Positions 1 through 64,000 are shown, counted from the stretch's first letter. The stretch is DNA of 64,000 nucleotides from an uncultured Bacteroides sp. (GCA_964579515.1 CAZOHA010000002.1:145096-209095), one strand, 5' to 3'. Numbers and translations are program-made. The notes: generated by a model not told the origin, from the sequence alone.

Positions 1-1897
1 CGTAGGCTGGTTGAACAATGTGGCGGATGGATCCTGCCATCTCCTTCATCAGATCGACCACCTGCACATACCGGTGGCCATTATCGATCTCTGTTTCCTG
101 AAAGTTGCGAAGGGTTACCGGGATGTTGTCGCGGATCTCTTTCACCTCTCTTGTCAACTCCATGGATTCCTTCCGGCGCTTTTTCATCTCCTTGAATTTC
201 TCCCTGAAGAAACTGCTGTAGGTCAGGTAGAGGATCTTGGAAGCCCTGACCAGGGAGGTTCGGACCTCCTGGTTGCATTTTTCGAGAAGCTCGGAAGTGG
301 TGGTGGAAGATTCCGTTCTAACCGCCTCCAGTTTTGTCCTGCGTTTCCGGTGAAAGGCGTGGGTCTTCAGCAGAATGTAAATCGAGATCCCTATCAGGAT
401 CAGCATGACCGGAAATTTCCCGAAGAAGATGAGACCGGCGATCAGAAAGGAGACGCTGAAGGCGATAAATGCGGTAAAGAACCAGCCCCCGATCACAGTG
501 AGTACCCCGGTGATCCGGTAAACCGCACTTTCCCGTCCCCAGGCCCCGTCGGCCAGGGAAGTTCCCATGGCCACCATGAAGGTCACGTAGGTGGTGGACA
601 GGGGAAGTTTCAGCGAGGTGCCGATGGCGATCAGTATGCTTGCCACCACCAGGTTTACAGATGCTCTTACAAGGTCGAATGCACGCTGGTCTTTTTTGCC
701 AGGGTCTCCGTTTTCCGGATTGAACCTCAGGTGAAGGTACCGCTTCGTACTGGCAGGAGTGATCTTCATCAGCCCGTTACGTACCTCCACGGCGCGTCTT
801 ACAATGAATCGTGCCAGCAGCGAAGAGGCAAACCTCTCCTGGCCTTCGTCCTGCCGGCCCAGGTTAATCTCTGTTTCGGTCACGGAGCGGGCTTTTTTGG
901 ACAAACGCAGGGTGACCACCATGATTAGCCCGGCAATTACCAGGAAATAGAGGGGGGTGTCGACCGGTGCCCTGAGGGAATCCATCATAAATGCACCGCT
1001 ATCGGTGCTGCCTGAGGCGGCGAAAGCCCGGAACGACTCGAAGCCTGCCAGGGGCACTCCGATGAAGTTGACCATATCGTTTCCCGCAAATGCCATGGCC
1101 AGGGCAAATGTGCCCACCAGCACAACGCTCTTCAAAATGCTGACCCTGGTGAAGAGCGCCAGAAGCTGGAACAGAAGCGTCCATCCCAACAGGCTGACTA
1201 ACAGTATCATCGCCGTATGCTCCCTGATATACTGCAGCATTTCTTCGGTAACCAGGGTGGATCCACTGGCTCCCTTAATGAGAAGAAAATAACCGATGGC
1301 CGTGATGGCAATGCCTCCCCAGATCCCCGACCAGTATCTGGACGACCGTGTAAGGTTGAACGAAAAGGCGAGGCGGACGATCCACATGACCAACATGCCC
1401 ACTGTAAATGCTATCAGTACGGAGATGAAGATACCGCCGATAATAACCATAGCTCTTTCGGTGTGGATATATTCGGCAAGCCCGCTGGTTCCTTCTCCCA
1501 TTTTCAGCAGCTTGAAGGTGGCCACCGCCACGGCCGATCCCAGGAGTTCAAAAACGATTGAAACGGTGGTAGAGGTGGGCAGTGCAATGGTATTGAAGAA
1601 ATCGAGCAGAAGGATATCGGTAAGCATCACCGCCATGAAAAGGACCATGATCTCGTTGAAGGCAAATTGTTCGGGATTGAAGATTCCCTTTCGGGCCACC
1701 TCCATCATGCCGTTGGAAAAGACAGCCCCTGCCAGAACACCCAATCCCGCAATGGCCATAATTACCCGGAACGGAGCTGCCTTTGAGCCCAGAGCGGAGT
1801 TAAGAAAGTTCACGGCGTCATTGCTGACACCGACGATCAGGTCGGAGATTGCCAGCACAAAGAGGACGCCTACAACAAATATGTAATAAGATTCCAA
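1..1897 (-). CDS. inorganic phosphate transporter, PiT/PHO4 family (3' end runs off the left edge)
   Basis: Absent from the ORF track because no stop codon lies in-window. Manual minus-strand translation is open from 1897 to 1: (TTG)ESYYIFVVGVLFVLAISDLIVGVSNDAVNFLNSALGSKAAPF ... ALAMAFAGNDMVNFIGVPLAG. This shows the duplicated G-x-ND-x-x-NF PiT signature and many hydrophobic helices. An in-frame TAG sits at 1930-1928. There is no ATG, so the likely start is TTG at 1897 (alternative TTG at 1912). Confidence 0.85.
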   Translation of the reverse strand, partial: MESYYIFVVGVLFVLAISDLIVGVSNDAVNFLNSALGSKAAPFRVIMAIAGLGVLAGAVFSNGMMEVARKGIFNPEQFAFNEIMVLFMAVMLTDILLLDFFNTIALPTSTTVSIVFELLGSAVAVATFKLLKMGEGTSGLAEYIHTERAMVIIGGIFISVLIAFTVGMLVMWIVRLAFSFNLTRSSRYWSGIWGGIAITAIGYFLLIKGASGSTLVTEEMLQYIREHTAMILLVSLLGWTLLFQLLALFTRVSILKSVVLVGTFALAMAFAGNDMVNFIGVPLAGFESFRAFAASGSTDSGAFMMDSLRAPVDTPLYFLVIAGLIMVVTLRLSKKARSVTETEINLGRQDEGQERFASSLLARFIVRRAVEVRNGLMKITPASTKRYLHLRFNPENGDPGKKDQRAFDLVRASVNLVVASILIAIGTSLKLPLSTTYVTFMVAMGTSLADGAWGRESAVYRITGVLTVIGGWFFTAFIAFSVSFLIAGLIFFGKFPVMLILIGISIYILLKTHAFHRKRRTKLEAVRTESSTTTSELLEKCNQEVRTSLVRASKILYLTYSSFFREKFKEMKKRRKESMELTREVKEIRDNIPVTLRNFQETEIDNGHRYVQVVDLMKEMAGSIRHIVQPAY

Positions 1898-1966
1898 GTG
1901 AAAAAATATCAAATGCTTGCGCGGTCTCTAAAAATGTTACTTTTGGCGTCAAAAATAGTCATAATA

Positions 1967-2743
1967 ATGGAAAATGAAATAGTGACGTGGCTGGTGCAGC
2001 CCGAACTGATCTGGGAGGATGTGGAGGCCAACATCGAGATTCTCGACCGCATGCTGGAAGGGGTGGCCGGACAGGTGGATCTGATCATCCTTCCGGAAAC
2101 CTTTTCCACCGGGTTCACCATGAATTCGGACAGGTTTGCCGATGATATGGATGGAAAGGCGGTGACCTGGATGAAGGAGAAGGCCGGAAGGCTCGGAGCA
2201 GTGATTACAGGAAGTGTGATTACCAGGGAGGAGGGGCGTATTTACAACCGTCTGCACTGGATCACCCCCGACGGCGGACATGAGCACTACGATAAGCGAC
2301 ACCTTTTCAGGATGGGTCGGGAGAATGAACATTTCTCGGAAGGGACCCTGAGGAAGTTATTCTCCCTGGGAGCTTTTCGCTTTTGTCCCCAGATCTGTTA
2401 TGACCTGCGGTTCCCTGTATTCTCCAGGAACAGGAATGATTATGATATTCTCTTTTACGTGGCCAACTGGCCGGCACCCAGGCATGAAGTGTGGGAGACC
2501 CTGTTGAAGGCAAGAGCCATCGAGAATCAGTCCTATGTGGTGGGAGTCAACCGCACCGGAACAGACGGCCTGGGAGTGGCTCACAAGGGCGGAAGTTGCG
2601 TATTCGATTCCTACGGCAGGGAGATCCTGCAAATGGATCATGGCCCGGGTATTGCCCGGGTCATCTTATCACTGGACATGGTCAGGGATTTCAGAAAGAA
2701 GTTCCCGGCCTGGAAAGATGCGGATGATTTCAGACTGTTGTAA
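1967..2743 (+). CDS. yafV: carbon-nitrogen hydrolase, omega-amidase YafV-like
   Basis: The ORF 1898..2743 was trimmed to the ATG at 1967 (MENEIVTWLVQPELIWED). It resembles E. coli YafV along its length: ILPETFSTGF (Glu), YDKRHLFRM (Lys), CYDLRFPVFSRN (Cys), YVANWPAPR, ARAIENQ. Confidence 0.85.
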   Translation: MENEIVTWLVQPELIWEDVEANIEILDRMLEGVAGQVDLIILPETFSTGFTMNSDRFADDMDGKAVTWMKEKAGRLGAVITGSVITREEGRIYNRLHWITPDGGHEHYDKRHLFRMGRENEHFSEGTLRKLFSLGAFRFCPQICYDLRFPVFSRNRNDYDILFYVANWPAPRHEVWETLLKARAIENQSYVVGVNRTGTDGLGVAHKGGSCVFDSYGREILQMDHGPGIARVILSLDMVRDFRKKFPAWKDADDFRLL

Positions 2744-3313
2744 TCAGCATCCGCATCCATGGCCCTCCTTGTCGTTGCAGCCCTCCTTGTCATGGCTGCC
2801 GCAACCGCATCCGTTGCCGGCGTGAACATGGCCGTGCGCCAGTTCTTCTTCGGTAGCACTGCGTATATCGGTCACCTGGCCTTTAAAGAAAAGATCGTTC
2901 CCTGCCATGGGATGATTGAAGTCCATCTTCACCGCCTCTTCCTCCACAGCGAGCACCTTGCCATTCAGACGCCTTCCCTCTGCATCCATCATGGGTACTG
3001 TATTTCCGATCTGCATCAGCGACTCGTCGATCTGCCCGTTGATTTCGAATACCGATTTGGGCACATGTACAACGGCGGATTCCACCACAGGGCCATAAGC
3101 ATCTTCTGAATGGAGAAGGAATTCAAACTCATCTCCTGCTGAGAGGCCACTGAGATTCTCCTCGAATTTTGGAAGTAATCCGCCACTGCCGTAAAGGAAT
3201 GTGAGCGGATGGTCACTGGTGAGGGATTCCACCACTTCTCCTTCCCTGGATCCTGCACGAAGTTCATACACAATGGAGACTACCTGGTCTTTTTCAGCTA
3301 TCATCTTGTCCAT
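2744..3313 (-). CDS. slyD: FKBP-type peptidyl-prolyl cis-trans isomerase SlyD with Cys/His-rich metal-binding tail
   Basis: The ORF 2744..3424 was trimmed to the ATG at 3313 (MDKMIAEKDQVVSIVYELR). It has an FKBP plus insert-in-flap architecture (FLYGSGGLLPKFEENLSGL, DFNHPMAGNDLFF). The C-terminus reads HGHVHAGNGCGCGSHDKEGCNDKEGHGCGC. Confidence 0.85.
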   Translation of the reverse strand: MDKMIAEKDQVVSIVYELRAGSREGEVVESLTSDHPLTFLYGSGGLLPKFEENLSGLSAGDEFEFLLHSEDAYGPVVESAVVHVPKSVFEINGQIDESLMQIGNTVPMMDAEGRRLNGKVLAVEEEAVKMDFNHPMAGNDLFFKGQVTDIRSATEEELAHGHVHAGNGCGCGSHDKEGCNDKEGHGCGC

Positions 3314-3348
3314 AATTTGATTGCAAAGAAAAGAAAAAAATATGAGGC

Positions 3349-3963
3349 TCAGAAATAGGCGTTGAAGCCGATTCTGAATACCGGGTTGGAGTAGGGGGAT
3401 CTGGAAGAATCGTTCAGGTTCCAAAGGATCATGATGGAGAGCGAGTTGTAAAGGCCCAGGCGCTGTGTGATTCCCCCTCCCACCAGGAATCCCTGATACA
3501 GAAACCTCCCCTCCTCGGGATAGGCGGGGGCGTAATAATATGCCTTTTCCAGGCTGAGTCCTTCATATTCCGCATGAATGAACAGTTCATTGAACAGATT
3601 CAGGGGCAGGAACTGTTCCGCGTTGCGGATCAGCGAAAACCTGGCAAATGCCTTGCCGCCGTAAACATGGGTTTTGTAAGAGTAGGGAAAATAGGGGGTG
3701 GCTTTGCGGGATTGGTAAATATAGTGCGGACCGAGCCCGACAGCCAACCTGTCGGTGAGGTGATAACCCACCAGAGGAGCGATATCCACATAGGTAAGGG
3801 TTCCAAAAGAGAGCCATAATTCAGGTACCAGGAAAAACTTCCCCTTTCTTTCCGGTACCTCCTCCTGCGCCAGGCAGGTCATACTGACCGCCATAAGCAT
3901 TGCGATCCCCGCGACTATTTTCATTCTCAACATCCTCTTCCGCATGCTTATCTCCTCTTCCAT
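3349..3963 (-). CDS. putative outer-membrane beta-barrel protein
   Basis: The ORF 3349..4218 was trimmed to an internal Met (MEEEISMRKRMLRMKIVAGIAMLMAVSMTCLAQ), which gives a signal peptide. It shows alternating aromatic/aliphatic strand patterns and a C-terminal ...RIGFNAYF. The start (3963 or 3945) is uncertain. Confidence 0.55.
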   Translation of the reverse strand: MEEEISMRKRMLRMKIVAGIAMLMAVSMTCLAQEEVPERKGKFFLVPELWLSFGTLTYVDIAPLVGYHLTDRLAVGLGPHYIYQSRKATPYFPYSYKTHVYGGKAFARFSLIRNAEQFLPLNLFNELFIHAEYEGLSLEKAYYYAPAYPEEGRFLYQGFLVGGGITQRLGLYNSLSIMILWNLNDSSRSPYSNPVFRIGFNAYF

Positions 3964-4046
3964 TTGATCGGATCTGCAATAATATAGAAAAATGATCCCC
4001 GATCCATTGAAAAGCACATAAATTTGCCTGTAAAAAACCACGATAT

Positions 4047-4757
4047 ATGAATATACTGATAACCGGGGCAAGCCGCGGAATCGGAGCGGCATTGGCTCCT
4101 CTCCTGACCTCAGAAGGCCACCGGGTGCTTTTATTGTCCAGGAACATGCAGAATCTGGAGGAGCTGGCCCTCCGGTGCAACCGGGGTTCTGAGGATCCGC
4201 TGGCCGTTCCCATATCATTCGACCTGACCCGCCTTCCGGAAAGGGAAGAGGAGTTCACCGGACTGATCGCACAACACGCAGGAACCCTGGATGCACTTTT
4301 GAATAATGCCGGACAACTGGTGAACAAACCCTTTGCCGAAGTATCGGCAGAGGAGGCCAGAGGACTATTCGACGTCAATTTTTTTATGCCGGCCCAGCTG
4401 ATGCGGCTCTGCATCCCCCTGATGGCGGAATCCCGGTTAAAACATATGGTCAATATCTCCGGTATGGGCGGCTTTCAGGGAAGTGCCAAATTTCCCGGAC
4501 TTTCCTATTACAGTGCCTCCAAGGGAGCACTGGGAATCCTGAGCGAATGCCTGGCAGAGGAATTTAAAGAGGAGGGGATACGGGTCAACGCACTGGCCAT
4601 CGGAGCCGTTCAGACAGAGATGCTGGCAGAGGCATTCCCCGGACTGGAGGCTCCCATGGGCCCGGTGGAGATGGCACGGTTCATCCGCTGGTTCCTTCTG
4701 GAGGGCGGATCCTATTTCAACGGGAAGGTCCTTCCCGTTTCAGTCTCCACTCCCTGA
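4047..4757 (+). CDS. short-chain dehydrogenase/reductase (SDR) family oxidoreductase
   Basis: N-terminal ITGASRGIG Rossmann motif, NNAG, and a YSASKGAL catalytic Y-x3-K. Its 3' end overlaps the convergent buk gene by 18 nt. Confidence 0.8.
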   Translation: MNILITGASRGIGAALAPLLTSEGHRVLLLSRNMQNLEELALRCNRGSEDPLAVPISFDLTRLPEREEEFTGLIAQHAGTLDALLNNAGQLVNKPFAEVSAEEARGLFDVNFFMPAQLMRLCIPLMAESRLKHMVNISGMGGFQGSAKFPGLSYYSASKGALGILSECLAEEFKEEGIRVNALAIGAVQTEMLAEAFPGLEAPMGPVEMARFIRWFLLEGGSYFNGKVLPVSVSTP

Positions 4758-5849
4758 TCCTTTTTTCGGCTGCGGCTGGTATTCCCTGGCCTCGATCTTG
4801 CCGTTGAGCAGCATGGACCCATTCAGGGCCAGGGCTTTCATTTCATCCTCTCCCGGATAGATAAATACCGGGGCTATGAATCCGACCCGCTCTTTGATAT
4901 AGGCGGTCAGATCAGGGTTATGTGCAATTCCGCCGGTGATGATAATGGCGTGGACCTCTCCGCCCAAAACGGCTGCCATGCCACCGATTTCCTTGCTGAT
5001 CTGATACGCCATGGCATCCTGGATCCGCCTGGCATCCTGATCACCCTCCCTTGCTTTTCTTTCCAGTTTCTCGCAATCCTTGTGCCCCACAAAAGCATAC
5101 AGTCCCCCTTCACCGGCCAGCATTTTCATCACCTGCTCCCTGCTCCTGCCGCTTTCGAAACAATAGCGGACCAGTGCTCCCGTGGGCAGGGTGCCTGATC
5201 TTTCGGGGGCGAACGGACCATCCCCGTCCAGGGCGTTATTTACATCGATCACCCGACCTTTCCGGTGTGCCCCGACGGAGATGCCGCTTCCCAGATGGGC
5301 AATGATCAGGTTGAGGTCTTCGTACTCCATCCCCCTGGAATGAGCATAGGTTCTTGCGGTGGATTTCTGGTTCAGTGCATGGAAAATGGAAATTCGTTCA
5401 AATTCAGGATGACCCGAGATTCTGGCTACCTCCTGCAGTTCGTCGACCACCACGGGATCGGCAATAAATGCGCGGGCTTCCGTGAATTCCTCCAGCAGCC
5501 GGTGAGCTATCAGTCCTCCCAGGTTGCTGGCATGCTCTCCCATGACTCCGGCCTTCAGATCCTCCAGCATCTTCTGGTTGACCTCGTAAAGACCCGATTC
5601 GATAGGATGGATCAGTCCCCCACGGGCAATGATGGCTGCCACTTCCTTCGCAGGGATGTGGTTCTCCCTGACCTCATTCAGAACCAGTTCCATCCTGAAT
5701 TCGAGCTGGTCGGTGATTTTATCGAAGTTTTCCAGATCCTCCGAAGAATGCCGGAGGGTCTTCAGGAGGATAAATTTGTTGCTCCGGTAGACGGCGATCT
5801 TTGTGGAGGTGGCCCCGGGATTAATGGCCAGAATATAATTTGCTTCCAT
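4740..5849 (-). CDS. buk: butyrate kinase
   Basis: 369 aa. ILAINPGATSTKIAVY, HLGSGISVGAH and ERSGTLP are ASKHA acetate/butyrate kinase motifs, and the length is typical for Buk. It lies directly downstream of ptb. Confidence 0.9.
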   Translation of the reverse strand: MEANYILAINPGATSTKIAVYRSNKFILLKTLRHSSEDLENFDKITDQLEFRMELVLNEVRENHIPAKEVAAIIARGGLIHPIESGLYEVNQKMLEDLKAGVMGEHASNLGGLIAHRLLEEFTEARAFIADPVVVDELQEVARISGHPEFERISIFHALNQKSTARTYAHSRGMEYEDLNLIIAHLGSGISVGAHRKGRVIDVNNALDGDGPFAPERSGTLPTGALVRYCFESGRSREQVMKMLAGEGGLYAFVGHKDCEKLERKAREGDQDARRIQDAMAYQISKEIGGMAAVLGGEVHAIIITGGIAHNPDLTAYIKERVGFIAPVFIYPGEDEMKALALNGSMLLNGKIEAREYQPQPKKGSGSGD

Positions 5850-5862
5850 ATACAGTTCAGCA

Positions 5863-6771
5863 TTATTGAGCGGCCACTGCGGCCAGCAGGATGGAATCGA
5901 ATTTTGCCTGTTCAGAATCGGACCGGGAGGTCAGTACAATGGGTGCAGAAGCACCTACAATCATGGAGGCTACCTTTGCCTTGGCAAAAAAGACCAGGGT
6001 TTTGTAGAGGACATTGCCCACCTCGATATCGGGCATCAAAAGCAGGTCGGTGTCACCGGCCACATCACTTTTGATCTCCTTATGCCTGGCGCTCTCCGAA
6101 GATACCGCATTGTCGAAGGCCAGAGGACCGTCGACGATGCAGTTTTTGATCTGATGCCGCTGGTTCATCTTGGAAAGCAATGCAGCATCGAGTGTGGCGT
6201 CCATATCGGTATTCACCTGCTCCACGGCTCCCAGCACAGCCACCTTGGGAAGTTCAATGCCCAGGTTGTTCAACACTCTGACTGCATTGTTCAGGATCCC
6301 GATTTTTTCAGTCAGATTGGGTGCAATGTTCATGGCCACGTCGGTAACCGCTATCAGTTTATGATAGGTTTCCACTTCAAAATAGGCAAAGTGAGAGAGG
6401 AGGTTACCTGTCCTGAGGCCGTATTCCTTGTTCAGAACACTCCGGAGCATGTCGGAGGTACCCACTTTTCCTTTCATCAGCACATCGGCTTTTCCGTCGT
6501 GCACCATCTTCACGGATGCAGTCACCGCTTCCACCGGGCTGGCGGTCTCCACGAACTCAAACTTGCTGATATTGAGGTTAAGGATCTCGGCCATTCCAAA
6601 GGTCTTATCACGGTTACCCACCAGGATGGGGCGGACGATCTCCCGCTTGGCCGCTGAGACAACCGCACCCAGCGAGTGGGCATCCTCTGAGGCAGCGAGC
6701 ACCAGCTTGCGCGGCTTATGGCCCTTATCGAGCAGCTCCTCGAGCTGCGAGAGTTTCGTCAACATTTCCAT
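5863..6771 (-). CDS. ptb: phosphate butyryltransferase
   Basis: 302 aa PTA_PTB family protein (LMKGKVGTS, VLGAVE, MPDIEVGNVLYK, VLTSRSDS). The size and its adjacency to buk support Ptb rather than Pta. Confidence 0.85.
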   Translation of the reverse strand: MEMLTKLSQLEELLDKGHKPRKLVLAASEDAHSLGAVVSAAKREIVRPILVGNRDKTFGMAEILNLNISKFEFVETASPVEAVTASVKMVHDGKADVLMKGKVGTSDMLRSVLNKEYGLRTGNLLSHFAYFEVETYHKLIAVTDVAMNIAPNLTEKIGILNNAVRVLNNLGIELPKVAVLGAVEQVNTDMDATLDAALLSKMNQRHQIKNCIVDGPLAFDNAVSSESARHKEIKSDVAGDTDLLLMPDIEVGNVLYKTLVFFAKAKVASMIVGASAPIVLTSRSDSEQAKFDSILLAAVAAQ

Positions 6772-6777
6772 GTTCGG

Positions 6778-7986
6778 TTAAAAGCACTTCTCCAGGATTT
6801 TATAGGTATCGGTGGCAATGACCAGCTCTTCGTTGGTCTTGATGACCATGGCGGTTGTCCTGGAATCGGGCTTGGTGATCACCTTATCCTCCCCCTTGAC
6901 CCCGTGATTGGCCGATTCATCGAAATCGATGCCGAGATACTCCATATTCTGGCAGATCATGCGTCTGATATTGAAGTCATTTTCACCGATTCCCCCGGTA
7001 AATATCACACAGTCGAGTCCATTCATGATGGTGGCATAGGCTCCGATGAACTTCTTCACCCGGTAGGCATACATGGTGAGCGCCAGGTTAGCCTTGTCGT
7101 TTCCTTCGTAATACGCCAGCTCCAGGTCACGCATATCGGAGGATATCTCTGAAATTCCCACCATACCGCTGCGCTTGTTTATCAGATTGCTGATCCCTTT
7201 CAGACTCAGGTGCTCTTTATCGGCCAGAAACAACAGCACCCCCGGATCAATATCACCGGTGCGGGTACCCATGATCAGGCCGTCGACCGGGGTGAATCCC
7301 ATGGAGGTATCCACCGACCGTCCCCTTTCAATGGCAGTGACCGAGGCGCCGTTACCCAGATGGCACGAGATCACTTTCAAATCGCGGGTATCCCGGTTGA
7401 GGACTTCGCTGGCCCTTTTGAAAACATATTTATGGCTGGTTCCGTGGTATCCGTATTTCCTGATCCCGTATTTTTCGTAATACTCCCTGGGGATGGCATA
7501 CATATAGGCGTGAGGCGGCATGGTCTGATGGAAAGAGGTGTCGAACACTGCCACCTGGGGGATCCCCGGCAACAGGCTTTCCACCGAAATGATCCCTTTC
7601 AGGTTGGCCGGGTTATGGAGTGGAGCCAGCTCCTCACACGCTTCGATATCCTGAATCACTTCCTTGGTGATCAGTACGCTCTCCTTGTATTTTTCCCCTC
7701 CCTGGACCACCCGGTGGCCCACTGCGGCGATCTCCCGGATTTCCCTGATAACCCCGTGTTCCTCATGCACCAGAGCATCCATGATCAGATGGATCCCGGT
7801 GGTATGGTCCATGATGGGGGTAGTGTGTTTATACTTCTCTTTCCCTGCAGGCTTATGGGTGAGGATGGCATCGGTGAAACCGATCCGCTCCACAATCCCT
7901 TTCGCCACCACCTCCGCCTGCTCTCCCATATCGAAGAGCTGATATTTAATGGATGAACTTCCGCAGTTCAATACGAGTATGATCAT
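6778..7986 (-). CDS. ackA: acetate kinase
   Basis: 402 aa. MIILVLNCGSSSIKYQLF, GHRVVQGG, YGYHGTSH, CHLGNGASV, IFTGGIGEN. Confidence 0.93.
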   Translation of the reverse strand: MIILVLNCGSSSIKYQLFDMGEQAEVVAKGIVERIGFTDAILTHKPAGKEKYKHTTPIMDHTTGIHLIMDALVHEEHGVIREIREIAAVGHRVVQGGEKYKESVLITKEVIQDIEACEELAPLHNPANLKGIISVESLLPGIPQVAVFDTSFHQTMPPHAYMYAIPREYYEKYGIRKYGYHGTSHKYVFKRASEVLNRDTRDLKVISCHLGNGASVTAIERGRSVDTSMGFTPVDGLIMGTRTGDIDPGVLLFLADKEHLSLKGISNLINKRSGMVGISEISSDMRDLELAYYEGNDKANLALTMYAYRVKKFIGAYATIMNGLDCVIFTGGIGENDFNIRRMICQNMEYLGIDFDESANHGVKGEDKVITKPDSRTTAMVIKTNEELVIATDTYKILEKCF

Positions 7987-7998
7987 CTGCTTCTTGGA

Positions 7999-9027
7999 TT
8001 AGGATGTTTGTGTTTCTTTCGATTTCTTCAGTCCTGATGCCTGGGTGGCGGTAATTGCGGCCAGATTCACAATATCACTGACCGAGCACCCCCTTGACAG
8101 ATCGTTGATCGGAGCAGCCATTCCCTGCAGAACGGGTCCGATGGCCTCGGCCTTGGCCAGGCGCTGGACCAGCTTATAGGCCACATTTCCCACATTCAGG
8201 TCGGGAAAAATGAGCACATTGGCATTGCCCTGTATGGAGCTGTCGGGTGCCTTGGAGGAGGCAATATCGGGAATCAGTGCAGCGTCGGCCTGGAGCTCTC
8301 CGTCGATGATCAGGCTGGGATCCATTTCCCTGGCCATCTGTGTGGCTTCCACCACTTTATCCACCATCGGATGGGAAGCACTTCCCTTGGTGGAGAAACT
8401 CATCATGGCGATACGCGGCTCAAATCCCAGGATCGACCGGGTGGTGCCGGCAGTGGCGACTGCGATCTCGGCCAGCTGCTTGGCATCCGGATCGGGATGC
8501 ACCGCCCCGTCGGCAAAGACAATCACCCCCTCCTCACCGAACGACTGATCCTGCAGAATCATGATAAATGCCCCGGATACAATACTGATACCCGGCTGGG
8601 TCTTGACAATCTGGAATGCGGGCCGGAGCACATCGCCCGTGGCATTGGCCGCACCGGCCACCTCACCGTCCGCATCACCTGCTTTGATCATCAGTACACC
8701 CAGGTAGAGGGGATCCTCCACCAGCCTGGCAGCCTCCTGCTCTGTCATTCCCTTATCTTTCCTCAGGTCGAGCAGGAGTTCGGTATACTCCTTTTTTTTG
8801 GGATGATCCTTGGGATTGATCACCTGTGCCTTCTCCAGGTTCTTCAGTCCGTACTGGTGGGCTTTTTCTTCCAGCTCTGAGGGATCGGCGATGATGTAAA
8901 CATAGCAGAGCTTTTCCCTGATGATGGCATCGGCTGCCATTACCGTGCGTTTCTCGAATCCTTCCGGCAGAACAATCCGCTGGCAGTCCGATCGGGCCTG
9001 CTGTCGTATTTTCTCAATTAAATTCAT
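7999..9027 (-). CDS. pta: phosphate acetyltransferase (short PTA_PTB form)
   Basis: 342 aa. [51 protein letters not shown]. It lies immediately upstream of ackA. Confidence 0.9.
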
Positions 9028-9163
9028 TGATTATCAGTAATTTGAGATTAGAGAATAACAGGATTTAAAGGTATAAAAAATTGGGGGCCGGGGTCTATTG
9101 TAAAACATCTTTTTCAACACTTTTCCAACTTCCCGGTTATATCTGGATAAAACCTACCGACTT

Positions 9164-9964
9164 ATGAAAGCAGCCGATATTTTCGAGAGACTCTGGATTC
9201 AATATTCCTGTGATAATCCCAGTGCCGGGGAGATCTATGACCTGTTCCAGAAGAGCGGGGAGCGTGTGGTGAACGACCATGTGGCCTTTCGTACGTTCGA
9301 CGATCCCCGGGTCAATGTGGAGGTGCTGGCCAGACCCTTCCTGGCAGCGGGATACCGGCCCGAGGGAGCCTATAAGTTCCCTGAAAAGCGTTTGAGGGCC
9401 AGACACTATGAATTACCGGGCGAGCCCGAGGCTCCGAGGGTTTTCATCAGTGAGCTGATCCTGTCCGGATTTTCGGAAGAGCTGCAGAAAACCATACGCG
9501 GAGAACTGGACCGGCTGCCGTCCGATCTGTTCGAAAAGCCGGACTTTATCCTGGAGGGTCCGGTATTCAGTCCGGTCAGCTATCAGACCTATAAAAAACT
9601 GCGGGAGGAATCGGAATATGCCGCATGGCTCTATGTCTTCGGGTACAGGGCCAACCATTTCACGGTCAGTATCAACCACCTGGAGAAGTTCGATTCGATC
9701 CAGTCGGTCAACGCATTTTTGAACGAGAATGGCTACACTCTGAACAGCTCCGGGGGCGAGGTGAAAGGGAGCCCCGGTCAGCTCCTGGAACAGTCCTCCA
9801 CCCTGGCCGACCGGGTGAAGGTGGAGTTCAGCGAAGGGGTATACGAAATCCCTTCCTGTTACTACGAATTCGCACGCCGTTACAAAGACAGGGATGGACG
9901 TCTGTTCAGTGGCTTTATTGCCGGATCGGCCGACAAGATCTTCGAAAGCACCGATTTCAGATAA
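9164..9964 (+). CDS. DUF1338 family protein (HglS/YdcJ-like VOC-fold superfamily, short form)
   Basis: 266 aa. The N-terminal pattern IFERLWIQY...NDHVAFRTF is typical of DUF1338 proteins as I recognise them. This is a family-level call only. Confidence 0.65.
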   Translation: MKAADIFERLWIQYSCDNPSAGEIYDLFQKSGERVVNDHVAFRTFDDPRVNVEVLARPFLAAGYRPEGAYKFPEKRLRARHYELPGEPEAPRVFISELILSGFSEELQKTIRGELDRLPSDLFEKPDFILEGPVFSPVSYQTYKKLREESEYAAWLYVFGYRANHFTVSINHLEKFDSIQSVNAFLNENGYTLNSSGGEVKGSPGQLLEQSSTLADRVKVEFSEGVYEIPSCYYEFARRYKDRDGRLFSGFIAGSADKIFESTDFR

Positions 9965-10057
9965 GACCTGGAAAAAAATGGGATCATCTCTTGACTTCGA
10001 ATCATATTTGTTTTAAGTTTGTATCGCAAACTATATTGTTATACAAACTTATGCATT

Positions 10058-10678
10058 ATGATTGACCCATCGGTTTCTCAGCACATCCGTCAACGGTTGA
10101 TGTTGAACTTTCACCGGGACGGCCTTATCGATATCCTCGGGGGAATGATCGTGATCACCTTCGGGACAGTGCCTCTTCTGGATGAGACAGGAATGCACCC
10201 GTGGATCAGGCAAATGATCCTGTTTATAATGTTCGGCCTGGAGGCGGGCCTCTTTATTTTGCTTAAGCGGGCAATTACCCAACCCAGGGCTGGAAGAATC
10301 AGGCTTTTAAGGAATGAGGCCAGAAAAATCTGGATCTCTCTTCTGGTTTTGAATCTGGTCCTGCTGGCTTTTTTTCTGGCCGGTTCCCTGACCGATCTTC
10401 CACTTCTAGATTTTGCTGCCGAATATCAGTTGTCGGTATCACTGGGATTAATCTTTCTGGGCATGTTCACCATGGTTGCAGTGATCCTTCGTGTGAACCG
10501 CTTTTACCTCTACGGGATTCTGGTTACTATCCTGTTTCTCTGGATGGAGCATCTTTTTCTCCTGGGAAATCTTAACCATCACGGAATCCCGGCTGCATGC
10601 CTGTTATCGGGCGGAGCAATGGTTGCCACAGGAGGCCTTCTGCTGGCAAGGTTTATAAGAATACATAGAGATAGATAA
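10058..10678 (+). CDS. hypothetical polytopic membrane protein
   Basis: The ORF 10019..10678 was trimmed to the ATG at 10058. It has about six hydrophobic helices and no recognisable motif. Its stop lies 2 nt from the start of the downstream regulator. Confidence 0.5.
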   Translation: MIDPSVSQHIRQRLMLNFHRDGLIDILGGMIVITFGTVPLLDETGMHPWIRQMILFIMFGLEAGLFILLKRAITQPRAGRIRLLRNEARKIWISLLVLNLVLLAFFLAGSLTDLPLLDFAAEYQLSVSLGLIFLGMFTMVAVILRVNRFYLYGILVTILFLWMEHLFLLGNLNHHGIPAACLLSGGAMVATGGLLLARFIRIHRDR

Positions 10679-10680
10679 CG

Positions 10681-11010
10681 GTGAATCTAGTCAGTCTACC
10701 CAGCAGGTTCAACGAACAGATCGACCGGATCATTCATGAGCCTTCGCGCTTATTCCTGATGGTATACCTGTATTCTGTGGAAAGCGCCGATTTTACTTTC
10801 CTGAAAACGGAAACAGGCATGACCCAGGGCAATCTATCCTCGCATCTACAGAAACTGGAATCGGCCGGATATGTGGAGATCGACAAACAATTCAGGAGAA
10901 AGCGTCCTCTGACCATGGTCCGGCTGACAGATAGGGGGAGGAGTGCATTTGCAGAATATATCCGGCGCATGCATCTCTTCTTTTCCGACATGTACCAATG
11001 GGTTGAATGA
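10681..11010 (+). CDS. winged-helix transcriptional regulator (HTH_34/ArsR-like)
   Basis: 109 aa with a GTG start. IHEPSRLFLMVYLY...TGMTQGNLSSHLQKLESAGYVEIDKQF..RPLTMVRLTDRGR forms a winged-helix pattern. Confidence 0.65.
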   Translation: MNLVSLPSRFNEQIDRIIHEPSRLFLMVYLYSVESADFTFLKTETGMTQGNLSSHLQKLESAGYVEIDKQFRRKRPLTMVRLTDRGRSAFAEYIRRMHLFFSDMYQWVE

Positions 11011-11061
11011 TCCTCTCCACTTTCTGCTATATTTGTGATTCATTCCGCAAAAGGCAGAAGC

Positions 11062-13995
11062 ATGAATCATATCGAAACCCTCCAGGCAAGGGTGGATGGA
11101 CAGGTCCATACCGATTCCCTCCGCAGGATCATGTATGCCACCGACGCCTCCGATTACAGGGAGGTCCCGGAGGCAGTGGTCTACCCCACGGGGGAACAGG
11201 ATATCAGGGAGTTGATCCGTTATGCCCGGGAGCACCGGGTAACTCTTATTCCCCGCGCGGCGGGAACCTCCCTGGCAGGACAGGTGGTGGGCAACGGCAT
11301 CGTGGTGGATATCTCCCGCCATATGAACAACATTCTGGAGATCAATGAAAAAGAACGCTGGGTAAGGGTTCAGCCTGGAATCATACTGGATGAACTGAAT
11401 CTTCAGATCAGGCATACCGGCCTTTTCTTCCCTCCGGAAACCTCCACCTCCAACAGGAGCATGATCGGAGGAATGATCGGAAATAACAGTTGTGGTCTCC
11501 ATTCACTTATCTACGGCGATACCCGCAGACACACCCTTTCGATCCGGGCGGTGCTGGGCGATGGATCGGTGGCCGAATTCGGTCCGTTGAATGACGCTGA
11601 TTTTAAAAAGAAACTTGAAATAGAGGGACTTGAAGGTCAGATTTACAGAGAGATAAATGAGATTCTTTCGAGTCCTGAGAACCAGAAGGAGATCCTGAAG
11701 GAGTATCCCGACCCCGGGGTTGTTCGTAGAAATACAGGGTATGCCCTGGATGAAATGCTTCAAAGTCCCCCGTTCCTCGGCGAGACCTCCGGGTATCCCG
11801 ATTTCAACCTCTGCCGGATGCTGGCCGGATCGGAGGGCACGCTGGTTTTCATGACCGAAGCACGCCTGAATCTGATCCCCTTGCCGCCTTCACATAAAGC
11901 GCTGGTTCCGGTCCATTTTCCTTCGGTCACAGAGGCCATCCGGGGAAACCTTGTGGCGCTTTCCCATTCTCCTTCGGCGGTGGAACTCATGGATAAGACC
12001 ATTCTCGACTGTACCCGCGACAATATTACCCAGCAGAAGAACCGTTTTTTTCTGCAAGGGGATCCCGGAGCCATTCTGATGGTGGAATTCACAGGCGACT
12101 CCGATGAATCGGTTACAGAGCGGATCGCCGCCATGGAGAAAGAAATGAAGGCATCGGGCCTGGGTACCCATTTTCCTGTGGTGAAGGGAAAAGATATCAC
12201 CAGGGTCTGGGCGCTCCGCAAGGCAGGGCTGGGAGTGTTGTCCAACCTTCCGGGTGAAGGCCGTCCGGTGTCGGTGATAGAGGATACCAGTGTCCACGTG
12301 GAATCTCTGGAGGAATACATTGCAGAATTCGACCAGATACTGGATCGTTTCGGACTGGAATGCGTATACCATGCCCATATTTCGGTGGGGGAGCTGCATC
12401 TTCGGCCTATCCTGAATCTGAAGGACCCGGAGCATGTGAGGCTGTTTCATGAGATCGCGCTGGAAACGGCCAGGCTCGTGAAGAAATACCGGGGTTCTCT
12501 GAGCGGAGAACACGGTGACGGAAGGCTGCGCGGGGAATTCATAGAAATGATGGTGGGTTCTCACAACTACCAGCTTCTGAAGAGAGTAAAGGAGCTTTTT
12601 GATCCCGAGGGTATCTTTAATCAGGGTAAGATCATCGATACTCCCCCCATGAACAGTTCTCTGCGTTTCGAGCCCGGTCACCGTACACCGGAGTTCAAGA
12701 CCTACTTCAATTACAGCAGGGAGGGAGGCTTCATGAAGCTGATAGAGAAGTGCAACGGTTCGGGCGATTGCAGGAAAACCGAATTGACGGGTGGAACCAT
12801 GTGCCCCAGCTACATGGCCACCAGGGATGAATTCACCACCACCCGCGCAAGGGCCAATGTGCTCAGGGAGCTTCTGGGACGAGGGAATGTCAGCGAGCCG
12901 TTCAATCAACACGGAATCTATGAAGTACTGGACCTCTGCCTCTCCTGTAAGGCCTGCAAGTCGGAGTGTCCTTCCAACGTGGACATGGCCAAACTGAAGG
13001 CTGAATTCATGCAGCACTGGTACGAGCACCACCCTGTTCCTTTGCGGACCAGACTGATCGCACACATCACCCGGATCAACCGTCTCGGGTTGCTGCTTCC
13101 GGGAGTGTTCAACTGGACGGTGACCCAAAGGAGAGTTTCCGCAATATTGAAAAAAGCATTGGGATTTGCCGTTCAGAGAAGCATTCCCACCATCGGAAAG
13201 AGTTCACTCCGGAAATGGGCCGGCAGACATTTGCCGGCTCTTAACGCCACTTTGCCGGACGATGCTGCGGAGTTGGTCCTGTACGTGGATGAATTCACCA
13301 ACTACAACGATGTTTCCCTGGGAATCACGGCCATCAGACTCTTCAACCGTCTGGGGATCCGTGTGAAAATAGTATCCCATCCCATCAGTGCGAGAACCTT
13401 CATTTCCAAAGGCCTTTTAAAGAGATCAAAGAAGCTGGCCAGGAAGAATATCCTGAAGCTTGAAAAACATGTTTCCGGCGATTCCCCGCTGGTGGGGATC
13501 GAACCTTCGGCTATACTGGGTTTCAGGGATGAATTCCCCGATCTGGTGGGGGATGACCTCCGGCAGCGGGCACTTTCCCTTTCCGGGCATTGTTTCACTG
13601 TGGAGGAATATCTGGCCGAAGCCTTTAAGAGCGGCAGGATCGACCGGAGCCTGTTTACCAGCAAAAAGGCCGTTGTGAAGCTGCACGGGCATTGCCAGCA
13701 AAAGGCAGTAGCCAGTACGGACCCCTCCCTGGAGATCCTTTCGATACCGCAGAATTACCAGGTGGAGGAGATCCCCTCCGGTTGTTGCGGAATGGCGGGA
13801 TCATTCGGATATGAAAAGGAGCATTACGATGTCTCCATGAAGGTGGGGGAACTGGTTCTTTTCCCTGCCATCCGGAATTCCGGAGGGGAGACCATTATCG
13901 CAGCACCGGGCACCAGCTGCCGCCACCAGATCAGGGACGGAACCGGTGATCAGGCCCTGCATCCCCTGGAGGTGCTTTACCGGGCGTTGCATTAA
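11062..13995 (+). CDS. FAD-binding and (Fe-S)-binding oxidoreductase, YdiJ/GlcD-GlcF fusion type
   Basis: The ORF 11035..13995 was trimmed to MNHIETLQ. The N-terminal half is an FAD_binding_4/GlcD-like domain (IPRAAGTSLAGQ, EHGDGRLR). The centre has CxxCxxCxxxCP-type clusters (CLSCKACKSECP). The C-terminus has CCG-type Cys-rich repeats (GHCQQKA, SGCCGMAGSFGYE). Confidence 0.85.
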   Translation: MNHIETLQARVDGQVHTDSLRRIMYATDASDYREVPEAVVYPTGEQDIRELIRYAREHRVTLIPRAAGTSLAGQVVGNGIVVDISRHMNNILEINEKERWVRVQPGIILDELNLQIRHTGLFFPPETSTSNRSMIGGMIGNNSCGLHSLIYGDTRRHTLSIRAVLGDGSVAEFGPLNDADFKKKLEIEGLEGQIYREINEILSSPENQKEILKEYPDPGVVRRNTGYALDEMLQSPPFLGETSGYPDFNLCRMLAGSEGTLVFMTEARLNLIPLPPSHKALVPVHFPSVTEAIRGNLVALSHSPSAVELMDKTILDCTRDNITQQKNRFFLQGDPGAILMVEFTGDSDESVTERIAAMEKEMKASGLGTHFPVVKGKDITRVWALRKAGLGVLSNLPGEGRPVSVIEDTSVHVESLEEYIAEFDQILDRFGLECVYHAHISVGELHLRPILNLKDPEHVRLFHEIALETARLVKKYRGSLSGEHGDGRLRGEFIEMMVGSHNYQLLKRVKELFDPEGIFNQGKIIDTPPMNSSLRFEPGHRTPEFKTYFNYSREGGFMKLIEKCNGSGDCRKTELTGGTMCPSYMATRDEFTTTRARANVLRELLGRGNVSEPFNQHGIYEVLDLCLSCKACKSECPSNVDMAKLKAEFMQHWYEHHPVPLRTRLIAHITRINRLGLLLPGVFNWTVTQRRVSAILKKALGFAVQRSIPTIGKSSLRKWAGRHLPALNATLPDDAAELVLYVDEFTNYNDVSLGITAIRLFNRLGIRVKIVSHPISARTFISKGLLKRSKKLARKNILKLEKHVSGDSPLVGIEPSAILGFRDEFPDLVGDDLRQRALSLSGHCFTVEEYLAEAFKSGRIDRSLFTSKKAVVKLHGHCQQKAVASTDPSLEILSIPQNYQVEEIPSGCCGMAGSFGYEKEHYDVSMKVGELVLFPAIRNSGGETIIAAPGTSCRHQIRDGTGDQALHPLEVLYRALH

Positions 13996-14020
13996 CAGTA
14001 ATCCGAAAGCAATAGAGGTT

Positions 14021-15289
14021 ATGATCAGAAAACTACCATTATGGGCCAAGATCTTCCTGGGAATGGGACTGGGGATTCTCTGGGGACTGGTCACCGTCTG
14101 GACCGGCTGGGAGCGTTTCACCGTTAACTGGATTTCCCCCTGGGGGAACATCTTTCTGAAACTGCTGAAGCTGATCGCCGTACCCCTGATCTTTGTCTCC
14201 CTGGTGAAAGGCATTTCCAGCCTGACCGACATTACCAAACTATCGAGGATCGGCTACAAGACCATCCTGATCTACCTGGTCACCACCCTCTTTGCCACCA
14301 GTGTGGGACTCACCCTGGTGAACGTGATCAGGCCGGGGGACGTTTTCCCCGATGACAAGCAGGAGCAGTACCGGGAGAAATTCAGCGGGCAGCTGGAGCT
14401 CCGGCAGGAGTCTGCCAGAGAGCTCGAAGAGCGGACACCTCTCCGTTTTTTCGAGGAGATGATCCCGGAGAATTTTTTCCTGGCTGCGGGGGATAACTCG
14501 AAAATGCTTCAGATCATCTTCTTTGCCATACTGTTCAGTATTGCACTGGTCCTTGTTCCGGGTGAGAGGACCGGTGTGGTCAAAGCCTTTTTCGACGGGC
14601 TGAATGATGTGATCCTGAAAATCGTGGATCTGATCATGCGGTTCGCTCCCATCGGTGTGTTTGCACTGATGGCCGACCTGGTGGTGGAGTTTTCAGGCGA
14701 TGCGGACATCTTCGCCGCTCTGGGGATGTATATGATCACGGTGATTATCGGACTGTTCCTGCTGATTATCGGATTTTATCCGCTTCTGGTCAGGTTGATC
14801 AGCCGGATCGGCATCCCGGGCTTCCTGCGCGGGATCCTTCCGGCCCAGCTGGTGGCGTTCACCACCAGCTCCAGTGCCGCCACTTTGCCCGTCACCCTGA
14901 AACAGGTGACCAGAGAGCTGAAAGTATCCGACTCCATCGCCAATTTCGTTCTTCCGGTGGGAGTGACCATCAATATGGACGGCACCAGTTGTTATCAGGC
15001 GATAGCGGCGGTTTTCATTGCACAGGTGTTCGGAATCGATCTGACTGTCACCCAGCAGCTCACCATCGTGCTGACGGCGACCCTGGCATCCATCGGGTCG
15101 CCCGGAATACCCAGCGGCAGCATTGTTATGCTGATTATAGTTTTGAATTCCGTCGGTCTTCCGGTGGAGGGACTCGCTCTGATCCTGGGAGTGGACCGGC
15201 CGCTGGATATGCTCAGGACCGTGGTGAACATCACCGGTGATTCAACGGTCTCCACCATCGTCGCCCGTTCAGAGAACGAACTGGGGTAG
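14021..15289 (+). CDS. dicarboxylate/amino acid:cation symporter (DAACS/GltP family)
   Basis: The ORF was trimmed to the ATG at 14021 (MIRKLPLWAKIFLGMGLG). It carries TSSSAATLP, VGVTINMDGT and DRPLDMLRTVVNITGD motifs. Confidence 0.88.
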   Translation: MIRKLPLWAKIFLGMGLGILWGLVTVWTGWERFTVNWISPWGNIFLKLLKLIAVPLIFVSLVKGISSLTDITKLSRIGYKTILIYLVTTLFATSVGLTLVNVIRPGDVFPDDKQEQYREKFSGQLELRQESARELEERTPLRFFEEMIPENFFLAAGDNSKMLQIIFFAILFSIALVLVPGERTGVVKAFFDGLNDVILKIVDLIMRFAPIGVFALMADLVVEFSGDADIFAALGMYMITVIIGLFLLIIGFYPLLVRLISRIGIPGFLRGILPAQLVAFTTSSSAATLPVTLKQVTRELKVSDSIANFVLPVGVTINMDGTSCYQAIAAVFIAQVFGIDLTVTQQLTIVLTATLASIGSPGIPSGSIVMLIIVLNSVGLPVEGLALILGVDRPLDMLRTVVNITGDSTVSTIVARSENELG

Positions 15290-15356
15290 GGCCGACCCTT
15301 TGGAACGCCCCTGCAGGGCGTATCACTTTATACCGGATCTTTCAGGCCGAGCTCTG

Positions 15357-15408
15357 CCCCGCTCAATCCCGCTTCGTTTCCTGCTTAACCCCGCTCAACC
15401 CCGCTCAA
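15357..15408. repeat. short CCCCGCTCAA tandem/dispersed decamer
   Basis: ccccgctcaa occurs at 15357, 15389 and 15399 (the last two are adjacent), with a degenerate copy between them. It lies just downstream of the symporter stop. Confidence 0.6.
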
Positions 15409-15668
15409 CCCCGCGAGAATCGCATATTTCCGCAGACACGGATCTCTGCCCGTAAACAGGGCCTTTTTTCAGCCTCGAATCTGATCCACAATATCAGCTC
15501 ACGTGTTCAGGGAAGTAAGCGATGTGGCCAAAGGTTCTTCTTAACTGTGGGCAAGAAGGTTCAATGGAGAAAAAGGGAAGGAGGGAACGGTAACCCTGAA
15601 TGTAATCTCCCTGATTGATAGAAGAAACTGGATGATGTAGTTGACAAATCACTACAAAAAAACGCCGG

Positions 15669-15681
15669 TACAAATGTAAAC
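15669..15681 (+). promoter_or_regulatory. TACAAATGTAAAC motif, copy 1
   Basis: An exact 13-mer, repeated identically 70 nt downstream. Confidence 0.5.
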
Positions 15682-15728
15682 AGACTGAAAAGGGGAAAGA
15701 AATAACTTTTGTTAAGGAATAATCAATA

Positions 15729-15751
15729 GTTTACATATTACAAATGTAAAC
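15729..15751 (+). promoter_or_regulatory. palindrome GTTTACAT-N7-ATGTAAAC containing TACAAATGTAAAC copy 2
   Basis: gtttacatattacaaatgtaaac. The right half is the exact 13-mer (15739..15751) and the left half is its inverted core. Confidence 0.5.
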
Positions 15752-16111
15752 AAAATAGCGATCAGTGACATATTCACACATTTCTTCCAATATTTACTAA
15801 TAACCAGTGGTTTATATCATTTATCCATAATTTACTTCAACGATGTCAGCTTCTATTACCACAAAATAGAGTTACAAAATGTAAAAATGTAAATTTATAT
15901 AATTATATATCAGTCTATTATAAATATTATACAAATTATTACTTGAATATATTTTGAAGGTGTATTTCGCGCGTAAATGTCTCTTTATGGATTCTATATT
16001 TATCTGTAAATATTGGTATTACAATGATATAGAATGGGTATCCATGAAAAATAATACTTAAAACCTGATAAATCCCGAAACACATGTGGATCCTTGCCTA
16101 AACTGAGTAAT

Positions 16112-16170
16112 TCACAAATGTATAACAAGTTATATCACAAAAGTGAACACATAATTAGTTACATTTGTGA
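16112..16170 (+). promoter_or_regulatory. inverted pair TCACAAATGTATAAC ... GTTACATTTGTGA abutting the HTH gene start (candidate operator plus -7 box)
   Basis: The motif sits at 16112..16126 and its reverse complement at 16158..16170. The latter contains TAcaTTTG (16160..16167), which matches the Bacteroidota -7 consensus TAnnTTTG. It lies only 7-14 nt before the ATG at 16174. Confidence 0.4.
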
Positions 16171-16173
16171 TTG

Positions 16174-16710
16174 ATGAAAGAGCGGCTTACACAACTGCTG
16201 GATCAGGAGCAACTGACACCGTCGAGGTTTGCAGATTTGATCGGCGTACAGAGAAGCAGTGTTTCGCATGTTCTCTCGGGCAGGAATAATCCCAGCTACG
16301 ATTTCCTTCAGAAGACGCTGAAGACATTCCCTGGACTCAACGCTCAGTGGCTGATGCTGGGTAAAGGCTCTATGTATGAGGAGTCCTTCCAGGAATCTGC
16401 ATCTGCTGCTGTTTCCGCTTCAGCGGGACAGATGGGCACACTTTTCCCTGCTGATGAAGTGATCGGGGAAAAAGCCCGGTCCGGAAGAGAAGAAGAGGAG
16501 AGAGCCCGGTACCAAAGGGCGGAAAAGGAAAAGGAAAGATTTCCTGCAGCCAGCGATATAACGGCGGATAAGGGTCTCCCCGAAGACCCGGATAGCGCTG
16601 AAGAGAAGGGATCCGCCTCTACTGACGCTCATTCAACGGAAAGAAGATTGGTCAGGGTGCTACTTTTTTACGATGATCATACCGTCTCCTCCTACACCCC
16701 TTCCGATTAG
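16174..16710 (+). CDS. XRE-family helix-turn-helix DNA-binding protein
   Basis: LTPSRFADLIGVQRSSVSHVLSGRNNPSYDFLQKTLKTFPGLNAQWLMLGKG is the HTH_3-like N-domain. It is followed by a charged low-complexity linker and a short C-terminal beta-like tail (RRLVRVLLFYDDHTVSSY). Confidence 0.7.
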   Translation: MKERLTQLLDQEQLTPSRFADLIGVQRSSVSHVLSGRNNPSYDFLQKTLKTFPGLNAQWLMLGKGSMYEESFQESASAAVSASAGQMGTLFPADEVIGEKARSGREEEERARYQRAEKEKERFPAASDITADKGLPEDPDSAEEKGSASTDAHSTERRLVRVLLFYDDHTVSSYTPSD

Positions 16711-16742
16711 AATTCTGTGTATATTTGCCCCCAAAACTGGGA

Positions 16743-17786
16743 ATGTACAGGTTTCTGATCCGTCCGGTACTTTTTCTTTTTCCTCCCGAGACCATCCACA
16801 ATCTGCTGGTGGGCTTTCTTCGCGGATTTTTCCGCATTCCCGGCACCCATCGGCTGATCCGTTCCATCTACCATGTGAAATCCTCCCGGCTGGAAACCAG
16901 GTTCCTGGGCATGACCTTCAGTAACCCCGTTGGATTGGCAGCCGGATTTGACAAGAATGCCGAAGTATTCAGGGAATTCCATGCATTCGGTTTCTCATTC
17001 GTCGAAATCGGAACGGTCACTCCGCTTGGACAGCCGGGCAATCCGAAACCCAGAAGCTTCAGGATCCCGGAAGATAAGGGTCTGATCAACCGGATGGGTT
17101 TCAATAACAGAGGTGCCCGGGCTGCTGCCGGTAAATTAGCCGGCAGGAGGCCTTCAGGGCTCATTGTGGGCGGAAACATCGGGAAGAATACCCAAACCCC
17201 CAATGAGAAGGCTCCGGATGATTATGAGGCTGTTTTCAGGACTCTGTACGATCACGTCGATTTTTTTGTGGTCAATGTCAGTTGTCCCAACATTACCGAC
17301 ATGGAGAAGCTGCAGGATCAGGAATCACTGGAAAAGATCCTCAGCCGGATCCAGGATGTCCGCAAAACGAAGCCGGAACGAAAACCGGTTCTTTTGAAGA
17401 TCTCCCCGGACCTGAATGACATGCAGCTGGAACAGACCCTTCAGATCATCACCAGCATGGACCTGGACGGTATCGTGGCCACCAATACCACTATTAAAAG
17501 GGATGGACTCAACACCCCCGAAAGTGAGATTGCACGTATCGGAAGGGGAGGAATGAGCGGTTCCCCCATCACAGAACGAAGCCTGCAGGTGGTACGCTAT
17601 ATCCACCGTTCCACCGAAGGCAGGATGCCGATCATAGCTGTGGGCGGGATCATGTCGGTCGGCGATGCAGTGCGGATGCTGGATGCCGGAGCAACACTGA
17701 TCCAGCTATACACCGGATTCATCTACGAAGGACCGGGCCTGGTAAAGCGCATTCAGAAGGAGCTGGTGCGGCGCAAAACTCAGTAA
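16743..17786 (+). CDS. pyrD: dihydroorotate dehydrogenase (quinone), class 2
   Basis: The ORF was trimmed to the ATG at 16743 (MYRFLIRPVLF). It carries GLAAGFDKNAE, EIGTVTP, NRMGFNN, NVSCPN, TNTT, GGMSG and IAVGGI motifs. Confidence 0.9.
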   Translation: MYRFLIRPVLFLFPPETIHNLLVGFLRGFFRIPGTHRLIRSIYHVKSSRLETRFLGMTFSNPVGLAAGFDKNAEVFREFHAFGFSFVEIGTVTPLGQPGNPKPRSFRIPEDKGLINRMGFNNRGARAAAGKLAGRRPSGLIVGGNIGKNTQTPNEKAPDDYEAVFRTLYDHVDFFVVNVSCPNITDMEKLQDQESLEKILSRIQDVRKTKPERKPVLLKISPDLNDMQLEQTLQIITSMDLDGIVATNTTIKRDGLNTPESEIARIGRGGMSGSPITERSLQVVRYIHRSTEGRMPIIAVGGIMSVGDAVRMLDAGATLIQLYTGFIYEGPGLVKRIQKELVRRKTQ

Positions 17787-19231
17787 AGTATACGCGGATT
17801 CTCTTCACCCGGCCACGGGATGGTGAGCTCCGGCAGCAGTTTCCGTTCCTCCGGAAGAGCCCTGAACGGAACCGCTCTTACCCCGGCGCTTTTTCTGGCT
17901 TGTGACACCCCTGAAATATCTTCCAGTGCTTTGGAAAGCAAGGGATCGTTCAGACTTCCGAAGGGGCTTGCTGACAACAAGTTATCCTCAACCTCATAAT
18001 CGGGGGTTATCCCCTCCACAAAATCGGTGTAGCCGAGGGCGTTGGCATATTTCAGCACGATGGGCTGCATGGCCCAGTTGTGCCGCTTGGGATCTTCCCA
18101 GTCGTCGATGGTCACCGATCCGTAACATTTTCCGTAGGTGGCGGTTCCGATCTGGATCACCTCCATGTAGGGGTAGAGACCCACCATGAGTGACTCGCTG
18201 GCCGAGGCCGTACCGTCGGTGGTGAGGAAATAGACCCTGGAAAGATCCAGGTTCACCTGCGGTTCAGGCAGACTGATCACCAGCTGGCTCGATTCGTCAC
18301 CGTCGGGCTCTCCGTCATTGTCCAGGTCCGCCTGCTTCCAGTAGTTGTTGTATGCCTGGTTCCATAGGAGCCTGATGTACAAATCGTTGCTCTGAGAAGC
18401 AGTGGAGGGGGCCAGGGTACTGGCGATATGGGCTGAAAGATCCAGATTCCCGCCGCCGTTGTACCGAAGGTCAACAATCACTTCGTTCACCCCGGCGGTG
18501 CTGAACTCTTCAAAAAGATCATTCACCGCATCGGACCATTGGTTATCCTGACCTTTCGTAAACTGCGTGTAGACAAAATATCCCACCTTTGAACCTTCAT
18601 AATCAATCACTTCGCTGTACACTATCGGATTCTGGTTCAGTTCGATGGCGGTCAGTGTGACCTCCTCGCCGGTGGCGACCACCTCACTTCCGTTCCACCG
18701 GCCGAACTGGTAGGTGGCGGTGGTCTGGTAATAGAGGTCAAAGTAGTTCTCCCCGTTGAGCGAGGTATCGTCGATGGAAATTATGATATCACCGCGTTCC
18801 ACCCCTGCTTCTGCCGCAGGAGAACCGGGCGTGACGTATTCAATAATGCTGATCACATCTGTGTCGTTGATATATCCCGGCCTTGCAGACATCCCGGTTG
18901 TCATCTGCACTCCCTGGAACATTTCGATCAGGGCATCGTAATCATCCACGATCCATGAATCGCGGTCATCCTTATACAACAACTTGTAAAAGAACGATTC
19001 GGGATCAGATTCTTTATCCGGATCCAGTTCCGGAATGTACTGCTCCCATAAATACACGTCGTTCATTCCCTCCCAGATCCAGTTATTCAGGGTGAGTACC
19101 TCGGCGGGAATACCGTCTCCGTTTCCCGGATCGGGGTCCGGATCGGGGTCTGGATCTTTTGTGCAGGAGCTGAGGATGATCAGAGGCACGGAAAGCATCA
19201 TCATCCAATGGAATATTTCGGCTTTTTTCAT
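17780..19231 (-). CDS. S41 family peptidase lipoprotein with PDZ domain
   Basis: It has a lipoprotein signal (ILSSC), a (PD)4 linker, a PDZ-like segment (GSPAAEAGVERGDIIISID) and the S41 core (VIVDLRYNGGGN, TDGTASASE). Confidence 0.8.
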   Translation of the reverse strand: MKKAEIFHWMMMLSVPLIILSSCTKDPDPDPDPDPGNGDGIPAEVLTLNNWIWEGMNDVYLWEQYIPELDPDKESDPESFFYKLLYKDDRDSWIVDDYDALIEMFQGVQMTTGMSARPGYINDTDVISIIEYVTPGSPAAEAGVERGDIIISIDDTSLNGENYFDLYYQTTATYQFGRWNGSEVVATGEEVTLTAIELNQNPIVYSEVIDYEGSKVGYFVYTQFTKGQDNQWSDAVNDLFEEFSTAGVNEVIVDLRYNGGGNLDLSAHIASTLAPSTASQSNDLYIRLLWNQAYNNYWKQADLDNDGEPDGDESSQLVISLPEPQVNLDLSRVYFLTTDGTASASESLMVGLYPYMEVIQIGTATYGKCYGSVTIDDWEDPKRHNWAMQPIVLKYANALGYTDFVEGITPDYEVEDNLLSASPFGSLNDPLLSKALEDISGVSQARKSAGVRAVPFRALPEERKLLPELTIPWPGEENPRILY

Positions 19232-19351
19232 CGTTGCTTATTTAATGAGTTATCTCCAGAGGGTGTAAATTTAAACATTATGGCTCATGATAGCTATAAC
19301 GCATGAACAATCGGGATGGTTGCCCGGTTCTGTAAAAAATAACCTTTCGAA

Positions 19352-19762
19352 ATGGCTGAAAATAAAACGAAACCGACAGACAGGCAGGTGAACTCATATC
19401 TTCAGGGAATTGAAGACCCCTTCAGGCGTGAGGATTGCCGGGAAGTGGCCGCCCTGATGGAGGAGATCACAGGAGAGACTCCCGTCATGTGGGGCGAGTC
19501 TCTGGTGGGCTTCGGTAAGTATCGCTATAAGTATGCAAGCGAAAGGGAAGGGGAGTGGTTCAAAACCGGATTTTCTTCCCGCAAACAGAGCCTGACGATC
19601 TATATCGCAGGATATCTGGAGAACCATAATGATATCATGAAGCGTTTAGGAAAATTCAAAACGGGGAAAGGATGCCTCTACATTAAACGGTTAACCGATG
19701 TGGAAAAACCGGTATTGAAAGAATTGATCGAAACCTCCATCCGGAATCTCCCGGTGGATTGA
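19352..19762 (+). CDS. DUF1801 (YdhG-like) domain protein
   Basis: 136 aa. The pattern PVMWGESLVGFGKYRYKYASEREGEWF...LTIYI is typical of DUF1801. Confidence 0.6.
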   Translation: MAENKTKPTDRQVNSYLQGIEDPFRREDCREVAALMEEITGETPVMWGESLVGFGKYRYKYASEREGEWFKTGFSSRKQSLTIYIAGYLENHNDIMKRLGKFKTGKGCLYIKRLTDVEKPVLKELIETSIRNLPVD

Positions 19763-19773
19763 ACGAAGTAATT

Positions 19774-20526
19774 ATGAAACCATATTCTGCTCTGTTGCAC
19801 GGCATCTTGTTTTTTTTGCTAACGCTCCATCTCGCTGCCCAGGAAAGGGGGAGCGGCGCGGAGCATGCGGCCTTCAGCCAGCGGGTTCAGGAGCGCGAAA
19901 GGATGGTGAAAACAGGGATCGAGAACTATCCTTACCAGCCGGTGAAGGATCCGGAGGTCCTGAAGGCAATGCGTACAGTGCCCAGGCATGCCTTTGTTCC
20001 CGAAAATATGCAATCGGAAGCCTACCGCAATTCTCCTCTGCCCATCGGAAATGGTCAGACCATTTCCCAGCCTTTCATTGTTGCTCACATGACCGAGCTA
20101 CTGGAACTGGAACCGGGTCATAAGGTGCTGGAAATCGGCACGGGTTCGGGCTACCAGGCGGCTGTCCTTGCCGAAATTTGCGATACAGTATACACCATAG
20201 AGATCATTTCTGAACTGGGTGCCCGGGCAAAAGCCCTTCTCCGTGATCTGGGTTATGCCAATGTGATCGTCAAGGTCGGGAACGGATATAAGGGATGGCC
20301 GGAACATGCTCCTTTTGACCGGATCATTGTAACATGTGCCCCTGACGATATCCCACAGCCACTCAAAGATCAGCTGGCTGCAGGCGGACGCATGATCATT
20401 CCAGTGGGAAACCCCCGGGAGGTGCAGTATATGGTGGAAGTGAACAAAGACCGGAATGGTAAAATTAGCACCCGGGAGCACTACCCGGTCAGGTTCGTTC
20501 CGATGACGGGAAAACCAGTCAATTGA
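19774..20526 (+). CDS. pcm: protein-L-isoaspartate O-methyltransferase, with N-terminal signal peptide
   Basis: The ATG is at 19774. It has VPRHAFVP, QTISQPFIVA, VLEIGTGSGYQAAVLA and VRFVPMTG motifs, plus a hydrophobic N-terminus (LLHGILFFLLTLHLAAQ). Confidence 0.85.
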   Translation: MKPYSALLHGILFFLLTLHLAAQERGSGAEHAAFSQRVQERERMVKTGIENYPYQPVKDPEVLKAMRTVPRHAFVPENMQSEAYRNSPLPIGNGQTISQPFIVAHMTELLELEPGHKVLEIGTGSGYQAAVLAEICDTVYTIEIISELGARAKALLRDLGYANVIVKVGNGYKGWPEHAPFDRIIVTCAPDDIPQPLKDQLAAGGRMIIPVGNPREVQYMVEVNKDRNGKISTREHYPVRFVPMTGKPVN

Positions 20527-20564
20527 TGTTCAACCGATCCGCCGGTGAACCAGTCCATGCTAAT

Positions 20565-21308
20565 ATGATACAAATCCTCGTACTCTCCGACTCCCATCTT
20601 TTCGGAATCAAAGATCAAGAGCTGTTCGGGGTCAATACCTACCAATCTCTTCAAAGCCTTACCTCTTCTATCCGGAAAAAAGGACGATTCTTCGATCTGA
20701 TGGTCGCCTGCGGGGATCTTTCGGAGGATGGTTCGGCAAAAGCCTATGACCATTTCGAACATCTGACCTCGGGGCTCTGCAGAGAGGTGATCTGGCTTCC
20801 GGGCAACCACGACCGCTTCGATCATCTCTCACAGCGTCAGAAAAAAGAATTTTTCCGGGGGGAGTGGCATGCCGGGCCCTGGAGTATGATCTTCCTCGAC
20901 ACCACCATCCCTGAACGTGACGAGGGCTTTTTGGGAAACGGGGAACTGGAGAGGCTCCGGGTCTTTCTCGCCACCCATGCCGCCCGGCATATCTGGATTT
21001 TCATGCATCATCATCCGTGCAGGGTAGGCTCGGAATTCATTGATGCACTTGAACTGAAGAATTCTCATGATTTCTGGAAGGTTGTTTCGGTCCATCCCGC
21101 CGTCAGGGGAGTCACCTTCGGCCATGTCCATCAACCGATCAAAGAGAGCATCGGAGGCATCACCTGTTTATCCGCTCCCTCCGCCGCCATGCAATTCAAA
21201 CCGTTCGCTGCAGAACTGGATTTCGAAGACCTTCCACCCGGTTACATCGTGCTCGAACTTCACCCGGACGGCTGTTCAAAAAGCCTGATTGAACGTATGA
21301 GAATTTAG
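20565..21308 (+). CDS. metallophosphoesterase, CpdA-like cyclic-nucleotide phosphodiesterase
   Basis: The ATG is at 20565 (MIQILVLSDSHL). It carries the calcineurin-like motifs DxH, GDLSEDG, GNHD, MHHHP and GHVH. Confidence 0.7.
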   Translation: MIQILVLSDSHLFGIKDQELFGVNTYQSLQSLTSSIRKKGRFFDLMVACGDLSEDGSAKAYDHFEHLTSGLCREVIWLPGNHDRFDHLSQRQKKEFFRGEWHAGPWSMIFLDTTIPERDEGFLGNGELERLRVFLATHAARHIWIFMHHHPCRVGSEFIDALELKNSHDFWKVVSVHPAVRGVTFGHVHQPIKESIGGITCLSAPSAAMQFKPFAAELDFEDLPPGYIVLELHPDGCSKSLIERMRI

Positions 21309-21323
21309 ATATCTTTGTATGAA

Positions 21324-22373
21324 ATGGCCTTGCTGCTGACATACCTGGGTATAGCCCTTTTCTTTTCGTTTTTATGTTCCATCCTGGAAGCCTCTCTTCT
21401 GAGCACCACTCCTATTTTCATCAATATCAAGCAGAAAGAAGGAAAGAAGTATGCAAGTTCCCTGGATCATCTAAAAAAGAACATCGATCTGCCACTCTCG
21501 GCCATTCTTACCCTGAACACTTTCGCGCACACCATCGGTGCGGCCGGAGTAGGATCGCAGGTCCAGGAGATCTGGGGGAATGAGTATTTGTCCCTCGCTT
21601 CGCTCATTCTCACCCTGATTATCCTGATTGCCTCCGAGATCATCCCCAAAACCCTGGGAGCCCTGTACTGGAAAGAGTTGGGAAGGTTCACTGTGATCGC
21701 CCTGAAGATCATGATCTATTCTCCCCTCTATCCCTTTATCATACTCACCAATTTTATCACCAGGAGCATGAAGAGGAACACGGCAGGGGATCCAAGGATC
21801 AGCAAGTCCGAGTTTCAGGCCATTACCGACTCGGTGATCGAGGACCGGGTGATCGAGGCGGAGGAGTCTCAGATCCTGCAGAACCTGATGAGGTTCCAGA
21901 GCATTCAGGTCAAAAGCATCATGACCCCCCAGGTGGTGATCGTTGCCGAGGAGGAGAACACCTCCATCAGTGAGTTTTACAAGAAACATGAAGATATTCC
22001 TTTCTCAAGGATCCCTATTTTTCAGAAGGAGATGAATCAGATCACCGGATTTGTTCTGAAGGATGAGATCATGGAGATGATCATCGAGAAGAAAGGAGAC
22101 CGTTCGATGAAATCGATCTCCCGTCCCATCAATGTGGTCCATGAAGAGACCCCCATCATCCGGCTCTTTTCCAACCTGATCGAGCTTAAGGCACATATCG
22201 CGGTGGTGGTGGACGAGTATGGAATGGTCAGCGGCCTGGTCACCATGGAAGATGTGTTCGAAACTCTGATCGGACTGGAAATCATGGATGAGATGGATAA
22301 TGTGGAGGATATGCAGGTGCTGGCCAGGAAGAACTGGGAGACCAGGGCCAAGAAGCTGGGACTGATCAAGTAA
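21324..22373 (+). CDS. CNNM/DUF21 plus CBS-pair membrane protein (hemolysin/CorC-related)
   Basis: The N-terminal DUF21 TM region contains LLTLNTFAHTIGAAG and EIIPKTLG. It is followed by two CBS-like repeats (VKSIMTPQV..., AHIAVVVDEYGMVSGLVTMEDVFE). Confidence 0.8.
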   Translation: MALLLTYLGIALFFSFLCSILEASLLSTTPIFINIKQKEGKKYASSLDHLKKNIDLPLSAILTLNTFAHTIGAAGVGSQVQEIWGNEYLSLASLILTLIILIASEIIPKTLGALYWKELGRFTVIALKIMIYSPLYPFIILTNFITRSMKRNTAGDPRISKSEFQAITDSVIEDRVIEAEESQILQNLMRFQSIQVKSIMTPQVVIVAEEENTSISEFYKKHEDIPFSRIPIFQKEMNQITGFVLKDEIMEMIIEKKGDRSMKSISRPINVVHEETPIIRLFSNLIELKAHIAVVVDEYGMVSGLVTMEDVFETLIGLEIMDEMDNVEDMQVLARKNWETRAKKLGLIK

Positions 22374-22390
22374 AAAAAAAAGTATGCTTG

Positions 22391-22459
22391 TGATTGACTT
22401 CGTCGATCACTTTCGTGATTGCTAACGCGATCACTCACTGACGTTCGTGATTCAGCTGG
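22391..22459. repeat. direct repeat copy A (displaced tRNA-Lys 3' end plus downstream hairpin array)
   Basis: It shares identical blocks with 27263..27332: GATCACTTTCGTGATTGC (22405..22422), GCGATCAC (22427..22434) and GTGATTCAGCTGG (22447..22459). The last block is the complement of the tRNA acceptor 3' strand. Confidence 0.8.
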
Positions 22460-22481
22460 AATCACCACCCACCAAGAACCT

Positions 22482-22506
22482 CGATCGATTTCGGTCGGGA
22501 TTTTTT
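22482..22506 (+). terminator. possible intrinsic terminator
   Basis: CGATCG-ATTT-CGGTCG stem (one G-U pair), followed by GGATTTTTT. Confidence 0.3.
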
Positions 22507-22727
22507 GCTTATTAGCGCCTCTCTATTCCATACCAGCCCTGCCTTTCAGAAGTTCTATAGTTAAATGGCTATAGCTGGTTGAATGTACTTATGAGCATCG
22601 GGAAGGGGCATGCAAAAGTGAGTATGGAAGTAGTGGTATGAGAAAAATTAAGTAGATTCTGTCATAATTCCCTTACTTATTAGTCACATTTATAAGCAAT
22701 ACTGATTTTTTGCCCTTCAATTGTCTG

Positions 22728-23225
22728 ATGACATTTACGGAAACATACAATAAGTATTACCCCGAACTTATTAGATATGGACGGCAGTTAAATATTGATA
22801 AACAGGATATTGAGGACTTGACGCATGAAACATTCATTCGATATTATAAGGAAACAAGCAAGAATATCAAAATTGAAAATCCTCGTGCATGGTTATACAA
22901 AGTGTTGTATAATCTAGTGATAACCAAGAAGAACGCCAGGACTCTGCATGAATCTAAAATTGACGAAATGACTCATGCTGAGGACATTCAAGACATAGAT
23001 GAAGAACGTGCAAAAGCGGAAAGGAAAACACTGGTATTTAAGACTTTGCATCGACTACCAGTTAAGGAGAAGAACTTATTACTCTTATATCATAATGGAC
23101 TTAAATACAAGGAGATCGCAGAGATATTAGAGATAAAACCCAATTCAGTCGGAACATATTTAGTTCGAACTATCAACAAACTGAAAACATTACTTAAAGA
23201 AGATTATCATGAACTGTTTAGATAG
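22728..23225 (+). CDS. ECF-type RNA polymerase sigma-70 family factor (island-borne)
   Basis: Region 2 (DIEDLTHETFIRYYK, AWLYKVLYN) and region 4 (LLLLYHNGLKYKEIAEILEIKPNSVGTYLVRTINKLK). The start is the ATG at 22728 or the TTG at 22710. Confidence 0.75.
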   Translation: MTFTETYNKYYPELIRYGRQLNIDKQDIEDLTHETFIRYYKETSKNIKIENPRAWLYKVLYNLVITKKNARTLHESKIDEMTHAEDIQDIDEERAKAERKTLVFKTLHRLPVKEKNLLLLYHNGLKYKEIAEILEIKPNSVGTYLVRTINKLKTLLKEDYHELFR

Positions 23226-23685
23226 GGTAGACATTCAAAAATTCATTGATAATGAGGTGGACGATTTGCATCGAGATACGATAGAATCTCATTTGCAGCA
23301 CTGTAGCAAATGCAAAGAGCTATATGAAACAGCAATGCAGGATACAAGAACAATCAATGAGTTTATATCCCATACATACTCGGAAGATGAGATTATAGGC
23401 GTACCTAAGTTTAACTTGAAGCTTCAGAAGAAGAAATCTTCCTTTTACAGGGTAACTTCTTCATTGTCTTTTAAAGTGGCTGCAAGTATTGCCTTTCTCA
23501 TTGGCTTGTTTTTTATCATAAGAATCAATGTGTCACCCCCTGTTATCGCATCTGAAGATGCAGACCTTAAAATATTAGAACTCTTTGGTAATACTGAACC
23601 CAATAAAGCGTGGCATAATGGTCAGATGGTAATTGTCCTTGTGGATGAAAATGGTGAAGTAATCCAATCATTTCTTTCAGAATAA
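23209..23685 (+). CDS. anti-sigma factor, zf-HC2 type, single-pass membrane
   Basis: It overlaps the sigma gene by 17 nt. It has the H-x3-C-x2-C motif (HLQHCSKCKELY) and one TM helix (VAASIAFLIGLFFII). Confidence 0.6.
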   Translation: MNCLDRVDIQKFIDNEVDDLHRDTIESHLQHCSKCKELYETAMQDTRTINEFISHTYSEDEIIGVPKFNLKLQKKKSSFYRVTSSLSFKVAASIAFLIGLFFIIRINVSPPVIASEDADLKILELFGNTEPNKAWHNGQMVIVLVDENGEVIQSFLSE

Positions 23686-23710
23686 AACTCAAAACAATAA
23701 TCCAATAATC

Positions 23711-24961
23711 ATGAAAACCAAACTCATACTATCATTCACCTTATTATGTATTCTGCCATTCACTTATGGGCAGAACCTATCACAGTTTTACGAAAACGAG
23801 ACAGTTATTCTTGAGAAAGTTTCTGGTTTCGCAGAAAGTAATGACTGGAATGATCTATTCTCAGATTTTCCATCTATTTATCTGGATAAAGATTTTAGGA
23901 AAATCAACCACATTGTAGTTGCCCCGGATGGTTCAATATTTATGAGTCACCATACACGCTATGACATTTGGAAATTTGATAAGGATGGGAGATTCATTAA
24001 GAAATTTGGATCAAAAGGAAATGGAGAAGGTCAGTTTGTGATGATGGCTAAAGTAGCTGGTGTATTGGGGGAGAAATATCTTTATACGACTGATGCCCAA
24101 GGCAGGATGTTGTTCTTTGATCTTGAAGGGAATTACGTCAAATCTCTTAAACTCGACTATATGCCTCTGAATACAGTTGCTTTGAATGATATGAAGATTG
24201 CAATCTTCGGGCATGTCCCATGGAAAAAACATACGGTCAGATATATCATTTCAATAAAAGACTTCGAATCAGGACAGGAGAAAATTATTTGGGATGAGAT
24301 TTATGATCCTCTAATGAACCTGATTGAATTACCTAATGGCAAGCAAATGATTGCGATGATGAATGTTTCAAAATCAGAAACAACACGATTTGGAATCGCA
24401 GCAACCTCGGATGGCAACTTACTTGTAGCATCTAATGAAGATGGAACTGTTAGCGAATACTCCACTGATGGAGTAATAATAAGAACATTCCCTTTGAACA
24501 TAGATCCAGTTGAAATTACTGATGCAGACATAGAAAGAATGTACCAGACACAGATAAACAATTTTGCCAAATTCCAAGAAAGACTTTCAGAAGAAAGGAA
24601 ACTTACAGATGAGGAAATGGAAATGATAAAGGCAAAATATATGGAGCATTTTGAAACCCTTAAAGATAAGATCAAAGCTGGTGATCACCTACCGCTTTAT
24701 TCTACCGTAATCATGGATTCTGATGGTAATGTCTTGGTATTTGAATTTACTGAAGAGAAAGATGCCAATAAATTCAATGTATATTCATATAAAATGGATG
24801 GGACATTAATCGGGATATCAAGTTTTGCATCACAGGAATACGATTTGACCTACACCCACGACACATTCGTTTTTCATGATGGTTATGTCTATGCAATGGC
24901 TGTTAAGAAGAATGCTGATGGAGTTCCATTAAGACTTGTGAAGTTTCGTCTATCAGAATAA
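23711..24961 (+). CDS. secreted 6-bladed beta-propeller (NHL-like repeat) protein
   Basis: It has a signal peptide (LILSFTLLCILPFTYGQ) and an NHL-like blade motif (GSKGNGEGQFVMMAKVAGVLGEKYLYTTDAQGRMLFFDLEGNY). The codon usage is AT-rich. Confidence 0.5.
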   Translation: MKTKLILSFTLLCILPFTYGQNLSQFYENETVILEKVSGFAESNDWNDLFSDFPSIYLDKDFRKINHIVVAPDGSIFMSHHTRYDIWKFDKDGRFIKKFGSKGNGEGQFVMMAKVAGVLGEKYLYTTDAQGRMLFFDLEGNYVKSLKLDYMPLNTVALNDMKIAIFGHVPWKKHTVRYIISIKDFESGQEKIIWDEIYDPLMNLIELPNGKQMIAMMNVSKSETTRFGIAATSDGNLLVASNEDGTVSEYSTDGVIIRTFPLNIDPVEITDADIERMYQTQINNFAKFQERLSEERKLTDEEMEMIKAKYMEHFETLKDKIKAGDHLPLYSTVIMDSDGNVLVFEFTEEKDANKFNVYSYKMDGTLIGISSFASQEYDLTYTHDTFVFHDGYVYAMAVKKNADGVPLRLVKFRLSE

Positions 24962-25197
24962 TGCGCTGGCTCGCGTCTTTATGAACATATTAAAAATCCA
25001 AGTTAAGGCTGGGCTTGTCATTGAAAGAAGCTTAAGCTCTTGAGTTCGACCATTGCCTCCAACTCCGTTTCCACAAGGTCATTGATACAATTGGTATGGA
25101 AGAGCCAGTTAGCAACAGTTTACTGGAATTCCCTACTCCAGCAAGCCCCATTACTGTATCTATGAAATCAACTAATTGTGACTGACCCGAAATGATC

Positions 25198-27045
25198 CTA
25201 TTTAAAAGACGTGGAATCAACCGGGACATGGTCGATTAGTACTTCAACTTCCTTGGTATAATATGGCTCAGAATCCCCATCTGCATAATACTCCAGGATT
25301 TTTGTATTGTGCGCGGCGATTTCATAATCATAACGAAAACTGATTTTGGCATCGCACAATCCAGATGAAGTTGTTGTAAATGAGCTGAATTGGATAGGTT
25401 CCTGTTCGTGGTAATTAGTCATATTTATCAGCGAACCCCAAGCGTAAAAGCAACTATGGATCACTTTTATAGTTAAAGAACGGCCTTCGGGAACCTCCAC
25501 GACCATGGAATAATATCTGTCATTTAATGATTTGTCTTCCACCTCGGTAACACTTTCGTGAAGTATATTGGTTCCATAGGTACCTGATTCAGGAAAAATG
25601 AATTGGTTTGTGGCCACAAAATCCGTCTGATTGATAAACTGATTGATATATTTCTCAAAATCAGAGATTTCATATTCGACAGTCAGTTCGTTATATCGCT
25701 GTTCAATGTTATCCCGGATATTACCCAGGTTTGCATAATTGATTCCATTGATCAGTTTTGTTCCAATGGATTCTCTGTCTATGGTGCCATCCGATTTTAA
25801 GTCTAGAGATATTTGACTCAGAAGTTCGGAGAATTCACCGGTGGTTCTATCCCCCTGAATAATTAATGATGTTGCCAAAAGAATAGCATTGTCCTCACCC
25901 GTGCTGGAAATATCCATCTGCTCTGATAACAATTGATCAACACTGACAAAACCGAAGATTCCAAGGATTTCCTCCTTAGCCTGTTGCTTTGCTGAAGCGA
26001 AACTCATCCCAGTATTCATCAACTCGGAGATCCTGTCTTTTTCAAGGTGCGAGAGTATATTTATATTGAACGATTCCTTGTTTGTTATATCTACCAGGCT
26101 GTGTAATGTTAATTGTGCTTCTGAGATTCCGCCAGATCGCTCATTAAAATAGAAGCCTTCCGCTTTTAGATGCAGAAACCCAGATTCAAGTTCTACCTTT
26201 GGAAGCTCATACCTACCTGAGTTATCTGCAATTTGAGTAGAAAACACTCTCCCGGTTGGCTGAAGGTCAGCATTTAGCTCAGATACTGTGATGGTTGATC
26301 CCAGAATATATGGTCCCTTCTGTACATATCCAACAATATCAACGGTAGCAAGGGGAACATCTAGAACATCTATGGTAACCAAGGCAAAGGAAGTTAAAGG
26401 CTGCAGACTGTCGTTATCACATACTGAGATCATACAAATTAGCTCCTGGTGCACACTATAATCGAACCAGGCAGAATCATGGATAGTGATTTCTCCGGTT
26501 AAAGTATCCAGTTGAACTGCCTGATCTTCATTGCCACTTTCGATCTTGAAGGTAAATTGTTGTTCACCATCAGGATCAGATGCATTTACAGTCCCTATTG
26601 GCGTGCCAGACTTGCTCCGCTCGTTAACAGAGAATATCTGATCCTCCACTACCGGGGCAAACTCGTTCATATCGATCAATTGAACAGTTATCCTGGCTTC
26701 TGATTCAAGTGGTTCGTTGGGATGATTGTCACTTACAACTACTTGCAAGTTGAATTTCTGGATCTTCTCAAAATCCAGCACCGAGGGATTACCAACTTTC
26801 ATTGTGCCAGAACTTGATTCCAATGAAAATGCATTCTCCGTGTTGCCTCCTATAATTTCAAAAGACAGGGAGCTTTGATCATCCAGATCGGTTGCCTCCA
26901 CTTTGCCAACAATAGTACCTGTCTTACTATTCTCGGCAATATGAAAAACCTGATCAGCCAAAACTGGTTGGTATTCATTTCTATCGCAGGATGTAAGCAA
27001 CAGGATAGCTAGGAAGGTGCTAGCAGTGAGACTGAGGGTTTTCAT
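25198..27045 (-). CDS. cadherin-repeat lipoprotein with a carboxypeptidase-regulatory-like domain and a large uncharacterised C-terminal region
   Basis: It has a lipoprotein signal (LLLTSC) and two cadherin-like repeats (VFHIAENSKTGTIVGKVEATDLDD...FEII; IFSVNERSKSGTPIGTVNASDPDGE...FKIESGN, each ending in a DxNEF/DxxD motif). A CarboxypepD_reg-like segment follows (VGYVQKGPYILGSTITVSE). Confidence 0.65.
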   Translation of the reverse strand: MKTLSLTASTFLAILLLTSCDRNEYQPVLADQVFHIAENSKTGTIVGKVEATDLDDQSSLSFEIIGGNTENAFSLESSSGTMKVGNPSVLDFEKIQKFNLQVVVSDNHPNEPLESEARITVQLIDMNEFAPVVEDQIFSVNERSKSGTPIGTVNASDPDGEQQFTFKIESGNEDQAVQLDTLTGEITIHDSAWFDYSVHQELICMISVCDNDSLQPLTSFALVTIDVLDVPLATVDIVGYVQKGPYILGSTITVSELNADLQPTGRVFSTQIADNSGRYELPKVELESGFLHLKAEGFYFNERSGGISEAQLTLHSLVDITNKESFNINILSHLEKDRISELMNTGMSFASAKQQAKEEILGIFGFVSVDQLLSEQMDISSTGEDNAILLATSLIIQGDRTTGEFSELLSQISLDLKSDGTIDRESIGTKLINGINYANLGNIRDNIEQRYNELTVEYEISDFEKYINQFINQTDFVATNQFIFPESGTYGTNILHESVTEVEDKSLNDRYYSMVVEVPEGRSLTIKVIHSCFYAWGSLINMTNYHEQEPIQFSSFTTTSSGLCDAKISFRYDYEIAAHNTKILEYYADGDSEPYYTKEVEVLIDHVPVDSTSFK

Positions 27046-27220
27046 ATAGGATACTTTTGGTTATCTGATTTGTACGAAGCAACACTTTCATAGGTTACTT
27101 CAGTATTGCTCAAATATTGAACCATCCCGCCGCATGCTTTTATTCATGCCATTCAAAGCCATTTGATTATAGTACACGTGAAAAGTCAGAGATGGCCTGG
27201 CATAAAGAGGCATTTAAAGC

Positions 27221-27243
27221 AAAAACCCCCGCCGTTTCCGACG
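27221..27243 (-). terminator. possible terminator downstream of tRNA-Lys
   Basis: The minus strand reads CGTCG-GAAA-CGGCG followed by GGGGTTTTT. The stem is weak (5 bp). Confidence 0.3.
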
Positions 27244-27262
27244 AGGATTCTCCAAAGGGTAA

Positions 27263-27332
27263 TGATTACTGTCGCGATCACTTTCGTGATTGCCTTCAGC
27301 GATCACAGCGCTGTCGCTTGTGATTCAGCTGG
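27263..27332. repeat. direct repeat copy B (overlaps the functional tRNA-Lys 3' end)
   Basis: Identical blocks are at 27276..27293, 27299..27306 and 27320..27332. The alternating GTGATT/GATCAC architecture is the same as in copy A. Confidence 0.8.
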
Positions 27333-27393
27333 GGATCGAACCCAGGACCCCCTCCTTAAAAGGGAGGTGCTCTGCCAGCTGAGCTACTGAATC
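27321..27393 (-). tRNA. tRNA-Lys (anticodon TTT)
   Basis: The minus strand folds by hand into a cloverleaf: GATTCAG-TA-GCTC-AGCTGGC-AGAGC-A-CCTCC-CTTTTAA-GGAGG-GGGTC-CTGGG-TTCGATC-CCCAG-CTGAATC-A. It has 7/4/5/5-bp stems, a GTTCGATC T-loop and anticodon TTT. CCA is not encoded. Confidence 0.92.
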
Positions 27394-27548
27394 ATCCGGT
27401 TATTGCTTTTTAAAGCGGTTGCAAAGTTAGTAAGAATAACTTTTTCTCCAAACCGTTTTTTCATGGATATTTCCTGTAATGAATCGGTCAACTGTTCGTC
27501 TTCGCTGTAGAAAGTGAATATAAAGTTCAACCAACAAAACAGGAAATC

Positions 27549-28046
27549 ATGAAAAAAGTAATCACTGCCATCATTGCCCTCGCTGTTCCGGTTCTGCTAA
27601 TGGCACAGAATTCAGCCGTAGACAGGCTGTTTGAGAAATACAGCGGAAAAGAGGGAGTCACCACCGTTAAGATCAGTCCGGAGGTTTTTCAGGTGGTGAA
27701 AGCCATGGAAATCGAGGATATCGAAACAAAAGAATTTCCCTTTGACAAGATCGCCTCCGTGAAGATACTGACCATCGAAGAAGAAGAGTTGTGGAAAGGG
27801 GTCAACTTCTACGAGGAGATTAAGAACGACCTGGATGTGGATGACTTTGCCGAAGTGATGACGGTCCAGGATGGAGGGGAGACCGTAAGGATGTGGATGA
27901 AGGTGGATCAGTCCACATTGAGCGAATTCCTTCTCATTGTGGGAGGAGACGACAATGTGATGATCTATATTACCGGCAATTTCAACATGAACGACCTGGA
28001 AGGTCTGGCATCTTCCTTCGATAAGGACCTGGATATTCATCTCTGA
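27549..28046 (+). CDS. DUF4252 domain protein (secreted)
   Basis: It has a signal peptide followed by NSAVDRLFEKYSGKEGVTTVKIS, the hallmark N-terminal pattern shared with the paralog at 29242. Confidence 0.65.
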   Translation: MKKVITAIIALAVPVLLMAQNSAVDRLFEKYSGKEGVTTVKISPEVFQVVKAMEIEDIETKEFPFDKIASVKILTIEEEELWKGVNFYEEIKNDLDVDDFAEVMTVQDGGETVRMWMKVDQSTLSEFLLIVGGDDNVMIYITGNFNMNDLEGLASSFDKDLDIHL

Positions 28047-28085
28047 TTTTGTTACCTTGGACGTTCTTGAATCTGCTGTTTTTAC

Positions 28086-28601
28086 ATGAAATCCTCAGAG
28101 TTCAAACTTCTGGTAATGCCTTACAGTTCCAGGCTGTTCAGAATGGCCTATCGCCTGATGAACAACCGGGAGGAAGCGGAGGATGTGGTCCAGGAGGTGT
28201 ATGTGAAACTATGGAACATGCGGCAGGATCTCAAGAACATCAAAAGCATCGAGGCACTGGCTGTCCGGATCACACGGAACCTCTGCCTGGATCAGCTGAG
28301 GAGAAGGAAATTAAACCAGGAAGCTCTTGCGGGAGAAAGGATTGAACCTCCCGGAAGGGCTTCCACACCAGAGGAAGAGGTGGAAAGAAACGAGGAGATC
28401 GACCTGATCCATTCTCTGATAGCCTCGCTTCCCGAACCGCAAAGGTCTCTGGTTCATCTCAGGCACCTGGAGGGGAAGGAGTATGAGGAGATTGCCGAGA
28501 TGGTCAACATGAAAGTCAATGCTATCCGGGTCAGTATTTCAAGGGCCCGCAAACAGATGCGGGAGATGCTGGAGAAAAATTATACATCATGGAAAGCCTA
28601 A
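28086..28601 (+). CDS. ECF-type RNA polymerase sigma factor
   Basis: Region 2 (EEAEDVVQEVYVKLW, ALAVRITRNLCLDQLRR) and region 4 (LRHLEGKEYEEIAEMVNMKVNAIRVSISRARKQM). Confidence 0.8.
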   Translation: MKSSEFKLLVMPYSSRLFRMAYRLMNNREEAEDVVQEVYVKLWNMRQDLKNIKSIEALAVRITRNLCLDQLRRRKLNQEALAGERIEPPGRASTPEEEVERNEEIDLIHSLIASLPEPQRSLVHLRHLEGKEYEEIAEMVNMKVNAIRVSISRARKQMREMLEKNYTSWKA

Positions 28602-29164
28602 AGGAGATACGTAAGTTGCTGGAAAGATTCTACCAGGGCGATACTACCCTGGAGGAGGAGCGGCGGATGGAGGCCTATTTCTCTTCAGGGAACGTTCCCG
28701 AAGAGATGCTTCCCGACCGGCAACTCTTTCTTTCTCTCCGGGATGAGGAGGTCAATGTGCCGGTACCGGACGATCTGGACGGGCAAATTCTGGCTGCCAT
28801 TGAACGGGAGGAGAAGAAAGAACTCCGCGGACGCAGAGTCACCCTCTACTCCCTGTCGGGTCTGGCAGCGGGTCTCCTTGCCCTGATCGCTGTATATCTG
28901 TTTTTCCTCAGGGATGACCGGCCCGAACTGGTGGCTTCCCATCAGGATACCTACGAAGATCCGATGGTGGCTTACCAGGAGGCCAAACAGGCGCTTTACT
29001 ATGTATCTTCCAAGCTGAACAGCGGAACCAGTGAACTGGTGCATGTGAAGGAGGTGACCAAAGCCACCGTGGATCCGCTGAAATCGCTTTCCAAAATCAA
29101 CAAAGGGAGTAAGGAACTGAACCTGCTGGGGCAGCTTCAGCGGGCCAGTGAAATTGAAAGATGA
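28589..29164 (+). CDS. hypothetical single-pass membrane protein (anti-sigma-like position)
   Basis: It overlaps the sigma gene by 13 nt and has one TM helix (LAAGLLALIAVYLFFL). No zf-HC2 motif is present. Confidence 0.45.
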   Translation: MESLKEIRKLLERFYQGDTTLEEERRMEAYFSSGNVPEEMLPDRQLFLSLRDEEVNVPVPDDLDGQILAAIEREEKKELRGRRVTLYSLSGLAAGLLALIAVYLFFLRDDRPELVASHQDTYEDPMVAYQEAKQALYYVSSKLNSGTSELVHVKEVTKATVDPLKSLSKINKGSKELNLLGQLQRASEIER

Positions 29165-29216
29165 GTCCATAAGAGTCCGTAAGAGTCCATAAAGTCGTAA
29201 AGTTGTAAAGTTGTAA
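29164..29216. repeat. degenerating tandem array of AGTCCRTAAG / AGTTGTAA units
   Basis: agtccataag agtccgtaag agtccataa agtcgtaa agttgtaa agttgtaa. The array starts at the stop codon of the upstream gene and ends 25 nt before the DUF4252 ATG. Confidence 0.8.
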
Positions 29217-29241
29217 AGTGGAAAATATAAATCTAAATAAG

Positions 29242-29763
29242 ATGAAACGGATAGGAATCAGCGGAGTTTTTGTGTTCCTGGCACTCGCCGTGTTGGGGCA
29301 GCAATCGGCTGTGGACAGGGTGTTCGAAAAATACAGCGGGAGAGAGGGGTATACCACCGTCTATATCTCGAGCTTTATGTTCAACCTGATGAACAGCCTG
29401 GAGGTGGATGATCCCGAGTATGACGAGTTCAAAAAGGCCACTTCGGGAATCAGCTCGATCAAGATCCTGAGTCAGGACGGCGGCAACTCGGAAGCTTTCG
29501 GAAGGGAACTGCTGGATATGCTTCCCAGGGCGGAATACCAGGAACTGATGGTGGTCAAGGAGGAGGACGAAGAGGTGCTTTTTCTGGCCAGGGAGCAGGG
29601 TGGAAGGATCACGGAGTTTCTCCTGATCGTCAGCGGGGATGACGGAAGTGATGCACTGATCGCCATTCAGGGCGACATCGATCTGGAGAGTATTTCGAAA
29701 CTGGCTTCGGGACTGGATATGCCCGGACTCGAGAATCTGGAGGATCTGGAGGAGCGCCCCTAA
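29242..29763 (+). CDS. DUF4252 domain protein (secreted)
   Basis: The ATG is at 29242 (MKRIGISGVFVFLALAVLGQQSAVDRVFEKYSGREGYTTVYIS). It is a paralog of 27549..28046. Confidence 0.65.
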   Translation: MKRIGISGVFVFLALAVLGQQSAVDRVFEKYSGREGYTTVYISSFMFNLMNSLEVDDPEYDEFKKATSGISSIKILSQDGGNSEAFGRELLDMLPRAEYQELMVVKEEDEEVLFLAREQGGRITEFLLIVSGDDGSDALIAIQGDIDLESISKLASGLDMPGLENLEDLEERP

Positions 29764-31133
29764 TAGTAGATCATTTTCTCCACCTTGTTGTTTTTCAGCC
29801 AGTTCTTAAGTATCTGCCTGACATCTCTGTTATCCAGGGCGGGTTTGATACAGTCGAGCATCTCCTCTATACCAAAGTATGCGTCGCTGACCGATAGGTA
29901 TCCGTATCCCATGTACATTCCTTTCTCCACGCGGATCAGACTCCGCTCATCCGGTTCCCGTCCCTGATCCACGATCAGCACATTTCCCCTGTCCAGTTGC
30001 AATCCGTCCAGAAGGGCCTGAGCCCGCCTGTTGTATGCCGACACTGATTCGGCCTGGATGCAGGCTCCGTTGCACTGCCTGATGGAGTGGTGAAAGCAGG
30101 CCCCGTCGGTCTGGTAAAGCCCGCTGAGCTTCTGGCACAGCCAGTGTTTCTTAACCATCCCCGTAAGCATGATACGGGCCTCCTTCTTATTGTTGTAGCA
30201 GGTGACCGGATCGTCGGGCGACTCGGATATTTTTTGAAGACGGAAGGTCATATAGCCGAATTGATCCTTCCCCGAATAGAGTCCCCAGTAGTAGCTGGAG
30301 CGCTTCTGGGCCCTGTTATACAGGGGTTTCTGATCCTTAATCTCTTTCGATTCCTTAAGAAGTGCGATCAGCTCGCTTCCGGTGAGTTCGAATGAGACTG
30401 TATGGATGCGCTCCTTCAGCTCCACCGCCCTTTTGCTGGAAGCATTGCCCAGGTGAGAGAGCACTCTGTGACGGATGTTCTTGCTTTTTCCTATATAGAG
30501 AAGCTGATGGTTTTCGTCATGGAAATAATAGGTTCCGCATGCTTCCGGCAAGTTTTCAATGTCGGAGACCGATAAATGATCGTTGAGGTTCTTATACCGG
30601 ACCGACGATTTTTCCAGCAGTTCGGGAACACCGGCACCATTCTGTTTTTCGCGCACCATCTCGAAGAGCCTTACAGTAGCCAGCGCATCTCCGGCAGCAC
30701 GGTGCCGGCCTCGGATCTCGATACCCAGTTCTTTGCAGATTTTTCCCAGCCCGTAGGAGGGATAACCGGGGAAACACTTCCTTGTCAACTTGATTGTGCA
30801 TAATGTGTCTCTCTGGTAATCAAATCCAAGCCGTCTGTACTCGCTTTTTATGAAAGAGTAGTCGAACTGGATGTTGTGACCGACCAGGATGTGATTTTCT
30901 GTTTTCTCCACAAGTTCTTTGGCCACCTCAAAGAATCTTGGGGCGTCGGACACCATTTCATTGGTTATGCCGGTAAGTCCGGTAATGAAATAGGGGATCG
31001 GTTTTTCAGGATTGATCAGTGTGCACCACTCACCAACCACTTCGTTCCCGTCGTGGAAGAAGATGGCGATTTCGGTGATTTTTTCAGTTTTGGGACTTCC
31101 TCCGGTGGTCTCGATGTCAAGAATGGCATACAT
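29760..31133 (-). CDS. DnaQ-like 3'-5' exonuclease fused to a GIY-YIG nuclease domain
   Basis: The Exo I-III motifs are AILDIETTG, LVGHNIQFDYSF and HRAAGDALAT. They are followed by a GIY-YIG region (GTYYFHDENHQLLYIGKSKNIRHRVLSH). Confidence 0.8.
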   Translation of the reverse strand: MYAILDIETTGGSPKTEKITEIAIFFHDGNEVVGEWCTLINPEKPIPYFITGLTGITNEMVSDAPRFFEVAKELVEKTENHILVGHNIQFDYSFIKSEYRRLGFDYQRDTLCTIKLTRKCFPGYPSYGLGKICKELGIEIRGRHRAAGDALATVRLFEMVREKQNGAGVPELLEKSSVRYKNLNDHLSVSDIENLPEACGTYYFHDENHQLLYIGKSKNIRHRVLSHLGNASSKRAVELKERIHTVSFELTGSELIALLKESKEIKDQKPLYNRAQKRSSYYWGLYSGKDQFGYMTFRLQKISESPDDPVTCYNNKKEARIMLTGMVKKHWLCQKLSGLYQTDGACFHHSIRQCNGACIQAESVSAYNRRAQALLDGLQLDRGNVLIVDQGREPDERSLIRVEKGMYMGYGYLSVSDAYFGIEEMLDCIKPALDNRDVRQILKNWLKNNKVEKMIYY

Positions 31134-31157
31134 GACTCATACTCCCCGACCAGGTCC

Positions 31158-31313
31158 TCACTGATCCTCATTTCCTCCACCGGAGGATTTGCCTTCGTCC
31201 TTCCGTTCCATCCTTTGAAAGGGGTAGGCGGGTTTTCTCTTTCGCGGTCTCCGCACTCCGTAGCTTCCCATGAACAGTTTGCCCCTTCGGGTTTTTCTGT
31301 CACCTTTTCCCAT
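31158..31313 (-). CDS. 30S ribosomal protein bTHX
   Basis: This 51-codon ORF is below the track cut-off: [51 protein letters not shown]. The first ~25 residues match the conserved THX core (MGKGD-K/R-x-RRGK...G-x-YG-x-RRPRK). Confidence 0.7.
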
Positions 31314-31399
31314 GATGAAAATAGATTGGAATTGGTGAGGTGAATATAAGAAAAATCAGGGGGTGAACAAAGGGAGGGATCAACGGTAAGATCAATGGG

Positions 31400-31870
31400 C
31401 TAATCTTCGGGAATAAAGTCGATCGAGACCGAGTTCACACAGTGCCGGGTATTCTTCTCGGTGAAACCCTCGCCGAGGAATACGTGCCCAAGGTGGCCCC
31501 CGCAGTTGGTGCAAATGATCTCTGTCCGGAGACCATCCGCATCCGGGACCCGCTTCACCGCACCTTCGATCTCATCGTCGAAGCTGGGCCATCCGCAATT
31601 GCTGTCGAATTTATCTCCCGAACGGTAGAGCGGAGCGTTACAGCGCTTGCAGACATAGACCCCTTTCTCTTTATGGTCCACAAATTCGCCCGACCAGGGA
31701 CGCTCTGTTCCCTTTTTCAGTATTACATACTCCTCGAAAGGTGTGAGTTCATTATAGTCTTCCGGATTCATAATCAATTTCTTAACGGGCTTGCGCGTAT
31801 TTTCCGGTTCCTGGGCGCAACCAGTCACGGTCCATGCCAGCAAGCATATGGTGAATAATATTTTTATCAT
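31400..31870 (-). CDS. msrB: peptide-methionine (R)-S-oxide reductase MsrB, secreted/lipoprotein form
   Basis: It has a signal peptide (LLAWTVTGC), CxxC...CxxC zinc site ([20 protein letters not shown]), GWPSF and RHCVNS motifs. Confidence 0.9.
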
Positions 31871-31945
31871 GTATCTAAATAAACTTTAAATGAGCAGTGA
31901 AGCAGGGCAGGAGATAATTTTATAACAGCTGCTGCGGAAAAGAGT

Positions 31946-33055
31946 TCAATTCCAGAGACCCGGTATCGAATGACCGCATCCGGAACAGTTCCCGCGGTCC
32001 AGTTCATTCCGGGTGATGCGGTACCCCGAACGGCCGATCACCACCTCTCCGCAACGGGGACAGACAGTATCTGTGGCGTTGTTGCCCGGTACGTTGCCGA
32101 TGTATACATAACGGAGCCCTTCCGACCGGGCGATCTGGCTGGCTTTCTCCAGGGTCCTGACCGGTGTGGCGGGAAGGCGCTGGAGTTTATACTGGGGATG
32201 AAACCGGCTGAAATGCAGGGGTGTATCTTCGAAACCATTGGTCAATAACCAGTTGCACATTCTTTTGATCATCTCCATATCATCGGTCCAGGAGGGGACC
32301 ACCAGATTGGTGATCTCGAGCCAGACCCCTTCATTTTTGAGGGTTTTCAGTGTTTCCAATACCGGTCCCAGCTTACCTGCATTGAGCTTCAGGTAAATAG
32401 TATCATCCATCGACTTGAGGTCAATGTTGGCCCCGTCGATCACCCGGCAGAGATTCAGAAGCGGATCCCTTTGGATATACCCGGCCGACACCAAAACGTT
32501 ATAGATTCCCTCCTCATGAGCCAGCCGGGCCGAATCGTATGTGTATTCGTAAAAGGTGATCGGTTCCGAGTAGGTGTAGGCGATGCTGCGGCACCCATAA
32601 GAGATAGCATTGGATACCACCTGATCGGGCATCAGGTCGTAATTCTTAGTCTCTTCGGGTGATGATTGAGAAATGGTCCAGTTCTGACAGTTGAGGCATG
32701 CCAGGTTGCAACCGGCCGTGGCGATGGAGAAGGCCTTCGTGCCGGGAACAAAATGGTATAGTGGTTTCTTTTCGATGGGATCCAGGTGCACCGCACAGGG
32801 GTTCCCGTAGGCAATGGTGTAAAGCTTTCCGTCATAGACCCTCCGGTTGTGGCAATCACTCAGTTCTCCTTCTTTCAGGGTGCATTCATTGGGGCAGATC
32901 AGGCAGCGTATCCCTTTAGGGGTCTCTGCCTGGTACATCGCCTCCTTGCTCCATTTCCATCTTTTGTCGGTTTCTCCTGCCGTTAACGGTGCGGGGCAGA
33001 AAAATGCTCCGGCGGTCCCGCAGAGGCCGGTCTTCAGAAAAGTCCGCTTGTCCAT
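31946..33055 (-). CDS. amrS: AmmeMemoRadiSam system radical SAM enzyme with a Tat-like leader
   Basis: The ORF 31946..33703 was trimmed to the ATG at 33055, which is preceded by GGAAGGAG. The N-terminus MDKRTFLKTGLCGTAGAFFCPAPLTAG is a K-R variant of the S/T-R-R-x-F-L-K Tat motif. The radical SAM cluster is AGCNLACLNCQNW. The C-terminus has CPRCG...CSGCG. Confidence 0.85.
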   Translation of the reverse strand: MDKRTFLKTGLCGTAGAFFCPAPLTAGETDKRWKWSKEAMYQAETPKGIRCLICPNECTLKEGELSDCHNRRVYDGKLYTIAYGNPCAVHLDPIEKKPLYHFVPGTKAFSIATAGCNLACLNCQNWTISQSSPEETKNYDLMPDQVVSNAISYGCRSIAYTYSEPITFYEYTYDSARLAHEEGIYNVLVSAGYIQRDPLLNLCRVIDGANIDLKSMDDTIYLKLNAGKLGPVLETLKTLKNEGVWLEITNLVVPSWTDDMEMIKRMCNWLLTNGFEDTPLHFSRFHPQYKLQRLPATPVRTLEKASQIARSEGLRYVYIGNVPGNNATDTVCPRCGEVVIGRSGYRITRNELDRGNCSGCGHSIPGLWN

Positions 33056-33069
33056 ATCCGTCTCCTTCC

Positions 33070-35613
33070 TCACTGCCTTGTCCAAAGGTAGAGCCCGGCA
33101 GCCATATTCATTCCAGCCAGCAAGATAAAAGTATTTGGGATTCCGATCAAGGGCATGATAAACAGCGAGGGGATCAATGTGCCCAGTGCCGCGCCGGCCA
33201 GGTCCGCACTGAAAAGGGTTCCGATGTAGGAGGAGACACTTCCTTTCGAGACAGATCTTAAACGTATGATGGACAGTGATATACTGTATATTATCCCCAC
33301 CATCAGGCCCGGCAGGACATTCAGCAGGATCAGAAGTGATTGTCCGATCCAACCGGTGCGAAAGAGTTCTTCCCGGGGAAGCAACCACGCGGTGAGGAGT
33401 GCGGTAAGTCCCATCATTCCGGACATAATGGCAAGTGAAGAGGGACCGGGAGTATGCCAGATTCTTTTCCACAGCAGGGTACCGGCAACGATTCCCCCCA
33501 TGAACAGAGTGATCAGAAGGGGGGCGGCCAGGTAGGCCACTCCGAAGCGGGACTGATAAACGAAAATGATCAGAATCTGAATACCGGCCCCGGTAAATCC
33601 TGCGATGTACATTCCGGAGGTCAGCGGACGATAGGTAAAAAGGAGGAAAAGGAATACCAGACTGCCCAGGATTCCAACCGCCGGAAGGGTGTAGGTTCCC
33701 CACCTTGACTGGAGGGTGGTGAGACTGGCTAAGAAGAGAGTGGGCCGGAGGTCGCGGTTGATAGTTACTTCCGGATTTTTCAGTCTGTCCATCAGCTGGT
33801 CATGATCGAAGCGGAGGCTGGCAATGTCGAGGTAATCAGGGTGCACATAGGTGGTCGGGATAGGGTGCTGCTCCAGGAGGTCAATGAAATCGAGCGACAG
33901 GGAACTGTCCGAAGCCAGAAAGTAGGTGGAATTCCCGGGGACTACCAGGATGTGACGGAAGACACGCTGAAGAGTTCGATAATTGACAGAGAGCTCCTCC
34001 ATCCCCGGTTCATTGATGTAATTGCCGCTGGTGGTCAGCTGCATGCAGAAGATACCCCCTCCGGAGAGCCGCTCTCTGACCAGCCGGAAAAACTCCAGGG
34101 AGAAATACCGGTTCCATCCCAGGGTCACCGGATTTCCTGCCATGGAGATGATCACATCGTAGCTTACAGTGTCATTTTCCCGGAGCCATTTTCGACCTCC
34201 TGTCTCTATTACATTCATCTTCTCCAGATGGGCAGAGGGCAGAAAGCGGCTGCCCACCTCGATCAGCCGGGGATCCATTTCGCAGTAATCCACTCTGGAA
34301 GGACGGTATTTCAGTACCTCTGCGGCTACCTCACCGAGCCCTCCCCCCAGCAGGAGGAACCGGTCCGGATCGGGATGTTGCAGGGCGGGGTAGTGGACGC
34401 TCTCCTCCGACCGGGCCGGGTCGAATGAACTGAGTATGGGATTTCGGTCCATGTAACCGGTCACCTGTCCCGCCTGCATGGTGAAGGTCAGATTTCCGAA
34501 AGGGGTATCCTCTGTGGCGGCCACCTCCCGGTGGCGATAACTCCATCCTTCGATCTCTTCGGGAACTCCGGGTAACAACAGTAAAACTGCTGTAAGTGAG
34601 GCCCCTGTCAGCAGCAGCAACCGTTTCCATCGCCCCGCGGGATAACGGAAAAACCAGGCCATGGCTGCAGAGGTTCCGGCGAACAGGAGTCCCAGGACCT
34701 GAATATTATCCAGGAAGAAGATCAGGAAAAGGCTGAATAATCCTCCCCCTGCCAGGGCCCCCATGGAGTCGTAACGGTAGAAGGATTCATCGCCGGGTCG
34801 ATCCCCGCGGGAGCCAGATCGTTCACCGGAGAAGCTGGTTTTTTCTCTGAGGGACCGGGCAATGTATCCGAAAAGAAATCCCGAGGTCAGTGTGAACAGG
34901 CTGAGCAAAAGCAGGATATCGGTCACAGATGCCAGCAGTCCGGGCAGGAATCCCGGAAGGAATATGAACCGGGTCACCCCGATCTGTAACAGGTAGATGA
35001 CCAGGGGAATGCCTCCGAGAAAAAGGATGGTGCGCCAGAGAGAACCGGGTCTGATCGCTCCGGGGTATTGCGCCCCGGTCCGGGCTCCGGCAGCGGTGAG
35101 GATCATCCAGAGCGCCAGGTATACCCCGATATAGAGTTCATTCCCGTGGAAGGTCTTAACGAATGTTCTCAGCAGAACCAGCTGGGCGATCATGCTTACC
35201 ATGCCCATCAGAACGAACAGGCGTTTGATCTGCAAGTTGTTCAATGATAGGTGTTTCGACTCCTGATGCAGGTCCGCCTGGCCGGCTGGCGGGGTGGCTT
35301 TTCCCAGCCGGAGGAAATAGCGGAAATGCCATATAATATGGAACAGGGAAACAATGGTCAGCCCGATTCCCATATCCACATGCCACTGAAGGGCCTGATC
35401 GAGCCAGGGGAGATCCAGCTTGTAATTGACCCTGATGGCCAGAAGAATTCCCAGAAGTGCTGTGGAGAGGAAAAAGAAAAGCAGCAGGAAATTCCATAAT
35501 TTCCGGTGACGGGATCTGCCTATGATTCTGTATCTGACCCCCATCAGTCCCAGCAGGTAGGCGGCGATCAGCAGTAAACCCAGAGAGAAAAGGTGATAAG
35601 GGCCCTGGCTCAT
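33070..35613 (-). CDS. large polytopic membrane protein with an embedded spermidine-synthase-like fold (fused MFS/spermidine synthase type)
   Basis: 847 aa. The N-terminal helices carry a His motif (WHVDMGIGLTIVSLFHIIWHF), followed by ~8 TM helices. The soluble domain has LLLGGGLGEVAAEVLK, VDYCEMDPRLIE and YDVIISMAGNP. About 6 further TM helices follow. Its start overlaps the upstream stop (ATGA). Confidence 0.7.
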   Translation of the reverse strand: MSQGPYHLFSLGLLLIAAYLLGLMGVRYRIIGRSRHRKLWNFLLLFFFLSTALLGILLAIRVNYKLDLPWLDQALQWHVDMGIGLTIVSLFHIIWHFRYFLRLGKATPPAGQADLHQESKHLSLNNLQIKRLFVLMGMVSMIAQLVLLRTFVKTFHGNELYIGVYLALWMILTAAGARTGAQYPGAIRPGSLWRTILFLGGIPLVIYLLQIGVTRFIFLPGFLPGLLASVTDILLLLSLFTLTSGFLFGYIARSLREKTSFSGERSGSRGDRPGDESFYRYDSMGALAGGGLFSLFLIFFLDNIQVLGLLFAGTSAAMAWFFRYPAGRWKRLLLLTGASLTAVLLLLPGVPEEIEGWSYRHREVAATEDTPFGNLTFTMQAGQVTGYMDRNPILSSFDPARSEESVHYPALQHPDPDRFLLLGGGLGEVAAEVLKYRPSRVDYCEMDPRLIEVGSRFLPSAHLEKMNVIETGGRKWLRENDTVSYDVIISMAGNPVTLGWNRYFSLEFFRLVRERLSGGGIFCMQLTTSGNYINEPGMEELSVNYRTLQRVFRHILVVPGNSTYFLASDSSLSLDFIDLLEQHPIPTTYVHPDYLDIASLRFDHDQLMDRLKNPEVTINRDLRPTLFLASLTTLQSRWGTYTLPAVGILGSLVFLFLLFTYRPLTSGMYIAGFTGAGIQILIIFVYQSRFGVAYLAAPLLITLFMGGIVAGTLLWKRIWHTPGPSSLAIMSGMMGLTALLTAWLLPREELFRTGWIGQSLLILLNVLPGLMVGIIYSISLSIIRLRSVSKGSVSSYIGTLFSADLAGAALGTLIPSLFIMPLIGIPNTFILLAGMNMAAGLYLWTRQ

Positions 35614-37283
35614 GGTTCGGCCCCCTCACCGAATACGATCGCCTCGTAAGTGTAAAGGTCCGCCTCCTTCCAGCCTTCCCATCCAATACCTGCCTTTTCC
35701 CTGGCACAATGTCCCAGGAAATCTTCCCTGGACCAGTTTCTGTCTTCAGCCACCTGGGGAAGAAAGGTGCCCGACCTTCCATCTTTCGTCATGTAAATCC
35801 CATGCCGGCCCAATTCTAGTTCTTCCACCGACCGGATTAGTTTCAGGGGGGTGAGAACAGAGATTTCGATACGGAGATACTCCAGTTCAGGTGGTTCCAC
35901 TGCGGCAAAACGGCTGTCCCGCATGGCCGCAGAGAGGGTCATCTCCTGAATGGTCCGGTAAAGCGGACCGGATGAGTTGAAATGGCCGATACAACCGCGC
36001 AAACGGTCCCCCATATAAAGGCTTACAAAGGCTCCCGCAGGCATAGTTAAGGAAGCTGGCAGATCCGCTTCGTCTACCAAAGGGATTTCTCCTGTCAGCA
36101 GATAGCTCTCCAGGGTCTTTCTGGAAATGGTAAGCAGCCGGTCCTTGTCTTCCGGTCTCATCTGGAGTAAGGCTTCTGAAGGATCCGCAGCCCGTGCGGC
36201 AATGGCCCAGTAACCCACCACCCGGGACCGGTCGCCCTGGGTAGCATCTCCCGAATTCATATACCTTATCGCCTCGAAGACCAGGTCATCGCGCCTCTGA
36301 GACATATAGAGAAGGGTCAGTATGGAACTCCAGCCGCAGCAGGAGGTGGCCAGGTTGGGGATCCCCTCGCGGCTGTTCTTCCGGAGGGTATTGTAGAAAC
36401 TGGAAGGATCGCCGGTCAGAATGGCATCGGCGGTCCGGCGGTCCACTCTCAGAGCATTTTCATAGGGTGGGTAGTGGGAGAAGTCGGAGCTGATGACAAA
36501 TAAGTTTTCTGCGGTGTAATAGGGCAGGAGTGCCCCGGCCAGGTCTCTGGCGTTCTCTACGCTGGAAGAGCCCATGACGATGGGGACGATGGGAGGCAGC
36601 TCGCTGAAGCGGTGCTGCAGAAAAGGCAGCTGCACTTCGATGCTGTGCTCCCTGTCGTGTGCCTCCGGCAGGAAACTCAGGTGGGGGTGGCTGTCGATCA
36701 GTTTCTTCGCCAGATCCCTGTTCACCTCCACCTCTCCCAGAGGGGTGAAATAATTTCCGGCGGAATAGATGGAAGAACCCGTAAACTGCTCCCGGTGAGA
36801 TGAAGCTATGATGAAGATGTTATCGTATGAGGATCTGGAAGGAAGACTCTTATAACCCGCAGCGGCCACCTCTCCGGAGTAGGCATATCCTGCGTGGGGA
36901 ACGATGAGCGACTGGATCCTCCCCTTTTGTTCTGAAGGTTCGGCATCAGACATGAGCTTCTTAAGGGCCGGTTCCAGAGCTTCCGGGCGGGCAGGATAGA
37001 AACTGCCGGCCACGGCCGGGTAACGGTGCACCGGATCGCCCGGCGTCTGGGCAGCCAGAGCGGTCAGGAAACAGGAGAGAAGGATGGTCGCCGCGGTGCG
37101 CATGAGGGTAAAATTAACCATATTCTCCAGTTTTTTATGGAGTTCGATGCGTTTATCCTTATTTCTTGTTTCCAGGTCCATGGCGACCTGTGCCACCTGC
37201 CTGTCCACATGGAAACGGAGATAGAGGGCCTTCACCTCTTCCTTCGAAAACATCCCGAGAGTTTTAGGTAATGAATTGTTCAT
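35610..37283 (-). CDS. fused AmmeMemoRadiSam system protein B (Memo) and protein A (AMMECR1)
   Basis: The Memo half has GSFYP, IVPHAGYAYSG, SSDFSHY and CGW. The AMMECR1 half has GAFVSLY, LRGCIGHF, DSRF and GTFLPQV. An internal hydrophobic segment MRTAATILLSCFLTALAAQ suggests the true start is 37121 or 37103, giving a signal peptide. The longest-ORF start at 37283 is kept as the outer bound. Confidence 0.85.
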   Translation of the reverse strand: MNNSLPKTLGMFSKEEVKALYLRFHVDRQVAQVAMDLETRNKDKRIELHKKLENMVNFTLMRTAATILLSCFLTALAAQTPGDPVHRYPAVAGSFYPARPEALEPALKKLMSDAEPSEQKGRIQSLIVPHAGYAYSGEVAAAGYKSLPSRSSYDNIFIIASSHREQFTGSSIYSAGNYFTPLGEVEVNRDLAKKLIDSHPHLSFLPEAHDREHSIEVQLPFLQHRFSELPPIVPIVMGSSSVENARDLAGALLPYYTAENLFVISSDFSHYPPYENALRVDRRTADAILTGDPSSFYNTLRKNSREGIPNLATSCCGWSSILTLLYMSQRRDDLVFEAIRYMNSGDATQGDRSRVVGYWAIAARAADPSEALLQMRPEDKDRLLTISRKTLESYLLTGEIPLVDEADLPASLTMPAGAFVSLYMGDRLRGCIGHFNSSGPLYRTIQEMTLSAAMRDSRFAAVEPPELEYLRIEISVLTPLKLIRSVEELELGRHGIYMTKDGRSGTFLPQVAEDRNWSREDFLGHCAREKAGIGWEGWKEADLYTYEAIVFGEGAEP

Positions 37284-37326
37284 TTGTTCGTATATTGGGG
37301 ATCACTTGATCACCGAAACTGCTGTT

Positions 37327-37797
37327 ATGCATAACGAAAGGAAACACCAGGCCTGGAATTTCTGGTCGGCATTTGTTTTTTTCGGGCTGGTGGCCCTGGT
37401 GGGTGTTCTGCTGCAAAGGAAACAGGTGGAGATCAAGGAGATCGCCTTCCGGGATGCAGTGGTGTTGGTACTGGCTACCTACAGGCTTACCCGCATCCTG
37501 GTCTTCGAAAAAATCTTCAAGTACCTCCGCGATTTCATGAAGAGGCGCCAGGATTACTATGTGATCGGGACCATCGGTTCTATCATCACCTGTCCATGGT
37601 GTGCCGGAGTGTGGGTCACCCTGTTTACTATCCTGTTCTACTATGTGGTTCCCTACGGTGATCTCCTGGTGTATGTACTGGCCCTGGCCGGAGTGGCCTC
37701 ATTGTTCATTTTGGTCTCCAATATGATGCACATGTGGACGGAATCCATGCAGGGGAATCACAGGCGGAATAAGAGCCGGAAAAAGCCGGAAGCCTAG
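37327..37797 (+). CDS. DUF1360 domain membrane protein
   Basis: The ORF 37276..37797 was trimmed to MHNERKHQ. LATYRLTRILVFEKI ... ITCPWCAGVWV matches the DUF1360 pattern as I recall it. Confidence 0.55.
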   Translation: MHNERKHQAWNFWSAFVFFGLVALVGVLLQRKQVEIKEIAFRDAVVLVLATYRLTRILVFEKIFKYLRDFMKRRQDYYVIGTIGSIITCPWCAGVWVTLFTILFYYVVPYGDLLVYVLALAGVASLFILVSNMMHMWTESMQGNHRRNKSRKKPEA

Positions 37798-37967
37798 CCT
37801 GTTCTGTTTTTCATGGGCCGCACCACGATCTCGGTCCCGCATCCCGGACAGGTATAAATCTCGCAGCCGGTACAGGCGAAGCAGTTGCTGCACTGTCGAT
37901 ACAGGTGGTCCCGTTCGAACGATAACAGGCAGCTGTGGCACAGGATCGTGCTGACCAGTTTTTTCAC
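37794..37967 (-). CDS. possible small Cys-rich (zinc-ribbon-like) protein
   Basis: The GTG at 37967 gives a 57-aa product MKKLVSTILCHSCLLSFERDHLYRQCSNCFACTGCEIYTCPGCGTEIVVRPMKNRTG. It has eight Cys in CxxC-type spacing. No family was recognised. The longer listed ORF (to 38117) overlaps the neighbouring hydrolase gene. Confidence 0.3.
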   Translation of the reverse strand: MKKLVSTILCHSCLLSFERDHLYRQCSNCFACTGCEIYTCPGCGTEIVVRPMKNRTG

Positions 37968-37989
37968 TTTTTTCTCTGAACCAGGCAAT

Positions 37990-38970
37990 TCAGTAACCAC
38001 TCCGATCCAGGTAACGGGGGTGGCCGGGGGGAAGTTCCGATGAGCTCTTCCCTTCCAGGGCACGTTTCCTGAAATGGTGGCTGGCATCGTAGAAATCGTC
38101 CGACAAGTCCACTTCAAAAACCAGAATCCCCGGCCGGTCTGCTTCCAGTTTTCCTGCCACCAGTCCGTCCGGTGTGATAAAATGGTTAGGCCAGCTGGAG
38201 GCAGCCGAGGAGTTGGTCACCGACATGTAGAAGTGGTTGGTGGCTGCCCGGGCCTGACAGGTCACCGGCATGATTTTCGGATGGATGCCTCCCGGTCTCT
38301 GGCGGGCATTGTAGAAGGACTGGAAGATCATCTGAACACCTCTGCGGCAGTAATCGCGGTAGAGCTCGGGATATCGGACATCGAAACAGATCAGCAGTCC
38401 GCATCGGATACCGTTGATCTCGAAGATCACCGGATGGCCCCCGGCCGAGAAATGCTCCAGGTCGTCCATGGTGCAGAACCGTTTGTCATATCGGTCGCAT
38501 ATCTGACCATCGGGGCCGATCAGATAGAGGCTGTTCATGGGGCGGGTTGTTTCGTCCAGAAAATGAGCTGATCCGAGGATGACCCATATATTCAGGTCGG
38601 CCGCCCTTTTCCGGATGGAATCGGTCCATGACCGCAACACCGGCCAGTCCAATCCGCTCAGATCGTCCAGATCCACCCCGGGGTATCCGGTGAGCGCCAG
38701 CTCGGGGAAATGGACCAGCCGGGCTCCCGAATCAGCCGCGGCCTCCATCTGGGCAATGATCCACCGGCCATTTTCCTCTATGGAGGAGGAGACCGGGAAC
38801 TGGCATGCAGCCACCTTCAACCTTCCCGGTTGATTCATCCTTCCCTGTTGATTCATCCTTCCCTGTTGATTCATCCTTCCCTGTTGAGGATCGGAATTCA
38901 TCTGCGCTTCGATTTCCAGAGGGGCACAGATAAAAAAGAGTGTAAGCAGGAATAACGAAAAATTGGTCAT
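37990..38970 (-). CDS. secreted carbon-nitrogen hydrolase family protein with an N-terminal QQGRMN repeat
   Basis: It has a signal peptide (FLLTLFFICAPLEIEAQ) and a (QQGRMN)x3 repeat. The CN-hydrolase core follows: VAACQFP, FPELALTGY (Glu), YDKRF (Lys), LICFDVRYPE (Cys). Confidence 0.75.
   Translation of the reverse strand: MTNFSLFLLTLFFICAPLEIEAQMNSDPQQGRMNQQGRMNQQGRMNQPGRLKVAACQFPVSSSIEENGRWIIAQMEAAADSGARLVHFPELALTGYPGVDLDDLSGLDWPVLRSWTDSIRKRAADLNIWVILGSAHFLDETTRPMNSLYLIGPDGQICDRYDKRFCTMDDLEHFSAGGHPVIFEINGIRCGLLICFDVRYPELYRDYCRRGVQMIFQSFYNARQRPGGIHPKIMPVTCQARAATNHFYMSVTNSSAASSWPNHFITPDGLVAGKLEADRPGILVFEVDLSDDFYDASHHFRKRALEGKSSSELPPGHPRYLDRSGY
38821..38890. repeat. 18-bp in-frame tandem repeat (about 3.7 copies)
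   Basis: The unit ccttccctgttgattcat occurs at 38839 and 38857, with a variant copy at 38821 and a partial copy at 38875. It encodes QQGRMN on the minus strand. Confidence 0.85.
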
Positions 38971-39055
38971 ACAGGCTGTTTGAGTTGATGCTAAATGTAG
39001 TAATTTGATGGCTGAATTCGTCCAATATGTAAACCAACCTCACACCGATCCGCCG

Positions 39056-40828
39056 ATGAAACTTTCACCGATTCCATTTTTCTTTCTTCTGGCTTCCTTT
39101 ATTCTCCTCCAGAGCTGCCGGAATGATCAGACTCCCTCCCTTCCCAATGTGATCATCATTCTTTCCGACGACCAGGGATGGGGAGACCTGAGCATTCATG
39201 GGAATACCAATCTGCAGACCCCTCATATCGACGGTCTTGCCACCGGAGGAGCGACCCTGGAGAATTTCTATGTATGTGCCGTCTGCTCACCCACCAGGGC
39301 CGAACTGCTCACCGGAAGATATCACCATAAAGGCGGTGTATACAGCACCAGTGCCGGCGGCGAGCGGCTCGACCTGGATGAGACCACCATGGCCGAAGTA
39401 TTCAGGAATGCCGGTTACAGGACGGCCGCTTACGGAAAGTGGCATAACGGAATGCAGTATCCTTACCACCCCAACGGCCGAGGATTTGAAGACTTTTACG
39501 GGTTCTGTTCAGGCCACTGGGGCAATTACTTTTCGCCTATGCTGGAGCACAACGGGAAGATCGTGGAGGGAGAGGGTTATGTGATCGATGATTTTACCGA
39601 TCACGGCCTGGCCTTTATGGAGGCCCACCGGGATGAGCCTTTTTTCCTTTACCTCCCCTACAATACACCCCACACACCTTTCCAGGTTCCGGACAGTTAC
39701 TGGGACGAATTCAAAGATCAGCCGATCGTCATGCGGTCGCGGCACGACGGGGAGGTTCCCGATCAGACCAGGGCAGCCCTGGCCATGTGCGAGAACATCG
39801 ACTGGAACGTGGGAAGGATCATCGAGAAGACCAGGGAACTGGGGATCGAGGAGAATACCATTGTTCTCTATTTCTGCGACAATGGTCCCAACACCTGGCG
39901 CTGGAACGGAGGGATGAAAGGCCGCAAGGGCAGCACCGATGAGGGCGGGGTAAGGTCACCGTTGTTTGTGAAATGGCCGGCAGTCATTCCGGAAGGTACC
40001 CGGGTGGAACGGCTGGCCTCTGTGATCGACCTGTTGCCCACCCTGGCCGCTATGTGCGGGATCCCCCTGGAGACGGCCCGTCCGGTGGACGGGATCGATC
40101 TGACACCGGGTTTGAAAGGGGAGCTGACGAACTGGGAGGACCGCTACATACTGAACCACTGGAGTGGGCGGATCAGTGTGAGGAATCAGCAATACAGGCT
40201 CTCCCATGACGGAGGGTTGTATGATATCACAGCCGACCGGGAGCAGAAGAACGACCTGAGTGATGAGCTGCCCCGGGTGAGGGAGGAGATGCAGAATGTG
40301 GCCGGGTCGTTCCGGAGCGATATCGAGAAGGAGCTTCCGGTCGAGGATCTGCGCCCCTTTTACCTGGGTCACCCGGAATTCGACTACACCCAGGTCCCGG
40401 CCCGGGACGGTACCCCGCACGGAGGGATCGAACGCTCGAACCGGTATCCCAACTGCTCCTTTTTCACAAGCTGGACCAGTCTGGAGGACAGCATCACCTG
40501 GAAGGTGGAGGTCCCGTCCCGGGGAAGGTTCAGAGTCACTCTGTACTACACCTGCAGGGAGGGGGATGAGGGATCCCTGCTCGAACTCTCCCTGGGTGGT
40601 GAGCAGCTGCAGTCCCGAATCACCGTGCCCTTCGATCCCCCGCTCACCGGTATGGAACGGGACCGGTATCCCCGCATCGAATCCTATGTGAAAGAGTGGG
40701 CGGAGCTGGATATGGGGACCATGGAGCTGCCGGAAGGTGAGGGGATCCTCTGCCTGAAAGCACTGGAGATTCCCGGCGACAGTGTGATCGACTTCCGGCT
40801 GCTGCAGTTCGAAAAAGCGGAACTATAA
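39056..40828 (+). CDS. sulfatase (arylsulfatase A family) lipoprotein
   Basis: The ATG is at 39056 (MKLSPIPFFFLLASFILLQSC). It has ILSDDQGWGD, the C-x-P-x-R formylglycine motif (CSPTRAELLTGR), GKWH and the extra C-terminal beta-rich domain. Confidence 0.88.
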   Translation: MKLSPIPFFFLLASFILLQSCRNDQTPSLPNVIIILSDDQGWGDLSIHGNTNLQTPHIDGLATGGATLENFYVCAVCSPTRAELLTGRYHHKGGVYSTSAGGERLDLDETTMAEVFRNAGYRTAAYGKWHNGMQYPYHPNGRGFEDFYGFCSGHWGNYFSPMLEHNGKIVEGEGYVIDDFTDHGLAFMEAHRDEPFFLYLPYNTPHTPFQVPDSYWDEFKDQPIVMRSRHDGEVPDQTRAALAMCENIDWNVGRIIEKTRELGIEENTIVLYFCDNGPNTWRWNGGMKGRKGSTDEGGVRSPLFVKWPAVIPEGTRVERLASVIDLLPTLAAMCGIPLETARPVDGIDLTPGLKGELTNWEDRYILNHWSGRISVRNQQYRLSHDGGLYDITADREQKNDLSDELPRVREEMQNVAGSFRSDIEKELPVEDLRPFYLGHPEFDYTQVPARDGTPHGGIERSNRYPNCSFFTSWTSLEDSITWKVEVPSRGRFRVTLYYTCREGDEGSLLELSLGGEQLQSRITVPFDPPLTGMERDRYPRIESYVKEWAELDMGTMELPEGEGILCLKALEIPGDSVIDFRLLQFEKAEL

Positions 40829-40851
40829 AAACTCATTTATCACTTTATCTC

Positions 40852-42588
40852 ATGCCAGCTAAGAAATCATCCTTCGAACCCCTGGAGGGTACACTTCACA
40901 GGCCGCTCTATGTGGGTCCCGGAATACTGATCGTACTTATACAATGGTTGTTATGGCTGGTACTGCCGGCACTTTTTCCAGGCCCCTGGGCCATGGCGGT
41001 GGGCGTTTTCGGGGGGATGCTGGGCGGTATCGCCCTGCTGATCTGGTGGGGCTTCTTCAGCAGGGCTCCCCGGGTGGAACGGATCGGGGGGGTGTTGTTG
41101 ATGATCGTCTCCCTGCTGATCGCCTACCGGTTCACCCACCGGTCAATTGCCACCAGCATGCAGGGAATAATGTACTTCGCCTATGCCATCCCATGGATGA
41201 GTCTGGCCGTGGTCATCGCAGCCCTGCTGACCGCCAGGGCGGCCCCTCTTACTCGCCGGATCGTCATGACATCCGTGATCCTGGTCTCCGCCGGATTCTG
41301 GACTCTACTGCGTTCGGAGGGTATGACCGGTCAGGCCGGATTCAAGATCGTCTGGCGCTGGACGGAGACCCACGAACAGGAGCTTCTTACCAGCGCAGCC
41401 GAGGAATCGTTCAATAACCGGGCTTATCCGGAGCGTCGAAGTGGCCATTATGAATGGCCAGGATTCAGGGGCAGGGAGAGGAACAGTATTGTGCCGGGGA
41501 TCCGCATCGCCGCCGACTGGACTGCCAGTCCCCCGGAAGAGCTGTGGAGAAGAGCAGTGGGACCCGGTTGCTCCTCTTTTGCGGTCATGGGGAATTTCAT
41601 ATATACCCAGGAACAGCGGGGAGATTATGAAATGGTCACCTGTTACCGGCTTTCCGATGGCGAACCGGTCTGGAAACATGAGGACCCGGTAAGATTCTGG
41701 GATTCCCATGCGGGAGCGGGCCCCAGGTCCACTCCCTTTTATCACCAGGCGAGGGTCTATGCCCTGGGGGCCACAGGGATCCTCAATGCTCTTGATGCGG
41801 GGGACGGATCCCTGATCTGGAGCAGAAATGCCTCTGCCGATTCCGGGGTGGAGCTGACCGATTGGGGAATGTGCAGTTCTCCGCTGGTGGTGGATAACAT
41901 GGTGGTGGTTGCCCTCCAGGGGAAAATGGTCGCGTACGACCTGAATAGCGGAGAGCCGCTCTGGAGCGGACCCGTTGGAGGCGAGAGTTACAGTTCACCG
42001 CATTTGTGCATGCTTGACGGGGTGAAACAGATAGTAATGATGAGTGAATACGGTGCCACGAGTTTCCAGCCGTCGGACGGAACCATTCTCTGGGAGTACA
42101 CCAGGCAGGAACCGCGGATCGTACAACCGGCCGTCTGCGGCGAGCGTGAGCTGCTGGTCAGTGCCGGCGGGGTGAAGGGGCTCTGCAGGCTGTCGGTCCG
42201 CCAGGAAAGTGGCACCTGGAAAGTGAATGAGCAGTGGCTCTCCCGCCGGCTGAGGCCCAACTTCAACGATTTCGTGGTCCATAAGGGCCATATCTATGGT
42301 TACGAAGGTCAGGCCCTGGCCAGTATCGACCTGGAAAACGGGAACAGGAACTGGCGCGGAGGCCGATACGGGGGACAGATCCTCCTCCTGCCTGACCAGG
42401 ATCTGCTGCTGTTGATAACCGAGGGCGGAGAACTGGTTCTCGCAGATGCAAAGCCCGGCGGGCTGAATGAAGTGGCCCGTTTCCCTGCCATCGAGGGGAA
42501 GACCTGGAATCATCCGGCACTGGCGGGTGACATCCTGCTGGTCAGGAACACCCGCGAGATGGCGGCTTTCAGGCTGCCCATCCTGTAG
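40852..42588 (+). CDS. membrane-anchored PQQ-like (BamB-type) beta-propeller repeat protein
   Basis: There are about five N-terminal TM helices. Repeated blades follow, of the type G..YA(L/Y)D...G...W (LNALDAGDGSLIWS, MVAYDLNSGEPLWS, SIDLENGNRNWR). Confidence 0.65.
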   Translation: MPAKKSSFEPLEGTLHRPLYVGPGILIVLIQWLLWLVLPALFPGPWAMAVGVFGGMLGGIALLIWWGFFSRAPRVERIGGVLLMIVSLLIAYRFTHRSIATSMQGIMYFAYAIPWMSLAVVIAALLTARAAPLTRRIVMTSVILVSAGFWTLLRSEGMTGQAGFKIVWRWTETHEQELLTSAAEESFNNRAYPERRSGHYEWPGFRGRERNSIVPGIRIAADWTASPPEELWRRAVGPGCSSFAVMGNFIYTQEQRGDYEMVTCYRLSDGEPVWKHEDPVRFWDSHAGAGPRSTPFYHQARVYALGATGILNALDAGDGSLIWSRNASADSGVELTDWGMCSSPLVVDNMVVVALQGKMVAYDLNSGEPLWSGPVGGESYSSPHLCMLDGVKQIVMMSEYGATSFQPSDGTILWEYTRQEPRIVQPAVCGERELLVSAGGVKGLCRLSVRQESGTWKVNEQWLSRRLRPNFNDFVVHKGHIYGYEGQALASIDLENGNRNWRGGRYGGQILLLPDQDLLLLITEGGELVLADAKPGGLNEVARFPAIEGKTWNHPALAGDILLVRNTREMAAFRLPIL

Positions 42589-42646
42589 GAGGCTTTTCCG
42601 GCAGGGATTAATCATTATCTTTAGCCGGAGCCTTCATTTTTTGCCT

Positions 42647-45214
42647 ATGAAACCGATCTGTACCTTGCTGCTGAGCCTGGCAGCGCTTTCCTGTTTTTCC
42701 CAGATAAGTCTGGACGATTACCTTCCTGCCGGAGAGTATCTGCCGGAGATTCCTGAACCCGGCGAAATCATCGGACATGAGGTGGGGGAGTGGCACCTGA
42801 CCCACGATAAACTTACCTGGTATCTGAAGGAAGTGGCAGCCAGCTCCGACCGGGTAGTGTACCGGGAGTATGCCAGGTCTTATGAGAACCGTCCCCTTTT
42901 TCACCTGATCATCACCTCACCGGAGAATCATGAAAATCTGGAGCAGATCCGCCAGGAGCATTTGAAAATCAGTGATCCGGGCCAATCAATGAGCGTCCGC
43001 ACCGATGAGATGCCGGTGGTGGTCCGGCTGGGTTACGGTGTGCACGGAAACGAATCCAGCGCCTCCAATGCCTCGGTGCTGGTGGCCTATTATCTGGCCG
43101 CCTCCGGTTCCGAAAAGGTGCGGGACATGCTGGACCGGATGGTGATCCTGCTGGATCCCTGCCTGAATCCCGATGGCTTCAACCGGCATGCTTCCTGGGT
43201 GAACATGCACCAATCGATGGTTCCGGTGAAAGACGACAACAGCAAGGGGTTCCGGGAACCCTGGCCGGGCGGCAGGACCAACCACTACTGGTTCGACCTG
43301 AACCGCGACTGGATCCTGCTTCAGCACCCCGAGAGCAGGGGACGGGTGAAGGTGTTCCATGAGTGGAAGCCCAATGTGCTGACCGACCATCACGAGATGG
43401 GATCCTCCTCCTCCTTCTTCTTCCAGCCGGGTGTTCCCACCCGGATCAATCCGCATACCCCGGAACGGACCTCCGAGCTGACCCGGAAAATCGGGCAATA
43501 CCATGCCGGGGCGCTGGACGGAACAGCCACTCTCTATTACACGGAGGAGCGTTTCGATGATTATTATTACGGGAAAGGCTCCTCTTACCCAGATGTGAAC
43601 GGAAGTGTGGGGATCCTTTTCGAACAGGCTGGTGTGCGGGGGATGGAGCGGGACACCCCCCGGGGTCTTCTGACATTTCCCGATGCTATCCGGAACCAGT
43701 TCACCGTGAGCCTCTCCAGCCTGGAGGCTTCACTGGATCTGAGGGTGGAGCTGCTGGAACACCAGAGGGATTTCTATCTGGAATCGTCTGAACTGTTCGC
43801 CTCTTCCGAAGTGAAGGGGTATGTCTTCGGTGAAAACGGAGATCCATCTGCATTGAACAGTTTTCTGGAGGTGCTGCTCCGGCATGATCTGAAGGTGCTC
43901 CCTCTGGAAGAGCCGATCGAAGTGAACGGGACCACCTTTTCCCCCTCCGGCTCCTACCTGGTTTCTCTCGACCAGCCACAGATCAGGCTGGTGAAGAGCC
44001 TCTTCGAGCCGGTACTCACCTTCACCGACAGCCTCTTCTACGATGTTTCCGCCTGGACCCTTCCCTGTGCCTTCAATATTCCATACCAGGCCGTCACCAA
44101 CCCGAGGATCATGGAACAGTCCGGGGGTGATCCCCTGAAGGCAGCTCCCCGGAGCAGCGGAAAACTTTATGACAGCAAAGCAGCAGTGGGATACATGATC
44201 TCCTGGAACGACTATCTGTCCCCCAGGGCCCTCTATCGGCTCCAGGAGGCGGGAATGGTGACCCAGGTGGCGACCGAACCCATCGGATACCGGAACCGCC
44301 TCATCGAGCGATCGTTCGGACAGGGAACCATATTCATTCCTGTGGAGAAACAGTCGCTTTCTCCCGCACGGATGGTACCTATTCTTCAGAAAACCGCAGA
44401 GGAGACCGGGGTCGACATCCATTCCCTCACCACCTCCTACACCCCGGAAGGGGTCGATATGGGCAGTCAGACCCTGATTCCTCTGGAACGGCCGAAAATC
44501 CTGCTGATGGCAGGGGAGGGGGTCTCCAGTCTGGAATCGGGTGAGATGTGGCACCTGCTGGATACTCGGATGGGGATCCCGGTGGTACTTGCCGGACCGG
44601 AGCGTTTGAACGGGATGGACCTGAGCGGGTACACCCATATCCTGATGCCTTCCGGAAGCTACGGAGCGATCGGGGAGTACGGTGAACAGGAGATGGACCG
44701 CTGGCTCAGACGGGGAGGAACGATAATCGCCTCGGGGTATGCGAACCGGTGGCTGGCTGATAACGGCTTCTGTGAACTGGCATTCAGTGAATCTTCGCGC
44801 GATACCACCACCCTCAGGCCCTATTCAGAGCTCTTCCTGGAGCGGGGTGCACAGCGCATATCGGGGACTATCTTCGAGGCGGAGATCGATATGACCCATC
44901 CCATCGGATTCGGACTGACCAGAGACCGGATCCCTCTGTTCCGCAACAGCACCCTGATTGCTGAGCCGGTATACAGGCCCTATGCGGTTCCGGTCCGCTA
45001 TACGGGCGATCCGTTACTGAGCGGTTATGTGCCTGGTGGACTGTATGAGCAGCTGAAAGGCGCCCCTGCAGTGATCATCGGCAGCCATGGATCCGGCCGG
45101 GTCATCTCCTTTATGGACAACCCCAATTTCAGGGGATTCTGGTACGGTACCAACCGGCTCTTCATGAATGCCATCTTCTTCGGACCGGTGATCTCACCGG
45201 CCTCTGCCAGGTAG
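42647..45214 (+). CDS. M14 family zinc carboxypeptidase-like protein (large, secreted)
   Basis: The ATG is at 42647 (MKPICTLLLSLAALSCFSQ). It has GVHGNESSASN (HxxE zinc motif), NPDG and TDHHEMG, and is 855 aa long. Confidence 0.8.
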   Translation: MKPICTLLLSLAALSCFSQISLDDYLPAGEYLPEIPEPGEIIGHEVGEWHLTHDKLTWYLKEVAASSDRVVYREYARSYENRPLFHLIITSPENHENLEQIRQEHLKISDPGQSMSVRTDEMPVVVRLGYGVHGNESSASNASVLVAYYLAASGSEKVRDMLDRMVILLDPCLNPDGFNRHASWVNMHQSMVPVKDDNSKGFREPWPGGRTNHYWFDLNRDWILLQHPESRGRVKVFHEWKPNVLTDHHEMGSSSSFFFQPGVPTRINPHTPERTSELTRKIGQYHAGALDGTATLYYTEERFDDYYYGKGSSYPDVNGSVGILFEQAGVRGMERDTPRGLLTFPDAIRNQFTVSLSSLEASLDLRVELLEHQRDFYLESSELFASSEVKGYVFGENGDPSALNSFLEVLLRHDLKVLPLEEPIEVNGTTFSPSGSYLVSLDQPQIRLVKSLFEPVLTFTDSLFYDVSAWTLPCAFNIPYQAVTNPRIMEQSGGDPLKAAPRSSGKLYDSKAAVGYMISWNDYLSPRALYRLQEAGMVTQVATEPIGYRNRLIERSFGQGTIFIPVEKQSLSPARMVPILQKTAEETGVDIHSLTTSYTPEGVDMGSQTLIPLERPKILLMAGEGVSSLESGEMWHLLDTRMGIPVVLAGPERLNGMDLSGYTHILMPSGSYGAIGEYGEQEMDRWLRRGGTIIASGYANRWLADNGFCELAFSESSRDTTTLRPYSELFLERGAQRISGTIFEAEIDMTHPIGFGLTRDRIPLFRNSTLIAEPVYRPYAVPVRYTGDPLLSGYVPGGLYEQLKGAPAVIIGSHGSGRVISFMDNPNFRGFWYGTNRLFMNAIFFGPVISPASAR

Positions 45215-45283
45215 CCAACCACTTTATTGTATTGGTATCCTATTTGCCGTCCGTAGGTTACTTCAATCATTAAAGCTACACTT

Positions 45284-46606
45284 ATGGAAAGAGAGAGGGA
45301 TTATGCCAATATCGATGCCAGCGAGATACTCGATATCCTGGAAGACTGTGCCCATGATGTATCCCGGGGACTGGACCCGCTGTACGACCGGATCGGGGAT
45401 GCCCGTATCGTTTTGCTGGGGGAAGCCTCGCACGGCACGCATGAGTATTACCTGTGGCGCACCAAAATCAGCCAGCATCTTATTGAAAATAAGGGTTTCA
45501 ATCTGATTGCGGTGGAGGGGGACTGGCCACCGTGCTACGAAGTAAACCGGTACATCCGGCACTATGAACATGATGAAGAAAATACACAGCAGGTGGTGGA
45601 AAATTTCAACAGGTGGCCCACCTGGATGTGGGCGAATTTTGAAATGATCGCTCTGATCGACTGGATGAAGGCATATAACAGGGATAAACCTTTCAACCGG
45701 CAGGTGGGTTTTTACGGGCTGGATGTTTACAGCCTCTGGGAGTCACTGGAAACCATAACAAAATACCTGGAGAAAGTTGATCCGGTGGCCCACGATTCGG
45801 CGCTGAAAGCGATGGCCTGCTTCGATCCCTATGACAGGGAGGGTCTGAATTATGCTACCTCCACGCGATTTGTTCCGGATAACTGTGAAGAGGAGGTGAT
45901 CCGGCTGCTATACGACATCAGTTCCCGGATGCCTCTGTACAATTCAGATCCGGAGGGCCCCTTCAATGCCCGGCAGAATGCAATGATCGCCGTTCATGCA
46001 GAGATCTATTACCGGTCGATGATACGGGGAGGGGCCGAGTCGTGGAATATCCGTGACACTCACATGACCGGGACCCTTGAGAGGATCCTCAACTACCATG
46101 GTCCTGAATCGAAAGCGATCGTCTGGGAGCACAACACCCATATCGGGGATGCCCGTGCCACGGATATGGCTTCCAGCGAAATGGTCAATGTGGGTCAGCT
46201 GGTGAGAGAAAAATGGGGGGAAGATTATTCGGTGGCGGTAGGCTTCGGTTCTTATGAAGGATCTGTGGTGGCCAGTCGTTCCTGGGATGCTCCCATGGAG
46301 GAGATGCCGATGCCGCCTGCCCGGGATAACAGCTGGGAGTACTTCCTGCATCATGCCCGGCCAAAGGATAAACTGATCATCACAAAGGATCTGAGAAAGG
46401 GAATTTCGGTCGAAAAATATCTGGACCACCGGGCCATCGGCGTGGTCTACAACAGCCGGAACGAACAGCAGGCGAACTATGTGCCCTCGATCATTCCCGA
46501 CAGATATGATGCCTTTCTGTTTTTCGATAAAACCATGGCATTGCATCCTGTGGGCGTGGGCACTGATACCCGGAAAACGGCAGAAACCTATCCGTGGGGG
46601 ATCTGA
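45284..46606 (+). CDS. erythromycin esterase (EreA/ChaN-like) family protein
   Basis: ARIVLLGEASHGTHEYY, AVEGDWP and WEHNTHIGD resemble the erythromycin esterase family pattern. Confidence 0.7.
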   Translation: MERERDYANIDASEILDILEDCAHDVSRGLDPLYDRIGDARIVLLGEASHGTHEYYLWRTKISQHLIENKGFNLIAVEGDWPPCYEVNRYIRHYEHDEENTQQVVENFNRWPTWMWANFEMIALIDWMKAYNRDKPFNRQVGFYGLDVYSLWESLETITKYLEKVDPVAHDSALKAMACFDPYDREGLNYATSTRFVPDNCEEEVIRLLYDISSRMPLYNSDPEGPFNARQNAMIAVHAEIYYRSMIRGGAESWNIRDTHMTGTLERILNYHGPESKAIVWEHNTHIGDARATDMASSEMVNVGQLVREKWGEDYSVAVGFGSYEGSVVASRSWDAPMEEMPMPPARDNSWEYFLHHARPKDKLIITKDLRKGISVEKYLDHRAIGVVYNSRNEQQANYVPSIIPDRYDAFLFFDKTMALHPVGVGTDTRKTAETYPWGI

Positions 46607-47760
46607 TGGAAACCGGAGGAACCAATATTGAACATGCCAGGAGACTGGTCGATGAGTATTCCGGGCGGACAGGGCTGACCGGAAAGGAAGGGGACCGGTC
46701 GGTGCGTTATCTCTGGACCGATGCTCTTGCCGTGCAATCAATGTTCGGACTATCCCATCTGACCGGGTCGCACCACTACCTCGACCGGGCACTGGAGCTG
46801 ATGGGTACGGTACACTACCACCTCGGCAGATTTCAAAGGGAGGATTCCCGTTCGGGCTGGATCAGCGGGCTTTCTGAAGAAGAGGGAGCGAAACATCCCG
46901 CCACCGGAGGACTCCGCATCGGCAAGAGGCTTCCCGAGCGGTCGCCGGGAGAACCGGTGGATGAACATCTGGAGTGGGAACGCGACGGACAGTATTTCCA
47001 CTATCTTACCCGCTGGGCCACCACCCTGCTGCAGGCGACCGAGGAGACCGGTACCAGGAGATACGCTGATTGGGCCGGGGAACTGATCCAAGCAGGAAGC
47101 AGGTTTATTGCGGGACAGGGACGGAACCTGAGGATGTACTGGAAAATGAGTACCGATCTGTCCAATCCACTGGTGCACAGTATGGGGGCTCACGACCCGC
47201 TAGATGGGCTCCTTTGCACCCTGGCAGTTTCCAGCAAAATGGAGGAAAAACCGGACTGGCTCGATCAGGTCCGCAGGAAATTCGAAATTCTTTGTGAGGG
47301 CCGCGACTGGTATACCTCAGACCCCCTGGGAATCGGGGGACTGATGCTGGATACAGTAAGATCGGCAGTCCTCATGGAATCGGGATTAAAAGTTCCCCGA
47401 CCGGTTCATCCTGAAAAATTATTCCTCACCGCTCTGGAGAGCCTGGGGGGGTATCTGCAGAGTAACGCTGACATGCAGCATCCTGCGGGCAGCAGGCTGG
47501 CCTTCCGGGAGTGCGGGATGACCCTGGGCTACCGGGTGATCAGCGGTTTCAGTGACCTGCTCAAAGGATTACAGATTCCGTCGGACGAATTGCAAGCATT
47601 CCGCCCCATGGTCGAAACTATCGAACAGTTCTGGATGGAGCCGGCCAACCGGCAGGTGGAAAGCTGGACAGCCCACCGCAATATCAATGACATCACCCTG
47701 GCTGCAAGCCTTATAGCTGATGAGCATCCCCATGCTTTTACCGGTATCCAGGCCGAATGA
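46606..47760 (+). CDS. hypothetical protein (helical, no family recognised)
   Basis: Its ATG overlaps the upstream stop (TGATG). It is 384 aa long, with a composition and periodicity that look coding. No motif was recognised by eye. Confidence 0.5.
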   Translation: METGGTNIEHARRLVDEYSGRTGLTGKEGDRSVRYLWTDALAVQSMFGLSHLTGSHHYLDRALELMGTVHYHLGRFQREDSRSGWISGLSEEEGAKHPATGGLRIGKRLPERSPGEPVDEHLEWERDGQYFHYLTRWATTLLQATEETGTRRYADWAGELIQAGSRFIAGQGRNLRMYWKMSTDLSNPLVHSMGAHDPLDGLLCTLAVSSKMEEKPDWLDQVRRKFEILCEGRDWYTSDPLGIGGLMLDTVRSAVLMESGLKVPRPVHPEKLFLTALESLGGYLQSNADMQHPAGSRLAFRECGMTLGYRVISGFSDLLKGLQIPSDELQAFRPMVETIEQFWMEPANRQVESWTAHRNINDITLAASLIADEHPHAFTGIQAE

Positions 47761-47778
47761 GGACACCTTCTGCCAAAT

Positions 47779-47803
47779 GGATTATTTCCCCGATACAGAA
47801 ATT
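47779..47803. repeat. duplicated copy of the mnmE 3' terminus (25 nt)
   Basis: ggattatttccccgatacagaaatt compared with 49663..49686 ggattatttcccgatacagaaatt shows one extra C. The latter encodes the ...NFCIGK-stop end of mnmE. Confidence 0.85.
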
Positions 47804-49662
47804 AACTTGGATTGATTATCAGAACTTTACGATTTCTAAGCCCCGAAAAGCCCTGGGAGATCCGGAAAGTGTGTATGCATCCCACAAGCTCTCGTCTGCA
47901 TCCTCCAGTTCTCGGTGACATATAAATGATGGTCCTATCACAGGGCTCCTCGGATGGGATCGTCGCTCACAGACTCCGCCTGTGCTTTCGGGGGTAGAAA
48001 TCTGGAGAGTAGTTCTTGAGTTTCTCCTTTCGTGTCTTTACCTTCTCATCGTTCTCGTAGAAGAGGCTTTCATCGTGCTGGCTCATATCCAGACCCACAT
48101 CCTCGTAAAGGCTGGGTACGCGCATGGGCACGATCAAGTTGGTGAGCCGGTAAAGCAGGAGGGAACCGCCGAAGGCGAATCCAGACACAATCACCAGGGC
48201 GAGGAGGTGAAACAGGAAGGTGGAAGTTTCTCCATGGATCAGTCCCACATCTTCGGCAAAAATACCTGTCAGGAACATTCCTGTCATGCCTCCGATACCG
48301 TGGGCCGGGAACACATCCAGCGTGTCGTCCACTCCTCTGCGTGAGAAATAATATATCATCAGGTTACTGGCCACGGCTGCAAACCCGCCGATGAAGAGGC
48401 TAGCACCCACATTGACAAAACCCGCAGCAGGAGTAATGGCCACCAGCCCCACCACAGCCCCAATGCAGGCAGCCAGCGCAGAAGGCTTTCTTCCCTGAAT
48501 GCCGTCAAAAAAGAGATAGACCATCATGGCGGAAGCAGATGCGGTGTTCGTATTCAGAAGGGCCTTGACGGCCACATCGGATGAACCCAGTGCCGATCCT
48601 GCATTAAATCCGAACCAACCGAACCATAACAGGCCGGTTCCGAGGAGGACAAAGGGAATGTTTGCGGCATAAGACGGCCTGGTGTAGTCACGCCGGGGAC
48701 CGAAGAAGATTGCCCCTGCAAGCGCTGCCATGCCGGCCGACATGTGTACCACCGTGCCTCCTGCAAAATCCAAAACGCCCCAGTTACGAAGAAAACCGTT
48801 TGGATGCCAGGTCCAGTGGGCCAGTGGACAATAAATGAATATCATGAAAAGCACCATGAAAAGCATCAGGGCGGTAAACCTGACCCTGCCTGCAAACGAA
48901 CCGGTAAAAAGTGCGGGGGTAATAATGGCGAATTTGAGCTGGAAGAGGGCGAAGAGGGCAAACGGAATGGTGCCGGCAAAATTAGTATCCGGTGCGCCAC
49001 CTACACCTCTGAACATAAAGAATGTGGCTGGATTCCCGAAGAACCCGTACCCGTCGGCACCCACACTCTCTCCAAAGGCGAGGCTGAACCCGAACACCAC
49101 CCAGAGCACACTTATAAGGCCCATAGCAATAAAGCTCTGCAGGATGGTGGAGATCACATTTTTTGGTTTTACCATTCCCCCGTAGAAAAAGCCCAGTCCC
49201 GGGGTCATAAGGAATACGAGCGCGGTGGCGGTGAGCATCCACGCCACATCCCCGGTGTCGATGCCGGAGGTATCACCTGTGTCAAAACTGAACGGAAACA
49301 GGATACCCAGTAAAGCGATGATCGAGAATGCGATCAGGGCAACAAGCCATTTTATCTTCATGGGTCATGAAATATTAATTGGGATGCACAAATATATATC
49401 AAATGCCACATACCCCCATGAAATAAATGGGGTATTTTTCATAAAAATAGATGTAATAATATGAAACACCCCTTTTGAGACGGGGTACCGTAACAAAATG
49501 ATCTATATTGACACAGTTTTCAGGTCCTGCATATCTATGATCATATTGTATAACAAAAATATGCAGGAAATCAATACAAACTAACTTATTAGTTGTTATA
49601 ATAACCTGTAAAAGAATATACTAACTTTGTTTTACTGTGAAATGGTGGGGGGATTGTATGCC
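47804..49662. mobile_element. amt-carrying insert bracketed by the duplicated mnmE 3' end (candidate integrated cassette or island remnant)
   Basis: It lies between the two copies of the 24/25-nt repeat. It contains only amt and a ~300-nt AT-rich leader, with no recombinase. Confidence 0.35.
47967..49361 (-). CDS. amt: ammonium transporter (Amt family)
   Basis: 464 aa with 11-12 TM helices. It carries DTGDVAWML, FAGGTVVHMSAGMAALAGA, WFGWFGFNAGS and HGIGGMTG motifs. Confidence 0.92.
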   Translation of the reverse strand: MKIKWLVALIAFSIIALLGILFPFSFDTGDTSGIDTGDVAWMLTATALVFLMTPGLGFFYGGMVKPKNVISTILQSFIAMGLISVLWVVFGFSLAFGESVGADGYGFFGNPATFFMFRGVGGAPDTNFAGTIPFALFALFQLKFAIITPALFTGSFAGRVRFTALMLFMVLFMIFIYCPLAHWTWHPNGFLRNWGVLDFAGGTVVHMSAGMAALAGAIFFGPRRDYTRPSYAANIPFVLLGTGLLWFGWFGFNAGSALGSSDVAVKALLNTNTASASAMMVYLFFDGIQGRKPSALAACIGAVVGLVAITPAAGFVNVGASLFIGGFAAVASNLMIYYFSRRGVDDTLDVFPAHGIGGMTGMFLTGIFAEDVGLIHGETSTFLFHLLALVIVSGFAFGGSLLLYRLTNLIVPMRVPSLYEDVGLDMSQHDESLFYENDEKVKTRKEKLKNYSPDFYPRKHRRSL

Positions 49663-49686
49663 GGATTATTTCCCGATACAGAAATT
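49663..49686. repeat. native mnmE 3' terminus (second copy of the 24/25-nt repeat)
   Basis: See 47779..47803. Confidence 0.85.
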
Positions 49687-51066
49687 CCGGAAGATGTTGC
49701 CCAGGACCTCGTCGGTGGTCACCTCACCGGTGATCTCGCCCAGGTAGTGGAGGGCCTCGCGGATGTCCTGGGCCAGCAGGTCGGTGGGAAGGTCCGTTCC
49801 GAGTCCTTCGGAAACTCTCCGGAGTGCCTTTGCGGCTGCGCTGAGGGAGTGGTAGTGACGGATGTTGGAGATCAGCACATCCTGGTGTTTTCCCTGTCCG
49901 GTCTGGACGATCTCCAGCAGCAGTTCGGTGAGCTCATGGATCTGGAACAGGGTCTCCGCCGAGACGGGGATCATCCGTTCATGGGGATTTAACTCCAGGC
50001 GCTCTGTAAGTTCAGTGAGCCTTTCATCCGATACCCGGTCCGATTTGTTCACCACCAGCACCAGCTCTTTCCCTTTACCGGCCAGTTGATCGCGGATGGC
50101 CTCCATGGACTGCCGGATGATAGAGACATGGTCCGTGGCCTCTGTGAGCAACAACACAACGGAGGCCTGGTCGATCTTCTGGTAGGTACGCCGGATGCCC
50201 AGGTTCTCGATAGTATCGGCCGTCTCCCTGATCCCTGCCGTATCGATGAACCGGAAGGTGATCCCTCCCAGGTTGATGGTGTCCTCGATGGAATCCCGGG
50301 TGGTTCCCTCAATTTCGCTGACAATCGCTTTGTCCTCTTTCAGCAGGGCGTTCAACAGGGTGGACTTACCCACATTGGGCCTGCCGATAATGGCCACGGG
50401 GACCCCGTTTTTCAGCACATTACCGAGACGGAAGGAGTCGATGAGCTGCTCCAGGAGAGAGAGGGTCTCACCGATCAGTTCCCTGAAGGAGGTACGGTCG
50501 GCAAATTCCACGTCCTCTTCACTGAAATCGAGTTCCAGCTCGATCATGGAGATGAAATGGAGCATCCGGTCTCTCAGCTCCTGCAGCTGGCGGGAGAATC
50601 CCCCCCTGAGCTGCTGAAGCGCCACCCGGTGGGCACCTTCCGATTCGGCGGCCACCAGGTCGGCCACTGCCTCGGCCTGGGAGAGGTCCATTTTTCCGTT
50701 CAGAAAGGCACGCTGAGTGAATTCACCCGGGCCGGCCGGTTCAGCTCCATGGGTGATCAGAAGTTCCATTATCTTTTGCTGGATATAGGGCGAGGCGTGG
50801 CAGGAGATCTCCACCGAATCCTCGCCGGTATAGGAGTGTGGTGCACGGAAAATGCTCACCAGGACCTCGTCGATTATCTCTCCGTTTTCCCCGATGGTTC
50901 CGTAATGGATGGTCCATGGCGGGCGTTCGCCCAGTTTCACTTCACCGGATGCCGGAGTAAAGAGCTTCTCCATGACCGGAAAGGTGTCGGGCCCGCTGAC
51001 CCGGATCACCGCGATCGCCCCTGATCCCGGTGTGGCCAGGGCACATATGGTCTTTTCATGCAACAT
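49666..51066 (-). CDS. mnmE: tRNA modification GTPase MnmE
   Basis: The ORF was trimmed to the ATG at 51066 (MLHEKTICALATPGSGAIAVIRVSG). It has the G-domain motifs GRPNVGKSTLLNAL, DTAG and NKSD, and the C-terminal FCIGK. Confidence 0.93.
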   Translation of the reverse strand: MLHEKTICALATPGSGAIAVIRVSGPDTFPVMEKLFTPASGEVKLGERPPWTIHYGTIGENGEIIDEVLVSIFRAPHSYTGEDSVEISCHASPYIQQKIMELLITHGAEPAGPGEFTQRAFLNGKMDLSQAEAVADLVAAESEGAHRVALQQLRGGFSRQLQELRDRMLHFISMIELELDFSEEDVEFADRTSFRELIGETLSLLEQLIDSFRLGNVLKNGVPVAIIGRPNVGKSTLLNALLKEDKAIVSEIEGTTRDSIEDTINLGGITFRFIDTAGIRETADTIENLGIRRTYQKIDQASVVLLLTEATDHVSIIRQSMEAIRDQLAGKGKELVLVVNKSDRVSDERLTELTERLELNPHERMIPVSAETLFQIHELTELLLEIVQTGQGKHQDVLISNIRHYHSLSAAAKALRRVSEGLGTDLPTDLLAQDIREALHYLGEITGEVTTDEVLGNIFRNFCIGK

Positions 51067-51111
51067 GGCGAGATCCCCGGTAGTTCCTGGTGCAAAAGTA
51101 GGCAATTTTGA

Positions 51112-51597
51112 TCAATCCCGCTTCCGCCCGCCCGCGTAGCGGAGCTCAATGGTGATGTTGCTGCCGCCCGGCTCGAGGCGAAAGGTACACTCCTCGAAGC
51201 GGGGAACGGAGAGGCGGAAGGGGGGGTTGTTGGAAAATCCCCATCCTTCCCTGGGCAGCCCGAGAATCATGTCCATTTCCAGGTCACTGTTCTCATCGTC
51301 CAGGACCGTGACGGCATAGGATCCCGGTTTCAGCCCCCGAACAGTTACTTCCAGCACGCCGTCCGAGGCACCATTCTTTTCCCAGGAGTATTCGTGTTCC
51401 GGTGAACGGGGCCATCCCCCGGCCTGACTGGTGATACCAATGGCTATCTGTCCCTCGTTGTTCCGTAGACCCGTGAAGCGGATCACCAGGGGTGAGGATG
51501 GCTCAGGCTTCCCGGACCCTGTCGGCATGACCGGCAGAAGATCTGCCATGAAGAACGGCAGGATAAGCAGAAGTGTAAGATGGGATGTCCGGAGCAT
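51112..51597 (-). CDS. DUF2141 domain protein (secreted)
   Basis: It has a signal-like N-terminus. NNEGQIAIGI ... YAVTVLDDENSDLEMD ... LPREGWGFSNN matches the DUF2141 pattern. Confidence 0.55.
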   Translation of the reverse strand: MLRTSHLTLLLILPFFMADLLPVMPTGSGKPEPSSPLVIRFTGLRNNEGQIAIGITSQAGGWPRSPEHEYSWEKNGASDGVLEVTVRGLKPGSYAVTVLDDENSDLEMDMILGLPREGWGFSNNPPFRLSVPRFEECTFRLEPGGSNITIELRYAGGRKRD

Positions 51598-51618
51598 ATT
51601 TCTGCCGGGTTTTGAGCC

Positions 51619-54600
51619 TCATTCTCTCTCCAGAAACGAGATGGTGAAATAGGAAGGATCGGTGGAAGTGGCCTGAACCTTTTCCATGACCATCTCCGAG
51701 CTTCTTCCGCTGTCGTGGTTGACCGCCTCCATACGGTCGACCATATACCTCTGGTTCTTTTCTTCGAGTTCCACGAATGAGTGGTTGGTAATGGTTTTAA
51801 AGTGATCTCCGGCAAAATTAAAATATTCGGTCTTATGTACAAGATAGTTGCTTCGGTCGACCCAGGAGACCGACCTGGAGTAGCCGTAGGTTTCTTCCAG
51901 CGATGCATCGGCCGGCACCGATTCCACCAGGTGACAGTCGTGTCCGCCGATCAGCTCCGTACCGGTGATCCGGTAGGTGAAATCGTCCAATCCCGGTGCC
52001 GACATGTTGGCATTGGAGAATTCACTTCCCATGAAGCTTTTACTTTTCTCTCTGCTGACGATCCGCCTGGTCTTTCTGAGGGCCGGAAGATAGATCCACA
52101 TATCGTCGCTCTTTTCCGGATAGTCGAAAATCAGGATCCCGGTCCCCTCGACTTCCGGAGGGGCGATGAATTTGATGATCCGTTTTTCGGTGCCGTCTTC
52201 CAGTGACATGGAGGCCATGGTGTTTTTCCGGATTCGTTCATTTCCTCTGGAATCGCGGATGGTCAGGGTGGAGACCGCCTCGAAGGAGCTGACCTTTACC
52301 GCATCGTGGCTGAGTTCCATGATCTCTCTGGCATCCTGTGCGGGTGACAGCAAGGACAAAGTTGTCAGCGGTATGAGAAATACCGCGATCTTTTTCCAGG
52401 ACCGGAGCCTGCCGGTTTTTGTGCCGGACGACTGTGGGTACTTTTCACGGGACGGATCTGCTCCGGCGGAGGGCTCCAGGAAACGGGGACGGAGCAGCAG
52501 GACCAGGGAAGGAAGGATGACCAGGGCGCCCACCAGGCAGCTGAAGATCGATACCACCACCAGAAGTCCGAAAAACCGGATGGGGGTGAAGGATGAGATC
52601 AGGAGTACCACAAAGCCGACCATGACCGAGAGGGCATTGAAGATAATGCCTCTTCCCGTGGTGGTCAGTGTGGTATGGACGGCCTTCCTGTAAGATCGCT
52701 CCTTTTTCAGCTCTTCCCGGTAGCGCCAGAGGAAGTGGATCGTATAGTCGATCCCCACCCCGATCATGATGGAGGAGAGCAGTGCGGTGGCCACATCCAG
52801 CCTGACCCCCGTCCATCCCATGATTCCCAGCAGGATGACCACCGAGATGGTGACCGGGATGATCCCCAGGAACCCTGCGACGGCGGAGCGGAAGATCAGT
52901 GCCAGCAGCAGCAGGATCGTCAGCAGGGCTATCCCGAGCGACCATACGGTTCCCGTGATCACTTTGTCGGCCAGTTGCGACCTGACATAGCCGTACCCGC
53001 CGATCAGCACGAATGCCGGATCCTCTGCGGTCAATTCCCTGACCTCCTGCATGATCTTTTGGACCGATTCCCGGTTGGCATCGTTGATCCGGATCACCAG
53101 GTGGCCGTATTGATAATTGAAATCGACCAGCTGTTCCAGTTCTCCCGGATCGGCATTCATGGAATAGAGGGTCATATACTGCGCCACGGCCTCCCTTGAT
53201 GGTGGAATCTGGTCATAGAGCTTCTCACCCGGATCGTTCAGGGCTTTGCTGATCTCCCTGACCACCCCTGAAAAGGAGATGGTCTGATCGATGAATTCCA
53301 TTTTTTCCAGACGGGCACGGTACTCCTCCATTCGGTTCAACAGTCCGGGATCCAGCATGTCGCCACGAAACATCACGGAGATGTTTTCCGATCCGCCGAA
53401 TTTCGAATTGATCAGTCTGGCTGCCTGTTTGACTTCATGCTTCTCCGGAAAGAAATTTTCCTCATTGGAATCGACTTTCAGAAAAAGAATCCCCACAGCA
53501 ACGGCCAGAGTAACCAGCAGCGAGGTCAGCGGGATGATCCTTCTCCGGCGGATCACGGCCCTGGCAAACCGGTCCATCAGTTTCTTTCCCGAATTCGGGG
53601 ATCCGGCTATGAAATGGGGATGGGCCGCAGGTTTCCGGAGCAGTGAGAGCAGGGCAGGAAGTAACACCAGACTGAAAAAGATGGCGAAAAGGATCCCTAT
53701 GCCGGCCACAACGGCCATCTGCCTGGCCGGAATCATGGAGTGTGCCCACAGGGCAGAGATACCGGCAATGGTCGTGATCCCTGTCAGGGTGACCGGTTGC
53801 CAGAGTGCCCGGGTGATGCGGGCGGATATCCTTTTCATGGACCTCCCGTTCCCGGGAGTATTCAGCTCCTGATACTTGGCGATCATATGAATTCCGTAGT
53901 CATTGGCAACAGCGATCAACAGAATAGGAACCAGCAGGGTGATGATATAGAACTTCCACCCCAGAAGGGGGATGAGTGCCAGACCCACCAGCGCCGACAT
54001 CACCACCACCAGGAATGGGAGCCAGACTCCCCGCCACTCCCTGAATACCAGATAGAGAAAGATGATCATCAGGATCAGTGCAATGGGGATGAGGGTGAGA
54101 CCATCTCTCTTGATATCGCTGTCGATGGCCTGCCGGAGATAGGGAAGCCCTCCGTAATGGATCTTTTCCGGACCAGGATGAGCATTCAGCACCGAATCGA
54201 TACGGTGGAATACTTTTTCCTCATTCACCTCCTTTTCCAGAGTGGCGATCAGAGCGGTGGACCGAAAATCATCTGCCACGATCATCCTGTAAACCATATC
54301 GTTCTCCTTAATCTGGCGCCTCAACTCCTCTTTTTCTTCTTCGGTACGGGGTATGCGAAGGACGGTTGGTTCCACATACATAATACCCTCTTCGCCATGG
54401 ATCCGGTTCGATCCGAACAGAGAGTTGACCCTCTTTATCCCTTCCGCCGTCCGGATTCCCCGCTCCACTTTCTGAACTCTCCCGAGGGTTTCTTCATTCA
54501 GTATATCTTTCGCTTCGAAGATCACCATAACCTGGTCCTGGTTTCCGAAGACTGCCTCGATGGAGTCGGTGTGCACCATCGACTCCATGGTGGCCGGAAA

Positions 54601-54717
54601 GTAATTTCTCAGATCGGGATCGATTTCCAGTTTCAGCAGCATGCTGCCCATCCCCAGGGTAAAAACAACAGAGGCTGCTATGACCCACCAGCGGTTGGCA
54701 ATGATTTTTCTTTCCAT
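51619..54717 (-). CDS. MMPL/RND-superfamily exporter fused to a C-terminal LolA-like outer-membrane lipoprotein-sorting domain
   Basis: 1032 aa. It has two 6-TM bundles with large loops (the MMPL pattern). After a charged linker comes a signal-peptide-like helix (KKIAVFLIPLTTLSLLSPAQDA) and a ~240-aa domain (MWIYLPALRKTRRI, FMGSEFSNANM) typical of the normally separate lipoprotein-sorting protein. Confidence 0.8.
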   Translation of the reverse strand: MERKIIANRWWVIAASVVFTLGMGSMLLKLEIDPDLRNYFPATMESMVHTDSIEAVFGNQDQVMVIFEAKDILNEETLGRVQKVERGIRTAEGIKRVNSLFGSNRIHGEEGIMYVEPTVLRIPRTEEEKEELRRQIKENDMVYRMIVADDFRSTALIATLEKEVNEEKVFHRIDSVLNAHPGPEKIHYGGLPYLRQAIDSDIKRDGLTLIPIALILMIIFLYLVFREWRGVWLPFLVVVMSALVGLALIPLLGWKFYIITLLVPILLIAVANDYGIHMIAKYQELNTPGNGRSMKRISARITRALWQPVTLTGITTIAGISALWAHSMIPARQMAVVAGIGILFAIFFSLVLLPALLSLLRKPAAHPHFIAGSPNSGKKLMDRFARAVIRRRRIIPLTSLLVTLAVAVGILFLKVDSNEENFFPEKHEVKQAARLINSKFGGSENISVMFRGDMLDPGLLNRMEEYRARLEKMEFIDQTISFSGVVREISKALNDPGEKLYDQIPPSREAVAQYMTLYSMNADPGELEQLVDFNYQYGHLVIRINDANRESVQKIMQEVRELTAEDPAFVLIGGYGYVRSQLADKVITGTVWSLGIALLTILLLLALIFRSAVAGFLGIIPVTISVVILLGIMGWTGVRLDVATALLSSIMIGVGIDYTIHFLWRYREELKKERSYRKAVHTTLTTTGRGIIFNALSVMVGFVVLLISSFTPIRFFGLLVVVSIFSCLVGALVILPSLVLLLRPRFLEPSAGADPSREKYPQSSGTKTGRLRSWKKIAVFLIPLTTLSLLSPAQDAREIMELSHDAVKVSSFEAVSTLTIRDSRGNERIRKNTMASMSLEDGTEKRIIKFIAPPEVEGTGILIFDYPEKSDDMWIYLPALRKTRRIVSREKSKSFMGSEFSNANMSAPGLDDFTYRITGTELIGGHDCHLVESVPADASLEETYGYSRSVSWVDRSNYLVHKTEYFNFAGDHFKTITNHSFVELEEKNQRYMVDRMEAVNHDSGRSSEMVMEKVQATSTDPSYFTISFLERE

Positions 54718-54795
54718 GTATCCTATTGTTTCGGAATCTTTGTTTTGTAAACTATCTTATTAATATTCAATATTTAAACTATTATTATGTTGCAT

Positions 54796-56208
54796 TTAAA
54801 ATGAGAACTGCGCCGATAGCCATGCTGCATTGAGGACCGGTCCCACCAGATCATAGAGTTCTCCCCCCGGGGCAAACATCCCATGGTATCCCGCCGAGAA
54901 GATCATCCCGTTCCCCGGTTTAAAGGCCAGTACAGGTCTGATCATCCACTCTCCGGTGGTCAGGTTGAGCATTGCCGGGAGTTCCAGTTCCAGTCTTTCG
55001 CCCAGCCAGCTGCCCCGAAAGCTGAGAAAGGCCGTGTGGTAATATTCCTGCAGCTGATAATTATAGAGGCGGTTAAAGGCCGCGACCCGGTCCCGGAAGG
55101 CCTGTTCCAGCGTCCCGGGGGACGGCATCATCCCATTTCCGGATGTGGAGTTGATCATCTCCTCATCGGCCGAGAGGGAAGGGGGAGCCGACGCTTCATA
55201 AAAATCCAGGATGTATTTACCGTAGTAACCTGCCACCAACGTCCACCATTGGCTCCCCCGTTCGATCTCGGCCACATAGGAGACCTCCGGAAATGGCAGG
55301 TACTCCTGATCTCCCCGGCTGCGCCGGGTCTGCTGCCAGGCACCCTCGGCACGTATGATCCATGATCTCACCGGGACAGAGAGATCCGCACCGGCCATCC
55401 TGATCCGGTAGGCTCGCTGACGGAGTTCCAGGGATTCGGGCAGCATGTTTTCCCCGTTCAGAGAAAAGGATTCAAGCATGATCCCGGGCCAGTGATGGTA
55501 GCCCTGGAACCAGTAAAGGGAGCCATCCATAACGGAGGAGAAAAACTCATAATTCAATCCGTAGCTCCCCTCCCTGAGTTCCAGTCCCGGAAAAAGGGGA
55601 TCGGTAAACTGCACGTAATCCGGCATCGGCACCGGTTCGATCAGCAAGGTGCCGGGCCGGTACATAGGCCTCCAGTGGGCGGTAAACCGGTGATTAATTC
55701 CTATATATATATATCCCTCCGTACCCCAGGTCCCCAGATAACGGTCATCGGATACCGGCGAACGCACTGTGGGATCCAGGGGGGTCAGTTTGCCTGTGGG
55801 ATTATACAGGGTACCCTTTCCCCAGGGCGAGATCAGCCTGCCGATCCGGAGGCCGGCCGAAGAGGAAAATAACTCCAGGTAAGCTTCACGGAGATCCAGT
55901 TCCGAAATCTCTCTGGTGAATTCCGAACCTTGACGGAATCGTATCTCTGCCCGGGCCCTGGCCCAGCTTTTCGGGGCTGTTTCCAGGGAGAGAGCTGCCT
56001 GGGCGTATAGGCTCTGCAGATAGGGATCTTCTTCCCCGGGGGTATTCCCTGCATAGGCCACCGACCGGATAAATCCTCCCAGTGAGAGATTTTCAGGGTC
56101 TGAGGATGTTCCCGAACCGGAGAGGGCCGATTCGAAAAGGCCCTGTCCCTGCAAACTGGAGTGAATAATAGTCGTCAGTATGATTATTATCAGGATCTTC
56201 TGGTTCAT
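54796..56208 (-). CDS. putative outer-membrane beta-barrel (porin-like) protein of the exporter cluster
   Basis: The ORF was trimmed to the ATG at 56208 (MNQKILIIIILTTIIHSSLQGQ). It has amphipathic beta-strand periodicity throughout and a C-terminal ...SAQFSF. Confidence 0.5.
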   Translation of the reverse strand: MNQKILIIIILTTIIHSSLQGQGLFESALSGSGTSSDPENLSLGGFIRSVAYAGNTPGEEDPYLQSLYAQAALSLETAPKSWARARAEIRFRQGSEFTREISELDLREAYLELFSSSAGLRIGRLISPWGKGTLYNPTGKLTPLDPTVRSPVSDDRYLGTWGTEGYIYIGINHRFTAHWRPMYRPGTLLIEPVPMPDYVQFTDPLFPGLELREGSYGLNYEFFSSVMDGSLYWFQGYHHWPGIMLESFSLNGENMLPESLELRQRAYRIRMAGADLSVPVRSWIIRAEGAWQQTRRSRGDQEYLPFPEVSYVAEIERGSQWWTLVAGYYGKYILDFYEASAPPSLSADEEMINSTSGNGMMPSPGTLEQAFRDRVAAFNRLYNYQLQEYYHTAFLSFRGSWLGERLELELPAMLNLTTGEWMIRPVLAFKPGNGMIFSAGYHGMFAPGGELYDLVGPVLNAAWLSAQFSF

Positions 56209-56244
56209 TGTCAATAATCCTTTTATGCAAAGGTACCCGGCCTG

Positions 56245-57378
56245 ATGCTCTCCGTCGTCCGGGAGGATCGGTCCGGACCTGATGAAAAATGGAAACCTGT
56301 CCAACCCGATCGGTCTGAACCTGGTTTGAATTCCCTATTTTTAGTTTATGAAAGAGCTTGTGAACTCCCAGCGGGGAACACGGTGATCATCAAACCCAGT
56401 GAGATCACAAGCCATGCTTCCGGTGCCATGGCCGGGCTCATCAACGAACATTTCGACCGTTCGCTCTTCCATGTGGTCGAGGGTGGTGCGGAGGCAGGCA
56501 GTCAACTGATCGGTCAGGGGGTGGATAAGATATTCTTCACCGGCAGCAGCAGGGTGGGGCGTCTGGTGATGGAGGCCGCAGCCGGGCATCTGACTCCGGT
56601 CACCCTTGAGCTGGGCGGGAAGAATCCGGTGATTGTCATGGAGGATTGTCACCTGAAAAGAACCGCCCGGAGACTGGTCTGGGGAAAGTTCCACAACAAC
56701 GGCGCAGCCTGCGTGGCACCCGATCATGTATATGTGCACGAGTCGGTCAGGGAGGAACTGATCCGGGAGATCGGGAGACAGATCCGGGAAATTCACGGAG
56801 AGAATCCCGGCGAAAGCATGATCCTTCCAAGGCTAATCAACGGTGAGCATTATGACCGGTTGATGGCACTTATCGAGACGCAGAAAGTGGTGGCCGGGGG
56901 TAAATGCGACCGGGCGATGCTCTATATCGAACCGACGGTGCTGGACGGAGTGGAACCCGGCGATCCCATTATGAAAGAGGAGGTGTTCGGACCTCTGCTG
57001 CCTCTGCTTTCCTATCGCCACCTGGATGAGCTTTTGCAGCGTCTGAAGAAGCAGCCATCACCCCTGGCGGTGTATGTGTTTTCAGGGAACACAGCCAGGG
57101 CGAAGAGAATCGTCAGGGACCTGCCCTGCGGGGGAGGGATGGTCAACGAGGTGGTGTTGCACTTCATCAATATGAATACACCGTTCGGGGGATTCGGTGA
57201 ATCGGGCATGGGGAGCTACCATGGCAGGGCAGGATTCGACGCCTTCAGCCATTACAAGACCATCCTTCACAAACCATTCTGGTTCGAACTTTTCCTGAAA
57301 TACCCTCCATACCGGAATATCCGGCTGAGAATCATCCGGTCGGTTCTGGGTCAATCGGTCAGGAGTTTTTTTCACTGA
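56245..57378 (+). pseudogene. aldehyde dehydrogenase (ALDH3-like), lacking roughly the first 90-100 residues of the family
   Basis: Homology to ALDH3-type enzymes begins near residue 25 of the ORF (PAGNTVIIKPSE, the AAGN region). It runs to the end (FTGSS.VGR, ELGGKNP, GAACVAPDHVYV, EEVFGPLLP, PFGGFGESGMGSYHG). Too little upstream DNA remains before the divergent OMP gene to encode the missing N-terminus. Confidence 0.6.
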
Positions 57379-58462
57379 CCCTTTTGCGGTATTCACTGGG
57401 GGTCATGCCCGTCTTTTCCTTGAAAAGGGTATTGAAGCTGGATTTGGCGTTGAATCCTGAATCGTAGGCTATACCCAGAATGGTCAGGTTCCGGTATTTG
57501 GGATCCGGCATCCTGCTCTTCACCTCTTCGAGCCGGTATTCATTCACCAGGGTATAGAAATTCTTCCCCATATGCTCGTTGATCACCTCCGAGAGAAAAT
57601 GCTTCGGAATTTCCAGCTGTTTTGAAAGGTCGTATATGGAGAGTTCCCGGTCGAGATATGGCTTGTTATCTCTCATATGAGCCTCAATCATAGTGATGTA
57701 GCGGGCCGCATCCTTTTCCTTGAGTCCCGATCGCTGGTATTTGACCTCCCTGTTGGGTGAGTACACCACCTCCTCTTCGAATATGCTGGACTGATGAAAA
57801 CCGAACACCCCGAACAGAAAAGTGAGGAGGGTGAGGCCTATGAAGGATATCTCGTAGGGGTCGAAGGGCATAAACCCTACCAGTATATCGATCCCCCCGA
57901 GGATAAACATCAGTACATACCCGGTATAAAAGGTAATCGACAGCCCCAGGAGCCACTGGAGCGTGATTTTTCCCGAAGAATAACTGACCAGCTCTTTCAG
58001 CCTTTTCTGATGCCTGTGAATCACTACGAAAGTGGCAATGGAGTAAGCCGTAATGGATATAAAAAACGTGACCGCGTAAACAATGCGGAAGGAGACAAAA
58101 CGGTCGATCACCAGAAAACCGTCGGTGCCGTCCATCACCGGCTGATCGATGAAGAGCAGGGTCGGAACGAGGAAAGCGATGAAGGGGGCAAAATGCCAGA
58201 GGTAGGAGAGACTGAACCTCGGATCCTCGGTGGTCATCCATTTGGCATAAAGCAGCAGCAGCGGACCATAGGTAAAAGGCAGAATCTTCACGGGGTAGAG
58301 TTCCACCAGGGTTTCGTCGATCAGGGCGACCACCATCTCGAAACAGATGATCAGGAGCCATGCTGCAAGGATCTGATTGGGCACCACCCGGGGCCTTTTG
58401 GCAGCGATCAGGATACCCGCGAAGAGGGTCTGAGATATCCCGATGTAGAGGATCGCTTCCAT
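57359..58462 (-). CDS. AraC-family transcriptional regulator with an N-terminal multi-TM sensor domain
   Basis: There are ~7 hydrophobic helices, then an AraC HTH ([37 protein letters not shown] ... [30 protein letters not shown]). Confidence 0.8.
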
Positions 58463-58542
58463 ATTCTAATGTACGAATTTATTATTTTGTTTTCGTTGGC
58501 AGAGTATCTACATTTGGATTCCAATCAGTATTTCTTGATACC

Positions 58543-59421
58543 ATGAGCGTACTACTCAACAAAGCCTCCAGAGTGATCGTGCAGGGATTTACCGGAAGCG
58601 AGGGCACTTTCCATGCACAACAGATGCTGGAATACGGCACCGATGTGGTGGGTGGTGTTACACCGGGAAAGGGGGGTCAGTTGCATCTGGAAAAACCGGT
58701 CTTCAACACCGTTGAAGATGCGGTGAAGGAGACAGAGGCCGACACCTCGGTGATTTTTGTGCCCCCCGCTTTTGCAGCGGATGCCATCATGGAGGCAGCC
58801 GATGCGGGGATCGGGCTGGTAGTATGTATTACCGAAGGGATCCCCACATCGGATATGATCAAGGTGAAGGAGTATCTCAGTAAGAGAAATACCAGACTGA
58901 TCGGGCCCAACTGTCCCGGTGTTATCACCCCAGGAGAGGCCAAGGTGGGGATCATGCCCGGGTTTATTCACACAAAAGGGGTAGTTGGGATCGTATCCCG
59001 GTCCGGCACCCTCACCTATGAAGCGGTGGACCAGATCACCAAAACCGGCCTGGGACAGTCCACCTGCATCGGGATCGGCGGCGACCCCGTTATCGGGACC
59101 ACCACACTGGAAGCGATCCGGCTCCTGATGGAGGACCGGCAGACCAGGGGAATCATTATGATCGGTGAGATCGGGGGCAGCATGGAGACGGAAGCCGCAT
59201 ACTGGATCAGGGATCACGGAACCAAACCGGTGGTGGGATTCATCGCCGGTCAGACCGCTCCCAGTGGGCGAAGAATGGGTCATGCCGGTGCCATTATAGG
59301 CGGAAAGGCCGATACGGCCGAAGCGAAAATGGAGATCATGAAGGAGTGTGGTATCCATGTGGTGGTATCTCCTGCGGATTTAGGGAAGACCATGGCCCGG
59401 CTGTTGAATGGCAAGCGATGA
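58543..59421 (+). CDS. sucD: succinate--CoA ligase subunit alpha
   Basis: The ATG is at 58543 ([24 protein letters not shown]). It has [29 protein letters not shown] and GHAGAII (the phosphohistidine loop). Confidence 0.93.
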
Positions 59422-60154
59422 GAGAAATCTGATCCGGGCTGCAGGGCTGATTGCCAACGCCCGGCACCTGGTGGCCTTTACCGGTGCGGGGATTTCCGTG
59501 GAGAGCGGAATCCCGCCGTTCAGGGGTGAAGGGGGGATCTGGACCCGATACGACCCTTCTGTTCTCGATATCGATTTTTTCAACGCCGATCCGGAAGCAT
59601 CCTGGGAGGTGATCGTTCAGATTTTCTACACTTATTTCCTGGATGCCAGACCCAATGCCGCACACATGTTGCTGGCACGGCTGGAGCAACGGGGGTTCCT
59701 GAAGGCGGTGATCACCCAGAACATCGATAACCTGCACCGTGAGGCGGGAAACCGGGAGGTGATCGAATACCATGGAAATTCAGGCTACCTGATCTGCACC
59801 CGGTGCGGCCACAGATACGAACTGACCGATGTCCCGCTGGAACCGTTGCCGCCCCGCTGCGTAAACGACCAATCCGTTCTGAAACCCGATTTCACTTTCT
59901 TCGGGGAGGGGATTCCGGCGGAAGCGGCCGAACGCTCCATGGAGGAGGTCACCATGGCCGACCTTCTGCTGATCATCGGCACCACCGGTGAGGTCATGCC
60001 GGCTGCCATGCTGCCCTCGGTAGCCAAATCGAACGGCGCCGGGATCATTGAGATCAACCCGGGTCCGACAGCTTTCACTTACGGCCTCACCGACCTCTAT
60101 CTCAAGGGCAGGGCAGGGGAGATCTGTGAGTCGCTGGGGACTTATCTTTTTTAA
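59408..60154 (+). CDS. cobB: NAD-dependent protein deacylase (Sir2/CobB family)
   Basis: [24 protein letters not shown] and a CxxC...C zinc site (CTRCGH...PPRC). It overlaps sucD by 14 nt. Confidence 0.85.
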
Positions 60155-60213
60155 GGAAAGTCATTTTTTTTACATTTATTTGCATTGTTTTAACCCATTC
60201 AAAATCAAGAAGC

Positions 60214-60960
60214 ATGGATCTATTGAAAGGAAAAGTTGCACTGGTTACCGGAGCTGCCCGGGGTATCGGACGGGAGATCGCTCTTCGCTATGCCGGGGAG
60301 GGAGCCGCAGTGGCTTTCACCGACCTGTCCAGGGACGATAATATGGAATCTCTGGAGAAGGAACTGGAATCGACGGGAGTGAAGGGAAAAGGATTTGTCA
60401 GTGATGCCAGTGATTACGACCAGGCCCATCAGGTGGTGGACCAGGTGATGGAAGAATTCGGAAAACTGGATATTCTGGTGAACAATGCCGGCATCACCAG
60501 GGATACCCTTCTGATGCGGATGGACGAGGAGATGTGGGACCTTGTGATCAAAGTCAACCTGAAATCGGTCTTTAATTTTACCAAAGCTGCCCAGAAATAT
60601 ATGCTGAAGGCCCGGTCGGGATCAATTATCAACATGAGTTCGGTGGTGGGGGTCAACGGCAATGCCGGGCAATCCAACTACTCTGCGTCCAAAGCAGGTA
60701 TACTGGGGTTTACCAAATCTGTGGCCAAAGAGCTGGGATCGAGAGGGATAAGATGCAATGCCATCGCACCCGGGTTTATCATTACCGAGATGACCGGTAA
60801 ATTGCCCGAAAATGTGAAGGAGGAATGGATCAAGACCATCCCCCTGAAACGCGGCGGACTGCCGGAGGATGTGGCCGATGTATCGGTCTTCCTTGCGTCC
60901 GATCTTTCCTCTTACATGACCGGTCAGACACTCCAGGTGTGCGGGGGGATGAGCACGTAA
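60214..60960 (+). CDS. fabG: 3-oxoacyl-[acyl-carrier-protein] reductase
   Basis: VTGAARGIG, NNAGITRD, YSASKAG and VNAIAPGFI-like motifs. It is 248 aa and ends in GGM. Confidence 0.9.
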   Translation: MDLLKGKVALVTGAARGIGREIALRYAGEGAAVAFTDLSRDDNMESLEKELESTGVKGKGFVSDASDYDQAHQVVDQVMEEFGKLDILVNNAGITRDTLLMRMDEEMWDLVIKVNLKSVFNFTKAAQKYMLKARSGSIINMSSVVGVNGNAGQSNYSASKAGILGFTKSVAKELGSRGIRCNAIAPGFIITEMTGKLPENVKEEWIKTIPLKRGGLPEDVADVSVFLASDLSSYMTGQTLQVCGGMST

Positions 60961-61006
60961 TAGTCCGTAATAGTCAAAAGTCTGTAAAGTCTGTAAAGTC
61001 TGTAAA
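60961..61006. repeat. tandem array of AGTCYGTAA units
   Basis: t-agtccgtaa-t-agtcaaa-agtctgtaa x3. It begins right after the fabG stop and ends ~17 nt before the candidate GTG start of the next gene. It shares the 9-mer agtccgtaa with the array at 29164. Confidence 0.8.
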
Positions 61007-61022
61007 GTTTGAGGGATTGGGG

Positions 61023-62045
61023 GTGGAAAGAAAAGGAGTGAAACGATGGGGCCTTGTCCTCCTGATGGCCGTGGGGCTGTATGGATGTGCCGGTCCTTAC
61101 TCCCTGGTGGAGTTTGAGGTCCTGGAACCTGCCACAGTGAATCTCCCTTCCGATGTGGAGAATCTGGTCATCCTGAACCGGGCACCCTTCACTCTGGACG
61201 TGATCAGTGAACAGAACCGGGAGGGGATGAAGAGGGAGCATCTGATCATGGTGGATACACTGATCACGAACCATCTTTTCAGGGGAGTCAGGGAGGTGAT
61301 GAAAAACTCACCCTTTCCAACCTTTCAGTATCCCGTGTGGTTGACCGAACGGCGCAGCGATACCGCCGGTCTTGAAAATCTTCTTCTGACAAGAAGGGAG
61401 GTGGCCGATCTTTGCAGGGAGACGACCAGCGACGCGGTGATCAGCCTGGAGTTCTATTCGGTGGCACTGGATGAGGAATATACCTACTACTCCGATGATC
61501 CCTCCGTGGTCCGGTCCCGCTACTACGAAGTATACAATGAAATTCTCTGGAACATCTACCTGCCCGACAGGCCCAGACCGTTCGATGAATACCGGATGGT
61601 GGATACCCTTTTTTTTCCGGTGGTTGTGGAAGGGCAGTTCCAGATCGTGCCCTCGCTGACCGAGATGATCGCAGAACTCTTTTTCAGCAGCGGTGTTAAA
61701 TATGGACAGTATCTGGTCCCGGTTTGGACACCGGCTGCCAGAGTGGTTATCCGGGGAAGAAATGATTCGCTGAAGGCCGCTTCGAAACTGACTTCTGAAG
61801 GAGAGTGGGAGGAAGCATACCATTTATGGAGGGATCTGACCCGTTCGGATAACAGTGCGGTTGCCGCCAAAGCGTATCACAACCTGGCGGTCTTCTACGA
61901 GCTGGAGGACCGGCTGGATTCGGCCAGTTTCCTGATCGATCAGGCATTGAACCTCGACACACTGGAGGTGACCCGGAATTACCGGGAGGAGATGGATACC
62001 CGGCTGCAGAACCGGGAGATACTTGAGAATCAAATCAGTCGCTGA
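61023..62045 (+). CDS. lipoprotein with a C-terminal TPR-like region
   Basis: The ORF 60825..62045 was trimmed to the GTG at 61023, because the upstream part overlaps fabG and the repeat array. It has a lipobox (LLMAVGLYGCAG) and C-terminal TPR-like helices (WEEAYHLWRDL...AKAYHNLAVFYE). Confidence 0.5.
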   Translation: MERKGVKRWGLVLLMAVGLYGCAGPYSLVEFEVLEPATVNLPSDVENLVILNRAPFTLDVISEQNREGMKREHLIMVDTLITNHLFRGVREVMKNSPFPTFQYPVWLTERRSDTAGLENLLLTRREVADLCRETTSDAVISLEFYSVALDEEYTYYSDDPSVVRSRYYEVYNEILWNIYLPDRPRPFDEYRMVDTLFFPVVVEGQFQIVPSLTEMIAELFFSSGVKYGQYLVPVWTPAARVVIRGRNDSLKAASKLTSEGEWEEAYHLWRDLTRSDNSAVAAKAYHNLAVFYELEDRLDSASFLIDQALNLDTLEVTRNYREEMDTRLQNREILENQISR

Positions 62046-62067
62046 TAACCAGTTTTTAGTCCGTTAT

Positions 62068-63297
62068 ATGAGCAGTGAAGTGATTTTATGGGTGATGGCG
62101 GGGGTGCTGGTGCTGGGGTACCTGATGGAGCGGATCCTTGATTATCTGAACCTGAGGCACACGGTGACCGAACTACCCTCCGAATTGCATGGAATCTTCG
62201 ATGAGGAGGAGTACAGGAAGAGCCAGCTTTATAAGAAGGACAATACCCGGTTTTCCTTTATCTCCAGTACGGTGAGCCTGGTGGTGATCCTGGCGGTCTT
62301 TTTCTCCGGTGCGCTGGGCTGGCTCGACCGGTGGACCGCCGCTCAGACTTCCAGCTATATCGTTCAGGTACTGCTGTTTTTCGGGATCATCGCACTGGCA
62401 GGCGACCTGCTTTCGACCCCGTTTTCTCTCTATGATACTTTTGTGATTGAGGAAAGATACGGATTCAACCGGACCGATCTTAAGACGTTTTTTCTGGATA
62501 AATTGAAGGCTTGGTTGTTGACCGTGGTCATCGGAGGGGGTCTCCTGGCCCTGATCACCTGGATCTACATGCTGACCGGGGAGTGGTTCTGGCTGGTGGC
62601 CCTGGGTGCTATAACGCTTTTTTCTCTGGTAATGAACATGTTCTACTCCCAGATCATCGTTCCTCTTTTTAATAAGCAGACCCCGCTGGAGGAGGGGAGC
62701 CTGAGAGATAAAATCGAAGCCTTTGCCGGAAAGGTCTCTTTCCGGCTCGACAATATTTTCGTCATGGATGGTTCCAAACGCTCCAGCAAGGCCAATGCCT
62801 ATTTTACCGGGCTGGGGCCGAAAAAACGGATCGTTCTTTTCGATACCCTGATCAAGGACCTGGAGGAGGAGGAGATCGTCGCGGTGCTTGCCCACGAGGT
62901 GGGTCACTATAAAAAGAAGCATACCACTAAAGGACTGGTGATTTCCACTCTTCAGACCGCGCTCACCCTTTACCTTTTCTCTCTCTTTGTGGGAGTGGAC
63001 AGCTTCTCGGTGGCTCTGGGCGGTTCCGGGGCCTCCTTCCATATGGGGCTCATCGCTTTCGGGATCCTTTACTCGCCGATTTCCACCATTATCGGACTGG
63101 GCACCAATCTCTTCTCCCGAAAGAACGAATTCCAGGCGGACCGCTTCGCCAGTGAGGAATACCGTGCCGATAAGCTGATCAGCTCTCTGAAGAAATTGTC
63201 CAAAAATAACCTCAGCAATCTGACCCCGCATCCGGCCTATGTCTTTTTTCATTATTCCCATCCGCCTCTGCTGAAAAGGATCCGGGCCCTGAAATAG
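62068..63297 (+). CDS. M48 family metallopeptidase (Ste24/HtpX-like)
   Basis: The ATG is at 62068. It has multiple TM helices, NAYFTG and HEVGHYKKKH (the HExxH motif), and ends in HPPLLKRI. Confidence 0.85.
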   Translation: MSSEVILWVMAGVLVLGYLMERILDYLNLRHTVTELPSELHGIFDEEEYRKSQLYKKDNTRFSFISSTVSLVVILAVFFSGALGWLDRWTAAQTSSYIVQVLLFFGIIALAGDLLSTPFSLYDTFVIEERYGFNRTDLKTFFLDKLKAWLLTVVIGGGLLALITWIYMLTGEWFWLVALGAITLFSLVMNMFYSQIIVPLFNKQTPLEEGSLRDKIEAFAGKVSFRLDNIFVMDGSKRSSKANAYFTGLGPKKRIVLFDTLIKDLEEEEIVAVLAHEVGHYKKKHTTKGLVISTLQTALTLYLFSLFVGVDSFSVALGGSGASFHMGLIAFGILYSPISTIIGLGTNLFSRKNEFQADRFASEEYRADKLISSLKKLSKNNLSNLTPHPAYVFFHYSHPPLLKRIRALK

Positions 63298-63325
63298 AAA
63301 CGGAGCCGGTAACGGATGCCCGCCT

Positions 63326-64000
63326 ATGGGGAAGCTACTGTTCTCATATCTGCCCATCGTTCTGCTGGTCTGGCTGATGACCCGGAAACGAAGCATGCCT
63401 TCCTCCCGCGCCCTGCCTCTGGTTGCCTTTATCACTTATCTGATCATGCTGGTGGTTTTCCGCCGGGAAGCGAATATGGTCCATGCGGAGACACTGAGCG
63501 GATTGCTGCTTGCCTGGACCCCGATCCTGATTATTGCCGGTGCTGTTTTTCTCTTCCGGACCATGGAGGCTACCGGGAGTATGGATGTGATCCGGGTATG
63601 GCTGAACGGGATCTCGGAACATCCGGTGGCACAGCTCATGATCGTGGGATGGGCGTTTCCCTTCCTGATCGAGGGAGCCAGCGGATTCGGCACCCCTGCG
63701 GCCATTGCGGCACCCATTATGGTGGGCCTGGGATTTCCTCCGGTCCGGGTGGCTATTCTGGCACTGGTAATGAATACCATCCCTGTTTCCTTCGGTGCTG
63801 TGGGCACTCCCACCTGGTTCGGGTTCTCATCCCTGACACTGACCCCGGAGGAGATTTTAGAGATCTCGTTCCGCTCGGCCCTGATCAACAGTCTGGCCGG
63901 AGTGATGGTGGTTTTTGCCGCACTGATGTTCGTCATCAAACCTGCTCCGGTACTCAGAAACTGGAAGTTCATCCTGGCAAGTGCCGGATTCACCGTAATT
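63326..64000 (+). CDS. lctP: L-lactate permease (LctP family), 5' part; runs off the right edge
   Basis: It is not in the ORF track because no stop lies in-window. Manual translation from the ATG at 63326: MGKLLFSYLPIVLLVWLM...FPFLIEGASGFGTPAAIAAPIMVGLGF...NTIPVSFGAVGTP, which is the characteristic LctP core. Confidence 0.8.
   Translation, partial: MGKLLFSYLPIVLLVWLMTRKRSMPSSRALPLVAFITYLIMLVVFRREANMVHAETLSGLLLAWTPILIIAGAVFLFRTMEATGSMDVIRVWLNGISEHPVAQLMIVGWAFPFLIEGASGFGTPAAIAAPIMVGLGFPPVRVAILALVMNTIPVSFGAVGTPTWFGFSSLTLTPEEILEISFRSALINSLAGVMVVFAALMFVIKPAPVLRNWKFILASAGFTVI

Follow-up and report, generated by a model that had tools for sequence, protein, structure and literature searches.

A putatively exported AmmeMemoRadiSam system with a transporter-like membrane partner in an uncultured Bacteroides sp.

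Why would an operon for the Memo, AMMECR1 and radical SAM enzyme trio, whose substrate and function are enigmatic, contain a large membrane protein, and why would its soluble proteins start with export-like sequences? The question was raised by an initial annotation of a window of 64,000 nucleotides from an uncultured Bacteroides sp. (GCA_964579515.1 CAZOHA010000002.1:145096-209095), which is the whole stretch of DNA analyzed here. The annotation described a fused Memo-AMMECR1 gene, an embedded 847-aa membrane protein with a degenerate spermidine-synthase fold, and a radical SAM gene with a Tat-like start. It was read as an envelope-targeted variant with a dedicated membrane partner that could be the substrate, a scaffold, or a cofactor-delivery device.

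Gene content of the locus

The annotated observation was confirmed in its sequence facts, with three corrections given below. Three tightly packed, co-oriented genes lie on the minus strand at 31946-37283, and the features are as follows.

35610..37103, minus strand: amrAB, Memo-AMMECR1 fusion; the mechanical ORF runs up to 37283, and the likely true start is M61 at 37103.
37047..37103, minus strand: Sec-type signal peptide of AmrAB (MRTAATILLSCFLTALAAQ), assigned by inspection.
36204..37019, minus strand: Memo domain, with PHAGY, SSDFSH, and CCGW motifs intact.
35631..36131, minus strand: AMMECR1 domain, with LRGCIGHF and DSRF motifs intact.
33070..35613, minus strand: mid, 847-aa membrane protein (Mid) of the fused MFS/spermidine-synthase family, with 17 predicted TM helices.
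35302..35613, minus strand: N-terminal 3-TM His module of Mid (aa 1-104), DUF4405-like, possibly a haem-b electron conduit.
34651..35238, minus strand: first 6-TM repeat (aa 126-321), with an LLR(E)F..FHGNEL motif.
33694..34545, minus strand: spermidine-synthase-fold domain (aa 357-640), carried by TM10 and TM11 and predicted to be periplasmic.
33079..33627, minus strand: second 6-TM repeat (aa 663-845), with Q687 and a D804-L-x-G motif and a predicted cytoplasmic C-terminus.
33062..33069, minus strand: GGAAGGAG, Shine-Dalgarno-like element in the gap before amrS.
31946..33055, minus strand: amrS, AmmeMemoRadiSam radical SAM enzyme, with the CNLACLNC cluster motif, the N-terminal Cys motif, and the C-terminal Zn-ribbon Cys all present.
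32927..33055, minus strand: 43-aa N-terminal add-on of AmrS with a Tat-like signal (MDKRTFLKTGLCGTAGAFFCPAPLTA, then a basic stretch DKRWKWSKE).

The TGA of amrAB overlaps the ATG of mid in an ATGA at 35610-35613, and mid ends 14 nt before the ATG of amrS (33055). In profile searches, the fusion matched PF01875 (aa 89-360, E 2.4e-56), TIGR04336 (248.1 bits, cut-off 26), PF01871 (aa 385-551, E 1.3e-45), and TIGR04335 (147.7 bits, cut-off 99), and it has the RGChG and DxR-aromatic motifs of AMMECR1 as defined in PMC2034487. AmrS scored 363.3 bits on TIGR04337 (cut-off 220), with invariant Cys columns and secondary hits to PFL-activase-like families. Mid matched PF01564 (aa 403-550, E 1.4e-19) and NF037959, "fused MFS/spermidine synthase" (59.7 bits, cut-off 40), which is also the name given to homologues by NCBI. 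About 100 full-length orthologues of Mid were found, and no Amr-specific NCBIfam model exists for it.

The start of amrAB was moved to M61 because all Bacteroidota orthologues have a hydrophobic N-terminus ending in ..AQ(D/E/Q), so that MRTAATILLSCFLTALAAQ becomes N-terminal. The annotated topology of Mid (2 + ~8 TM helices, soluble domain, ~6 TM helices) was replaced by an arrangement of 3 + 7 + soluble domain + 7 in the AlphaFold model (pLDDT 88, pTM 0.87). The third correction concerns the SMAGNP box, which is atypical even within the family of this protein (see below).

Conservation of the gene order

In a scan of 185,579 species genomes, the order amrAB-mid-amrS was found in all 32 related Bacteroidota loci, and the link is not a chance insertion. 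Other gene orders and orientations occur in Marinimicrobia (loci L033 and L034), in Bryobacterales (L035), and in loci L039, L122, L123, and L124, and the linkage recurs in at least five other gene orders in Marinimicrobia, Acidobacteriota, and many metagenome lineages. Among 80 diverse metagenomic AmrS loci, a Mid homologue lay within 10 kb in 35. Three of eight distant Mid homologues are not next to amr genes.

Putative export signals

The K-R motif of AmrS is conserved in 32/32 orthologues, and the TIGR04337 model starts only at aa 44. The motif D-K-R-T-F-L-K matches the Tat consensus except for the first Arg, with a weakly hydrophobic h-region and a basic c-region, but the Pfam TAT_signal model gave only 11.9 bits on this variant, below its cut-off of 22.7. 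Neither tatA/tatC nor another Tat-like substrate was seen in the 64-kb window. In most distant relatives that sit next to a Mid gene, the motif is a canonical R-R.

Of the 150 best AmrS cluster representatives, the 35 with extended N-termini were retrieved, and by inspection 29 have Tat-like motifs (27 R-R or K-R, two R-K) and 5 have other signals or anchors; all those tested still pass TIGR04337. Among the metagenomic AmrS loci, Mid was enriched next to signal-bearing AmrS (30/53 against 4/22, Fisher P = 0.0025), and of 49 Tat-like motifs, 35 are R-R. The association has exceptions: four Mid-containing loci have a signal-less AmrS (L070, L098, L077, and L083), and five Tat-type AmrS loci have no Mid within about 10 kb. 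The Memo-AMMECR1 partners carry Sec or lipoprotein signals, also in distant lineages, as judged by inspection.

Predicted structure of Mid

The two 6-TM repeats of Mid are homologous (hhalign probability 94.5%, E 8e-8). In a Foldseek search with one half, the best probabilities were for MFS transporters (0.92-0.94), but no hit reached E <= 1e-3, and there was no Pfam MFS hit; the MFS similarity of the TM core is only weak. Between the repeats, a TM hairpin carries a predicted complete spermidine-synthase fold (N-terminal beta-hairpin domain plus Rossmann domain). The top 50 Foldseek hits of this domain were all spermidine/spermine synthases or polyamine aminopropyltransferases (1uir, E 7e-9; TM-score about 0.65-0.7 on the target), and phmmer matched 2b2c (E 2e-13). 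Counts of K+R were 22.3 inside against 5.3 outside, and in 68/68 homologues the positive-inside rule puts the domain in the periplasm.

Alignment to solved spermidine synthases confirmed GGGLG in place of GGGDG and SMAGNP in place of D-S-S-D-P, as annotated. Among 66 homologues, the ribose-binding Glu (58/66) and the adenine-binding Asp (63/66) are kept, as are the GGG loop and invariant N501/R502. At position 426, the Asp of GGGDG that binds the aminopropyl amine of dcSAM, the commonest residues tabulated were all hydrophobic and did not include D. The first catalytic Asp is mostly lost, and the second is kept as D/E in 53/66, giving a family consensus of x-x-x-G/P-D/E-P with an invariant Pro. 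This copy has lost three near-invariant residues, including the adenine-binding Asp (E150T, D472G, and D/E494N), so its ligand binding may be impaired.

In the N-terminal module, H78 and H92 are invariant and 14 residues apart on TM3, and H7, H36, and H96 are 86-93% conserved. Stand-alone homologues exist, one of them named DUF4405 by NCBI. Only sub-threshold Pfam hits were obtained (Ni_hydr_CYTB, 0.014; DUF4405, 5.5e-4; Ferric_reduct, 0.031), with no PDB hit, and a putative role in haem binding rests on these.

In other lineages, NapGH-like or NosR-like electron modules are added or fused to Mid, often accompanied by a Tat-signalled DUF362 protein of unknown role. A NapH+NapG-like fusion (E 1e-28) lies in the L033 cluster next to a DUF362 protein that passes the curated TAT cut-off, and a Mid::RnfG/NosR-FMN::NapH fusion protein occurs in L077, where the C-terminal fusion fits a cytoplasmic C-terminus of Mid.

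Comparison with known systems

The trio is the AmmeMemoRadiSam system (TIGR04335 AmrA, TIGR04336 AmrB, TIGR04337 AmrS), the gene neighbourhood of Balaji and Aravind 2007 (PMC2034487), with adjacent, co-oriented genes and with Memo and AMMECR1 fused as in many bacteria. The locus differs from it in the putative export signals, which the family models do not cover (the AmrS model starts at aa 44 and the Memo model at aa 87), in the embedded membrane component, and, in other lineages, in the added NapGH-like, NosR-like, and DUF362 genes. A periplasmic location is hard to reconcile with the RNA-base-modification role proposed for the canonical system. With NF037959 and the membrane-bound "polyamine aminopropyltransferase" PRK03612, Mid shares the N-terminal TM region with the LLREF..HGNEL motif and the spermidine-synthase fold, but here the domain sits on a TM hairpin between two 6-TM repeats and is predicted to be periplasmic, and the Bacteroidota form adds the His module. 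No member of this subfamily is characterised. Spermidine synthase SpeE (e.g., Thermus 1UIR, Thermotoga 1JQ3, and human 2O06) has the same two-part fold, but Mid is membrane-embedded, is predicted to face the periplasm, and lacks the dcSAM-selecting Asp and the first catalytic Asp, and classical aminopropyl transfer is unlikely.

The modules in related loci suggest membrane-to-periplasm electron supply, as NapGH and NosR provide for NapAB or NosZ. They are absent from this window, where only the DUF4405-like module could play that role, and the acceptor would be a radical SAM cluster, which needs a much lower potential than nitrate or N2O reductases. Variant K-R signals occur in Tat-exported Fe-S proteins such as Salmonella TtrB, and AmrS is likewise an Fe-S protein that would have to fold before export. 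To our knowledge, no radical SAM enzyme has been shown to be a Tat substrate, and no bacterial SAM exporter or characterised periplasmic radical SAM enzyme is known. No description of the tie between Mid and an exported radical SAM system was found.

Interpretation

The reading of the locus as an envelope-targeted variant with a dedicated membrane partner is supported. Three findings that would have spoken against it had been named beforehand, and none was made: the membrane gene is syntenic with the amr genes in related genomes, the N-termini look like export signals, and Mid matches only an uncharacterised subfamily and no family of unrelated known function. The analysis itself shows or strongly supports that the three canonical domains are intact family members, that both soluble proteins carry N-terminal sequences resembling targeting signals that the cytoplasmic members lack, that mid is a conserved and specific partner of this signal-bearing subclass in several phyla, and that its spermidine-synthase-fold domain is predicted to lie on the periplasmic side. 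Export itself, ligand binding, transport, and electron transfer are inferred.

The best explanation (probability roughly 0.5) is an extracytoplasmic AmmeMemoRadiSam system whose membrane partner supplies SAM and/or electrons; the question in the initial annotation of where SAM and reductant come from becomes the core of the proposed mechanism. In this view, AmrS receives its Fe-S clusters in the cytoplasm and is exported folded by Tat, while the Memo-AMMECR1 fusion goes out through Sec. Mid would sit in the inner membrane as the service module, its MFS-like 6+6 TM core moving S-adenosylmethionine outward or adenosyl/methionine by-products back. Its periplasmic nucleotide-binding domain, having lost the dcSAM-specific Asp and the first catalytic Asp, would hold or hand over the adenosyl ligand next to AmrS. 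The Bacteroidota-specific His module would pass electrons across the membrane, a job that NapGH-like or NosR-like proteins may do in other lineages. The substrate would then be an envelope-resident molecule (lipid or isoprenoid, periplasmic metabolite, or protein) and not RNA. A conserved, functionally linked, envelope-targeted system is likely, and the periplasmic orientation of the Mid domain is only slightly less so, but SAM or by-product carriage by Mid is doubtful, as is the His module as an electron conduit. The full version, in which several phyla run periplasmic radical SAM chemistry served by one dedicated inner-membrane machine for SAM export through an MFS-like core, SAM presentation on a periplasmic domain derived from spermidine synthase, and electron supply, is equally tentative; if true, it would be the first periplasmic radical SAM system and the first bacterial SAM exporter, and it would imply that the conserved Memo/AMMECR1 chemistry acts on a small-molecule or lipid substrate and not on RNA.

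Among the alternatives, the one least easily set aside, though still unlikely, is that Mid is a catalyst of the same pathway, a SAM-dependent alkyl transferase (methyl, aminopropyl, or aminocarboxypropyl) acting on a membrane-embedded substrate such as an isoprenoid or another lipid held by the TM core, with AmrS and Memo-AMMECR1 modifying that substrate before or after this step. The complete predicted fold and the residues kept at family level, including the acidic residue before the Pro, look more like a live active site than a mere binding module, loss of the GGGDG Asp fits a switch from dcSAM to SAM, and Burroughs et al. 2019 (JBC 294:10211) reportedly linked Memo contexts to aliphatic isoprenoid modification. 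However, the first catalytic Asp is missing in most members, SAM would still have to reach the periplasm, so that a transport function is needed in any case, and no lipid-biosynthesis genes recur in the neighbourhoods.

It is improbable that nothing is exported and that the N-terminal sequences are uncleaved anchors or tethering helices, with Mid as a scaffold, its soluble domain in the cytoplasm, where SAM and reductants are available, and the whole system on the cytoplasmic face. This would avoid the problem of SAM and low-potential electrons in the periplasm and would fit the low score of the K-R motif and the signal-less AmrS of L077 and L083, which occurs with a TM-anchored Memo-AMMECR1. 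It is opposed by the 4:1 positive-inside count, by canonical S/T-R-R-x-F-L-K motifs with basic c-regions in most distant AmrS, by lipoboxes and AQ-type cleavage sites in the partners, and by neighbours resembling components that serve periplasmic enzymes (a NapG-like domain and an RnfG/NosR FMN-bind domain), together with the recurring Tat-signalled DUF362 protein. Still less likely is Mid as the substrate or activation target of AmrS, which is closest to glycyl-radical activases and could install a radical or another modification on the Mid periplasmic domain; strict co-occurrence would fit an enzyme-substrate pair, but most AmrS family members, the cytoplasmic ones, have no Mid, so the common substrate of the family cannot be Mid, and no glycyl-radical-like motif was seen in Mid. 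Least likely of all is an ordinary membrane-bound polyamine aminopropyltransferase placed between the amr genes without functional meaning. Despite the PF01564 hit and E-values of 1e-17 to 1e-30 to spermidine-synthase NCBIfam models, all equivalog scores were far below cut-off (TIGR00417, 62.5 against 249.55; PRK00811, 69.5 against 260; PRK03612, 105.9 against 472), the dcSAM-specific and catalytic Asp residues are absent, and the linkage to amr genes recurs across phyla.

Gene organization and family assignment
Three co-oriented minus-strand genes were confirmed from the ORF list and by direct reading of the junctions, as follows:

35610..37283 (-), gene 1, the Memo-AMMECR1 fusion (AmrAB), whose end overlaps the start of the middle gene by ATGA.
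33070..35613 (-), the middle gene, here called Mid, which ends 14 nt before the ATG of gene 3, with GGAAGGAG in the gap.
31946..33055 (-), gene 3, the radical SAM enzyme AmrS, with its ATG at 33055.

Family scans assigned gene 1 to Memo (PF01875; TIGR04336, 248 bits against a cut-off of 26) and AMMECR1 (PF01871; TIGR04335, 148 against 99) and gene 3 to AmrS (TIGR04337, 363 against 220). Mid matched PF01564 and NF037959, "fused MFS/spermidine synthase" (59.7 against 40), whereas every spermidine-synthase equivalog model was missed by a wide margin, for example TIGR00417 at 62.5 against 249.55. Alignment to solved spermidine synthases showed GGGLG in place of GGGDG and SMAGNP in place of DSSDP. 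The catalytic motifs of AmrS, Memo, and AMMECR1 are intact, using the motif definitions of PMC2034487. The operon described in the initial annotation, including both altered motifs of the middle protein, is therefore real. A search for riboswitches or other RNA elements found none in the operon leader and only a tRNA elsewhere in the window, and a scan for sigma-70 promoters and terminators found no more sites than in shuffled sequence.

Association of Mid with amr genes
A homology search found about 100 full-length orthologues of Mid (45-63% identity) in Bacteroidota MAGs. A scan of one genome per species (185,579 species) returned 34 loci, and in all 32 Bacteroidota loci the order Memo-AMMECR1, Mid, AmrS is kept wherever flanking DNA exists, which alone could be inherited synteny. 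Distant Mid homologues at 24-33% identity are again next to amr genes in other arrangements (loci are numbered with the prefix L). In the Marinimicrobia locus L033, Mid is followed by convergent AMMECR1/Memo/AmrS, and in L034, AmrS is divergent from Mid; the Bryobacterales locus L035 and loci L039, L122, L123, and L124 are also linked. Of eight distant Mid proteins looked up, five are linked and three (proteins P0108, P0113, and P0116) are not.

Starting from AmrS, a metagenome scan gave 80 loci at 41-66% identity, and a profile HMM of Mid found a homologue within 10 kb in 35 of them. All-against-all clustering of ORFs from 89 loci, which also looked for candidates such as a substrate peptide, recovered only AmrS, Memo-AMMECR1, Mid, DUF362 (23 loci), a DUF6599-like lipoprotein, and generic regulators or ABC proteins. 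MsrB and DUF1360, which flank the operon here, were considered as further members of the system but rejected, since both occur only in the closely related Bacteroidota loci and so probably reflect lineage synteny. The MsrB gene (window 31400-31870 (-); SelR, E 2.5e-42) has a lipoprotein-type signal (LLAWTVTGC) and lies 75 nt downstream of amrS; it is conserved there in 27 of the 32 close Bacteroidota loci, is absent from all distant Mid/Amr loci, and is probably lineage synteny. A periplasmic MsrB would also need an electron supply. A PQQ_2/Beta-prop_ACSF4 beta-propeller protein with an N-terminal multi-TM region (window 40852-42588 (+)) lies about 3.5 kb from the operon, and a protein with the same Pfam families (L041:4719-6563) lies directly downstream of an amr-unlinked Mid homologue in locus L041, which may be coincidence.

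N-terminal signals
The TIGR04337 model begins at residue 44 of AmrS, so the first 43 residues are an add-on. The sequence MDKRTF(L/I)KTG, followed by a weakly hydrophobic stretch and a basic KPWKWS segment, is conserved in 32/32 orthologues. In distant relatives next to Mid, the same position carries canonical twin-arginine motifs: TRREFCLQSG in L033, SRRAFLKSAL in L035, TRRELLATVG in L123, and TRRNFLGLCG in L124. Of the 150 best AmrS cluster representatives out of 7,280 hits, the 35 with extended N-termini were retrieved; by inspection, 29 have Tat-like motifs (27 R-R or K-R, two R-K) and five more have other signals or anchors, while the short ones (about 330-345 aa) have no extension. Those tested remain above the TIGR04337 cut-off. 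Among the 80 metagenome loci, 49 AmrS are Tat-like (35 R-R, 10 K-R), 4 are Sec/TM-like, and 22 have no signal. These assignments were made without a dedicated signal predictor, and the K-R variant scores 11.9 bits against a cut-off of 22.7 for Pfam TAT_signal, although K-R can function in Tat signals (for example TtrB). No tat genes and no other Tat-like N-terminus were found in this window. In L124, a second, unrelated 349-aa radical SAM protein with a canonical Tat motif (MEITRRDLIKNTLLLGG; L124:8179-9228 (-)) lies beside a Tat-type AmrS and Mid, so Tat-signalled radical SAM enzymes may not be limited to AmrS.

Mid accompanies 30 of 53 signal-bearing AmrS and 4 of 22 signal-less ones (Fisher p = 0.0025, odds ratio 5.9). 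The four exceptions still show envelope features: in L070 and L098, AmrS starts immediately after a Tat-signalled DUF362 gene and Memo-AMMECR1 is a lipoprotein, and in L077 and L083, Memo-AMMECR1 has an N-terminal TM anchor. Memo-AMMECR1 partners of signal-bearing AmrS nearly always carry Sec or lipoprotein signals, and those of a canonical signal-less locus (L101) do not. In the window, the signal peptide MRTAATILLSCFLTALAAQ becomes N-terminal if translation starts at M61 (37103).

Predicted structure and topology of Mid
An AlphaFold2 model built on 68 homologues is confident (pLDDT 88, pTM 0.87) and shows three N-terminal helices (8-95), seven helices (126-346), a soluble domain (357-640), and seven helices (642-845). 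The soluble domain of the model is a complete spermidine-synthase fold, and its top 50 Foldseek hits are all spermidine/spermine synthases or polyamine aminopropyltransferases (best E 7e-9). Helices 4-9 and 12-17 are homologous repeats (hhalign prob 94.5%, E 8e-8). The core is therefore 6+6 with both halves in the same orientation, as in MFS transporters, and helices 10 and 11 form a hairpin that carries the soluble domain. With a model of the first half (pLDDT 88), MFS transporters had the highest Foldseek probabilities (ferroportin and SLC15A4 0.94, MdfA 0.92), but there was nothing at E <= 1e-3, and the MFS assignment is therefore supported only weakly beyond the NCBIfam name. Profile searches of PDB sequences with the TM half and with the N-terminal His module gave no hits.

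Lys+Arg counts in the loops were 22.3 on the proposed cytoplasmic side against 5.3 on the other; the cytoplasmic side is higher in 68 of 68 sequences, and the count is 16.7 against 3.4 when only the core shared with distant homologues is used. This predicts that the spermidine-synthase-like domain is in the periplasm and the C-terminus in the cytoplasm. The 1,304-aa fusion protein of L077 (L077:12781-16695 (+)) fits this, since its Mid C-terminus continues into a NosR-like module.

Residue conservation in Mid over 66 homologues (position; canonical role; in the Mid family; in this window).
426; Asp of GGGDG (dcSAM-specific); always hydrophobic; L
445; ribose-binding Glu; kept in 58/66; E
472; adenine-binding Asp; kept in 63/66; G (deviates)
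491; first catalytic Asp; mostly lost; M
494; second acidic residue; D/E in 53/66; N (deviates)
495, 501, 502; family-specific; P, N, R about invariant; kept
150; TM4 Glu; E in 62/66; T (deviates)

The family therefore looks like an adenosyl-ligand-binding or modified transferase domain, not an aminopropyltransferase. The copy in this window deviates from its own family at three near-invariant positions (residue 494 being the acidic residue before the invariant Pro), so it may be functionally weakened; the closest relative shares only the D472G change, and this may reflect relaxed or altered function in this organism.

N-terminal His module and redox proteins
The first about 100 residues of Mid occur only in the Bacteroidota-type proteins and a few metagenome relatives (L039, L042, L043, and L047). 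H78 and H92 are invariant (56/56) and lie 14 residues apart on TM3, and H7, H36, and H96 are 86-93% conserved. Pfam matches are consistent but sub-threshold: Ni_hydr_CYTB 0.014, DUF4405 5.5e-4, and Ferric_reduct 0.031; these families belong to the two-haem cytochrome b clan. A profile search with Mid aa 1-104 found stand-alone homologues (proteins P0315, P0301, and P0304), small proteins with a signal peptide and a Cys-rich motif (CPGxCGxYxDxxxDGxCD) followed by the same 3-TM His module (HRKxWN ... WHV(D/E)xGI ... FHxxWHxxYY). They occur in Bacteroidota, Thermoleophilia, and Nanoarchaeia MAGs, and NCBI names one of the stand-alone versions a DUF4405 protein.

In lineages without the module, the clusters contain other membrane redox proteins. 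These include a NapH+NapG-like fusion (NF007012 E 1e-28, TIGR02163 E 1.5e-16); DUF362 proteins, one of which (L033) passes the curated TAT cut-off (TIGR01409, 20.5 > 16.7); and, in L077, the single 1,304-aa protein that joins Mid to an RnfG/NosR-type FMN-binding domain and a NapH/NosR-like membrane Fe-S module, where the adjacent AmrS has no signal. A ferredoxin role for DUF362 was rejected because it belongs to the LarA-like Pfam clan; it is related to LarA-type enzymes and is not a known ferredoxin. The complementarity is only partial, since several Mid loci have neither the His module nor these genes within reach.

Interpretation
The analysis itself establishes a conserved multi-phylum gene association, signal-type N-termini on both soluble partners, and a transporter-like repeat architecture of Mid with a nucleotide-binding-type domain that is predicted to be periplasmic; everything concerning export and mechanism is inferred from sequence and models. 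In the inferred mechanism, AmrS would be exported folded by Tat and AmrAB by Sec, and Mid would supply what periplasmic radical SAM chemistry lacks, that is, SAM or removal of its by-products through the MFS-like core and the periplasmic domain, and electrons through the His module here or NapGH/NosR-like modules elsewhere. The main rival keeps the same localisation but makes the Mid domain a SAM-dependent transferase acting on a membrane substrate. Less likely readings are a purely cytoplasmic-face assembly, Mid as the AmrS substrate, or an unrelated spermidine synthase. The proposal in the initial annotation of an envelope-targeted variant with a dedicated membrane partner is well supported as a conserved module, while its mechanism is plausible but only inferred and would be of high interest if confirmed.

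The AmmeMemoRadiSam trio is already known; what appears to be new is its Tat-type AmrS and its association with Mid. NCBIfam (June 2026) has no Amr-specific model for Mid, and full-text literature searches found no description of Tat-type AmrS, of periplasmic radical SAM enzymes, or of the Mid association, although a mention of it cannot be excluded in Burroughs et al. 2019 (JBC 294:10211; PMC6664185), the most relevant paper, which reportedly extended Memo gene contexts. MEMO1 and AMMECR1 are conserved from archaea to humans and linked to human disease, yet neither they nor the bacterial trio have a known biochemical function. A widespread subclass whose parts all appear to be directed to the cell envelope would narrow the search for the substrate, and a periplasmic location argues against the RNA-base-modification proposal of 2007 (PMC2034487), at least for this subclass. 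A periplasmic system could not be modifying cytoplasmic RNA. It also offers new experimental handles, including a membrane partner with a probable adenosyl-ligand site, accessory redox proteins, and a compartment with a simple metabolite background. If AmrS really works in the periplasm, radical SAM enzymes are not confined to SAM-containing, reducing compartments as is tacitly assumed, and a SAM export route and a low-potential electron path across the inner membrane would then have to exist. The "spermidine synthase" labels currently attached to the Mid family in public databases are very probably wrong.

Other features of the window
The following features were also observed:

about 22000-27400, a low-GC stretch (0.385 against about 0.53 elsewhere) with an ECF sigma factor, a zf-HC2 anti-sigma, a DUF5128 beta-propeller protein, and a 615-aa cadherin-domain protein, bounded by a tRNA gene at 27321-27393 (-); this may be a horizontally acquired island.
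27549-29763 (+), two paralogous DUF4252 proteins with signal peptides, which flank a sigma-70-family factor (28086-28601) and a probable anti-sigma protein (28589-29164).
29760-31133 (-), a 457-aa fusion of a DEDDh exonuclease (RNase_T) with a GIY-YIG nuclease domain.
37990-38970 (-), a carbon-nitrogen hydrolase (PF00795) with a signal peptide followed by a tandem MNQQGR/MNQPGR peptide repeat before the catalytic domain.
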